Assembly (NCBI GenBank): GCA_001244265.2
Contig: CDLV01000015.1
Coordinates: 930,001 to 994,000 of the forward strand
Reading direction: 5' to 3'
DNA length: 64,000 nt
Source: Microbotryum violaceum
Taxonomy: Eukaryota
Positions 1 through 64,000 of this stretch are shown here, in pieces. The notes beneath the pieces are model-generated. The model searched no databases, had not been told where the DNA came from, and worked only from the letters and a program-made list of their open reading frames with translations. A program made the translations under genes and the position numbers. Each line of letters opens with the position of its first letter. Within the stretch, counting starts at the first letter, position 1.

Positions 1-935
1 CCCTTGATTGAGTAGAACAGCCACTCAGAAATGTAAACACGGTCTGCGTTGGAGTGTCGGACTGGTCTGCCAATCCGACTCTCAGACTCTCTCAGACTCG
101 GATCATCCCTGGGCCGCCGGAGCGGCATCGATCCGCCGGCGCGCGCGCAAGCGTCCACTGCAGGGCCAAGGAGGAAGTGGTAGACATGTGACCCGTGTAT
201 TTCACCAAACTGAACGCCAAAGACTATATTATACCGGCGTCTTTCCGACCCGAGAGCTCATCACGTAGAGAAGTCTTCTTCCTGAGGCCGGGATAATCAA
301 GATGATGGTGATGTGCCAGGCAGGGCACTGCAGTGCCCCCCCTTCAAGTGACCTGGACCGATGGTCTAAAACGACGCTCCCCATATGATATGCTAAACCA
401 ATCATATGAGTCGGATGGCGATGGAAAGATGATGGTAGCCGGAAGTCGTTCCAGTGTGTGGGGCACCACACCACCGATCGCGAGGGAGGTTCGCACGCCG
501 TCCCATAAGTCGCCTGTGGCTCATGCCGTAGCCGTAGAAATTTGGTGCGGCAGCGTAGTATTGATTCGAATTTGAAGGAAGATCCAAAATGGGCGTGTTC
601 AGTGAGGCACTTAGTTCGCTTCTCTCCTCGGCAATATTCTCGCTGCAAGGACTTGATGTGTCAGCACGCGAACCTGGTGACCGAGACTCGAACTCGGAGC
701 CAGAAGAGGTGACCTGCCGCGACCGATGATGGTGGTGATTATTCACAACAGCCAAGGATCGGGAAGTTCGGAAACTTGAGCTGGGGCTGGTATAGGTGCC
801 TGAAGGGCCATCAAATGACGTGGATTTTCCGGTACACTGGCGGTCGACCGTAAATTCCACCTGAAACCGGAGCTTTTCAACTGGCGTAGCACTACTGCAT
901 GGCCAAAAATGTGCCACCTTTTGTACTGGGGTACG
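1..935. repeat. Unclassified dispersed repeat, diverged homolog of 29177-30275
   Basis: Collinear similarity, e.g. cccttgattgagtaga...gtaaacacggtctgc vs ccttgattgaataga...gtaaacacggtctgc; tagccgtagaaatttggtgcggcagcgtagtattgatt vs tagccatagaaattggtgcggcagcatagtattgatt. No recognisable protein domain. Confidence 0.7.
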
Positions 936-1738
936 ACGACCGACCCTTTCTCTCTCAGCTGTGCTTCTCTAATCAATTAATCAGGCTTGATACAAAAAAA
1001 ATAAAAATGCCCCACACACGCGGGCTCACGGGCGGTACTCGCGACGCACGTTCCCCTTTTGGGCCTTCACTGCGTCGTCGACGTTTCCTTGCCAGCTTCT
1101 GCGGCCGCGTCCACCACCTGTAGAGACATGTGCCTTCCTCAGGCCTCACCCCCACTGCAAGACTACCGAGTCCCAGCTGACGAAGTCGCTGACCGAGCCG
1201 CGTTCATGTCTTGCTGGACGCTTAGTACAGCTGCGAGCAGCTCGGGGTGAGTGCCTTGATACATCTGCGCTTGTTGCGACATGTACTCTGCATTTCTATT
1301 CTTACAACTTAGTTGTACGGGCATATAGCTCTGTAGCTCTTGTTGGGCAGCACGCTACTACTAATTCAGTTGCACGGTTTTCAGCAGACCCTTTGCCTCC
1401 TCTCGCGCCATCTGCGCCGATCCGTCCTTCTACAGTGACTTGTCTTGTCGCAAAGGTATGCTGAGCCGATCGATGGACTTCTCCACCGTCGGTTTCAGCC
1501 GACTGTCATCTAGAAGCTTTGGTCGCAAAGCTCCAAATTGTGAACCCACCCACCGTCCCTATTCACCGGGTTTCTGAGGTTCTTTATTTCATTTGCTGAG
1601 ATTCAGTCGTTTGATCGAGGTTCATGTTTTGTTTTCGTTTTTTTGTTTGTTTTGTACACGCCAATGTTGTCCTTCGTCTTGCTGCAACTCGAACCACTAT
1701 TCCGCTACAACTCGCGCGAGTGGTCAGGGGAGTCGAAG

Positions 1739-1904
1739 CGTTGAAGGTGTTAGTAGTACTAGACCTTTCATTGATATCAGGGGCCGGATACTAGCTTAGT
1801 AGGTCAAAAGCTTTTCCAATGAAAGGAAGCGACCCAGGTTCGACACCTGGTCCAGCCGTTCTCTTCTTTTGTCGATCTTTACGGAATCATTGTTGATTCC
1901 AGCA
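1739..1904 (+). mobile_element. Short LTR-like repeat containing a tRNA-like unit
   Basis: Reverse-complement homolog of 28996-29152, which has TGTTG...CAACA ends; here CGTTGAAGG...TTCCAGCA; no TSD. Confidence 0.6.
1782..1858 (+). ncRNA. tRNA-like / tRNA-derived Pol III element (anticodon not assignable)
   Basis: A box TAGCTTAGTAGG, B box GGTTCGACACC, T arm CCAGG/CCTGG, acceptor GGCCGGA/TCCAGCC, downstream TTTT; small insertion before the D arm. Confidence 0.65.
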
Positions 1905-2479
1905 GCATTGTCCTTCCAGATCATTGGTCCTGATCACAAAGAGGGGCTTGAAGCCGGCCGCCCAAATAACCTCTCTACATGACGGGATCGCAGGGCGGAT
2001 AGAAAGTGATATTACACAGTCTTCATCTTTAATTTGATCAAACACACGAGTCACAAATCAACCACTTCCTCCTTCGCCTTGCTTCTGCTGTTTTGCCCAT
2101 CCGCCGAAGCATCATCGTTTCTCCCTCGTTTCCCACCGAGCGCGCCGACTAGAGGGTGACTCATGACAATTGAGGTCGCTGGCCTCGATAAGGACGATTG
2201 GCCCGATTGCGCGCACTTCAGTGCACAATGTCATATTTTGAAGACTTTACGCGGTGCATCTGGCACAGGGCACTGATAATTGAGCTGGGGTCTACTAGTC
2301 GCCGATCGGCGACTCGGATACCGTGCCCTCATCGCGCATTTAAACCCGAGCTGGACGCGCCTTGTCGAGTGAACAAACAATACGAGTGAATTCGAGTGGT
2401 GTTGTCCCTTTTCAAGCGCCGTTCCGCTTCCGCAAATATGCATTTATTTCTTCGGTCACGCAGTCTTGTATGCCGCGGC

Positions 2480-2692
2480 CCAGCAAGACAAATTGAAAGG
2501 CACGAGATCGCTGTCGAGCCTCACTGGTTCCGATTCCAAACTGAAAGGATTAAATGGTGTGATTCGCAGGCGAAGAAAGTGGACCAAAAGGACTAACTTG
2601 GTCAAGAGGCGCTGCGGCGCCGCGCGCGAGGTCAAGCTTGAGGCCGCTGAGGTTGGTTCAGAGGCGTAAGCGAAGTGCAGTGGCGCCTTACA
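2480..2692 (+). pseudogene. Captured fragment of the Ngaro/DIRS gag 3' region
   Basis: Reverse-complement similarity to ~32028-32240 (tcgagcctcactggttccga[t/g]tccaaactgaaagga...ggcgccttaca). Confidence 0.75.
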
Positions 2693-3008
2693 GATTCCTG
2701 TCTCCACACTGGCAGCAGGGCCAGGGGTATCGCATCTTATCAACATCAGCAGCGAACGGGAGAGAGGGTCTACAAAAGATTGGTGAATCGCGCGAAGGTG
2801 GGAAGGTGGCTGTTGAGTTTTGCAGGGCTGACCCCCGGGCGCGATAGCGGACGGTTACAGCGAAACAGAGCGAGGTAGTACGCCTTACTTTGGTCATCAC
2901 TTCTCATCCACTTCCATACCATCTGACTTGCTTTGGTCGTTTTGGCGGTCGGAACGAGATGCAACAGTTGGAAAATGATCAAATGAATGGCACACGTGGC
3001 TAAAGCAG

Positions 3009-5480
3009 CTACAAAATGATAGGCGAAACCGACGCCCTTTCCCGTCTCGTCTGCACAATCTCCTCAAGCAATTTCTCCAAATCCGCAACAAGCTGATCAT
3101 ACGAGAGCTCCCCTGAACCCCATTCACTCTTGAGGTATTCTTCTACTTCGACCCCGTTGTACATATAAGTTGACAAGTTGAGTCCGCAGTACTTCGCCAC
3201 AATATCGATAAGGTCGGGAAGGCCATCCCAGAAACCCAAATATGGCTTCAGCAGCTCCCTCCGGTTTGACTTATGTTGGACATATCCCACTTTGATATCG
3301 TAGGCACATTCTTCCCAATTCCAATCTTTCCACACCGCCGCGGCTTCTTCCGACAGCCTGCCCCAGCTTTCTGGTCCCGTGGGTTGCATGAAAACGACGA
3401 AAAGGATGACGTAAACGAGCGACTCGATGTCGTGCCACGGCTGATGCAGAATCGTGCCGACATTGTCAATGAGTTGCCTTGCTCGGAATGCGAAGGTGCC
3501 CTGTGCGCGGTGATTGAACGAGGCTCTGATCAGCGGTGTAGCACTGACACGCTACAGGACGAGAACGTAACCTCACAACTCGTTCCAGACGTGCTGCGTC
3601 GCCAAAGGGCCCGTCCATGAGCACGGCGAGATCATAATCGATTAGTACACCCTCTCCATCCGGTCCAACCATGATGTTTCCGGAAGAGACATCGCGATGC
3701 AGGATGCGCATGCGGTGCAGACTGCGCAGACCTGGGAAGAGAAGATCAATTCGGCATCAGATATCAAACATCCACTGCAACCCCAACTGATCCGAGCGAG
3801 ATCAGAAACATACCTTTCACCACTCCAAGCGCGACTCGAATGAGCGCCTCGGTCGAGTCCACGGTCCAGATTGTCTCGAAGCAGCGCTCCTGAAAGGCCA
3901 CCTCCATCGCCCTCGGCTTGAGCGCGGCGCTGTCGGCGTCGGACTGGCCCTTGAGGAAGTGAGGTACAAGGCCGAAATTGACCTCTCGATGCACGTCCAC
4001 AAAGTTCGTGAGACCTTCGCGCTCCTGAGGCGATGCCGAAGCAATCAGCAGCCGGATCCGATCGTGTTCGTCGCAACGAGCCTCTTCCACAAACGAGACG
4101 GTCATCGCGTACTCCTGTTCGCCGTTGACACCCATCCGTGTCGCACGAACTCGCGACGCCGACGTCTGCAACCCGAGGACTGCGCCGCTACAAAACACCG
4201 TTTGCGCAATCTCGACCGAGTCGATCGTCGACCCGTCCCCGAGGTGATGAGCGAAAACTGGCACTCGCGGCGGCAGCGTGGCGACCGGGAACGGCAGAGG
4301 TGGGCCGTCGGGCTCCCCAGGCGAGGCGATCTTCCCAAGGTCAAGATCATTCAGGCTGAGCAGACGCGTGATAAACATCGAGAGGTGTCCATTCGATTCG
4401 GTGCATTCGATGTCGGACGAATAGAAGAGACCAGAGGGGGTGTGAAGATAGAGGGTCAAGATCGAACCGTCGAGCGTGAAGCCGAACGTGTGAGAGCGGA
4501 TCGGTGACTCGGCAGCGAGCTTGCGCAGGTGATGCTTCACTCGCGTGGCCGGGTAGACCCACGCCGAATCCAAGGTGGGGTCTTGGCATATCTTCTTGCC
4601 ACCCAGTACACCAATCGCGGCCACTTGTTCCCAGTTGCGGAAATCGTCTTTTTCAGCGTCGACGTGATCTTGGGCCCAAGCCGACGCGAGCTCGGAATTG
4701 CCGTCGAAGGCCTGTCGCGACAGCACGACGAAATCGGGGAACTCGTTGGGGTCGTAGGCTTCGCGATCTTGGCGAAGAGGGGTTTTCACAAGTCTTCCTT
4801 GTGGTTCCTGTCCGATCCAGAGCGCGGGTAGATGAGGGACATCGAAACAACAGTAGGAGCAACATTGCGTTGGAAGAGATGCTCACCAAGTTCGGATCAC
4901 CTAACTGCCACGTGATTCTCGGCGCCAGGCTCTGATTCATCGTTGACTCAGTCTGGCCGAGATCCGCCGCGGTACCGTCGCGACTGGGGCTGGGGCTCAG
5001 GAAAAAGTCCCTCAACGAGGACCACTCGATTTCATGGCCCTGAAATCCGGTTCTGTCTTCCGAGCTGGAAGGGAACATCCATGTGCGCAGGACCCATGGC
5101 AGTTGAGCGGTGAACGAGCGAGCGAGAGGCGGCGAGGGCACGCGTGGCGGGACCTTCGGCGATGTGATCGGCGATCCCGTGGGCGACGTGATTGCTGATC
5201 CTGCAGGGGAAGTGATCGCTGATCCTGCTGGCGAACTGATCGCTGATCCTGCTGGCGAAGTGGTTGGTGATTCTGTGAAGGACCCCTTCGGCGAGCCCGT
5301 CGATGGAGCGGTAGTTGCTTTCGTAGAGCCACGCGATCGGCGAGATGCCGGCGAGGACGTGGTCGACGGGGGTGAGCCGGAATGCTGCTGTGCGACATCT
5401 CGGGCGGGGTGGGCAGGCGGTGACGCCGGCTCTGGACCGCCAACGTCCACGCATTTGTCGCCAGACTGCGCGCCAGCCAT
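3009..5480 (-). CDS. FunK1-type (fungal-type) protein kinase K1, allele A; 4 exons, ~744 aa
   Basis: Spliced ORFs give HRDVSSGNIM, GVLIDYDLAV, GTFAF, WHDIESLVYV; N-terminal S/P/T-rich region and FPDFVV; three GT-AG introns that keep frame (model worked out on the 45241-47712 copy). Confidence 0.88.
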
Positions 5481-5784
5481 CGACAGAACACAAAGAGAAG
5501 AGGCTAAGGAAAGAGGGAGGAGTAGGTCTAGACCAGCTGCAAAACACTGGCACGGCGATGTAGTTGTCAGTTTGTTCAGTTGCTTTCGCGTGCCTCAGCC
5601 TGTATCCGCGTAACCGACACCGAGATGGTGTCTTCTCAACATGAGCAGCAACAGGAGAGGTATCTACAAAGGCGAGTGGGGCCACGTGACAGAAGGAAGA
5701 TTGCTTGTGATGGTATGGTGAGATATGCAGGGTGGACTCGGGAGGGCTCCCGCGCGGACCGCAGCGACATGCCGCAAACGCGCT

Positions 5785-5833
5785 GACGCTGCCAGACGCT
5801 GCCAGACGCTGCCAGACGCTGCCAGACGCTGCC
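5785..5833 (+). repeat. 10-bp tandem repeat (GACGCTGCCA x~5)
   Basis: Directly visible; ~300 bp upstream of the K1 start; also at ~17343-17391 and inverted at ~44887-44935. Confidence 0.9.
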
Positions 5834-6798
5834 GGAAAGCTCAGCCGAAGATGCGTCTCGAAAACCCCGGTTTTTGGCCGATTTGTACACCGAAAATCCC
5901 TTTCCAAGGGGTGTATGTATTCCGGTGTAAGGCAAATTTATCGGGTTGTGTTGAAAAAGTTAATCTACCATGAAAAATTATAAATGGGCTCGAAATGTAC
6001 AAATCGTGCACATACATCATGATCGGGCTGAGCTTTTGCGGGCCCTACGCTGGCTGACGCTGGCTGCCTCGGGCCGAAACTGGCTGCAGCTGGCTGGCCG
6101 AATCGGCGCGTCTATACGGTGGCCGGGGCCATATCCGATCTGCGCCGAATGGACGTTGGTCGCAGCTCATCCTGTAGGAGATGCAAACACTTTGATCTCC
6201 TGATCTTTGACCCCAGGTGTTACTTCATATAAAGCGACACTGTACAGCATCATATGGCTTAAGGCGATGTCTGAAATCCAAACCGTTCTCTCTTGAACCT
6301 TGAAGGAAAATCGCCAATGTTTTGAGCCCACCACAGCGTCAAGCTTACCTGCCTTCAAGCTGATGGCACTCTTCAGCGATCACCGTCGGGCCCCCGTACA
6401 GCACACCCACGCCATCAACACCGGCCTACACGAGGGTCACTTCATATTAGACTAGTGCACTCTTTGACCATGCTAAGGACGCCGTTACGCCGTTAGGAAT
6501 TCGGAAGAGGGCGCCGGCCCCAAGCTCAAGCGTCCAGTCGCTCGTGCTCGGAAACAGAAGGGAACACCGCGATCCCGATCGCTCTGATCTGCCGGTAAGC
6601 GTTCTCTCCGGTCCTATGTACATAGTACTTCCGGTACAGATGGATGAGACTCGATGAATCCGCAGTTGCTGCAGCTGCGTCGGTTGCTAAGACGACGTTG
6701 AGGCTGCGGGAAGGCCGCACAGATCCTAGTAGTACCGATCAAAAGTACCCAATTTCGGGGCGTCAAGGTAATTATCTTGGCTCTTTTTTTTCTTCTCG
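5832..6798. repeat. ~1 kb unclassified dispersed repeat
   Basis: Also at ~17390-18355, inverted at ~43908-44888, and as an independent diverged copy at 49805-50782. Confidence 0.8.
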
Positions 6799-7014
6799 TG
6801 CATTGCGATGTATGATGCGGTACTTATGAGTATGCCGATCGCATATTCTTCGAGCTGAAGCACCACACGCACAGAACGTGGATGATCCTCAGCTCCTAGA
6901 GACGTCACTGGAAGCCAATACCTCGGCGGCGCCGGCTCGTCACGTACTACAGGTCTGTATTCTTTCTCACTATCGATCAACGAGACACTGGCTGATTTAC
7001 AGGGTGCGACTACT

Positions 7015-7503
7015 TTGATAGCGAAGCTGGCGCGTTTGAAGCCAACAGCGACGAACCTTCTAGCGGGAGTACAAACGGGCTCCGGTGTCATTGTCCGGCC
7101 CGGAGTGGCGGTGTTGCTTCTCAACGGGGGACACACGGCGCATTCGACTTTTCGAATCTCATTCGACACCTTGCCGACCTCGATGTGTCCAGTCGACAGG
7201 GAGAGTGATCTCCCGCTGATGCTGCGTACCACCAAGCTCATCATTTGGGATGAAGCACCAATGGCGCATCGATTCGCCGTGGAAGCGGTCGACCGTGCAC
7301 TGCGTGATCTCCGAGAGACCGAGGAGCTCTTCGGCGGGGTGACCACGATCTTTGCGGGTCAGTTGGGCTCTTCCGCCTCCGCTTTGAACGACGGCAAGCT
7401 AACAAGGTTTCCGATCTGCAGGGAACTTTCGCCAATATCTTCCTGTCTGCCAAAGGAACCCTCGGTCAAATCGTCGATGCCTCCTCTCTCTCTCTCTCTC
7501 TGA
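7015..7503 (+). pseudogene. Helitron PIF1-like helicase fragment
   Basis: GVAVLLLNGGHTAHSTFRI and LIIWDEAPMAHRFAVEAVDRALRDL...FGGVTTIFAG are PIF1 motifs Ia-III; Walker A missing. Confidence 0.9.
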
Positions 7504-7878
7504 GTGAATTTCACCTTCTTCTCCAGCCCGAGCCTCGCTCTCGATTCTCGACTCTTACCACATCCGTCCCAAATTTCGAGCCTCCTCGAGCTCGGTCCCA
7601 GACTTACCCACCTCGTCTGATTCAGCTTGCCCAACTACCAGTAGTTGGTCTTTCTCTTTCCCTTCTGCAGCTCGGATCTCAAAGGTCGCACACTTGCTCT
7701 CTTCCTTCGTCCTCGTCTCTTTGTGAGAAGTCCCTAGAAAATTTCTCGCCTCATCCCTCGTCCCTCGCCCTTTCAGCACCTTTGTCTTTCTCGCTTTCCT
7801 CATACGTAGGTGCCAATGTGCGATCTAGTCACTTCCACGCACTTCGTGAATAAGTTCGTTCGCTTTACTACCTCTCTA

Positions 7879-9042
7879 TCTATATATAAAAAGGTCGATC
7901 CGCGACCCATGTACCTAAAATCGCTGTTTTGGACTGTGTTGCGGCCCTCTGGACCGCCTATCGTGAATGTACCAGTACAGTATTGCGTCTGCCGCACCTA
8001 CCTGTGATATTGGCGTCACGACCAGAAGTCATGTACAACCCTTTCCACATTTTCTGCGCCATAAAAGTCGAGCTACAGCCCGAGGACAAGTTTTGTTGAT
8101 TTTTGGCGGGGTGCCCAACTATTGAGCAGTTTGTATGTATAGCAAGCGCGTGGGTTTGCATGACACTTCTCCTACAGAGCTCGGGCGTGGTCCCGCTGTC
8201 CGTGCGGGCGCGGCTTACGTTGCCCGATGCGCCGTCGATCACGTGACGTACTGTTTACAACGCGACACCGGTTTTAGGGGCCGAACAACAACATGATCTT
8301 CCAGGGGCTGTAGATAGTCCCGCGATACTCTCTCTAATTCTTTCCTTTCCCTCCCACTCATCGAATTTTCGTGACAACCGCGCCGAGTCTCTGGCGCGAG
8401 GATAGCGTACCGCCGTACCATGAGAGACCATGGGCCTGCTCGAGCTTGCTCAAGCGCCTGCTGCTGAGCCGGCTGCTCTCCTCTCCTCTTCGTCCCGTTC
8501 CGATCGACTGAATCAGCTCCCCGCGCGTGATGGCAACCACTTGACCGATCTTGGTATTACGACCCGCATAAGCGTCCGCCGTACAGCTTTGTAGAACGGA
8601 CAGTGTGGTCAGCGCGAGGGCCCGATGGCCGATCCGACGCTGAGCTCGCCCCACCACCACCTCTTCCTGCGCAGAGGCAAGTGCGCAGGCCTCGAATCGA
8701 GCTCAAAGCACTCAAGCCCCACGTTCTCATCCGCGAGTACTTGGCCCCAGATGGCTGTGTGTGCCCACTGCAAGGCTCGACACTGAGAGTGCAAAGGACG
8801 AACCGGACACTTAGGCTGCACTGGGGCCGAATGACAAAGCATGCAACCGTCCGGATCTCATTGCACAAGTGCTTGAAGCCAAGTCCGGCAACAAGCGACA
8901 TGCAGGCTGTTTCGGCGATGAATGTAGGATGAATGGACTTGTTTCTTTGCTGTACTTCGTAAGGTGTTTTCTTAACCTCTGCGCTGAGATCATGTAGACT
9001 GTTCGAGTATCCTGCTATTTTTTGAATTTGATCCTCCCGTTA
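7879..9042 (+). mobile_element. Internally deleted Helitron derivative (5' end plus Rep remnants)
   Basis: A|TCTATATATAAAA 5' end; collinear with 21143-21950 and 23420-23632 (RPDLIA motif region); the 3' hairpin seen at 23626-23642 is truncated here. Confidence 0.75.
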
Positions 9043-9218
9043 TTTCATTTAGACCCACAATCACACGCTCATCGCTATACTGAACCTTGTAAGAAAGCAC
9101 AAAGTAAACCTGAGTTGCAGAGACAAACGAGAAGTCATACAACAACCACTGTAGTAAACAACAATAATCTGATCGGAGCCCGTGATGTGCGTGACACCGC
9201 AACGGGTAGCTTATGTAG

Positions 9219-11314
9219 CTACTTTAGTTGCATATTTTGCAGCGCAAGCGTGGACGCCAACATTTCCAAATCGTGGACCAGTTGGTCGAGCAAACGAGTA
9301 GCTCCATCGCGGCCACCCCACTCTGCAAACAAAGCAACTTCTTCTTCCGCGATTGTGGTAGTTTCGCTCACCATACCCAATTCGCAGTATTTGATCAATA
9401 CTTGGACAATTGATCAATGTCGGTCCAGAAATGCTTGTACCGTTCTAGCTGAGATCGCCAGCGGGTTCGGCTTCGAAATGGGACCGACTTCAAGATGGCC
9501 AATGTCGGAACGATGCGGTCCCAGTTGCGCCATGTCTTCTCATCCTCCCTCGACATCCTTGTAGGGTTGTTGGGTCCCAAAGGGCGGCTTGAAATGACAT
9601 ACAGAACGTCAAAGACAAGTTGCTCGATCTCATGCCAAATTTCATGTTTAATCCGAGACTTGTTGGTCGGGAGCATTGCGCGGGCCATAGTTGCTAGAGT
9701 GCCCTGCGTAGCCAAACCGCTCCAAGTTGGCGGCCGTGGACTTAGCTTAGAGAGTCGTGACAGGGTTTTTACTCACAACCGCTTCCAAACGCTCTTGTTC
9801 GGACAGGGCATCATCCAAGAAGCAAAAACAATCCGAAAGCATCAGAGCTCCGGTGCCGTCAGGCTTGATCACCAAGTTTTCGATCGAAAGGTCGCGATGT
9901 AGTACGTCGATTTGGTAAAGACTCCGTACCCCTGCGGACCATGCGCCGAACGATCGATTGTATCAGTCCCTACGCTCCCCCTTTTATTCCGATGTGAAGA
10001 CCGACCTTTGACCGCGTCAAGTATTAGTTGCGTCAGATGGTGCGTGGATTGGGCTTGTAGTATTGATTGATACAATTCTCGATACTCGATGAACTGTGTC
10101 GTCCTTGAAGTCACACCACCTGACAGACAACCCGCATCCCCACCGCAGACGTCGGGCGGAGCAGTACGAAAAGCTTGAGGATCCTGGTAGATCGTCTCCA
10201 CCGTGGCAAGCCCTTCGATTGTAGTGGAGTGGAACGTGTCCAATCGTTCCAAAAGGCAAATGGTGCGCTTGGATTGCTCGCTTGTGGGAAACGAGAAGGC
10301 GACGGTCTGCTCGGGTGAGCGTCGATACGAAGCGGTGGCGCCATCCTTTTCGACAGCAGCAGGATAGTAAGCCGTTCGGTTTCCAGTCATCGCGTCCTTG
10401 CGGTTGGTCGGTGCCCACAGACGAGCTCGATGGTGAACGTTCGCGGCCGATCCCGCCGAGGTAGGACGCTGATATACGAACGGCGGCAGAGTGTTGACCG
10501 TCAGCGGATAGGCGGCGCCCGAGACAATTGCGCCGAGGTTGAGTTCGGTGTCGACCACAAGTCGGACAAGGAACCGAAGGAGGACCTTGAAGCCTTCGGG
10601 CCGCGAACAGTTGAACTCGTTCGTCTGGACGATCCCGCCCGGCATATGACAAAGCACTCGGAAACGATCCACGGCTAGGGTGAAGCCGTAGACGAATTCA
10701 CGAAGAGCAACTGTCGACTTCAAGCGATAGAATCGCCGAAGTATCTGCCGAGCGGCGGCGCCTGCCTTGGGACCGCCTTTGATCTCTCCCGGAAAGAGGA
10801 CCTGGTTCACCTGGCGACGATCGGTCGGATGTCGACCCAATCGTGCTTCTTCGCGGCGCCAGTCTTCATTCGACATCTTCCATGCCGCCTCGATAGCTTC
10901 GTTCGAAGCAAAAGTGAACAGCGTCACTGCGTCGGGTGCTTGATCGGAATGATGTTGCTGCTCTTCCGACGTCGGAACGGGCACGCTCAAACCCCCACTA
11001 GCGACGATACGTCGAACCGCTGGACCCTGAAGCACGAATCGGCCATGCTCAGTCAAATGCATCACACCACTTCCCTCTGTATGGAGTGCTTTCGAACTTA
11101 CAACAGCATTAATTTGGTCAAAGAGAGCTTGCATCGGCTCCTCCTGCCCCCAGGTACCAGCAAACGTAACATCTTCGACCAAAGCGTCGAGTTCGGGGTC
11201 GGGCGACGCTATGAAGGTGTGGAGATTGGGCGAGTAAGGGATTCTGCTGCCAAGCTCCTCTTTCAGGCGCTCATCGATAGGTGTTTTACGATTCGAGTGC
11301 AGCCCGGGGGAGAG
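9219..11314 (-). CDS. FunK1-type nuclease-like + pseudokinase protein K2, allele A (5' end uncertain; 1-nt deletion near 9406)
   Basis: APDAVTLF...FPGEIK, FVYGFTL, spliced exon HRDLSIENL...GALMLSDCF, GTLATMA, WHEIEQLVF; the frameshift relative to the 41 kb copy may be real or a sequencing error. Confidence 0.78.
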
Positions 11315-13336
11315 CTGTAGTAGTATGTTATTGGATCAAAGTTGCGCGGCACTGCTTCCAAACGCTCTGTCAGTTTGATAACAAGCTCACTGACCCAACC
11401 AGTCTTGAGTACAACTTGACTTACTGCCGACGAGCTGAGCGTACAATAGGCTGTGGTGAGTGGCAGACCGCGAAGACTGGCACCGGGTCGAGGATTGCAA
11501 AGATAAACGAAAACGAGGTCGGAGTAGGCCTGGGCTCTGCGAGCAGTGGTCGTGGCGACGACGATGCGAAGACGAACGAGAGTGATGAGGACCCGCGAGA
11601 CAGACAGGCGGAGCGCTGACGAACGTCTAACCAGATGCGATCAGAGATTTATCAGATGCTTGTGCTCGACTGTGAGGCGGTGCATGGTGCAGGCAGGTGT
11701 GTGGTCGGCGGGAAGAGAGGAAGAGAGGAAAAGAGGAAAAGAGAAAGAGGCGGGCTTTCCATCGACGTTCGTTCAACGTTCAATCCACACTTCGCAGCAC
11801 TTCGCCCGAGACACGCGCACTCACGCGCAACGCGCTGCAACGCGCGGACTCCGCACGCGTGCGATTTACGATTTACGCGACTATGACTTGGACGAACTTG
11901 ATATCTGTCAGCGTGCATTGTGGCAAGGGCTTGTCGCACCAGCTGGCAAGTTTGGTATCAGCCCAACTTTCGAATCGTGTTGTACAGTAATACGAGTTGT
12001 GAAACCACCGGCGGTGTCTATATCGAAGCACCTGGGTCCCGATCAGATTACCGTGTCACCTCAACATGCCTGAGATTGAATCGCAGTCTGCCTGCATGGT
12101 GCAGTGCACGTGGGGCGTGTGGTCGCGTGAACAATTTCCAGCTCCCATCATCTTTCTTTCTTGGTGACCAAAAAGGTTTCATGGGCATTTGTGAGCATCT
12201 ATTACAGAACTTGCTGCGTAACCCTTCCCGGTGAAGGCCTGACAGAGCTACCGGAGCTGCCGCAGAAGGTTGACACGGAGTCCAAATGGGACTCAGGCTC
12301 GACGAGTTGCAATAGCCTGGCAGCAATGCAAAGGTCTCAGGGGATGGTCTTTTCGGCCTTTGCTGCAAGGATGGTATATGCTATGGTGTTCCAGCGGATC
12401 TAGTGTTTGTTAGGTTCTGTCTTCGAACAAGAGTAGCTGGAATCTATGAACTTAAATCTAATTTAATTTTGACGCGCCGATTCAGGCTCGCGCGCACCGA
12501 CCCTTTCTCTCAGCTGTGCTTCTCTAATCAATTAATCAGGCTTGATACAAAAAAAATAAAAATGCCCCACACACGCGGGCTCACGGGCGGTACTCGCGAC
12601 GCACATTCCCCTTTTGGGCCTTCACTGCGTCGTCGACGTTTCCTTGCCAGCTTCTGCGGCCGCGTCCACCACCTGTAGAGACATGTGCCTTCCTCAGGCC
12701 TCACCCCCACTGCAAGACTACCGAGTCCCAGCTGACGAAGTCGCTGACCGAGCCGCGTTCATGTCTTGCTGGACGCTTAGTACAGCTGCGAGCAGCTCGG
12801 GGTGAGTGCCTTGATACATCTGCGCTTGTTGCGACATGTACTCTGCATTTCTATTCTTACAACTTAGTTGTACGGGCATATAGCTCTGTAGCTCTTGTTG
12901 GGCAGCACGCTACTACTAATTCAGTTGCACGGTTTTCAGCAGACCCTTTGCCTCCTCTCGCGCCATCTGCGCCGATCCGTCCTTCTACAGTGACTTGTCT
13001 TGTCGCAAAGGTATGCTGAGCCGATCGATGGACTTCTCCACCGTCGGTTTCAGCCGACTGTCATCTAGAAGCTTTGGTCGCAAAGCTCCAAATTGTGAAC
13101 CCACCCACCGTCCCTATTCACCGGGTTTCTGAGGTTCTTTATTTCATTTGCTGAGATTCAGTCGTTTGATCGAGGTTCATGTTTTGTTTTCGTTTTTTTG
13201 TTTGTTTTGTACACGCCAATGTTGTCCTTCGTCTTGCTGCAACTCGAACCACTATTCCGCTACAACTCGCGCGAGTGGTCAGGGGAGTCGAAGCGTTGAA
13301 GGTGTTAGTAGTACTAGACCTTTCATTGATATCAGG

Positions 13337-13413
13337 GGCCGGATACTAGCTTAGTAGGTCAAAGGCTTTTCCAATGAAAGGAAGCGACCCAGGTTCGACA
13401 CCTGGTCCAGCCG
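13337..13413 (+). ncRNA. tRNA-like element within LTR-like repeat 13294-13459
   Basis: Duplicate of 1782-1858 with one substitution. Confidence 0.65.
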
Positions 13414-14565
13414 TTCTCTTCTTTTGTCGATCTTTACGGAATCATTGTTGATTCCAGCAGCATTGTCCTTCCAGATCATTGGTCCTGATCACAAAGAGGG
13501 GCTTGAAGCCGGCCGCCCAAATAACCTCTCTACATGACGGGATCGCAGGGCGGATAGAAAGTGATATTACACAGTCTTCATCTTTAATTTGATCAAACAC
13601 ACGAGTCACAAATCAACCACTTCCTCCTTCGCCTTGCTTCTGCTGTTTTGCCCATCCGCCGAAGCATCATCGTTTCTCCCTCGTTTCCCACCGAGCGCGC
13701 CGACTAGAGGGTGACTCATGACAATTGAGGTCGCTGGCCTCGATAAGGGACGATTGGCCCGATTGCGCGCACTTCAGTGCACAATGTCATATTTTGAAGA
13801 CTTTACGCGGTGCATCTGGCACAGGGCACTGATAATTGAGCTGGGGCCTACTAGTCGCCGATCGGCGACTCGGATACCGTGCCCTCATCGCGCATTTAAA
13901 CCCGAGCTGGACGCGCCTTGACGAGTGAACAAACAATACGAGTGAATTCGAGTGGTGTTGTCCCTTTTCAAGCGCCGTTCCGCTTCCGCAAATATGCATT
14001 TATTTCTTCGGTCACGCAGTCTTGTATGCCGCGGCCCAGCAAGACAAATTGAAAGGCACGAGATCGCTGTCGAGCCTCACTGGTTCCGATTCCAAACTGA
14101 AAGGATTAAATGGTGTGATTCGCAGGCGAAGAAAGTGGACCAAAAGGACTAACTTGGTCAAGAGGCGCTGCGGCGCCGCGCGCGAGGTCAAGCTTGAGGC
14201 CGCTGAGGTTGGTTCAGAGGCGTAAGCGAAGTGCAGTGGCGCCTTACAGATTCCTGTCTCCACACTGGCAGCAGGGCCAGGGGTATCGCATCTTATCAAC
14301 ATCAGCAGCGAACGGGAGAGAGGGTCTACAAAAGATTGGTGAATCGCGCGAAGGTGGGAAGGTGGCTGTTGAGTTTTGCAGGGCTGACCCCCCGGGCGCG
14401 ATAGCGGACGGTTACAGCGAAACAGAGCGAGGTAGTACGCCTTACTTTGGTCATCACTTCTCATCCACTTCCATACCATCTGACTTGCTTTGGTCGTTTT
14501 GGCGGTCGGAACGAGATGCAACAGTTGGAAAATGATCAAATGAATGGCACACGTGGCTAAAGCAG

Positions 14566-17037
14566 CTACAAAATGATAGGCGAAACCGACGCCCTTTCCC
14601 GTCTCGTCTGCACAATCTCCTCAAGCAATTTCTCCAAATCCGCAACAAGCTGATCATACGAGAGCTCCCCTGAACCCCATTCACTCTTGAGGTATTCTTC
14701 TACTTCGACCCCGTTGTACATATAAGTTGACAAGTTGAGTCCGCAGTACTTCGCCACAATATCGATAAGGTCGGGAAGGCCATCCCAGAAACCCAAATAT
14801 GGCTTCAGCAGCTCCCTCCGGTTTGACTTATGTTGGACATATCCCACTTTGATATCGTAGGCACATTCTTCCCAATTCCAATCTTTCCACACCGCCGCGG
14901 CTTCTTCCGACAGCCTGCCCCAGCTTTCTGGTCCCGTGGGTTGCATGAAAACGACGAAAAGGATGACGTAAACGAGCGACTCGATGTCGTGCCACGGCTG
15001 ATGCAGAATCGTGCCGACATTGTCAATGAGTTGCCTTGCTCGGAATGCGAAGGTGCCCTGTGCGCGGTGATTGAACGAGGCTCTGATCAGCGGTGTAGCA
15101 CTGACACGCTACAGGACGAGAACGTAACCTCACAACTCGTTCCAGACGTGCTGCGTCGCCAAAGGGCCCGTCCATGAGCACGGCGAGATCATAATCGATT
15201 AGTACACCCTCTCCATCCGGTCCAACCATGATGTTTCCGGAAGAGACATCGCGATGCAGGATGCGCATGCGGTGCAGACTGCGCAGACCTGGGAAGAGAA
15301 GATCAATTCGGCATCAGATATCAAACATCCACTGCAACCCCAACTGATCCGAGCGAGATCAGAAACATACCTTTCACCACTCCAAGCGCGACTCGAATGA
15401 GCGCCTCGGTCGAGTCCACGGTCCAGATTGTCTCGAAGCAGCGCTCCTGAAAGGCCACCTCCATCGCCCTCGGCTTGAGCGCGGCGCTGTCGGCGTCGGA
15501 CTGGCCCTTGAGGAAGTGAGGTACAAGGCCGAAATTGACCTCTCGATGCACGTCCACAAAGTTCGTGAGACCTTCGCGCTCCTGAGGCGATGCCGAAGCA
15601 ATCAGCAGCCGGATCCGATCGTGTTCGTCGCAACGAGCCTCTTCCACAAACGAGACGGTCATCGCGTACTCCTGTTCGCCGTTGACACCCATCCGTGTCG
15701 CACGAACTCGCGACGCCGACGTCTGCAACCCGAGGACTGCGCCGCTACAAAACACCGTTTGCGCAATCTCGACCGAGTCGATCGTCGACCCGTCCCCGAG
15801 GTGATGAGCGAAAACTGGCACTCGCGGCGGCAGCGTGGCGACCGGGAACGGCAGAGGTGGGCCGTCGGGCTCCCCAGGCGAGGCGATCTTCCCAAGGTCA
15901 AGATCATTCAGGCTGAGCAGACGCGTGATAAACATCGAGAGGTGTCCATTCGATTCGGTGCATTCGATGTCGGACGAATAGAAGAGACCAGAGGGGGTGT
16001 GAAGATAGAGGGTCAAGATCGAACCGTCGAGCGTGAAGCCGAACGTGTGAGAGCGGATCGGTGACTCGGCAGCGAGCTTGCGCAGGTGATGCTTCACTCG
16101 CGTGGCCGGGTAGACCCACGCCGAATCCAAGGTGGGGTCTTGGCATATCTTCTTGCCACCCAGTACACCAATCGCGGCCACTTGTTCCCAGTTGCGGAAA
16201 TCGTCTTTTTCAGCGTCGACGTGATCTTGGGCCCAAGCCGACGCGAGCTCGGAATTGCCGTCGAAGGCCTGTCGCGACAGCACGACGAAATCGGGGAACT
16301 CGTTGGGGTCGTAGGCTTCGCGATCTTGGCGAAGAGGGGTTTTCACAAGTCTTCCTTGTGGTTCCTGTCCGATCCAGAGCGCGGGTAGATGAGGGACATC
16401 GAAACAACAGTAGGAGCAACATTGCGTTGGAAGAGATGCTCACCAAGTTCGGATCACCTAACTGCCACGTGATTCTCGGCGCCAGGCTCTGATTCATCGT
16501 TGACTCAGTCTGGCCGAGATCCGCCGCGGTACCGTCGCGACTGGGGCTGGGGCTCAGGAAAAAGTCCCTCAACGAGGACCACTCGATTTCATGGCCCTGA
16601 AATCCGGTTCTGTCTTCCGAGCTGGAAGGGAACATCCATGTGCGCAGGACCCATGGCAGTTGAGCGGTGAACGAGCGAGCGAGAGGCGGCGAGGGCACGC
16701 GTGGCGGGACCTTCGGCGATGTGATCGGCGATCCCGTGGGCGACGTGATTGCTGATCCTGCAGGGGAAGTGATCGCTGATCCTGCTGGCGAACTGATCGC
16801 TGATCCTGCTGGCGAAGTGGTTGGTGATTCTGTGAAGGACCCCTTCGGCGAGCCCGTCGATGGAGCGGTAGTTGCTTTCGTAGAGCCACGCGATCGGCGA
16901 GATGCCGGCGAGGACGTGGTCGACGGGGGTGAGCCGGAATGCTGCTGTGCGACATCTCGGGCGGGGTGGGCAGGCGGTGACGCCGGCTCTGGACCGCCAA
17001 CGTCCACGCATTTGTCGCCAGACTGCGCGCCAGCCAT
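14566..17037 (-). CDS. FunK1-type kinase K1, second copy of allele A
   Basis: ORF translations identical to 3009-5480. Confidence 0.88.
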
Positions 17038-18571
17038 CGACAGAACACAAAGAGAAGAGGCTAAGGAAAGAGGGAGGAGTAGGTCTAGACCAGCTGCAAA
17101 ACACTGGCACGGCGATGTAGTTGTCAGTTTGTTCAGTTGCTTTCGCGTGCCTCAGCCTGTATCCGCGTAACCGACACCGAGATGGTGTCTTCTCAACATG
17201 AGCAGCAACAGGAGAGGTATCTACAAAGGCGAGTGGGGCCACGTGACAGAAGGAAGATTGCTTGTGATGGTATGGTGAGATATGCAGGGTGGACTCGGGA
17301 GGGCTCCCCGCGCGGACCGCAGCGACATGCCGCAAACGCGCTGACGCTGCCAGACGCTGCCAGACGCTGCCAGACGCTGCCAGACGCTGCCGGAAAGCTC
17401 AGCCGAAGATGCGTCTCGAAAACCCCGGTTTTTGGCCGATTTGTACACCGAAAATCCCTTTCCAAGGGGTGTATGTATTCCGGTGTAAGGCAAATTTATC
17501 GGGTTGTGTTGAAAAAGTTAATCTACCATGAAAAATTATAAATGGGCTCGAAATGTACAAATCGTGCACATACATCATGATCGGGCTGAGCTTTTGCGGG
17601 CCCTACGCTGGCTGACGCTGGCTGCCTCGGGCCGAAACTGGCTGCAGCTGGCTGGCCGAATCGGCGCGTCTATACGGTGGCCGGGGCCATATCCGATCTG
17701 CGCCGAATGGACGTTGGTCGCAGCTCATCCTGTAGGAGATGCAAACACTTTGATCTCCTGATCTTTGACCCCAGGTGTTACTTCATATAAAGCGACACTG
17801 TACAGCATCATATGGCTTAAGGCGATGTCTGAAATCCAAACCGTTCTCTCTTGAACCTTGAAGGAAAATCGCCAATGTTTTGAGCCCACCACAGCGTCAA
17901 GCTTACCTGCCTTCAAGCTGATGGCACTCTTCAGCGATCACCGTCGGGCCCCGTACAGCACACCCACGCCATCAACACCGGCCTACACGAGGGTCACTTC
18001 ATATTAGACTAGTGCACTCTTTGACCATGCTAAGGACGCCGTTACGCCGTTAGGAATTCGGAAGAGGGCGCCGGCCCCAAGCTCAAGCGTCCAGTCGCTC
18101 GTGCTCGGAAACAGAAGGGAACACCGCGATCCCGATCGCTCTGATCTGCCGGTAAGCGTTCTCTCCGGTCCTATGTACATAGTACTTCCGGTACAGATGG
18201 ATGAGACTCGATGAATCCGCAGTTGCTGCAGCTGCGTCGGTTGCTAAGACGACGTTGAGGCTGCGGGAAGGCCGCACAGATCCTAGTAGTACCGATCAAA
18301 AGTACCCAATTTCGGGGCGTCAAGGTAATTATCTTGGCTCTTTTTTTTCTTCTCGTGCATTGCGATGTATGATGCGGTACTTATGAGTATGCCGATCGCA
18401 TATTCTTCGAGCTGAAGCACCACACGCACAGAACGTGGATGATCCTCAGCTCCTAGAGACGTCACTGGAAGCCAATACCTCGGCGGCGCCGGCTCGTCAC
18501 GTACTACAGGTCTGTATTCTTTCTCACTATCGATCAACGAGACACTGGCTGATTTACAGGGTGCGACTACT

Positions 18572-19060
18572 TTGATAGCGAAGCTGGCGCGTTTGAAGCC
18601 AACAGCGACGAACCTTCTAGCGGGAGTACAAACGGGCTCCGGTGTCATTGTCCGGCCCGGAGTGGCGGTGTTGCTTCTCAACGGGGGACACACGGCGCAT
18701 TCGACTTTTCGAATCTCATTCGACACCTTGCCGACCTCGATGTGTCCAGTCGACAGGGAGAGTGATCTCCCGCTGATGCTGCGTACCACCAAGCTCATCA
18801 TTTGGGATGAAGCACCAATGGCGCATCGATTCGCCGTGGAAGCGGTCGACCGTGCACTGCGTGATCTCCGAGAGACCGAGGAGCTCTTCGGCGGGGTGAC
18901 CACGATCTTTGCGGGTCAGTTGGGCTCTTCCGCCTCCGCTTTGAACGACGGCAAGCTAACAAGGTTTCCGATCTGCAGGGAACTTTCGCCAATATCTTCC
19001 TGTCTGCCAAAGGAACCCTCGGTCAAATCGTCGATGCCTCCTCTCTCTCTCTCTCTCTGA
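18572..19060 (+). pseudogene. Helitron PIF1-like helicase fragment (duplicate)
   Basis: Identical translation to 7015-7503. Confidence 0.9.
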
Positions 19061-19513
19061 GTGAATTTCACCTTCTTCTCCAGCCCGAGCCTCGCTCTCG
19101 ATTCTCGACTCTTACCACATCCGTCCCAAATTTCGAGCCTCCTCGAGCTCGGTCCCAGACTTACCCACCTCGTCTGATTCAGCTTGCCCAACTACCAGTA
19201 GTTGGTCTTTCTCTTTCCCTTCTGCAGCTCGGATCTCAAAGGTCGCACACTTGCTCTCTTCCTTCGTCCTCGTCTCTTTGTGAGAAGTCCCTAGAAAATT
19301 TCTCGCCTCATCCCTCGTCCCTCGCCCTTTCAGCACCTTTGTCTTTCTCGCTTTCCTCATACGTAGGTGCCAATGTGCGATCTAGTCACTTCCACGCACT
19401 TCGTGAATAAGTTCGTTCTCTTCATTCAGATCGACAATCACACCCTCATCGCTACTGAGCCTTGTAAGAAAGCACATTAAAAATAGATCTGAGATGCAGA
19501 GACGAACGAGAAG

Positions 19514-20171
19514 TGTGGTACTCAGGAGGCGAGTCGAGTCATCTCGGGCTCAGGAGTCGAGTCGAGTCATTTCGGACATAGCGGGGTTGAGTTCAGGAGT
19601 CATTTCGGACGTAGCGGGGTCGGGTTCTGGGGTCATTCCGGACAAAGTCGGGCAGAGTTCGGGAGCCGTTTCAAGTTCCATCGGTTCGGGAAGGGTCAAG
19701 GCGCCGGTTTCGGCAGATTTCTCAGCGGATAAGCGGTCCCGGATAAACTCAATACCTCGGTGACTCAAGACTTGACTATCAGCGACGAATCATGTGGCTG
19801 GATTTGAATGGAAGACCGGGCCGGTTGCGCGGACGAAGGGATGAAGGGGAATGAAAGGAGCGCGGCGGTTTGAATGGTCGGAACGTTTGAGGGGATTTTG
19901 CTTCTTGTTCTTAGCTAGACCACTTCTAAGACCCGATACAGCATCCTAGGTGGTTCTCGCTTTCTAGTGTCTCAAGTCTCGTTTCGCATCGTTCTCCAGT
20001 CTCCGGCCTCAGCGTTTCAGTCCCGTCTCTCGGCTCTCGTACCCCTATCTCTCGGCTCTCGTACCCCTATCTCTCGGCTCTGCTCGTCTCTCTCGCCTGG
20101 GTCTCTTAGGAGCTCTTAGGGTTCTTATCCCTTATCTTCTCATCTTTGATCGACCGCTTTGCTATACCATA
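19514..20171. mobile_element. Probable solo LTR
   Basis: TGTGGTA...TACCATA imperfect terminal inverted repeat; internal ~30-bp and 22-bp tandem repeats; no TSD seen. Confidence 0.45.
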
Positions 20172-20450
20172 ACTGGGGAGTCAGCCGGGATCTTCCTTTG
20201 TTTTCACACGAAGGAGAATCTTAGGTCCGAGCCAGTGGTCAGCATCGACGACCTCTGTCACGAATCAGCAGTCCGAGGTCTGAGTGCAGCGCCACCGCGC
20301 AGCTTACTCAGCGCTAGGAACTTTCTAGGAGCTTCCAGTTATCTCTATGATCTTGCGCCTCGATCACTTCCTTTGGCTTCAACTTGCTTCCATGAGTTTC
20401 TGTCGCTTTACCTGGGCTTTCCTGCGACTATAAATAGGGCTTCTGTGTAG

Positions 20451-28359
<7,909 letters not shown>

Positions 28360-28473
28360 TAGTATTGCCCTTCGGTCTCACCAACGCACCTGCCGCCTTC
28401 CAACACCTCATGAACTCTATCTTCCGCAATCTTCTCGACGTCTCCGTGCTTGTTTATCTCGACAACATCCTGA

Positions 28474-28800
<327 letters not shown>

Positions 28801-28831
28801 TGACTCAGCCGCGCTCTCTTCTCTAGATTGA

Positions 28832-28945
<114 letters not shown>

Positions 28946-28995
28946 TGATGGCCACCTACGCCCTGTTGCCTTCATGTTGCGCAAGATGTTACCCG

Positions 28996-29152
28996 TGTTG
29001 GAATCAACAATGATCCCGAAATGATCAACAAAAGAAGAAGAATGGCTGGACTAGGAGTCGAACCTGGGTCACTTCCATTCATTGGAAAAGCTTTGACCAA
29101 CTAAGCTATCCGGCCCCTGATATCAGTGCAAGGTCTACTAACACCTTCAACA
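28996..29152 (-). mobile_element. 157-bp LTR-like element containing a tRNA-like unit
   Basis: TGTTG...CAACA termini; sits where the gypsy RNase H sequence stops; homologous to 1739-1904. Confidence 0.7.
29043..29115 (-). ncRNA. 73-nt tRNA-like sequence
   Basis: GGCCGGA TA GCTT AGTTGGTCA AAGC T TTTCC AATGAAT GGAAG TGAC CCAGG TTCGACT CCTAG TCCAGCC A: cloverleaf with A and B boxes; anticodon loop lacks U33. Confidence 0.7.
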
Positions 29153-29176
29153 ACAACAACGTATTATTGTACTATC

Positions 29177-30275
29177 GCCTTGATTGAATAGACTAGCCAT
29201 CCAAGAAAACAAGTAAACACGGTCTGCATTGGAGTGTTGCACTGGTCTGCTCAGTTCCAACCAGACTCTCATTGTAATACTCTGTAGTTACTCAAAGGCC
29301 CGATGCGCGTCTGGCCTTAGGCATTGCCGGAAAGTAGGGCCTCTCTTCCTTTCCGACCAGTTTATTCTTTGGAATACATACTCGTATCCTGTCACCTGCA
29401 AGGCCCGACGCTGGGGCCTTACACTCATCCCGCCGGCGCGCGCACAATTGTCCAACCAGTGCAGGGTCAAGGAGGAAGTGGGTGGCATATGACCCATGTA
29501 TTCCACCTGAATGCCCCACAAATATGTGATATTGCCGTCTTTCCGCCCTGCCAGCTCATCACGTAGAGAAGTCTCAGCTCTTTAGGCCGGGATCTCACTG
29601 CCAGCCGGGCCCCTCTTTCAAGTGATCTGGACCGATGGTCTAAGAGGACACCCCCCAAATAATATGCTAGATCAATCATATGAATCGGATGGCGAAAGAA
29701 AGCTGATGGCATCTGAAAGTCGATCAAGTGGTCACCCGCCCCACTGCACCATTGATACAGTGCATGGGGCACCACCCACCGATCGCGAGGGAGGTTTGCA
29801 GGTCGTCGCAATAGTCGCCTGTGGCTCATGTGTATGCCGTAGCCATAGAAATTGGTGCGGCAGCATAGTATTGATTTGGGCTTTACTTGCGCAGTGTTGA
29901 TTTGGATGTTCTGGGAGAGACAACATGAGCCTCTTGTTCAGTGAGGCCATAGGCTTGCTTCTCCGAGTCTGCTCGGCAAAAACCTCGCCGCAAATGGGGC
30001 ATGTGTCAGTGTGCAAACCTGCACGGACGTTCCGGGACTCCAACGAGCAGCGACCACTGATGGTTGTCGCTTACAACACGCAAGGAAATGAAAGGTCGAA
30101 AGCTTAAGCTGGAGCTGATATAGCTGCTGGAAGGGTCATCTAATGATGTGGATGTCAAAGTACACCGGGCCACCGGCGGTCCAATGTGTTGAGCTTCCAG
30201 TGAAGCGGGGGTTTAACCGTAGCATCATGATAGCCAAAACTGTGGCACATTCTGACTAAAGTACGAGTACGACAA
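29177..30275. repeat. Unclassified dispersed repeat, homolog of 1-935
   Basis: Collinear similarity with the window start; interrupted by a 151-bp solo LTR. Confidence 0.7.
29273..29423 (+). mobile_element. 151-bp solo LTR of the TRIM family
   Basis: TGTAA...TTACA; 5-bp TSD CTCAT. Confidence 0.95.
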
Positions 30276-30445
30276 GCCTTAACTTCAGGTTTTTGATCAT
30301 TGCATGCTGTTGCGCGACAAAACCTACTCCCAAATTACACCCGCCCACTGCAGCGGCGTCGCCGGCTAGAGGGATTGGCGATATCGGCGGCCGTGCAGAG
30401 GCTGCAGCCTGCGATTCTTATGCAGGCATCATAGCAAAACCACCT

Positions 30446-30555
30446 GGATGATCACGGGATTGAGCCCCCAATTTGAGATTCCACATCATATTTGAAATGC
30501 ATTTTTAATCAGCGCAGGGATCCCAAATGCATTTCAAATTGCGGTGCACAATCCC
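30446..30555 (+). repeat. Left member of an inverted repeat pair (with 34300-34433)
   Basis: GGATGATCACGGGATTGAGCCCCCAATTTGAGATTCCACATC matches the reverse complement of 34392-34432, mostly with CpG transitions. Confidence 0.7.
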
Positions 30556-30771
30556 GCAGTGTTAAGAGAAAAACCCGCACTCCGTGACAAACGGAGGGTT
30601 TTCTAAACAAGATTTATGAACAAGTAGGGTGGCAGGGAGGAGCTCAAAAAAAAAAAAGGTTGATTGACTTTGCTCAAAGAGCGCAGGTCTGATTAGTAAC
30701 TAAACACTGCAACTGACTTGGGGGATAGGGCATACCTTTGCTCAAAAAGTGCAGGGCGATGGCAGGGGAGG

Positions 30772-30922
30772 TGTAATACTCTGTAGTTACTCAAAGGCCC
30801 GATGCGCGTCTGGCCTTAGGCATTGCCGGAAAGTAGGGCCTCTCTTCCTTTCCGACCAGTTTATTCTTTGGAATACATACTCGTATCCTGTCACCTGCAA
30901 GGCCCGACGCTGGGGCCTTACA
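30772..30922 (+). mobile_element. 151-bp solo LTR of the TRIM family
   Basis: TGTAA...TTACA; TSD GGAGG. Confidence 0.95.
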
Positions 30923-32297
30923 GGAGGAAGGCGACGCGGTAGGTAGACACAGCCAAACGAGGTCTGTATACAAGGTAGCCCCATAAGTCAACTTGCCCAA
31001 CAAGGACAAGGAATTTGGCAACACGCCCAACAAGGACAGTCGTGATCCAGAATGCAAACCTTAGCTAGAAACAGCGAGCCGCGATAGTGCGAGTCTCAAA
31101 AAGTTCACCCTTGCTCTAAGCAGTGGGTGCAATACGACCTTGCAAAGCAGCGGGTATGGCGGCTGCTTACAACGTAGTGGCAGGCTAGCTCATCAGTCCA
31201 ACTGTCCAACAAGGGCAGAGGGCTTACAAGGGATGTTACCCACTTTGAGTGAGTAGAGACTGGCAGGGGGGTGCCGGAACCACAACACAAAATGCTGAGG
31301 CGTGCGGGACAACGAGGGAGAGGGAGAGGAAGGGCCCGCGCGCGCCAGCGGGTGAGCAAGGCGGGAGGCCCAAGGGGGCCAAGAAGAGTGCGTGCTGGCA
31401 CAGGGTCCAAAGAATGCGTGTTCTAAGAGTGGAGCACGAGCGGGCCCCGTTAGGCCGAGACCAGCGCGCTTGAGCTGTTCACGTCAAAATCTTGCAGCAA
31501 AGGCCGAAAAGACTATCGACTTCTCCATAGTGCGCGCTGTTTGTGGCGTTTGTTTTAGGATGGAAAAGTTGAGTTGCAGTGATAAGAGAAAAACCCGCAC
31601 TCTGTATTTTGGTATTGTTTTTGTTGATGATTTGCCAGATGTAAGATGAGGGTTTTTTCAGGAACCTTGGAGCAGGAGGGTGGGTGAAATTTTGTTGTGC
31701 GTTGTAAAATGAAGGTCAAACTGGCTTGAAGTTGATGATGTACAGGTTGAGATCAAGTAGGTGAAGAGCTTGCGCTCAGTGGTGTGTGGAGCGCGCCGCA
31801 GCATTGGACACTAGTACCACTGCTTTAGCGCCGGCGTCGGAGCAGGTTTTCGGACCCACTTTCCGGCCGTGAGTCTGCTCACGGCAGATGTCACAGATGT
31901 GGCGGAATTTGCACAGCTGGATATTATGGTCTAATCCCTGATTCCACAGGGAACATGTAGGCCGTCCGCGTCTGAATCTCTTGGTGCCGTCGTGGTGGTG
32001 TAAAACTGGGCCGGTGTGAGGGCCTGGTGTAAGGCGCCGCTCCGCTTACGCCTCACGACAACCTCGAACCGACCCTAGCCAACCTCTGCGGCCTCACGCT
32101 TGCCCTCGCGCGCGGCACCGCCGCATCTCTTGACCTTAGTCCTTTTAGTAGTCTTTCTTTGCCTGCAAATTACACCGTTTGATCCTTTCAGTTTGGACTC
32201 GGAACCAGTGAGGCTCGAGCGCAATCTCATGCCTTTCACCTGGTTGATCAAATGAGGCTTGAATAAGGGCTTGAGAGGATTTCTTGGTCCACGCAGC

Positions 32298-33893
32298 CTA
32301 ACATTCATGCATCACTACATCACCCCAAGAAGCTTGAAGCAGTGAGTGAATCGACGAGGAGTGGTTGGCGAGCGTACGGCGGAACTGATTGTTGTATAGC
32401 GCCATGACCTCGTAACCCCATGCAGGCCGGGCCACCACTTCTTCCAGAAAATCGAGGTAGTGGACCCAATCGCGTCCTTGGTGCGTGAAGAAGGCGGTGT
32501 TCTCAAGTGCCTCAAGATTTTTGAGGGCTCGGAGATGTCCAATGGGTCCTCCAAGAACGTCCAAATTCGCCTTAGACTTTTTGGAGTGGATCAACACGTT
32601 GATGCCTTGATGCTGGCTTCCCTCCGTAGAAAACGTGTAGAAGAGGGAATCTTTGGCCACGTGGGAAGCCTCTGCGGCCGACACGAAATTTCCGCAAAGG
32701 ACTTTCATTGCCTCAAGCACGTCGAGCTTGATGCCATGGGTACTGAGGATTTTTGCCGTAACGAAATCTAGCCTGTACTCGTTGCCGTTCTTCATGAACC
32801 TTGATCTTTTGTAGAACTCTTGCTTTTGGCGCAGTCCCAGCACATAGTCCGACAGGAGTTTCTGCCTGCTCGTAGGAGCGTTCAGGACACCGTCAAGGAA
32901 GTCCTTCAGCGGATCTCGTGGAGGGCCCAGATCGTCTGGATCAAGGGGCTGATATGTTGACAGGGTAGCCGGGGGCAAGTTGTTTTCGGGATTCAGTTGT
33001 TGTGAGGAAGGACGGAATGCCGAGGGCGGATGGGGAGCAAGCGCGGTCGGTCGCGGTGCTGGAATCGCCTTTGACTTCTTGGCTCGGGGGTCTAGTTGAC
33101 GTACTTGGGCCATTAGAGCTTCCCTCTGAGCCGCGGCGACTGCATCATCGTTTTCCCCTTCATCGGTGATATCCTCCCAGTCGAAGTCCATCGTGACGGG
33201 GCGTTTGGATGTGCGCGACGCTTGCTCGGATCGATGCAGTGGTCTACCCGAAGGAGTCGCCGCTGAAGGAGGTCTCAAGACCCATCCACGTGGTAGACGG
33301 TTGAATTTATAGTCGACCTCGGGTGGGAAAGTAGCAGGGTCAACGTCGCCTTCGACGAAGAGGGCGGTATGGACCACAATCTGGCCTGCGCCGTCTTTTT
33401 CCAGCTCGTCGAAGGTGTAGGTAGGCAGGTCGCCCACATGTTCGATAGCAGTGACCCGTTTCAACGGCGGGGGTGGCCCGGCGGACGATTGTCGGCGAAG
33501 ACGATACGAAGCCATATTCTTCGTCCAAAAGTGCGCACCGTATCGACTGAGATACTCGCTGGGGCGCCCGCATCCCAGAGCGTGGGCGATCACGGGGTGG
33601 ACATCGGCCTCCAAGAGCGCTTCCACGGATAGGCTCTTACCCAAGGGCAGCTTAGCTAACTGAGGTTCCCAGAAGAGGAGTGTGGACGGGTCAGAGTCCC
33701 GCGCGGCGGCCTTGAATCCCTCCTTGAGGTTGGCGAGGGAGGCGACGGAGAGCACGCTATTGTCGGAACCGTCCCACGCGCTCAGAATCTGCAGCAACGC
33801 CGCCTCCGTCTGAGGCCCCGACGCAAGGATTGGGTTCGAAGGGTCCCAATCGGGAGGGGCGTAGTTGTCGTCGGAGAAGGGGTCGATCGCCAT
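32298..33893 (-). CDS. Ngaro/DIRS gag-like protein (prematurely terminated; zinc finger remnant at ~31850-31970)
   Basis: ATG at 33893 (MAIDPF); WGYEVMALYNNQFRR resembles the YDxxFR gag motif; downstream CSLWNQG...CKFRHICDIC Cys/His finger. Confidence 0.62.
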   Translation of the reverse strand: MAIDPFSDDNYAPPDWDPSNPILASGPQTEAALLQILSAWDGSDNSVLSVASLANLKEGFKAAARDSDPSTLLFWEPQLAKLPLGKSLSVEALLEADVHPVIAHALGCGRPSEYLSRYGAHFWTKNMASYRLRRQSSAGPPPPLKRVTAIEHVGDLPTYTFDELEKDGAGQIVVHTALFVEGDVDPATFPPEVDYKFNRLPRGWVLRPPSAATPSGRPLHRSEQASRTSKRPVTMDFDWEDITDEGENDDAVAAAQREALMAQVRQLDPRAKKSKAIPAPRPTALAPHPPSAFRPSSQQLNPENNLPPATLSTYQPLDPDDLGPPRDPLKDFLDGVLNAPTSRQKLLSDYVLGLRQKQEFYKRSRFMKNGNEYRLDFVTAKILSTHGIKLDVLEAMKVLCGNFVSAAEASHVAKDSLFYTFSTEGSQHQGINVLIHSKKSKANLDVLGGPIGHLRALKNLEALENTAFFTHQGRDWVHYLDFLEEVVARPAWGYEVMALYNNQFRRTLANHSSSIHSLLQASWGDVVMHEC

Positions 33894-34299
33894 GAAGACT
33901 TTGATGGGGGACGAGTCGTGCGAAGTGAGAGTCGTCCCTGAATAGCTCCAAAAACAAAAAAAAAGGTCGATCGGCTTTGCTCGAAAAGCGCAGGGCGATG
34001 GCAGGGGAGGAAGGCGACGCGGTAGGTAGACGCGGCCAAACGAGGTTTTGAGTGAGTAGAGACTGGCAGGGGGATGCCGGAACCATAACACGAAACGCTG
34101 AGGCGTGCGTGTAAGGTATGCCGCATGCCTCTGACGTGCATAAAATACAATCTGTCGTTCTTGACCACTAAACTAAAAGCAAGTCGTAACTAGAACTCGG
34201 CAGTTCTAGCTACTCAGAGGCTACTTATAGGGCTGTTCTGTAAGGCATCCCCTTACAGTGCGGGACGACCTAAATACGATTGAAATCACGGCGCGCGAT

Positions 34300-34433
34300 C
34301 CCACAGCGATTTGAAACACATTCGGAATCGCTGCGCCGATTTGAGATGCATTTCAAGTCGCTCCGCCGACTTCAAATGCGTTTCAAGTGCGATGTGGGAT
34401 TTCAAATCGGGGGCCCGATCCCGGGATCATCCC
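34300..34433 (-). repeat. 30-bp-period imperfect repeat; right member of the inverted pair
   Basis: GATTTGAAAC / GATTTGAGAT / GACTTCAAAT / GATTTCAAAT at 30-bp spacing. Confidence 0.7.
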
Positions 34434-34585
34434 ATTTCAGGGTTTTTTTTTTGCTATGGTGCTGAGTTGACACGGCAATCTGGGGCCGCCACCCATGTCC
34501 AGGGAGTTGCCGGCGAAGCGGAAAAAGAAAAAGAGAAAAAAGAAAAAAGAGAAGGAAAGGAAAAGAAGGAAAGTCGAACACATGA

Positions 34586-36834
34586 TGTACATGGTCATCG
34601 TGCTCTGCATAACCTGCCCGAATTCGGTATCTTTACACCAACACCAGGTACGCAAGGATGGTATCCCTAAGCTTGAAAAACACGCTTACAGTCCCGCTCG
34701 CAGCGGCACATCCTCTCCGCCGACATCCCACCGCTCGAGGTCGTCAAGGAGCTTGATCGCATTCTCGTCGACTTTGTCCGCGGCGGCAAGAGAAGGTCGT
34801 GCTATGGCAAGGACGTCGTCTTCACACCGAGGTTCAAGGGGGGTCTTGGGGTCATGCGGATGCAGGACGTCGTCGACTCGGTTGCGGCACGCGTCTGGGA
34901 TGTGCTTCTTGGCGGTTCGGATGCGATCTGGCAGGGACTTGCGCGCGCGGCAATTGTACGAGCCCATCCCGCCCCCGACTTTGACTTGGCAACTGATGCG
35001 TGGTCTTGCGACTACACTCCGATCCGAACCGATCTACACCCAAGATGGCAGGCCGTGCTGAAGGTACCATCGACGCACAATGCGCAAGTCAAGCCGAGGA
35101 CGTTGACGCTCGCGAATCTTCTCGCTCTTCCGATCAAGTTGCACACCCTTCACTACCTACCGGGAGCACCAGCTGTGTCGCGATCACCCTACGACGTCGA
35201 CTATGCTGCGTTTGCCATTTACGCCAAGGTAGCGGACCTGTTCCGACGCGAGCTGTACCCGGGTGGGGGCTTTCATCTCTGGACGCCGCCGACGGATGTG
35301 GTCGTCAGCAACAGCGAATACGATCAACGGGGCCGCCCACAACGAGAGCACATTGTGGCATGGTACCGACATGCGATCAATCGATTAAGGTTCACACCAA
35401 TAGCTCAACCGGTGGAGGCAGTACGAATCAACGGGCCTCCCCGAGTCCGCCCCAGATCCGAGGTCCGCCCCACCACGCCGCTCGAGTCGATCCTGCCCCA
35501 TCCGATCGACCCGCCGCAGCGCCTTCCGAGACCGGCTCTCCCAGACCAATCAACACAATACAACTTGCTCAGCATGGATCGGCCATACACCATCCGTCGC
35601 GTCCGCCGAGTCTTGAATGCAAAGGCCTTCACCGACAAGATCGGTTTCAGGGACTCGCTGCAGCCCGACGATATCAAGGGATTCTGGAAGGGGGTCAACT
35701 CGAAGGCATTGACGGCGAGGGAACGCGAGGTGTGGTTCAAGCTCGTCAGAAACTTCACCCCGACTCGGAGTCTGCAGTTTCATCAAAAGCACGACGACTC
35801 GCCCGCGTGCCTCGTCTGTGGAGCACCCAAGGACGATCGGGAGCACTACTTCTTCGACTGCGTTGACTCTGGGAACGTTTGGATCGCGGCAAGGAGCGTG
35901 CTCTGCGACGCACTGGGGCTCGACACGATCGACAACACGCATTACACGGCTGTTCAACGCATGTTCGGACTTCCGAAGCTCAAGGCCAGTCTGCGCGATC
36001 AAGAAGGAGCGGGGAGGACGATCGAAATATTCACCGGGCTAGTCTTGGAGATGATCAGCAGCGGGAGGTGGGGGATGCAGAAGTGGGGGACGAGGACGGA
36101 GGGTGTTGGGAGGAGGAGGATCATCTTGGAGGAGAGGTTGAAGCTGAGGGCGGGAGGAGCTTGGGGAGGAGAGGGCAGTAGAGGCTGGGTTCGACTTTCC
36201 CCCCACCACCACACACACACACACCAAATTCTCGTGACATCATTTTCTCCTACTGTACACTAAATAGATCGCTTTCATCTTTCATTTGTTACAGGTTCAC
36301 CGTTGCGGATCATGGACCATCTCGCGATTTGGCGTCGATTCGGTGTGGCTCGCGCTCTTCGGCTTCGGGGTTCTGAGTCAAGGGAGGGATCAGCGGACAT
36401 AGGCAGAAAGTCGGCTTTGAGGGGCCAGGGACTGCCGATGGGGGAGGTTTTGAGAGACCTTCACCGCGCCTTGTTGTGACTGAGCAGAGACTTGGAGCGT
36501 CGAGGGTCGTGGTGGTTGCGCAGTCGTGCTCTTGTCTTCGTCTCGACCGAGTGGGAAGTGGCTGTGGGGTGGGCCTTCTGTCGTTAGTGCATTTCTTTTC
36601 TTTCTTTTTTCTCTTCATCTCTCTTTCTCTCTCTCATTAGTCTCCTGGGGGGAGCAACCGCTTGGCTAGGGCATTTGAATCCGAATCTCGGATTGGTGGA
36701 CTTGGCTCGTTTCTCGCACTTTTGCGGGCGGTTTGTGTTATCATCGTAGTCTTCCATCTAGTTTTTCCGTAGGCCAAAACAGGGGGAACAGGAACTGGGG
36801 GCAATATGATGAACGTTTTCTACAAAAAAAAAAA
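34586..36834 (+). mobile_element. 5'-truncated LINE (L1/Tx1-like); ORF2 C-terminus 34854-36263
   Basis: TPRFKGGLG motif upstream of the ORF; zf-RVT CLVCGAPKDDREHYFFDC; long 3' UTR ending in an A run at 36824-36834; 5' limit approximate. Confidence 0.85.
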
Positions 36835-36930
36835 CGCCTCACTTCAAAGCCTTTTCAAAGCTCGGACAGCAGTGTAAAGAGCAATGATGAAACAAGCAGG
36901 CTTTGAACACGTGAATTACAATCCTTTGCT

Positions 36931-38161
36931 TTACCAGAAATGGCTTCCACAAAAATAGTGCGAACATCTCACCGTGTTGGAGTTCCAATGCTTAGAGTAA
37001 GGCACCGGTCGATTGAAATCGCGGGTTCGGGGAGGCCAATCCGAGGTACTAACGAGTCTCGAATCAACGTTCTTGAGGACTGTTTTGTTGCACTCGTATC
37101 CGTCGGAGCACATCCTGAAAGGTGGAATAAGTCGTAAATTGAAGGTCGATGAAATATCAAGATACCGAGGATGCCCATGTGAGAAGCGCAGGGAAAGATG
37201 CCGATTGATACCGATGCCGATAAGGATCAAGCCGAGGTCAGAAGCTCTTGTCATATGGTCCGCCGAGCATGAACTCACGCCAGTCCTTCTTCTTGCGAGC
37301 TTCATACAGAAGCTGTTGGTAGCGCGAAGTGATGGCACACTGGATGGCAGGTCGTGGAGCCAATCTGTATCCTCCTTGTGTTCCGATCTTAGTGGTTGCA
37401 TCGGGTCACGATTTCGCACAATCGCCGAGGGAGCACAAGACCCGACACTGTTGCCGTCTGATGCTTGTAGTGTGTGTTTGATTTTTCTTAGTAGTAACTG
37501 ACTTTGTCCGTTGCTCTGCTCACTTGAGAGACGGCGTCCGTTCGGATCTTCGACCATACGGACCGGGTGGGCTCGGTAGAACTAAAGTCGAAGCGAAGGG
37601 TAGCTCAAAGTGACCGATAGATGCGTTGAACGAGTCGGACTGGGTATCGGAACATGAACGGATTTATTTCTAGTCACTCCTCTTGGAACGGGAACACAGA
37701 AACGCGGACTTCAGTACACGAGATGGAGCGGCAGGGGGAGCGGGCTAATGGTTGGGCGACGACTCACGGTACCTTTTCTCAAACGGCTCTATTTCATGGC
37801 AGATGTTGTGACGATGGATGTCAGCTTAGCAAAGGATACCACCGACACGATCCTTAGTATTCGAGCTGTTACCATTGACCTGCACTCCTCGCGTAGTCCA
37901 ATGATCGTAGTCGACCAACGTTGGCTCCGACCTGATCCTTATCGGCGACTCCTGAACTTGCCTTATCTGAAGGTATTGCTCAGCGGGTATTCCAAGTTTT
38001 GTTACTTGCTTCTTTATCGGTCTGATCGTCTTCAAGAATGCTTTGGGACGTTGTAGGCGGTTGACGACGATGAAACGCGGTGGACGGCGGACCTCGGGAG
38101 CCTGACGTCGGTGCGCTCGTGATGCTAGATTAATGGCGGTCTTGCTCGATCGATGGCTCAT
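36931..38161 (-). other. Unique sequence with possible spliced hypothetical gene or remnant
   Basis: Co-oriented ORFs (37826-38161, 36931-37557) and a GTGAGT donor-like site; no recognisable motif. Confidence 0.2.
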
Positions 38162-39393
38162 GTAGGTTGATGAGCATTGGCATACAGCCCAACTCCGTGT
38201 CTTCGTCGACGTAAAGTGTAAAGTGTGCTAGTTCAGTGTCTCGCCCAGGCGTGCTGTTCACGCCAAATCGTTTCGATCGGCTTTGCTGAACGGCATCGGA
38301 TGGGATCAACAATTGATGGCGAGTCTTGCGGTGACGTGGCAGATTACGTTGTGTTGGCTCGAAGGCCGAAGAAGTGCGGACGTTGGGCATAGATCAGGAC
38401 AGGTAGGGGGCTGAGAAAGAGCTCGATGCGATTGTCGCGCCGCGGGCGACACGTCACTTCTACTAACTTCCCGTGGGCCAATGACAACTTCCCCACCTTT
38501 CTGCCAACTTCCCCCACGCCTCTGCCAAGTTCGCAAACTTCATTGCCTAAGCGGGCCGCAATCGGGCCTCAAGGCCTCAAGCGCGCGCGCGCGCCTGAAG
38601 TTGGCGAAGTTGGCACTCCCTGAACACCGCCAGCGCCCCGGTAAGTGGACCTGAATGTAAATGTAAATGTGATCAGGTGCTTCGATATAGACCCCGCCGG
38701 TGGTTCCACAACTCGTATTACTGTACAACACGATTCGAAAGTTGGGCTGATACCAAACTTGCCAGCTGGTGCGACAAGCCCTTGCCACAATGCACGCTGA
38801 CAGATATCAAATTCGTCCAAGTCATAGTCGCGTAAATCGTAAATCGCACGCGTGCGGAGTCCGCGCGTTGCAGCGCGTTGCGCGTGAGTGCGCGTGTCTC
38901 GGGCGAAGTGCTGCGAAGTGTGGATTGAACGTTGAACGAACGTCGATGGAAAGCCCGCCTCTTTCTCTTTTCCTCTTTTCCTCTCTTCCTCTCTTCCCGC
39001 CGACCACACACCTGCCTGCACCATGCACCGCCTCACAGTCGAGCACAAGCATCTGATAAATCTCTGATCGCATCTGGTTAGACGTTCGTCAGCGCTCCGC
39101 CTGTCTGTCTCGCGGGTCCTCATCACTCTCGTTCGTCTTCGCATCGTCGTCGCCACGACCACTGCTCGCAGAGCCCAGGCCTACTCCGACCTCGTTTTCG
39201 TTTATCTTTGCAATCCTCGACCCGGTGCCAGTCTTCGCGGTCTGCCACTCACCACAGCCTATTGTACGCTCAGCTCGTCGGCAGTAAGTCAAGTTGTACT
39301 CAAGACTGGTTGGGTCAGTGAGCTTGTTATCAAACTGACAGAGCGTTTGGAAGCAGTGCCGCGCAACTTTGATCCAATAACATACTACTACAG

Positions 39394-41490
39394 CTCTCCC
39401 CGGGCTGCACTCGAATCGTAAAACACCTATCGATGAGCGCCTGAAAGAGGAGCTTGGCAGCAGAATCCCTTACTCGCCCAATCTCCACACCTTCATAGCG
39501 TCGCCCGACCCCGAACTCGACGCTTTGGTCGAAGATGTTACGTTTGCTGGTACCTGGGGGCAGGAGGAGCCGATGCAAGCTCTCTTTGACCAAATTAATG
39601 CTGTTGTAAGTTCGAAAGCACTCCATACAGAGGGAAGTGGTGTGATGCATTTGACTGAGCATGGCCGATTCGTGCTTCAGGGTCCAGCGGTTCGACGTAT
39701 CGTCGCTAGTGGGGGTTTGAGCGTGCCCGTTCCGACGTCGGAAGAGCAGCAACATCATTCCGATCAAGCACCCGACGCAGTGACGCTGTTCACTTTTGCT
39801 TCGAACGAAGCTATCGAGGCGGCATGGAAGATGTCGAATGAAGACTGGCGCCGCGAAGAAGCACGATTGGGTCGACATCCGACCGATCGTCGCCAGGTGA
39901 ACCAGGTCCTCTTTCCGGGAGAGATCAAAGGCGGTCCCAAGGCAGGCGCCGCCGCTCGGCAGATACTTCGGCGATTCTATCGCTTGAAGTCGACAGTTGC
40001 TCTTCGTGAATTCGTCTACGGCTTCACCCTAGCCGTGGATCGTTTCCGAGTGCTTTGTCATATGCCGGGCGGGATCGTCCAGACGAACGAGTTCAACTGT
40101 TCGCGGCCCGAAGGCTTCAAGGTCCTCCTTCGGTTCCTTGTCCGACTTGTGGTCGACACCGAACTCAACCTCGGCGCAATTGTCTCGGGCGCCGCCTATC
40201 CGCTGACGGTCAACACTCTGCCGCCGTTCGTATATCAGCGTCCTACCTCGGCGGGATCGGCCGCGAACGTTCACCATCGAGCTCGTCTGTGGGCACCGAC
40301 CAACCGCAAGGACGCGATGACTGGAAACCGAACGGCTTACTATCCTGCTGCTGTCGAAAAGGATGGCGCCACCGCTTCGTATCGACGCTCACCCGAGCAG
40401 ACCGTCGCCTTCTCGTTTCCCACAAGTGAACAATCCAAGCGCACCATTCGCCTTTTGGAACGATTGGACACGTTCCACTCCACTACAATCGAAGGGCTTG
40501 CCACGGTGGAGACGATCTACCAGGATCCTCAAGCTTTTCGTACTGCTCCGCCCGACGTCTGCGGTGGGGATGCGGGTTGTCTGTCAGGTGGTGTGACTTC
40601 AAGGACGACACAGTTCATCGAGTATCGAGAATTGTATCAATCAATACTACAAGCCCAATCCACGCACCATCTGACGCAACTAATACTTGACGCGGTCAAA
40701 GGTCGGTCTTCACATCGGAATAAAAGGGGGGAGCGTAGGGACTGATACAATCGATCGTTCGGCGCATGGTCCGCAGGGGTACGGAGTCTTTACCAAATCG
40801 ACGTACTACATCGCGACCTTTCGATCGAAAACTTGGTGATCAAGCCTGACGGCACCGGAGCTCTGATGCTTTCGGATTGTTTTTGCTTCTTGGATGATGC
40901 CCTGTCCGAACAAGAGCGTTTGGAAGCGGTTGTGAGTAAAAACCCTGTCACGACTCTCTAAGCTAAGTCCACGGCCGCCAACTTGGAGCGGTTTGGCTAC
41001 GCAGGGCACTCTAGCAACTATGGCCCGCGCAATGCTCCCGACCAACAAGTCTCGGATTAAACATGAAATTTGGCATGAGATCGAGCAACTTGTCTTTGAC
41101 GTTCTGTATGTCATTTCAAGCCGCCCGTTGGGACCCAACAACCCTACAAGGATGTCGAGGGAGGATGAGAAGACATGGCGCAACTGGGACCGCATCGCTA
41201 CGGCATTGGCCATCTTGAAGTCGATCCAATTTCAGATCCCAATCGAATGGCGATCTCAGCTTGAACGGTATAAGCATTTTTGGACCGACATTGACCAATT
41301 GTTCCAAGTACTGTTCAAGTACTGCGGGCTGGGCTTGGTGAGCGAAAAGACCACAATCGCGGAAGAAGAAGTTGCTTTGTTTGCAGAGTGGGGTGGGCGC
41401 GATGGAGCTACTCGTTTGCTCGACCAACTGGTCCACGATTTGGAAATGTTGGCGTCCACGCTTGCGCTGCAAAATATGCAACTAAAGTAG
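39394..41490 (+). CDS. FunK1-type nuclease-like + pseudokinase protein K2, allele C (5' end uncertain)
   Basis: Exons ..40701, 40777-40931, 41005-41490 with GT-AG introns, open through to the TAG; PD...EIK; HRDLSIEN; LMLSD in place of LIDYD. Confidence 0.82.
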
Positions 41491-41666
41491 CTACATAAGC
41501 TACCCGTTGCGGTGTCACGCACATCACGGGCTCCGATCAGATTATTGTTGTTTACTACAGTGGTTGTTGTATGACTTCTCGTTTGTCTCTGCAACTCAGG
41601 TTTACTTTGTGCTTTCTTACAAGGTTCAGTATAGCGATGAGCGTGTGATTGTGGGTCTAAATGAAA

Positions 41667-42830
41667 TAACGGGAGGATCAAATTCAAAAAATAGCAGGAT
41701 AATCGAACAGTCTACATGATCTCAGCGCAGAGGTTAAGAAAACACCTTACGAAGTACAGCAAAGAAACAAGTCCATTCATCCTACATTCATCGCCGAAAC
41801 AGCCTGCATGTCGCTTGTTGCCGGACTTGGCTTCAAGCACTTGTGCAATGAGATCCGGACGGTTGCATGCTTTGTCATTCGGCCCCAGTGCAGCCTAAGT
41901 GTCCGGTTCGTCCTTTGCACTCTCAGTGTCGAGCCTTGCAGTGGGCACACACAGCCATCTGGGGCCAAGTACTCGCGGATGAGAACGTGGGGCTTGAGTG
42001 CTTTGAGCTCGATTCGAGGCCTGCGCACTTGCCTCTGCGCAGGAAGAGGTGGTGGTGGGGCGAGCTCAGCGTCGGATCGGCCATCGGGCCCTCGCGCTGA
42101 CCACACTGTCCGTTCTACAAAGCTGTACGGCGGGCGCTTATGCGGGTCGTAATACCAAGATCGGTCAAGTGGTTGCCATCACGCGCGGGGAGCTGATTCA
42201 GTCGATCGGAACGGGACGAAGAGGAGAGGAGAGCAGCCGGCTCAGCAGCAGGCGCTTGAGCAAGCTCGAGCAGGCCCATGGTCTCTCATGGTACGGCGGT
42301 ACGCTATCCTCGCGCCAGAGACTCGGCGCGGTTGTCACGAAAATTCGATGAGTGGGAGGGAAAGGAAAGAATTAGAGAGAGTATCGCGGGACTATCTACA
42401 GCCCCTGGAAGATCATGTTGTTGTTCGGCCCCTAAAACCGGTGTCGCGTTGTAAACAGTACGTCACGTGATCGACGGCGCATCGGGCAACGTAAGCCGCG
42501 CCCGCACGGACAGCGGGACCACGCCCGAGCTCTGTAGGAGAAGTGTCATGCAAACCCACGCGCTTGCTATACATACAAACTGCTCAATAGTTGGGCACCC
42601 CGCCAAAAATCAACAAAACTTGTCCTCGGGCTGTAGCTCGACTTTTATGGCGCAGAAAATGTGGAAAGGGTTGTACATGACTTCTGGTCGTGACGCCAAT
42701 ATCACAGGTAGGTGCGGCAGACGCAATACTGTACTGGTACATTCACGATAGGCGGTCCAGAGGGCCGCAACACAGTCAAAAACAGCGATTTTAGGTACAT
42801 GGGTCGCGGATCGACCTTTTTATATATAGA
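41667..42830 (-). mobile_element. Internally deleted Helitron derivative (inverted copy of 7879-9042)
   Basis: Reverse-complement identity with 7879-9042. Confidence 0.75.
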
Positions 42831-43205
42831 TAGAGAGGTAGTAAAGCGAACGAACTTATTCACGAAGTGCGTGGAAGTGACTAGATCGCACATTGGCACC
42901 TACGTATGAGGAAAGCGAGAAAGACAAAGGTGCTGAAAGGGCGAGGGACGAGGGATGAGGCGAGAAATTTTCTAGGGACTTCTCACAAAGAGACGAGGAC
43001 GAAGGAAGAGAGCAAGTGTGCGACCTTTGAGATCCGAGCTGCAGAAGGGAAAGAGAAAGACCAACTACTGGTAGTTGGGCAAGCTGAATCAGACGAGGTG
43101 GGTAAGTCTGGGACCGAGCTCGAGGAGGCTCGAAATTTGGGACGGATGTGGTAAGAGTCGAGAATCGAGAGCGAGGCTCGGGCTGGAGAAGAAGGTGAAA
43201 TTCAC

Positions 43206-43694
43206 TCAGAGAGAGAGAGAGAGAGGAGGCATCGACGATTTGACCGAGGGTTCCTTTGGCAGACAGGAAGATATTGGCGAAAGTTCCCTGCAGATCGGAA
43301 ACCTTGTTAGCTTGCCGTCGTTCAAAGCGGAGGCGGAAGAGCCCAACTGACCCGCAAAGATCGTGGTCACCCCGCCGAAGAGCTCCTCGGTCTCTCGGAG
43401 ATCACGCAGTGCACGGTCGACCGCTTCCACGGCGAATCGATGCGCCATTGGTGCTTCATCCCAAATGATGAGCTTGGTGGTACGCAGCATCAGCGGGAGA
43501 TCACTCTCCCTGTCGACTGGACACATAGAGGTCGGCAAGGTGTCGAGTGAGATTCGAAAAGTCGAATGCGCCGTGTGTCCCCCGTTGAGAAGCAACACCG
43601 CCACTCCGGGCCGGACAATGACACCGGAGCCCGTTTGTACTCCCGCTAGAAGGTTCGTCGCTGTTGGCTTCAAACGCGCCAGCTTCGCTATCAA
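43206..43694 (-). pseudogene. Helitron PIF1-like helicase fragment (inverted copy)
   Basis: Same LIIWDEAPM fragment with one amino-acid difference. Confidence 0.9.
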
Positions 43695-45240
43695 AGTAGT
43701 CGCACCCTAATCAGCCAGTGTCTTGCTAATCGATATTGAGAAAGATTACAGACCTGTAGTACGTGACGAGCCGGCGCCGCCGGCGTATTGGCTTCCAGTG
43801 ACGTCTCTAGGAGCTGAGGATCATCCACGTTCTGTGCGTGTGGTGCTTCAGCTCGAAGAATATGCGATCGGCATACTCATAAGTACCGCATCATACATCG
43901 CAATGCACGAGAAGAAAAAAAAGAGCCAAGATAATTACCTTGACGCCCCGAAATTGGGTACTTTTGATCGATACTACTAGGATCTGTGCGGCCTTCCCGC
44001 AGCCTCAACGTCGTCTTAGCAACGTCGTCTTAGCAACCGACGCAGCTGCAGCAACTGCGGATTCATCGAGTCTCATCCATCTGTACCGGAAGGACTATGT
44101 ACATAGGACCGAAGAGAACGCTTACCGGCAGATCAGAGCGATCGGGATCGCGGTGTTCCCTTCTGTTTCCGAGCACGAGCGACTGGACGCTTGAGCTTGG
44201 GGCCGGCGCCCTCTTCCGAATTCCTAACGGCGTAACGGCGTCCTTAGCATGGTCAAAGAGTGCACTAGTCTAATATGAAGTGACCCTCGTGTAGGCCGGT
44301 GTTGATGGCGTGGGTGTGCTGTACGGGGGCCCGACGGTGATCGCTGAAGAGTGCCATCAGCTTGAAGGCAGGTAAGCTTGACGCTGTGGTGGGCTCAAAA
44401 CATTGGCGATTTTCCTTCAAGGTTCAAGAGAGAACGGTTTGGATTTCAGACATTGCCTTAAGCCATATGATGCTGTACAGTGTCGCTTTATATGAAGTAA
44501 CACCTGGGGTCAAAGATCAGGAGATCAAAGTGTTTGCATCTCCTACAGGACGAGCTGCGACCAACGTCCATTCGGCGCAGATCGGATATGGCCCCGGCCA
44601 CCGTATAGACGCGCCGATTCGGCCAGCCAGCTGCAGCCAGTTTCGGCCCGAGGCAGCCAGCGTCAGCCAGCGTAGGGCCCGCAAAAGCTCAGCCCGATCA
44701 TGATGTATGTGCACGATTTGTACATTTCGAGCCCATTTATAATTTTTCATGGTAGATTAACTTTTTCAACACAACCCGATAAATTTGCCTTACACCGGAA
44801 TACATACACCCCTTGGAAAGGGATTTTCGGTGTACAAATCGGCCAAAAACCGGGGTTTTCGAGACGCATCTTCGGCTGAGCTTTCCGGCAGCGTCTGGCA
44901 GCGTCTGGCAGCGTCTGGCAGCGTCTGGCAGCGTCAGCGCGTTTGCGGCATGTCGCTGCGGTCCGCGCGGGGAGCCCTCCCGAGTCCACCCTGCATATCT
45001 CACCATACCATCACAAGCAATCTTCCTTCTGTCACGTGGCCCCACTCGCCTTTGTAGATACCTCTCCTGTTGCTGCTCATGTTGAGAAGACACCATCTCG
45101 GTGTCGGTTACGCGGATACAGGCTGAGGCACGCGAAAGCAACTGAACAAACTGACAACTACATCGCCGTGCCAGTGTTTTGCAGCTGGTCTAGACCTACT
45201 CCTCCCTCTTTCCTTAGCCTCTTCTCTTTGTGTTCTGTCG

Positions 45241-47712
45241 ATGGCTGGCGCGCAGTCTGGCGACAAATGCGTGGACGTTGGCGGTCCAGAGCCGGCGTCA
45301 CCGCCTGCCCACCCCGCCCGAGATGTCGCACAGCAGCATTCCGGCTCACCCCCGTCGACCACGTCCTCGCCGGCATCTCGCCGATCGCGTGGCTCTACGA
45401 AAGCAACTACCGCTCCATCGACGGGCTCGCCGAAGGGGTCCTTCACAGAATCACCAACCACTTCGCCAGCAGGATCAGCGATCAGTTCGCCAGCAGGATC
45501 AGCGATCACTTCCCCTGCAGGATCAGCAATCACGTCGCCCACGGGATCGCCGATCACATCGCCGAAGGTCCCGCCACGCGTGCCCTCGCCGCCTCTCGCT
45601 CGCTCGTTCACCGCTCAACTGCCATGGGTCCTGCGCACATGGATGTTCCCTTCCAGCTCGGAAGACAGAACCGGATTTCAGGGCCATGAAATCGAGTGGT
45701 CCTCGTTGAGGGACTTTTTCCTGAGCCCCAGCCCCAGTCGCGACGGTACCGCGGCGGATCTCGGCCAGACTGAGTCAACGATGAATCAGAGCCTGGCGCC
45801 GAGAATCACGTGGCAGTTAGGTGATCCGAACTTGGTGAGCATCTCTTCCAACGCAATGTTGCTCCTACTGTTGTTTCGATGTCCCTCATCTACCCGCGCT
45901 CTGGATCGGACAGGAACCACAAGGAAGACTTGTGAAAACCCCTCTTCGCCAAGATCGCGAAGCCTACGACCCCAACGAGTTCCCCGATTTCGTCGTGCTG
46001 TCGCGACAGGCCTTCGACGGCAATTCCGAGCTCGCGTCGGCTTGGGCCCAAGATCACGTCGACGCTGAAAAAGACGATTTCCGCAACTGGGAACAAGTGG
46101 CCGCGATTGGTGTACTGGGTGGCAAGAAGATATGCCAAGACCCCACCTTGGATTCGGCGTGGGTCTACCCGGCCACGCGAGTGAAGCATCACCTGCGCAA
46201 GCTCGCTGCCGAGTCACCGATCCGCTCTCACACGTTCGGCTTCACGCTCGACGGTTCGATCTTGACCCTCTATCTTCACACCCCCTCTGGTCTCTTCTAT
46301 TCGTCCGACATCGAATGCACCGAATCGAATGGACACCTCTCGATGTTTATCACGCGTCTGCTCAGCCTGAATGATCTTGACCTTGGGAAGATCGCCTCGC
46401 CTGGGGAGCCCGACGGCCCACCTCTGCCGTTCCCGGTCGCCACGCTGCCGCCGCGAGTGCCAGTTTTCGCTCATCACCTCGGGGACGGGTCGACGATCGA
46501 CTCGGTCGAGATTGCGCAAACGGTGTTTTGTAGCGGCGCAGTCCTCGGGTTGCAGACGTCGGCGTCGCGAGTTCGTGCGACACGGATGGGTGTCAACGGC
46601 GAACAGGAGTACGCGATGACCGTCTCGTTTGTGGAAGAGGCTCGTTGCGACGAACACGATCGGATCCGGCTGCTGATTGCTTCGGCATCGCCTCAGGAGC
46701 GCGAAGGTCTCACGAACTTTGTGGACGTGCATCGAGAGGTCAATTTCGGCCTTGTACCTCACTTCCTCAAGGGCCAGTCCGACGCCGACAGCGCCGCGCT
46801 CAAGCCGAGGGCGATGGAGGTGGCCTTTCAGGAGCGCTGCTTCGAGACAATCTGGACCGTGGACTCGACCGAGGCGCTCATTCGAGTCGCGCTTGGAGTG
46901 GTGAAAGGTATGTTTCTGATCTCGCTCGGATCAGTTGGGGTTGCAGTGGATGTTTGATATCTGATGCCGAATTGATCTTCTCTTCCCAGGTCTGCGCAGT
47001 CTGCACCGCATGCGCATCCTGCATCGCGATGTCTCTTCCGGAAACATCATGGTTGGACCGGATGGAGAGGGTGTACTAATCGATTATGATCTCGCCGTGC
47101 TCATGGACGGGCCCTTTGGCGACGCAGCACGTCTGGAACGAGTTGTGAGGTTACGTTCTCGTCCTGTAGCGTGTCAGTGCTATACCGCTGACCGGAGCCT
47201 CGTTCAATCACCGCGCACAGGGCACCTTCGCATTCCGGGCAAAGAATCTCATCGAATATTTCGGCAAGCTTTTGCATCAGCCGTGGCACGACATCGAGTC
47301 GCTCGTTTACGTCATCCTTTTCGTCGTTTTCATGCAACCCACGGGACCAGAAAGCCGGGGCAGGATGTCGGAAGAAGCCGCGACGGTGTGGAAGAATTGG
47401 AACTGGGACGAATGTGCCTACATTACCAAAGTGGCGTTTGTCCAACGGCAGTCAAACCGGAGGGAGCTGCTGAAGCCATATTTGTGTTTCTGGGAAGGCC
47501 TTCCCGACCTCGTTGCTATTGTGGCGAAGTACTGCGGACTCAACTTGTCAACTTACATGTACGGCAGGGTCGAAGCAGAAGAATACCTCAAGAGCGAATG
47601 GGGTTCAGGTGAGCTCTCGCATGATCAACTTGTTGCGGATTTGGAGATATTGCTCGAGGAGATTGTGCAGACGAGACGGGAAAGGGCGTCGGTTTCGCCT
47701 ATCATTGTGTAG
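45241..47712 (+). CDS. FunK1-type kinase K1, allele C; 4 exons, 744 aa
   Basis: Exons 45241-45834, 45914-46907, 46990-47144, 47221-47712 (2235 nt, in frame, GT-AG introns); HRDVSSGN, LIDYDLA, WHDIES. Confidence 0.9.
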
Positions 47713-48625
47713 CTGCTTTAGCCACGTGTGCCATTCATTTGATCATTTTCCAACTGTTGCATCTCGTTCCGACCGCCAAAACGACCAAAGCAAAGGCAGA
47801 TGGCACGGAAGTGGATGAGAAATGACGACCAAAGTAAGGCAGAGATTACTACCTTGCTCTGTCTCGCTCCGCCACCGACCCCCTACCGACCGTAGTCACG
47901 CCCGGCAGTCACTCCTGTATAACTCTTTAGCCACCTTCTTCCCTTCGCACGTTCACCGGTTTCTTTCAGGTCCTCTCTCCCGTTTGCTGCTGATATGATG
48001 CGAGACCGCTGGCTCTGCTGTGGAGACAGTCCTGAACCTTCCTCTTCCCACCGCTCATTTTTACACTTCTGAAACCGCAGTTGAAAAAGTCGGGGAAGCT
48101 ACCCGAACTTGTCGCGCTAGTGGCCAACTGCTGCTGCCAAGGTTCGTCTCCTATCATACACGGCGACTGGGAAGCGGTCGAGAAGTGACACCTTGCGGTC
48201 CACCGTCCGCCGGGGGGGTGAGGTCCCTTGTGACCAGATTGTTAGGATACAGAAGAAACAAGAGAAGTCTATGGATCCGTTTGCCAGTGTGTCGACTTCG
48301 AGTGAAACGCAAGGCAAAGCTACAAATGTACAGTTTGCGACAGTATGTGTACTCCGAGCATGGATAAAGGGACTGGTGTGAGACCATCATCCCACGGCTC
48401 GGTGTGAACCATTCATACATGAGAGCAGATATCGGTCTCGATTTCTCGGCTAGCAAGCCTCGGTCAGATCAGTTGAAGCGGCCATGTGATTGGGTCAACA
48501 AAGGCTGCGGGCCGAGTCCGACGTCAAGTCTATCAATAGGGACTGGAACAAGCAAACGCTGGAGACGCGCGATGAAACCAATGACATACAAAGATAAAAG
48601 ACCTATTCATATGATACTGGTGTTG

Positions 48626-49131
48626 TCATCGCTTCTGTTTCCTCTGAACAGTCTCGAGAAGCAAATGGTCCAAATCCGCAAAGAGATGGTCGTGAGAGAG
48701 CTCACCCGAGGTCCCATCCTTTCTCTAGCCATTCACCTTCTGCGACCTTGCTGCAAGTAAAAACCGACGGGCCGAGTCCGCAGTACTTCGCATCAATAGC
48801 AATGCGATCAGGAAGGCTTTTCCAGAAATCCAGATATGGCTCCGGCGACTCCCTCTGGCCCGACCCGGCGCAATTGAACAAACCCCTCTTTGAAATCGTA
48901 GCGCCAGAGTTCAGAGTTCCAATCATTCCACCGCGCAGTGGCCACTTCTGACATGCGGCTGCCTAGCCCCGTGGGTTACGTGAAAACGACGAAACGGATG
49001 ACGTAAACGAGCGACTCGATGTCGTGCCACGGCTGATGCAGAATCGTGCCGACATTGTCGATGAGTTGCCTTGCTCGGAATGCGAAGGTGCCCTGTGCGC
49101 GATGGTTGAAAGAGGCTCCGATCAGCGGTGT
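48626..49131 (-). pseudogene. Orphan last exon of a K1-type kinase
   Basis: Intron tail plus GTFAFRARQLIDNVGTILHQPWHDIESLVYV, in-frame stop, frameshift, then PYLDFWKSLPD..AKYCGL..GELSHD; no upstream exons. Confidence 0.88.
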
Positions 49132-49804
49132 TCTCCCGGGAAGGGTTTGGTCGATGTGGTCGCGGATACTTGTGGCGAAGCAGCTCTTTGGGACGGAGCG
49201 AGAAGGAAAAGCCCGGCGCGACGAGACGGTGTCGAACGTTTTCAGATCGTCCTCAAGGATGCGCAGCAAAAATCAAGCGGCTTGAACGACCGAAATCCTG
49301 CTCCTGTCGAACAGTCAATCGATTCGGTCCTGATGATTCCGCTCGGTGTGTAAACTTGAACACGGAACATCGAGCCGCAAAGCGTCAAGCCATAGACCCA
49401 TTCCTGAATCCCGTTAGTTTGTAGTCATCCGATAATATCGCCGATAGGGCTGTGCGTCGGCTAGGGCTTGGTCCAACTCATTCGCCTTGAGCTCCATGAC
49501 GATGTAAATGTCCTCCATAAGTCGATCGTCGTGGATCCGGCGTTTGTGCTGTGCTTCCCACGATTTTCTCGTCGCATTGTCCATCTTCCACGCCTCGACC
49601 TTCTTCGGCGTGTTCACGTGTGGGAAGAGGGGGACCACATCGGCGCAGTGGTCGTTGGAGCCCACCTGACCAGACGAGGTCGGAACTATCGCATTTGACC
49701 CCCCGCGCGCGACGAGATCTCGGTCCGAAGCTGAAGCCTGCAGTGCAGAACGGCGAGATCAGCCGCCTGCTCATGACAGGGATTAGAAGATGAGCTGAAA
49801 GGCC

Positions 49805-50782
49805 GAGAAGAAAAAAAAGAGCCAAGATAATTACCTTGACGCCCCGAAATTGGGTACTTTTGATCGATACTACTAGGATCTGTGCGGCCTTCCCGCAGCC
49901 TCAACGTCGTCTAGCAACCGACGCAGCTGCAGCAACTGCGGATTCATCGAGTCTCGTCCATCTGTACCGGAAGGACTATGTACATAGGACCGAAGAGAAC
50001 GCTTACCGGCAGATCAGAGCGATCGGGATCGCGGTGTTCCCTTCTGTTTCCGAGCACGAGCGACTGGACGCTTGAGCTTGGGGCCGGCGCCCTCTTCCGG
50101 ATTCCTGACGGCGTAACGGCGTCCTTAGCATGGTTGAAGAGTGCACCAGTCTAATATGAAGTGATCCTCGTGTAGGCCGGTGTTGATGGTGTGGGTGTGC
50201 TGTACGGGAGCCCGACAGTGATCGCTGACGAGTGCCATCAGCTTGAAGGCAGGTAAGCTTGACGATGTGGTGGGCTCAAAAAATTGGCGATTTTCCTTCC
50301 AGGTTCAAGAGAGAACGGTTTGGATTTCAGACATCTCCTTAAGCCATATGATGCTGTACAGGGTCACTTGATATGAAGTAACACCTGGGGTCAAAGATCA
50401 GGAGATCAAAGTGTTTGCATCTCCTACAGGATGGGCTGCGACCAACACGGTCCACTGCACTCGCCCCACTCGCCCCGGCCACCGTAGACGCACCGATTCA
50501 GCCAGCCAGCTGCAGCCCGAGGCAGCCCGAGGCAGCCCGAGTCCGCCCGAGTCAGCCGGCGTCAGCCAGCGTAGGGCCCGCGAAAGCTCAGACCAATCAC
50601 GATGTATGTGCACGATTTGTACTTTTCGGGCCCATTTATGCCTTGTGATATGCGTGATTTTTCATGGTAGAGTAGCTTTTTCAACACAACCCGATAAATT
50701 TGCCTTACACCGGAATACATACACCCCTTGGATAGGGATTTTCGGCGTTCAGATCGGCCAAAAACCGGGCTGAGCTTTCCGG
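49805..50782. repeat. Diverged independent copy of the ~1 kb repeat
   Basis: Collinear with ~43908-44888, with scattered substitutions and a different 10-mer array (CAGCCCGAGG). Confidence 0.85.
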
Positions 50783-50794
50783 GGTCCTCCCAGC

Positions 50795-52378
50795 GCTTTT
50801 CCCCTCCGATGTCTCGATCGGATGCCAATGGGGTTCTCGAGAGCGGGAAGGGAATTGCGACCTTCCTTGTGTATCTTTCGGCGTGTTTGGTTGTGTTGGG
50901 ATGAGGAAGATGATTAATCTTCCTGGACGAGACCCTGGGATGATGCGTACACCCCAGGGACCGCGGTTTGCAAAAACGCCAATATTCCGTTTGGAATAAA
51001 ACAGCACTTATTCGGGACGGTGGGTGGGTCGAAAAGTTTCGCGAGTGTAGAGGCAATAAGCACTGCCGTTCGAGCGAAATGAATAAGGTGCAGAAGCGAA
51101 CAGGCATTTCTCTCGCCTACTCCACTCTAAGCGCATGCGCGCCACCCGCGGGGGGCGGCCCACCCATGGCTTTTCCCCTCCGATGTCTCGATCGGATGCC
51201 AATGGGGTTCTTGAGCGCGGGAAGGAAATTGCGACCTTCCTTGTGTATCTTTTGGTGTGTTTGGTTGTGTTGGGATGAGGAAGATGATTAATCTTCCTGG
51301 ACGAGACCCTGGGATGATGTGTACACCCCAATTCCTGAACCCCCGGTTCGGACAGGCGCCCTGGCGCCGGACGTGTACTGTAGGTCACCCCCCTCCACCC
51401 TGGCGCCGGACGCGTATCATAGGTCACGCCCCCCACACTTACCACCAAAAAAATGATGCGAAATATGCCTACGTTACAACGCATTCCGGCTCTAGCCGAA
51501 TCGAGTGCAAGCTTGCCAGCCTTGCTCAGCACTTGGATCGCAATCTCCTTGTGCTACCGACAATGCCTGTCGAAGGCATTCGATGACCAATGGCCAAGGT
51601 TTCGGATGTGATCCGTGTGTACACCTTCTCGAAAGTAAAACGTGGCCCCACCGGACCTAAAGGAGTGGTTGTTCGAGACCGCCCTCCCGCTCGCCTCGGG
51701 AATGTGTTTGATTCGTTGCGAGAACGCCGAGGAGGTCAGTTGTCAATGACCTCCTTTGCGTGCCCAATATGAGAACAACCGCCCTGGTGGAGGGTTGTCT
51801 AGGCGGAAATGGTTATCGATGCCTCCGACCGGGCAGAAGGGCTCGCCGTCTTGCGGAAAGACTACCAGTGTGTGGCCAACGCGCTGGGGCACCTTGTCAA
51901 ACGGGAGGTCCAACTCGTATCGGAGAGGAGCTCCGCCCGTCACATCAATCCGATGTGCATTGGCCACCGCTAGATGCCGTTCGGCTATGAACTCCTCGTC
52001 CGCCAAATCCGCTGTAAACTCGCCTAATCTCGCCATCGCGAAGAACGCCGCACACGCTGCAGCAAACACGGCCGTATCGAACGGACTGCACTTATCGATC
52101 CCTGCGGCCAGGCACCTGTGGTCGTCCAAAGTCACCGTCAATCGCCTGGTTTGGGGGCTGGAGCTGTGGCCGCAGCCGCAGCCAGTTGCATCGTCCACAT
52201 CTTCGGGTCTTAGTCCATACACAGCCCATGCGTCGTGTGCCAAACTTCTAGGGCGGTACGAAATCGGCAAAAGTGGCTGACGTTATAGGCTCCGACGCCA
52301 TTTCCCGACAACGCAATTCGAGTGAGAAATCGCCTGACGACGTCAGGATGTGCAGGGAATCGATCCCTCCGGTCGACC
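50795..52378 (-). mobile_element. 3' end of an Ngaro/DIRS tyrosine-recombinase retroelement
   Basis: YR pseudogene ~51480-52378 (FDTAVFAAACAAFFAMARLGEF, HSFRSGGAT, LGHWSS) followed by 162-bp direct repeats 51169-51330 and 50795-50956, fitting a B1-A2-B2 layout. Confidence 0.82.
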
Positions 52379-54049
52379 TATTAGAACTGAGGCCCTGGCA
52401 CGAGATACGTAAGTATGAGAGCCGAAGATGATAGATATAATAGTTGGAGAGAAAGAAGGAAGGTTATGGAAGCGCGCACGAGCTAGGCTCGAGACGCACG
52501 AGACCGCAGATATCTACAACTGGTAACTAATCATAATCGGGACTCTAAGTGGGATGAAGCAGCATTATACTCTCTGATACCCCCCGTGCTGTCATACCAC
52601 TGCACCTCGTAGACCGAGGTTTTCCCGGTGAAAGAAGAACGGCTTGGGACCCAAGGCTTTGGTGAAAATATTGGCGAACATGTCGCCGGTGGCGATGTAG
52701 CGGACTTCGATCTCCTTCTCAGCTACCCTCTCGCGGACGTAATGTTCCGAGATGCGAACGTGACGAGACCCCTGATGGTTGGTCGGGTGCTGCGCAAGAG
52801 CCAGCAAACCTTGGTTGTCCCCATAGAGTACGACTGGACCGGAGACCGGAGCGCCAAGTTCAGCCAGGAGTTCGCTCAGGTGGATGGCATCACCGCTTGT
52901 GTACGAAAGAGATAGGTACTCTGCGTCAGTAGTGGACTTGGCCACCCTGTGCTCGTGTTTGGAGCACCAAGCGATAGCGGCTCCGTACAAGATGAACGCG
53001 TAGCCCATGGTCGATCGCGAGGTCGTTAGACAGGCTCCCCAGTTCGCATCCGAGTAGCCATGGAGTGGTTGGTTGGTCTTGCGATAGGTGAGGCCCAAGT
53101 CCAGCGTGCCTTTGATGTAACGGAGGACCTGCTTGATGGCTGTCCAATGCTCCGGGGCGGGCTGCTGGGAGAACCGAGCGAGGTAGCTGACCACGAAAGC
53201 GAGGTCCGGACGAGTTCCGACTGCGGCGTACATCAACGAACCGATGGCCTGAAAGTAGCGCGTACGATCCTGAGGGGTGGCCGCCAAGTCCTCGCAGTCA
53301 AGGATGACACCTGGCTGTATGGGAATACTTGCCGGCTTGGCATCGGAAAACTGGAACTTTGCGAGGATGTCACGAAGATAGCGCTCTTGCGAAAGTGTGA
53401 TGGAACCATCTTGAGCATGCTTGACTTGGATACCGAGGATGTATTCAGCTTGTCCCAGGCGTTTGATGCTGTACGCCAGTTCCAACGCATCCAACACCCG
53501 GTCGAACTCGGTAAGAGTGGGCCCGACTAGAAGCAAGTTGTCTACGTACAGGGCGATGTAATGAGACTGTCCGTCGTGCTCCCGGCGATAAATGCAGATG
53601 TCCAACTTGGTGGGAATGTAGCCAAGATATCGCAGGGTCGAGTCAATCTCCGCATTCCAGATCGTCCCGGCTTGACGTAGGCCGTAGATGGACTTGGTGA
53701 GCCTGAGGATTTTATTGGCTAAGTTGATGCCTTGTGGGACGCGCATGTAGAGAGGTTTGTCCAGTTTGCCGTGCAAGCAAGCTTTGTTGACATCGGCCTG
53801 ATGAACGTGGTATCCGTTGGCAGTGGCGAGTGCGATGAGGGCACGAATGGACGTGAACTTGACGACAGGAGCGTAGGTGTTCTCGAAGTCAAGGCCGGGA
53901 CATTGTGCGCATCCATGCGCGACAAGCCGGGCCTTGCGATCGGTGATGTCGCCATGCTGATTGCGCTTGGTTCGAAAACCCAGCCCGACCGCAACAAAAT
54001 CTCCCCCGAAGGAAGGTCGCTCGATTCGATGAGATCGAAAACCTTGTAG

Positions 54050-54387
<338 letters not shown>

Positions 54388-55199
54388 CTCCTGGCCCGAT
54401 CGGAGGACGTCGCCCCAGTTTGACGGATCGTGAACCACTGCCAAGTCGTGGTCAGCGAAGCCCTCCTTGACGGCGGCGAAGGCAAGGAGGAGGCTTTGGA
54501 AGGAGCCGGTGGGTACGCCTGAGTCGCCTTCGAGATCGTTCCGGGCGAGAAGAGCGGGCACGAGCTTGCACCGAGTGCGGGGCCCCTCGATGACATTGCG
54601 GGCATCAACTTCGCCGTACTTGCCCGGATCGGGACCAATCTTCGCAACGTCGCCGTATTCCCAAGTTGGCCTGGCTTTGGCCTGTGGAGCTGGTGGCGTG
54701 GGTGGTGTCGACGTTTCCGTGGCCAATCCCGCGAAGTTGCTCGAGACCGATGCGGAATCGTTGTCAGCCGTGGAACCTGGGCTGGGCGAGGTGTAATACC
54801 CCAGGCCCTTCACGACTAGGTTACATGGTCCAAAAGACTGACGATTTCAATAGATGCATATTGAAATCAGAAGGATAGTTAAATAGCGTAAGGCAACCGA
54901 GCCTTACACGAGGTAGGGGTCTCCATGACCGGCAAGGATACTTCCAGCTGTGCCGAGTCGACACTAGGCGGAGCGGGGTGGCTGAAACCGCGCATCGACT
55001 GTAGTGCTACGCGAGTTGACGAGCTGGTGAAGGCGGTAGGGAACTCGGTTTCGACAAAGGACACATCCCGACCCAGGCGAATCTGCATTGAGGACTGGTC
55101 AAGGAGACGATAAGCTTTCGCGTGTCGATCGTAACCGACCATGATCAGAGGAACACCCTTGGGATCAAGTTTGCCACGTCTGTGAGCCGGTACCGTGAG

Positions 55200-55348
55200 T
55201 GTAATACTCCGTAGTTACTCAAAGCCTGACGTGCATCTGGCCTTAAGCCTTGTCGGGAAGTAGACCCTCTCTTCCCTTCTGACCAGTTTATTCTTTGGAA
55301 TACATACTCGTATCCCATTACCTGCAAGGCCCGACGCTGGGCCTTACA
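55200..55348 (+). mobile_element. Older solo LTR of the TRIM family, inside the copia integrase region
   Basis: TGTAA...TTACA; TSD GTGAG; removal restores [21 protein letters not shown]. Confidence 0.93.
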
Positions 55349-56573
55349 GTGAGCCAGGCCCGACACCCGAAGACTTTGAGAGGAGCCACGGTCGGGGTAC
55401 AGCCGTACCAGCGACGGTTCGGGATGTCACCGCGTAAAGCCGCGTGGGGCGATAGGTTCTTGGTGTGGACGTAGCACATGGGAGCCTCATCCCAGCAAGA
55501 GCGCGGAAGACCGGGATTGTGGAGGAGCGCCAAAGTGCCTTCCACAATCGACAGGTTAAGTCGCTCAGCCCGACCGTTCTGCTCGGGTGTATACGGGATA
55601 GTCAACTCGCGTTTGATGCCGCGCGCCACGCAAAAGCTGTTGAAGGACGAAGAGACGTATTCACCACCGTTGTCCGAGCGAAGAATTTTTACTCGTCGAC
55701 CCGTGGCGTTTTCCACCTCCAGAAGCCAGTCCTTGAATGCCGGGAAGACGTCGCTCTTGTGCCCAATGGGAAAAACCCACACTTTCCTCGAAAAGTCATT
55801 CATGAACGTGACCAGGTAACGCTTGTTTGAAAAGGACTCCTCAGGGAATGACAGGACATCCGAATGTACCAGTGCCAGCGGTTCAGCGGCATGCGACGAA
55901 GACGACAGGAACGGCGAGCGATGGGCTTTGGAAGCGAGGCAGGCATTGCAGGAGAAATCTCTACACTCGAGGTCACTATAAGGCCAGTCTAAACCCTTCA
56001 CTTGATCAGAGGCCGCCAGTTTTTCAAGTGTCTGGACAGAGGCGTGGCCATGATGGTGGTGAAGGGTAAGTGATGGTACCTTAGTGGGCGAGGCGCCGAC
56101 GAAAGCGGGGATCGCACCTTTGCTGCCAATTTTTTATTTTTTATTTGTTTGACTGGGCTCATAAATTACGATCCTTCGGGTTGGCTAGAATCGCTACAAA
56201 AAGAGCTAAAAGGGGTAATAAAGCAGCGACGACAAGCAGCTGGGTGAAAATCAAACCCCTGCGCGCAACGAGTGCTGCGCAACGAGTGCTGCGCAACGAG
56301 TGCTGCGCAGATCAAAACCCGCCGAGCACCTAACGCGGACTCCAACGAGCGGTGAGTACTGCTGCCGCTTCACAACCCAAGATTGGGAGCGAAGATACTC
56401 GAAAACCAGGCAAGAGCGCCTAGGAAAAAAAGTGACAATATACAAAAAGTCACAAACGGGAACACCGAGAAAGGAAAATACCAAAACAAGGGGAAAGGAG
56501 GGGGAGGAGGGGGACACAACCGAGGGACCAAGAAAGGGGGGTCGAAGCCAGGGATAGAGGTCCCCAAAGACTA

Positions 56574-57116
<543 letters not shown>

Positions 57117-57294
57117 TTAACTCGATCATCACACCTCCCAATCTCGAGCCCCAGGAACAAAGCCCGCCCGAGAGAGAAAATCTCGATTGAACGCTCTAAG
57201 TGCACTGGGGATCGAGGGAGGGGCCACGACGCGGTCCTTCTCGAACCGCTGGTGGACGTGCCAGCGCAGCAAGTGCAACCGCTGGAACCCAATC

Positions 57295-63149
<5,855 letters not shown>

Positions 63150-63433
63150 CAATCGCACAAGCCAACCAAACCCACATCCACTTCGAGGTCGTTTGCCCAC
63201 AACCCCACAAAAGGGGGAGCCCCATAGTCAGCTGCTGCTCCTGGGTGAACGTCGACGGATCGACATCGGTATCCTCGATGCCGAGCTTGTCGAACAGGAT
63301 GCGTAGCACCCCACTCCAGTAGCTGGCCGAGTACGCGCACCCAAAAAAGTAGTGCGACACCGTCTCAATGACCGCTGCATCGTTGCCACAGAACAGACAC
63401 GACGACGAAGAAGCATGGCCCTGAATAAGAGAC

Positions 63434-64000
63434 TGACAAGCGTGTAATCCAACCGTCACTTAATTGCATATGATAATAGCCGTAGTGCTAGATGTACGTA
63501 CCTGACGAGCGTGTAATCCAACCGTGGAGAGAAGACAATGGTTGGTGCGCATCGCCAGGCTTCACTAAACAAACGCGCGCTTCTAATCAAATAACCGATA
63601 GCCGCCTTCCTGCTAATCCTCATTCACAACACGCCAACTCGCCCCTTCACGCGATGAATCTATAAGCCCCATCGCGTGTACAAACTGATAGTGCTTCTGT
63701 GTCCCGAGCCCCTTGGTGAGGACGTCCGCAGCCATGGTGCCTGTGGGCACCCAGACCATCTCGATTGTGCCTTCCGTGATGTGGTACCGGATGAAGTGAA
63801 AGTGGATGCCAATATGTTTGGTACAAGCATGGAAAGCCGGGTGCTTGGCCAGAGTGATGGCGGACTGGTTGTCACCCCGCAAACGAGTCGGAGCGGTCTG
63901 CTTGAAGCCAAGATCCGCAAGCAAACGACGTAACCAAATCCCCTCGCGAGCGGCGTATGACATGGCCACATACTCGGCCTTGGTACTGGAGAGGGTGACG
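63434..64000 (-). mobile_element. 3' end of a third Ty1/copia element
   Basis: RNase H (STKAEYVAM, GDNQSAI, TKHIGIHFHFIR, ADVLTKGL); candidate 3' LTR TGTTG...TGTCA ~63434-63630. Confidence 0.88.

Follow-up and report, generated by a model that had tools for sequence, protein, structure and literature searches.

Two copies of a gene for a kinase-like protein, which along with their surroundings are otherwise nearly identical, differ densely at this locus over one short tract of the kinase C-lobe, raising the questions of where that tract came from and whether it specifies the pairing of the encoded protein with the product of a linked paralog. The window, i.e., the whole 64,000-nucleotide stretch analyzed (C13:930001-994000), comes from a 33-Mb assembly of 20 contigs, and its proteins show 94-100% identity to records of the anther-smut fungi Microbotryum lychnidis-dioicae and M. 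silenes-dioicae. The locus, which is listed as autosomal, contains three copies (A, B, and C) of a cassette, wherein a K1 gene lies ~3.7 kb downstream of a K2 gene on the same strand, separated from it by repeat DNA and a fragment of a PIF1-like helicase:

About 939-12034: cassette A, genes on the minus strand.
12496-19422: cassette B, 99.8% identical to A, with K1 only.
38674-48029: cassette C, inverted relative to A.
9219-11314, minus strand: K2-A coding region downstream of its N-terminal frame break.
39399-41490, plus strand: K2-C coding region downstream of its frame break, with an endonuclease-like domain and a predicted pseudokinase.
41490-45240: spacer between K2-C and K1-C, in which a high-copy repeat (about 41660-42850) is followed by a decayed PIF1-like helicase remnant (43206-43694, minus strand).
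3009-5480, minus strand: K1-A, at the partner position of K2-A, last exon of the 'alpha' type.
14566-17037, minus strand: K1-B, an orphan kinase-only copy in the K2-less cassette B, alpha type.
45241-47712, plus strand: K1-C, last exon (47221-47712) of the 'beta' type.
48629-49752, minus strand: decayed family remnants 3' of K1-C, of which 48629-49098 resembles the last exon of K1 and 49290-49752 is part of a K2-like N-domain.

The remainder of the window includes several repeats. The spacer between K2 and K1 has a relative in the repeat at 21.1-23.6 kb; a 151-bp repeat is present in five copies on both strands with 87-100% identity (29273-29423, 30772-30922, 55200-55348, 58313-58463, 59166-59316); and the nested remains of copia-type retrotransposons (minus strand; 52592-53776, 55318-56001, 59838-62786) are accompanied by a 342-bp direct repeat (57291-57632 and 62809-63150). 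GC-rich hairpins with a terminal CTAG, resembling Helitron 3' ends, occur at 26310-26352 (plus) and at 21168-21211, 2295-2338, and 13851-13894 (all minus). Carriage of the cassette by a Helitron was considered on account of these ends and rejected, as none of them is tied to a cassette boundary.

The variable tract was defined by a global alignment of cassette A (2698-12034, minus strand) with cassette C (38674-48029), which places it as follows:

41198-41349, plus strand: K2-C variable tract (C type).
9360-9510, minus strand: A-type variable tract of K2-A, in which a 1-nt gap near 9407 (41302 in C) breaks the frame in the assembly.

K2-C and K2-A differ here by 27 substitutions and the single gap within 152 bp (41198-41349 versus 9510-9360), which amounts to 27 of the 52 substitutions found across 8,507 bp (38674-47180) with a background of 0.3%, while in 20,000 uniform shuffles the densest 152-bp window never held more than nine. 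The dense tract reported by the first-pass annotation is thus real, with its length in this alignment being 152 bp rather than ~170 bp. Upon re-reading the sequence, we also recovered the peptide contrast which it had pointed out (LFKYCGLGL versus LIKYCELGM) along with the synonymous CTT/CTA, TAT/TAC, TTT/TTC, and GAC/GAT differences. The substitutions comprise 16 transitions and 11 transversions running in both directions, and because of this a RIP-like origin, which would appear as a one-way C-to-T sweep, is ruled out. All 10 changed codons among the first 17 (the 5' half; 41197-41247) alter the amino acid (pN 0.305, pS 0.113), whereas the 3' half (41248-41349) is mostly silent (pN 0.058, pS 0.452), a contrast with a Fisher p=0.006 at a split point chosen after seeing the data; the synonymous difference across the whole tract is 0.32. 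In the AlphaFold model of P0011, the sister-species ortholog (pLDDT 81), the tract corresponds approximately to residues 641-691, where the W..W helix (628-637) is followed by helices at 644-652, 655-665, and 672-680. Analogy with canonical kinases would make this the αG to αH region of the kinase-fold C-lobe, a common docking surface in kinases. Two further differences separate cassettes A and B from C in non-coding repeat DNA, viz., a third small diverged patch at 43708-43784 and a 14-bp indel at 44006-44019.

That the tract is genuinely diverged sequence rather than a consensus error, as had been claimed, is borne out by the recurrence of the A version in the sister-species ortholog and in an independent run, together with a clustering far above that of the shuffles. 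In a tree of 40 last exons, K2-A joins the M. silenes-dioicae ortholog P0011 (95/89) with K2-C falling outside, and among the 21 variable residues of this exon A agrees with the sister species in 10, C agrees with it in two, A and C agree with each other in six, and all three differ in the remaining three; the upstream exon of K2 differs from that of the sister species in 6 of 434 residues. Some residues of K2-C (e.g., the F of LFKYC and the L of GLGL) are held in common with more distant species. Because A groups with the sister-species ortholog rather than with C, the two versions, by this grouping, predate the species, i.e., they display the trans-species pattern of variants clustering by type and not by species. 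Their behavior is that of old haplotypes varying from sample to sample, which might be balanced alleles or the product of introgression, and either allelic or paralogous in origin. The first-pass annotation had envisaged a diverged donor paralog; however, BLASTN of both tracts (word-size 7) against 118 loci, along with genome searches that used the last and the big exon of K2 as protein and the K2 3' end and A tract as DNA, returned only the two K2 copies, although these genome searches score the best candidates only and a short donor could escape them. A database search for further K2 C-lobes yielded one more, from M. saponariae.

Four of the 24 listed runs (X1, X2, X12, and X20), all as assembled contigs, were compared with the window. 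The junction of cassette B at about 19421 is visible as a joint in X1, X2, and X12, and not in X20. X1, which is flagged as a possible source of the assembly and hence is not independent, has one unbranched K2 contig (39564-41696) with 0 differences at single-copy depth, i.e., the C type only. A single contig of X20 (40686-41495) carries 27 other letters without a gap, i.e., an A-like tract, and spans both K2 introns, marking it as DNA. The 1-nt deletion noted near 9406 in the first pass, which is present in the assembly, is therefore either an error or private to the strain. In X2 the K2 contig breaks off at 41197, immediately before the first difference in the tract, with a depth about double that of a single-copy contig, from which we infer that this sample holds both versions together. 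X12 has the C-type K1 3' flank and probably lacks the exact C tract. Separately, runs X21-X24 contain next to no K2 words (share 0.00), with one of them sharing its organism label with the best holders; this hints at a possible absence of K2 from some strains but does not count as evidence for it.

The two proteins of the cassette show complementary active-site motifs, with the principal features being:

39385-39400, plus strand: N-terminal frame break of K2-C, two bases short in comparison with P0011.
About 11302-11314, minus strand: K2-A N-terminal frame break, one base short relative to P0011.
39768-39965, plus strand: K2-C PD-(D/E)xK-type motif, with PD at about 39771 and GEIK at 39918-39929, then Gln.
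40702-40776 and 40932-41004, plus strand: predicted K2-C introns, from GT-AG and the database model P0011.
40809-40877, plus strand: K2-C catalytic loop, with HRDLSIEN intact and LMLSD replacing the Asp of DYD (DFG-equivalent).
47236-47451, plus strand: K1-C variable segments, one after GTFAFRA (47236-47274) and one around and after WKNWNW (47380-47451).

Structural comparisons with the model of the K2 N-domain (pLDDT 85.6) recovered restriction-endonuclease-fold proteins in 10 of the 12 top VIA rows, with the best match having Z 7.7 and an rmsd of 3.4 over 124 aligned residues (a Z under 8 being individually weak), whereas Foldseek with the same domain gave no match at E<=0.001. With this fold and both the PD and ExK residues, the domain is a predicted PD-(D/E)xK nuclease. 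The kinase fold of K2 spans residues 351-731 (Z 14.8) but lacks the DFG-equivalent Mg-binding Asp, which is missing too in K2 orthologs from three other database species and in P0011, P0012, P0008, and P0022; hence, K2 is predicted to be a pseudokinase. K1 presents the converse picture: K1-C retains both HRDVSSGN (at 47022) and IDYD (about 47079-47090) and is a predicted active kinase, while its N-domain has GVLG (46109-46120) in place of the nuclease GExK, as do the K1 orthologs, and thus lacks the ExK residues. Each of the two K2 copies in the window seems to be shifted out of frame close to its N-terminus, within a stretch that K2- and K4-class proteins conserve, and K2-A has its second frame break at 9407; consequently, K2 of the sequenced strain may be inactive or truncated. 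The first in-frame Met after the K2-C break (39573) could give a product that keeps the nuclease domain. The contig spans are consistent with this N-terminal break being shared by X1 and X2 and with the frame being intact in X12 and X20. The supplements of PMC4469406 list the K2 and K1 records without expression values, and the only one of them in its differential table is a delta-type K1 (MVLG_06715), which is higher in culture than in late infection. None of the runs listed as containing K2 is an RNA run.

Both proteins belong to the FunK1 type (PF17667, Pkinase_fungal): their full-length database versions carry PF17667, single K1 and K2 exons match it below the cut-off (E 5e-5 to 8e-3), and it is the first Atlas match (0.98). 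The motif split recurs across the family. All nine kinase-dead K2 and K4 rows shown keep D...ExK...Q, and all 10 K1-class genome loci shown lack the ExK Lys, with nine of them also having HRD..N and DYD (C13:1028k gave no loop match, and the count excludes the C8 Kx row and one unaligned third-class row). A second family of pairs, K4/Kx, shows the same split, as predicted beforehand from K1/K2: in K4, HRD is replaced by PRQ or PRH with GE[FV]K being kept, and Kx has live kinase motifs with AEIS at the nuclease site. These genes are arranged tail-to-tail in at least four copies (L063-L067; C4:2861k, C8:1481k, C5:29k, C20:22k and 42k), with N-halves differing at 0-6 positions per 100 bp, the kinase halves of both partners mostly at 5-20, and peaks of 35 and 28 over the αF to W..W region of K4, and there are two kinase-half types. 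Each of the seven nuclease-only genes found (K2-A, K2-C, four K4, and one on C17) has a kinase-only gene no more than ~4.5 kb away; at eight kinase-only loci, the ~10 kb covered contained no nuclease-only gene in intact form. These family counts, coming from genome searches, are lower bounds. M. saponariae, too, has members of the K2 and K1 classes under adjacent gene numbers (06593/06594 and 06595). It is because the losses of the catalytic motifs are reciprocal, a feature on which the first-pass annotation did not remark, that the K1/K2 pair becomes interpretable.

A third class combines ExK and kinase motifs in one gene (C3:27k, C12:85k, C18:414k, C8:8k, C13:1061k, and C17:695k of assembly G000; L101, L103, L106, L111, L081, and L078), and a relative from Phenoliferia likewise keeps both nuclease and kinase residues, which together suggest that the two-activity form is ancestral, with the order not being fixed by the long-branched tree. 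Several of the third-class genes are near contig ends, and their layout is the closest to that of the single-gene Spoks. Decayed K2-like pieces are common and scattered across the genome. Some K2-like fragments occur as adjacent plus and minus pieces in a fold-back arrangement (L071:7926-9415, L080:8255-9274, L113:5035-6332, L117:5056-5913), and are possibly either sources of silencing RNA or scars of rearrangement.

The C-lobe also varies in K1. The first-pass annotation had equated the K2 tract with the K1 region after WKxWNW, and the two segments indeed align; however, a matching discrete tract in K1 is not seen. Instead, near-identity among the K1 copies ends at about 47100, after which the divergence takes in the whole last exon and the flank as far as the duplication reaches (47183-48029); a second peak lies at 47236-47272, over a segment that does not vary in K2. 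The last exons fall into four types, viz., alpha (A and B), beta (C), and gamma and delta (C13:1020k and 1022k). Alpha and gamma are common to the sister species, and gamma also to M. saponariae, to which it is 96.9% identical, compared with an identity of 82.8% to the alpha type from that record set. The sister-species K1 P0019 combines a beta backbone with the alpha version of exactly the W..W segment, and lies near an A-like K2. Elsewhere, at L069 (C13:1018k-1024k), two K1 copies with cores 99% identical and gamma and delta last exons are found tail-to-tail, with no K2 nearby.

It is plausible, from these sequence types, that K1 and K2 co-vary as cognate pairs, a suggestion of the first pass that is upheld in part. 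Beyond the homologous position of the segments, an A-type K2 accompanies an alpha K1 in three settings: cassette A; the sister species, where an A-like K2 lies among K1 genes, two with the alpha segment, one of which is P0019; and X20, where an A-like K2 is found along with a K1 contig having 13 differences where alpha has 14 (in the first K1 segment only). X20 has almost no cover of the C 3' flank, which by itself does not prove its absence. The K4/Kx family adds a similar pattern, with homogenized nuclease halves and with the kinase halves of both partners switching type together. Against coupling, the K1-beta letters at 47238-47272 were found in none of the four runs, including X1 with its C-type K2, although contig assembly may have removed them; X12 has a C-type K1 flank although it probably lacks the exact C tract; the divergence of K1 covers its whole last exon; and the two window copies of K2 appear to be frameshifted. 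There is also one mismatch in an outgroup, viz., the K2-like P0022 and P0071 of M. saponariae are identical in the segment while the nearby K1-like P0016 and P0015 differ there, with P0071 and P0015 lying three gene numbers apart and being of unsure partnership. Further, only two K2 types are known, and several K1 types have no K2 beside them. The segment following W..W is variable in most paralogs, and hence the co-location of K1 and K2 variation may reflect low constraint only; similarly, the joint change in K4/Kx needs no selection because one conversion block spans both C-lobes of the convergent pair. A complex prediction of K1 (255-735) with K2 (240-735), made without alignments, scored 0.00 and is evidence neither way.

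The reading toward which we lean, tentatively and stopping short of calling it probable, is by analogy a Spok-like toxin-antidote system split over two genes, in which the C-lobe types would set who rescues whom. A role of K2 as toxin and K1 as antidote is favored because the two resemble the kinase-dead and nuclease-dead mutants of Spok placed side by side. We envisage that a single FunK1-type ancestor with restriction-endonuclease-like and kinase domains gave rise to both genes, with the jobs being split in Microbotryum such that K2 kept the nuclease motif with a dead kinase fold and K1 the live kinase with a dead nuclease motif. K2 would then damage DNA unless a compatible K1 docks on its pseudokinase domain, which K1 probably phosphorylates, and the C-lobe segments after the W..W helix would determine this compatibility. 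Under this proposal, the tract would be one of two ancient K2 C-lobe types persisting as haplotypes, gene conversion or recent duplication would keep the rest of the cassette near-identical, and the K1 copies without K2 would be orphan antidotes; meiotic drive might be an outcome. A more elaborate version is doubtful: it would have a selfish two-gene family in Microbotryum, in which the splitting of a nuclease-kinase protein gave both a toxin, the nuclease with its pseudokinase 'lock', and an antidote, the kinase acting as 'key', with the tract as the specificity surface of the lock in ancient forms, and with strains collecting orphan keys against the locks of other strains.

Of the alternatives, the one surviving best, which we consider unlikely, is a neutral or near-neutral mosaic, wherein an old allele or a piece introgressed from another Microbotryum lineage was converted into one K2 within an unstable region rich in repeats, with K2 itself being a decaying pseudogene, and the coincidence with K1 stemming from a loosely constrained surface and the duplication boundary. 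It would account for the frame breaks in both K2 copies, the third diverged patch in non-coding DNA, the K1 divergence reaching the duplication end, and the genome searches that found no donor; it is also in line with the available text of PMC5967549, where subtelomeric presence-absence variation is frequent in these species and judged mostly neutral. Yet, all 10 changed codons in the 5' half of the tract alter the amino acid, the K1 types persist over three species, the contig spans suggest an intact K2 N-terminus in X12 and X20, and the conserved reciprocal motif loss along with the 7/7 linkage would be left to explain.

Those last two features speak for a toxin-antidote or regulator-effector module in which any K1 neutralizes any K2, and the tract is diversified by a suppressor, a parasite, or a substrate, a scenario we regard as improbable. 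The K2/K1 mismatch in M. saponariae fits it, as does the placement of specificity in the N-terminal domain and not the kinase by the Spok authors, in the accessible parts of PMC6660238. However, the N-terminal and nuclease halves are homogenized among the copies here, so that specificity among them can hardly lie in those halves, and P0019 has swapped just the W..W segment.

More improbable still is allorecognition or fungal immunity, with cell death upon non-matching fusion or a guard against parasites, and balancing selection keeping the old types. The trans-species types would suit such a role, and the first mapped basidiomycete incompatibility locus, somA, has highly divergent kinase genes paired with NACHT genes, in the portion of the source at hand (10.64898/2026.06.24.733965). 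Against this, a scan of 24 proteins or pieces from the window detected no NACHT or LRR, a single haploid assembly contains several types side by side, and the dispersed, multi-copy, and orphan-rich layout would fit selfish elements better. Finally, an assembly artefact, with cassette A mis-assembled or a second haplotype and the tract an allelic difference placed on one contig, is very improbable, for despite the single unbranched, single-copy, C-type K2 contig of X1 and several 1-nt indels of A versus B/C that look like consensus errors, the X2 contig ends at 41197 at about double depth, as would be expected for both versions in one sample, and both would be real sequence even with A misplaced.

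If the lock-and-key version holds, it would represent a type-specific killer-rescue system in a basidiomycete, provide a function for the FunK1 expansions, and be a candidate explanation for the inviability of spores from crosses and hybrids. Many fungi have expanded sets of FunK1 kinases with no known role, and a natural nuclease-only/kinase-only split with a 50-codon swappable segment makes both their role and Spok neutralization directly testable in yeast. Specificity of the types, if it holds, would further be relevant to haplo-lethality and to the inviability of hybrids in a plant-parasite model; the haplo-lethal alleles of PMC7898863 are mating-type linked, whereas the K2/K1 locus is listed as autosomal.

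The nearest relatives by sequence are the FunK1/PF17667 proteins, described as fungal kinases of unassigned role, with which K1 and K2 share the family match, the HRDxSxxN loop, and the WHDxES helix. The literature searched, which took in few subscription papers, did not report for FunK1 either a systematic pairing of nuclease-only with kinase-only genes or C-lobe types of trans-species distribution; nor did it contain a description of the K1/K2 pair or of a split nuclease/kinase system. The wtf family offers a further parallel: it is a poison-antidote family with antidote-only suppressors, in which orphan antidote-like copies outnumber complete units and sequence types are diversified by conversion. 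The wtf products differ in being membrane proteins unrelated to K1/K2, with a single gene encoding two isoforms.

The CRN8-like CR/CRN proteins possess the same two-domain core as the K1/K2 family, and the available sections of PMC5289972 attribute the toxicity of REase+kinase CRNs to the REase domain, with the kinase having the regulatory role; they differ in being single secreted chains aimed at the host. The somA locus of Coprinopsis cinerea is, like the K2/K1 locus, from a basidiomycete, with paired genes including divergent kinases, variable copy number, and old alleles (10.64898/2026.06.24.733965, as far as available). There the kinase is tail-to-tail with a NACHT gene and flanked by an LRR gene, whereas the partner of K1 is a paralogous pseudokinase, and no NACHT or LRR genes were detected among the 24 window proteins or pieces, a scan confined to the window and to genes without introns.

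The closest parallel is presented by Spok of Podospora and the FuSpoks of Fusarium, which, in the accessible text of PMC6660238 and 10.1101/2025.02.05.636631, share the PD-(D/E)xK nuclease plus kinase architecture, the multi-copy and dispersed distribution, and gene-conversion tracts of 200-400 bp between homologs. In Spok, killing is due to the nuclease domain and protection to the kinase domain, with the kinase-dead mutant being toxic and the nuclease-dead one only resisting (PMC6660238, in part), such that the single-domain mutants mirror K2 and K1, respectively; how its kinase neutralizes its nuclease is given as an open question in the available part of 10.1101/2025.02.05.636631. Spok differs in that one protein holds both activities, along with a cysteine cluster (C-x3-C-x13-C-x5-H-x7-H) and a kinase that is ELK-like. 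The two active sites occur together in neither K1 nor K2, although other loci of this genome do combine them. In K2/K1, the activities are apparently split over two linked FunK1 paralogs of a basidiomycete, and it is the kinase C-lobe that varies. Thus, by architecture the pair would work like a Spok-type system, while being set apart from Spok by the published descriptions rather than by a SPOK sequence comparison.

Follow-up and report, generated by a model that had tools for sequence, protein, structure and literature searches.

The FunK1 genes and the inverted repeat that carries them

The window, by which we mean the whole 64,000-nt stretch of Microbotryum violaceum DNA analyzed here, contains three copies of a FunK1 kinase gene, denoted K1, one K1 fragment (D), and two copies of a second gene, K2. 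K1 copy C (45241..47712, forward strand) consists of four exons (45241-45834, 45914-46907, 46990-47144, and 47221-47712) encoding 744 aa; the gene model is based on splice sites, translation, a match to the Pfam profile PF17667, and a tblastn search that places P0004, an annotated Microbotryum silenes-dioicae protein of 744 aa, on these four exons. Copy A (3009..5480; exons 5480-4887, 4807-3814, 3731-3577, and 3500-3009) is encoded on the reverse strand, as is copy B (14566..17037), a tandem duplicate of copy A with an offset of 11557 nt and 0 coding differences; the self-BLAST of the window aligns the copy B unit (12496-19422) with 939-7865 at 99.84% identity. Copies A and C, which the original prediction treated as alleles, are rather paralogs within one assembly, located on the two arms of a 9.3-kb inverted duplication that was delineated by self-BLAST. 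Arm A (2713..12034) matches arm C (38674..48020, inverted relative to arm A, that is, 48020-38674) with 98.06% identity, 189 of the 9358 columns being different, and the arms are ~99.5-100% identical apart from small islands. They lie ~26 kb apart, with transposons in between. Within the repeat unit, a PIF1-like helicase fragment (6886..7500, forward strand; PF05970, E=6e-24) is found between K1 and K2. Fragment D, a broken and frameshifted third last exon of the K1 type (48629..49131, reverse strand), is positioned tail to tail with copy C. The Rfam and tRNA scans of the window detected no RNA gene besides a single tRNA-Ser, which is distant from the K1 locus.

FunK1 is a large, fungus-specific kinase family that expands in lineage-specific, repeat-rich regions. 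Both K1 and K2 match the profile of this family, PF17667, to which P0004 aligns with a score of 103 bits (E=2e-29). When the K1 exons were compared to the profile separately, exon 3 scored 32.3 bits, exon 2 22.2 bits, and exon 4 16.1 bits, with the gathering cut-off of 24.1 bits passed by exon 3 alone. The K1 motifs LHRDVSSGNIM and IDYDLA were aligned by profile to the HRD...N and DFG motifs of PknB, so that the catalytic-loop HRD...N and the Dx(D/G) metal-binding motif typical of a kinase fold are present in K1 at the sequence level. A PDB profile alignment to PknB assigns to the exon 4 product the equivalent of the P+1 loop and APE motif, helix F, and the remaining part of the C-lobe. In Microbotryum, FunK1 forms a multicopy, lineage-specific set of paralogs, with 11 proteins detected at E<=1e-5. 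For Paracoccidioides and Coccidioides, the sections of PMC3203195 available to us describe lineage-specific FunK1 expansions in non-syntenic regions, along with variability of the substrate-specificity region. None of the papers in the library searched treats both FunK1 and Microbotryum, and the family is not mentioned in the passages of PMC4469406 that were consulted.

Distribution of the differences between the repeat arms

Exons 1-3 of K1 copies A and C, which had been predicted to translate identically, are indeed indistinguishable, with 0 of 1743 nt different, and no difference is encountered across the 2210 nt from 44973 to 47182 that encompass these exons, both introns, and the upstream DNA. 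Exon 4 (47221..47712, forward strand; 163 codons and the stop) presents a different picture, with 45 of 492 nt and 28 of 163 aa differing between the two copies (Fisher p=5e-31 for the contrast with exons 1-3). The affected codons comprise 28 replacements and 11 synonymous-only changes, exactly the approximate numbers counted by eye in the original prediction; the absence of stops and indels from this exon also held up, and the three pairs of segments that had been singled out (RQLIDNVGTI/KNLIEYFGKL, DIKVGYVQHK/ITKVAFVQRQ, and NG/GR) were all recovered in the translations. Position 47183, at which the original prediction let the feature start, marks the first A/C difference, located in intron 3, whereas the exon itself begins at 47221. 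Similarly, the claim that the flanking DNA is near-identical is accurate for the 5' side but not for the 3' side, where the copies are diverged up to 48020. The divergent block of copy C relative to copy A (47183..48020, forward strand) thus spans the end of intron 3, exon 4, the 3' UTR, and the 3' flank; 116 of its 845 columns differ, and it reaches the end of the repeat.

Divergence within this block is uneven, rising from 9% in exon 4 to about 20% in the 3' flank. An A/C-identical island that covers the stop codon and 3' UTR (47710..47795, forward strand) shows 0 substitutions in 86 columns, and is followed, up to the repeat end, by a segment of 232 columns with 42 substitutions and 25 gap columns. 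Clustering of the differences is significant in a run-length permutation (P=5e-5), the block containing identical runs of 86 and 83 nt. The first variable patch of the K1 protein is located directly after the P+1 loop/APE equivalent, according to a linear placement from the PDB profile alignment. Across the arms, 146 of the 189 differing columns fall into two stretches with FunK1 last exons, the K1 stretch including the 3' flank. Microbotryum is characterized by a C-to-T mutation bias at TCG; RIP-like point mutation was rejected as a cause of the exon 4 differences because these comprise 25 transitions and 20 transversions and form a mosaic pattern. We also rejected a mobile element that ends in intron 3, given that the homology continues past the boundary to 48020, at lower identity.

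The excess of differences in exon 4 extends to silent positions. In exon 4, synonymous differences were found at 13.5 of 107.5 sites, compared with 0 of approximately 445 sites in exons 1-3 (p=6e-11), yielding dS=0.137 for exon 4 (pairwise NG86), and the non-coding and synonymous sites are as diverged as the replacement sites.

K2 is a second, distant FunK1 paralog inside the same 9.3-kb repeat. The main exon of this gene matches Microbotryum lychnidis-dioicae MVLG_03326 (94%), the model of which ends before the last exon, and a search with the K2 last exon against longer proteins returned no match. The last exon (copy C, 41005..41490, forward strand; copy A, 9219..9703, reverse strand) includes a divergent island (41127-41397 in copy C, 9312-9581 in copy A) with 30 differing columns and identity on both sides; in copy A, a 1-nt deletion at 9405 causes a frameshift. 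For codons 61-120 of this exon, dS is 0.36 and dN is 0.125, and the pairwise NG86 dN/dS of K2 is 0.33-0.35. The K2 island resides in the C-lobe segment homologous to that of K1: past a conserved lysine, the divergent segment corresponds to residues 644-658 of K1 and to exon codons 65-81 of K2, in translations matched by position rather than by alignment. Each of the two FunK1 genes of one repeat accordingly keeps a diverged C-lobe segment (dS ~0.14 and 0.36) in a 9-kb background that is ~99.5-100% identical.

Origin of the diverged last exons

Phylogenetic trees of different K1 segments are in conflict. In the exon 4 tree, copy A groups with P0004 from M. silenes-dioicae (support 100/100), whereas copy C is placed outside this group, level with the Microbotryum saponariae orthologue, and a clade consisting of A and C is rejected (AU p=8e-6). 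In the tree of exons 2-3, by contrast, there is no difference between copies A and C, which both nest inside P0004 (97/97). The amino acid differences follow the same pattern: in exons 1-3, there are 0/581 between A and C and 4/581 between A and P0004, compared with 28/163 and 4/163, respectively, in exon 4, such that P0004 and copy A differ overall at 8 of 744 aa. The relationship between copy A and fragment D is a mosaic, too, with identity at 116 of 120 nt over a tract at copy C coordinates 47208-47327, which represents the first ~120 nt of fragment D, and about 68% elsewhere. Moreover, in P0014, K1 exons 2-3 (1/383 aa different) are joined, out of frame, to a D-type last exon. Altogether, at least three types of last exon are found behind near-identical exons 1-3.

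Contigs from four other data sets (X1, X2, X10, and X16) show differing mosaics of A-type and C-type letters; each of the 24 runs listed consists of contigs. A 234-nt contig from X1, aligned over 47069-47302 with 3 other letters, extends 114 and 119 nt to either side of 47183 and leads from exon 3 and intron 3 into a C-type start of exon 4, with the C-type letter at all 10 listed sites within 47243-47272; a 360-nt contig from the same set covers 47326-47685 with 1 other letter. In X2, X10, and X16, C-type contigs (0-2 other letters) are confined to the central part of exon 4, inside 47326-47495, and occur alongside A-type contigs. In X2, all contigs have A-type letters at 47620-47655. The lack of X2 contigs at 47243-47272 and of X1 A-type contigs at 47556-47655 should not be taken to mean that these sequences are absent. 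The flank of the C locus is present with 0 other letters at 47764-47900 in X1 and X2, and at 47838-47900 in X16. Contigs identical to the window cover 46700-47120 (X16), 46700-46954 (X2), and 47326-47492 (X16). Over 46714-47034, two X1 contigs deviate from the window at 11/321 and 25/321 letters, respectively, so that X1 does not represent the strain of the window, which precludes a one-to-one assignment of its copies to those described here. The putative RNA set, X10, contributed a 749-nt contig that is unspliced through both K1 introns and hence is uninformative on expression and splicing.

The synonymous divergence, the tree conflict, the A-D tract, and the mosaics in other data sets imply that old paralogs have recombined with, or converted, each other, by an ordinary mechanism without a sign of adaptive change. 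The proposal made from the sequence, that an older paralog took part in patchwork conversion or recombination, is thereby upheld, with the clustering of the differences in agreement. Specifically, we consider it probable (roughly 0.6) that K1-A and K1-C are old paralogous loci, of which the upstream parts were homogenised between the arms, with the last exon and the 3' flank retaining an older, patchwork divergence. Under this scenario, inter-arm recombination in the lineage of the window genome, either interlocus gene conversion or duplicative replacement via non-allelic homologous recombination, would have equalised all sequence that precedes the middle of intron 3. The last exon and the 3' flank, lying where the homologous unit ends, would not have been overwritten and would have kept the earlier divergence between the loci, which itself might be a patchwork of earlier short conversion tracts among A-, C-, and D-type last exons. 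The amino acid differences would then be what weak purifying selection leaves at family-variable positions, rather than the outcome of rapid post-duplication adaptation. Both the direction and number of the conversion events and the edge position as the reason why exon 4 escaped are what we infer from these patterns.

An alternative history, which appears unlikely, is that the entire 9.3-kb unit was duplicated recently, with short conversion tracts subsequently introduced from diverged FunK1 paralogs into the K1 and K2 last exons of one arm. Such imports would readily produce the K2 island, with its high dS and identity on both sides; because this island is interior to the repeat, an edge effect is no explanation for it, and import from a third paralog fits better. 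The frameshift of K2 copy A, which looks as though it came from a broken donor, the tract that A has in common with the broken copy D, and the restriction of the islands to regions where other paralogs offer homology (the 146 of 189 columns mentioned above) are all compatible with this possibility. The divergence of K1, however, takes in, beyond the stop, about 225 nt of non-coding flank as far as the repeat end, and no donor was found within the window by self-BLAST. Furthermore, the C-type flank is represented in contigs of three other organisms, which makes the C locus, together with its particular 3' end, an old one rather than something imported recently.

Explanations that invoke selection fare less well. 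We regard as quite doubtful the idea that the hypervariable segment of the FunK1 C-lobe (approximately helices G to H) is a specificity cassette kept distinct by selection, with conversion homogenising the rest of the gene. That the main cause is a specificity surface of the C-lobe under diversifying or balancing selection, acting either through fast replacements or through protection of two specificities from homogenisation, is in our estimation very unlikely. The placement of the first K1 patch next to the P+1 loop/APE equivalent and the positional match between the K1 and K2 segments past the conserved lysine speak for this explanation, and the exon 4 dN/dS of 0.64 (pairwise NG86), a high value for a kinase domain, does not differ from 1 (p=0.19). 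At the 28 replacement sites, in an alignment read by eye, the M. saponariae orthologue agrees with copy C at 15, with copy A at 6, and with neither copy at 7, so that the A-type lineage would have 15 derived states vs. 6 in C. Nevertheless, dN/dS is not above 1 in K1 and is lower still in K2, one copy of which is frameshifted, and the equally raised synonymous and non-coding divergence is not producible by selection on the protein. The 28 sites are located in columns that are generally variable in the family (mean entropy 3.22 vs. 2.70 bits, p=2e-4), and the replacements tend to be conservative (P=0.058). The specificity surface under diversifying selection that had been put forward together with conversion was therefore not borne out.

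The least probable of the alternatives is an assembly artefact, either a chimeric join near 47180 or upstream identity created by repeat collapse or polishing: although near-perfect identity over kilobases, as seen for the arms and copy B, in transposon-rich DNA is the setting in which assembly and polishing tend to go wrong, and short-read contigs are unassignable to one copy upstream, so that the perfect identity of the arms could be exaggerated, the junction is crossed by the 234-nt X1 contig, which differs from the window and hence does not come from the same data, and window-identical contigs are available on both sides as well as for the C flank.

Comparison with known systems

The K1 locus seems to offer a view of how FunK1 copies evolve, with most of the gene kept identical through inter-copy recombination, the C-terminal portion adjoining the substrate-binding loop staying distinct, and short tracts being swapped among paralogs. 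It also carries a warning that dN/dS values computed per exon, or calls of "rapid divergence" on such paralogs, reflect mixed histories rather than selection. If the retained segments indeed set the choice of substrate or partner, they would be a natural entry point to the function of FunK1 kinases.

A textbook case of interlocus conversion is the human fetal globin gene pair HBG1/HBG2, in which a point in intron 2 separates a homogenised 5' part from a diverged 3' part. Similarly, K1-A and K1-C are linked, identical in exons, introns, and upstream DNA up to an intronic point and diverged thereafter, with conflicting trees for different segments. Unlike HBG1/HBG2, the K1 copies reside on the inverted arms of a 9.3-kb unit with two kinase genes, and the part that differs between them extends to the unit's edge and is in its own right a mosaic involving a broken third copy.

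Gene conversion from arm to arm also operates in the large inverted repeats of the human Y chromosome, the palindromes, which the K1/K2 arms resemble in their inverted arrangement and near-complete identity outside small islands. The K1/K2 arms, however, are separated by ~26 kb with transposons between them, and they harbor two deep islands (dS 0.14 and 0.36), of a kind not normally known from Y-type palindromes.

Finally, the parts of PMC3203195 on which we draw allow a comparison with other FunK1 genes. Like those, K1 and K2 match PF17667 and belong to a set of several paralogs in a repeat-rich region, and the first variable patch of K1 is located just past the substrate-specificity region that varies there. 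The difference lies in the mode of change, which is duplication and expansion in that case and the formation of conversion mosaics in the locus described here.

K1 copies and their genomic setting

The window is eukaryotic, intron-bearing DNA (G+C content of ~54%), and its closest protein matches are annotated proteins from Microbotryum silenes-dioicae, M. saponariae, and M. lychnidis-dioicae, which points to the genome of an anther-smut fungus (Microbotryum). The K1 gene, a member of the fungus-specific FunK1 kinase family (PF17667), consists of four exons, which are located at 45241-45834, 45914-46907, 46990-47144, and 47221-47712 on the forward strand in copy C (744 aa) and at 5480-4887, 4807-3814, 3731-3577, and 3500-3009 on the reverse strand in copy A; exactly the same four exons are recovered by mapping P0004, a 744-aa protein of M. 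silenes-dioicae. Self-comparison of the window revealed an inverted duplication in which 2713-12034 (A arm) matches 48020-38674 (C arm) with 98.06% identity over 9358 columns. Copy B, which has the same coding sequence as A, is its counterpart in a tandem duplication (939-7865 and 12496-19422; period of 11557 nt; 99.84% identity over 6930 columns, with 5 mismatches and 6 gaps) that does not include K2, a distant FunK1 paralog present on both arms (10993-9219, reverse strand, on the A arm; 39714-41490, forward strand, on the C arm). Copies A, B, and C are therefore paralogs within one assembly; A and C had been called alleles originally, which they are not.

Retrotransposon remains are abundant around the kinase repeats, marking the region as transposon-rich, with open frames at 26322-28359, 34677-36260, 52595-54049, 55321-56133, and 59841-62804 that encode gag and aspartyl protease, zf-RVT, and copia-type reverse transcriptase, integrase, and gag. 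A ~151-nt repeat occurs in five copies, 87-100% identical and in both orientations (29273-29423, 30772-30922, 55200-55348, 58313-58463, and 59166-59316), possibly representing the terminal repeats of a mobile element. The interval from K1 to K2 within the repeat unit contains a 205-aa open frame matching PIF1-like helicases (PF05970, E=6e-24; 6886-7500, forward strand, and again at 18443-19057), possibly a Helitron remnant; around it (6608-7182), the A and C arms show a small patch of differences and two indels. A single tRNA-Ser gene (anticodon TGA) was identified with ARAGORN and Rfam at 29043-29115 on the reverse strand.

Extent of the divergence between the arms

Copies A and C do not differ at any of the 1743 nt of exons 1-3, but at 45 of the 492 nt of exon 4 (Fisher p=5e-31), yielding 28 replacement codons and 11 that differ only synonymously; neither stops nor indels occur. 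The original prediction, which gave these codon counts by eye, was thus exact on recount; the translations of the first three exons are indeed identical, and all the peptide strings it quoted are present. The divergence, however, is not confined to the last exon as had been proposed, because 116 of the 189 differing columns among the 9358 of the arm alignment form a block extending from within intron 3 (47183) to the end of the repeat (48020). The near-identity claimed for the flanks holds upstream, where the arms are identical over 2210 nt (44973-47182), but not downstream, where an 86-column island free of substitutions (47710-47795, past the stop codon) gives way to 232 columns containing 42 substitutions and 25 gap columns. 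The divergent stretch lies at the margin of the duplication.

Support for recombination among old paralogs, and a test of selection

Several lines of evidence support the proposed patchwork conversion or recombination with an older paralog, starting with the conflict between phylogenies. In the exon 4 tree, A groups with P0004 (100/100), whereas C branches outside this group at the level of P0003, the M. saponariae orthologue, and a tree constrained to unite A with C is rejected (delta lnL 51.8, AU p=8e-6); in the tree of exons 2-3, the identical sequences of A and C nest within P0004 (97/97). Accordingly, exons 1-3 differ at 0/581 amino acids between A and C and 4/581 between A and P0004, and exon 4 at 28/163 (A-C), 4/163 (A-P0004), 22/163 (C-P0003), and 31/163 (A-P0003). 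At the 28 variable sites, the M. saponariae state, read from the alignment by eye, is found in C at 15, in A at 6, and in neither at 7. C-type exon 4 is old and looks more ancestral than A-type. The differences within the block are also clustered, leaving uninterrupted stretches of identity of 86 and 83 nt; given 54 differences in 648 columns, the length of the second-longest run has P=5e-5.

Tail to tail with copy C lies fragment D, a broken K1-type last exon (48629-49131, reverse strand). Over the stretch homologous to 47208-47327, which includes the RQLIDNVGTI patch, D shares 116/120 nt with A and 107/120 with C, compared with ~68% A-D identity elsewhere; this stretch is a tract of conversion linking the lineages of A and D. 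A fourth copy of the K1 upstream region, ~90% identical to 5866-6798 and 43908-44854, is present nearby in opposite orientation (49804-50769) and, together with D, appears to be an older copy of the unit that has been rearranged. This upstream-like region adjoins a 174-nt direct repeat (50783-50956 and 51157-51330; 94% identical, 374 nt apart). The 659-aa predicted protein P0014 combines K1 exons 2-3 differing from the window at 1/383 aa with a different N terminus and, out of frame, a D-type last exon. It is a further K1 copy from some related genome, with a third kind of last exon, and therefore at least three last-exon types stand behind nearly identical upstream exons.

Independent data came from contigs of four runs representing four organisms (X1, X2, X10, and X16), among 24 public runs listed, all as contigs, which cannot show absence, copy number, or expression. 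C-type contigs from the middle of the exon were found in X2 (47357-47479, 0 other letters), X10 (47326-47495, 2), and X16 (47326-47492, 0), alongside A-type ones. Within the 5' patch, the contigs carry only A-type letters in X10, at all ten listed sites, and in X16 where covered (47243-47247 and 47267-47272); at the exon end, every X2 contig has A-type letters at 47620, 47628, 47648, and 47655 and C-type at 47610 and 47707. The points at which A-type and C-type sequence alternate in the mosaic hence vary among organisms, as expected under ongoing exchange of short tracts.

Diversifying selection, suggested originally as an additional or alternative cause, was not borne out. Nei-Gojobori comparison of exon 4 between A and C gave 13.5 synonymous differences in 107.5 sites and 31.5 replacement differences in 381.5 sites (dS 0.137, dN 0.087), that is, a dN/dS of 0.64, which neither exceeds 1 nor differs significantly from it (p=0.19). 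Synonymous divergence is raised as well, compared with 0 differences in 445 synonymous sites of exons 1-3 (p=6e-11). Since selection at the protein level cannot elevate synonymous and noncoding divergence in one segment only, the segments on either side of the intron 3 boundary must have different histories. Among 67 FunK1 relatives, the variable residues fall in family-variable columns (mean entropy of 3.22 vs. 2.70 bits at the 135 unchanged sites, p=2e-4), none of them in a strongly conserved column, and the replacements are slightly more conservative than random (mean BLOSUM62 score of 0.07 vs. -0.45, P=0.058), a pattern that marks weak purifying selection acting on a region under loose constraint. 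In a profile of the same relatives, GTFAFRA aligns with GTAQYLSPE of PknB (P+1 loop/APE) and HDIESLVYV with helix F; the first patch (residues 589-598) therefore comes after the substrate-binding P+1 loop, and general kinase topology would place the remaining patches in the part holding helices G to I. As the Pfam model extends only to residue 616 of P0004, 21 of the 28 variable sites lie in the poorly conserved C-terminal region of the family.

An assembly chimera at ~47180, specified beforehand as a refutation, is contradicted, because a 234-nt X1 contig (47069-47302), which is not the same data as the window given its 3 other letters, crosses this point with >100 nt on each side and is C-type at 10/10 listed sites in 47243-47272; further X1 contigs cover 47326-47685 (360 nt, 1 other letter) and the C flank at 47764-47900 (1261 nt, 0 other letters).

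The K2 island and the overall reading

Outside the K1 block, 30 of the 73 differing columns form a 270-nt island in the last exon of K2 (A 9312-9581; C 41397-41127), with ~11% divergence and identity on both sides, comprising 14 replacement and 10 synonymous-only codons. Positional matching of the exon translations by eye places it at the most variable stretch of K1, past the conserved lysine. Together, the stretches with the FunK1 last exons of K1 and K2 hold 146 of the 189 differing columns in ~12% of the alignment. The island might have been imported from a third, possibly broken paralog or might be too diverged for homogenization. Selection might also maintain two versions, but it is indicated neither by dN/dS (0.35 in codons 61-120; dS 0.36, dN 0.125) nor by copy A, which is frameshifted by a 1-nt deletion at 9405. 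An edge effect is ruled out by the interior position. A role of the hypervariable C-lobe segment as a specificity cassette under selection in both K1 and K2 seems unlikely.

Overall, the A/C pattern is a recombinational mosaic. In this lineage, two old paralogous loci would have been homogenized as far as mid-intron 3, with the last exon and its flank, at the edge of the unit, retaining an older divergence that was itself reshuffled by short tracts. FunK1 expansions through duplication are already described in PMC3203195; the literature searched contained no mention of FunK1 together with Microbotryum, nor does the available part of the Microbotryum genome paper (PMC4469406) mention the family. 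Only the case is new here; the mechanism, interlocus gene conversion or concerted evolution ending at a sharp boundary, is an ordinary one. The classic case of such a boundary is the fetal-globin pair, which K1 copies A and C appear to resemble in the sharp limit of their homogenized part.
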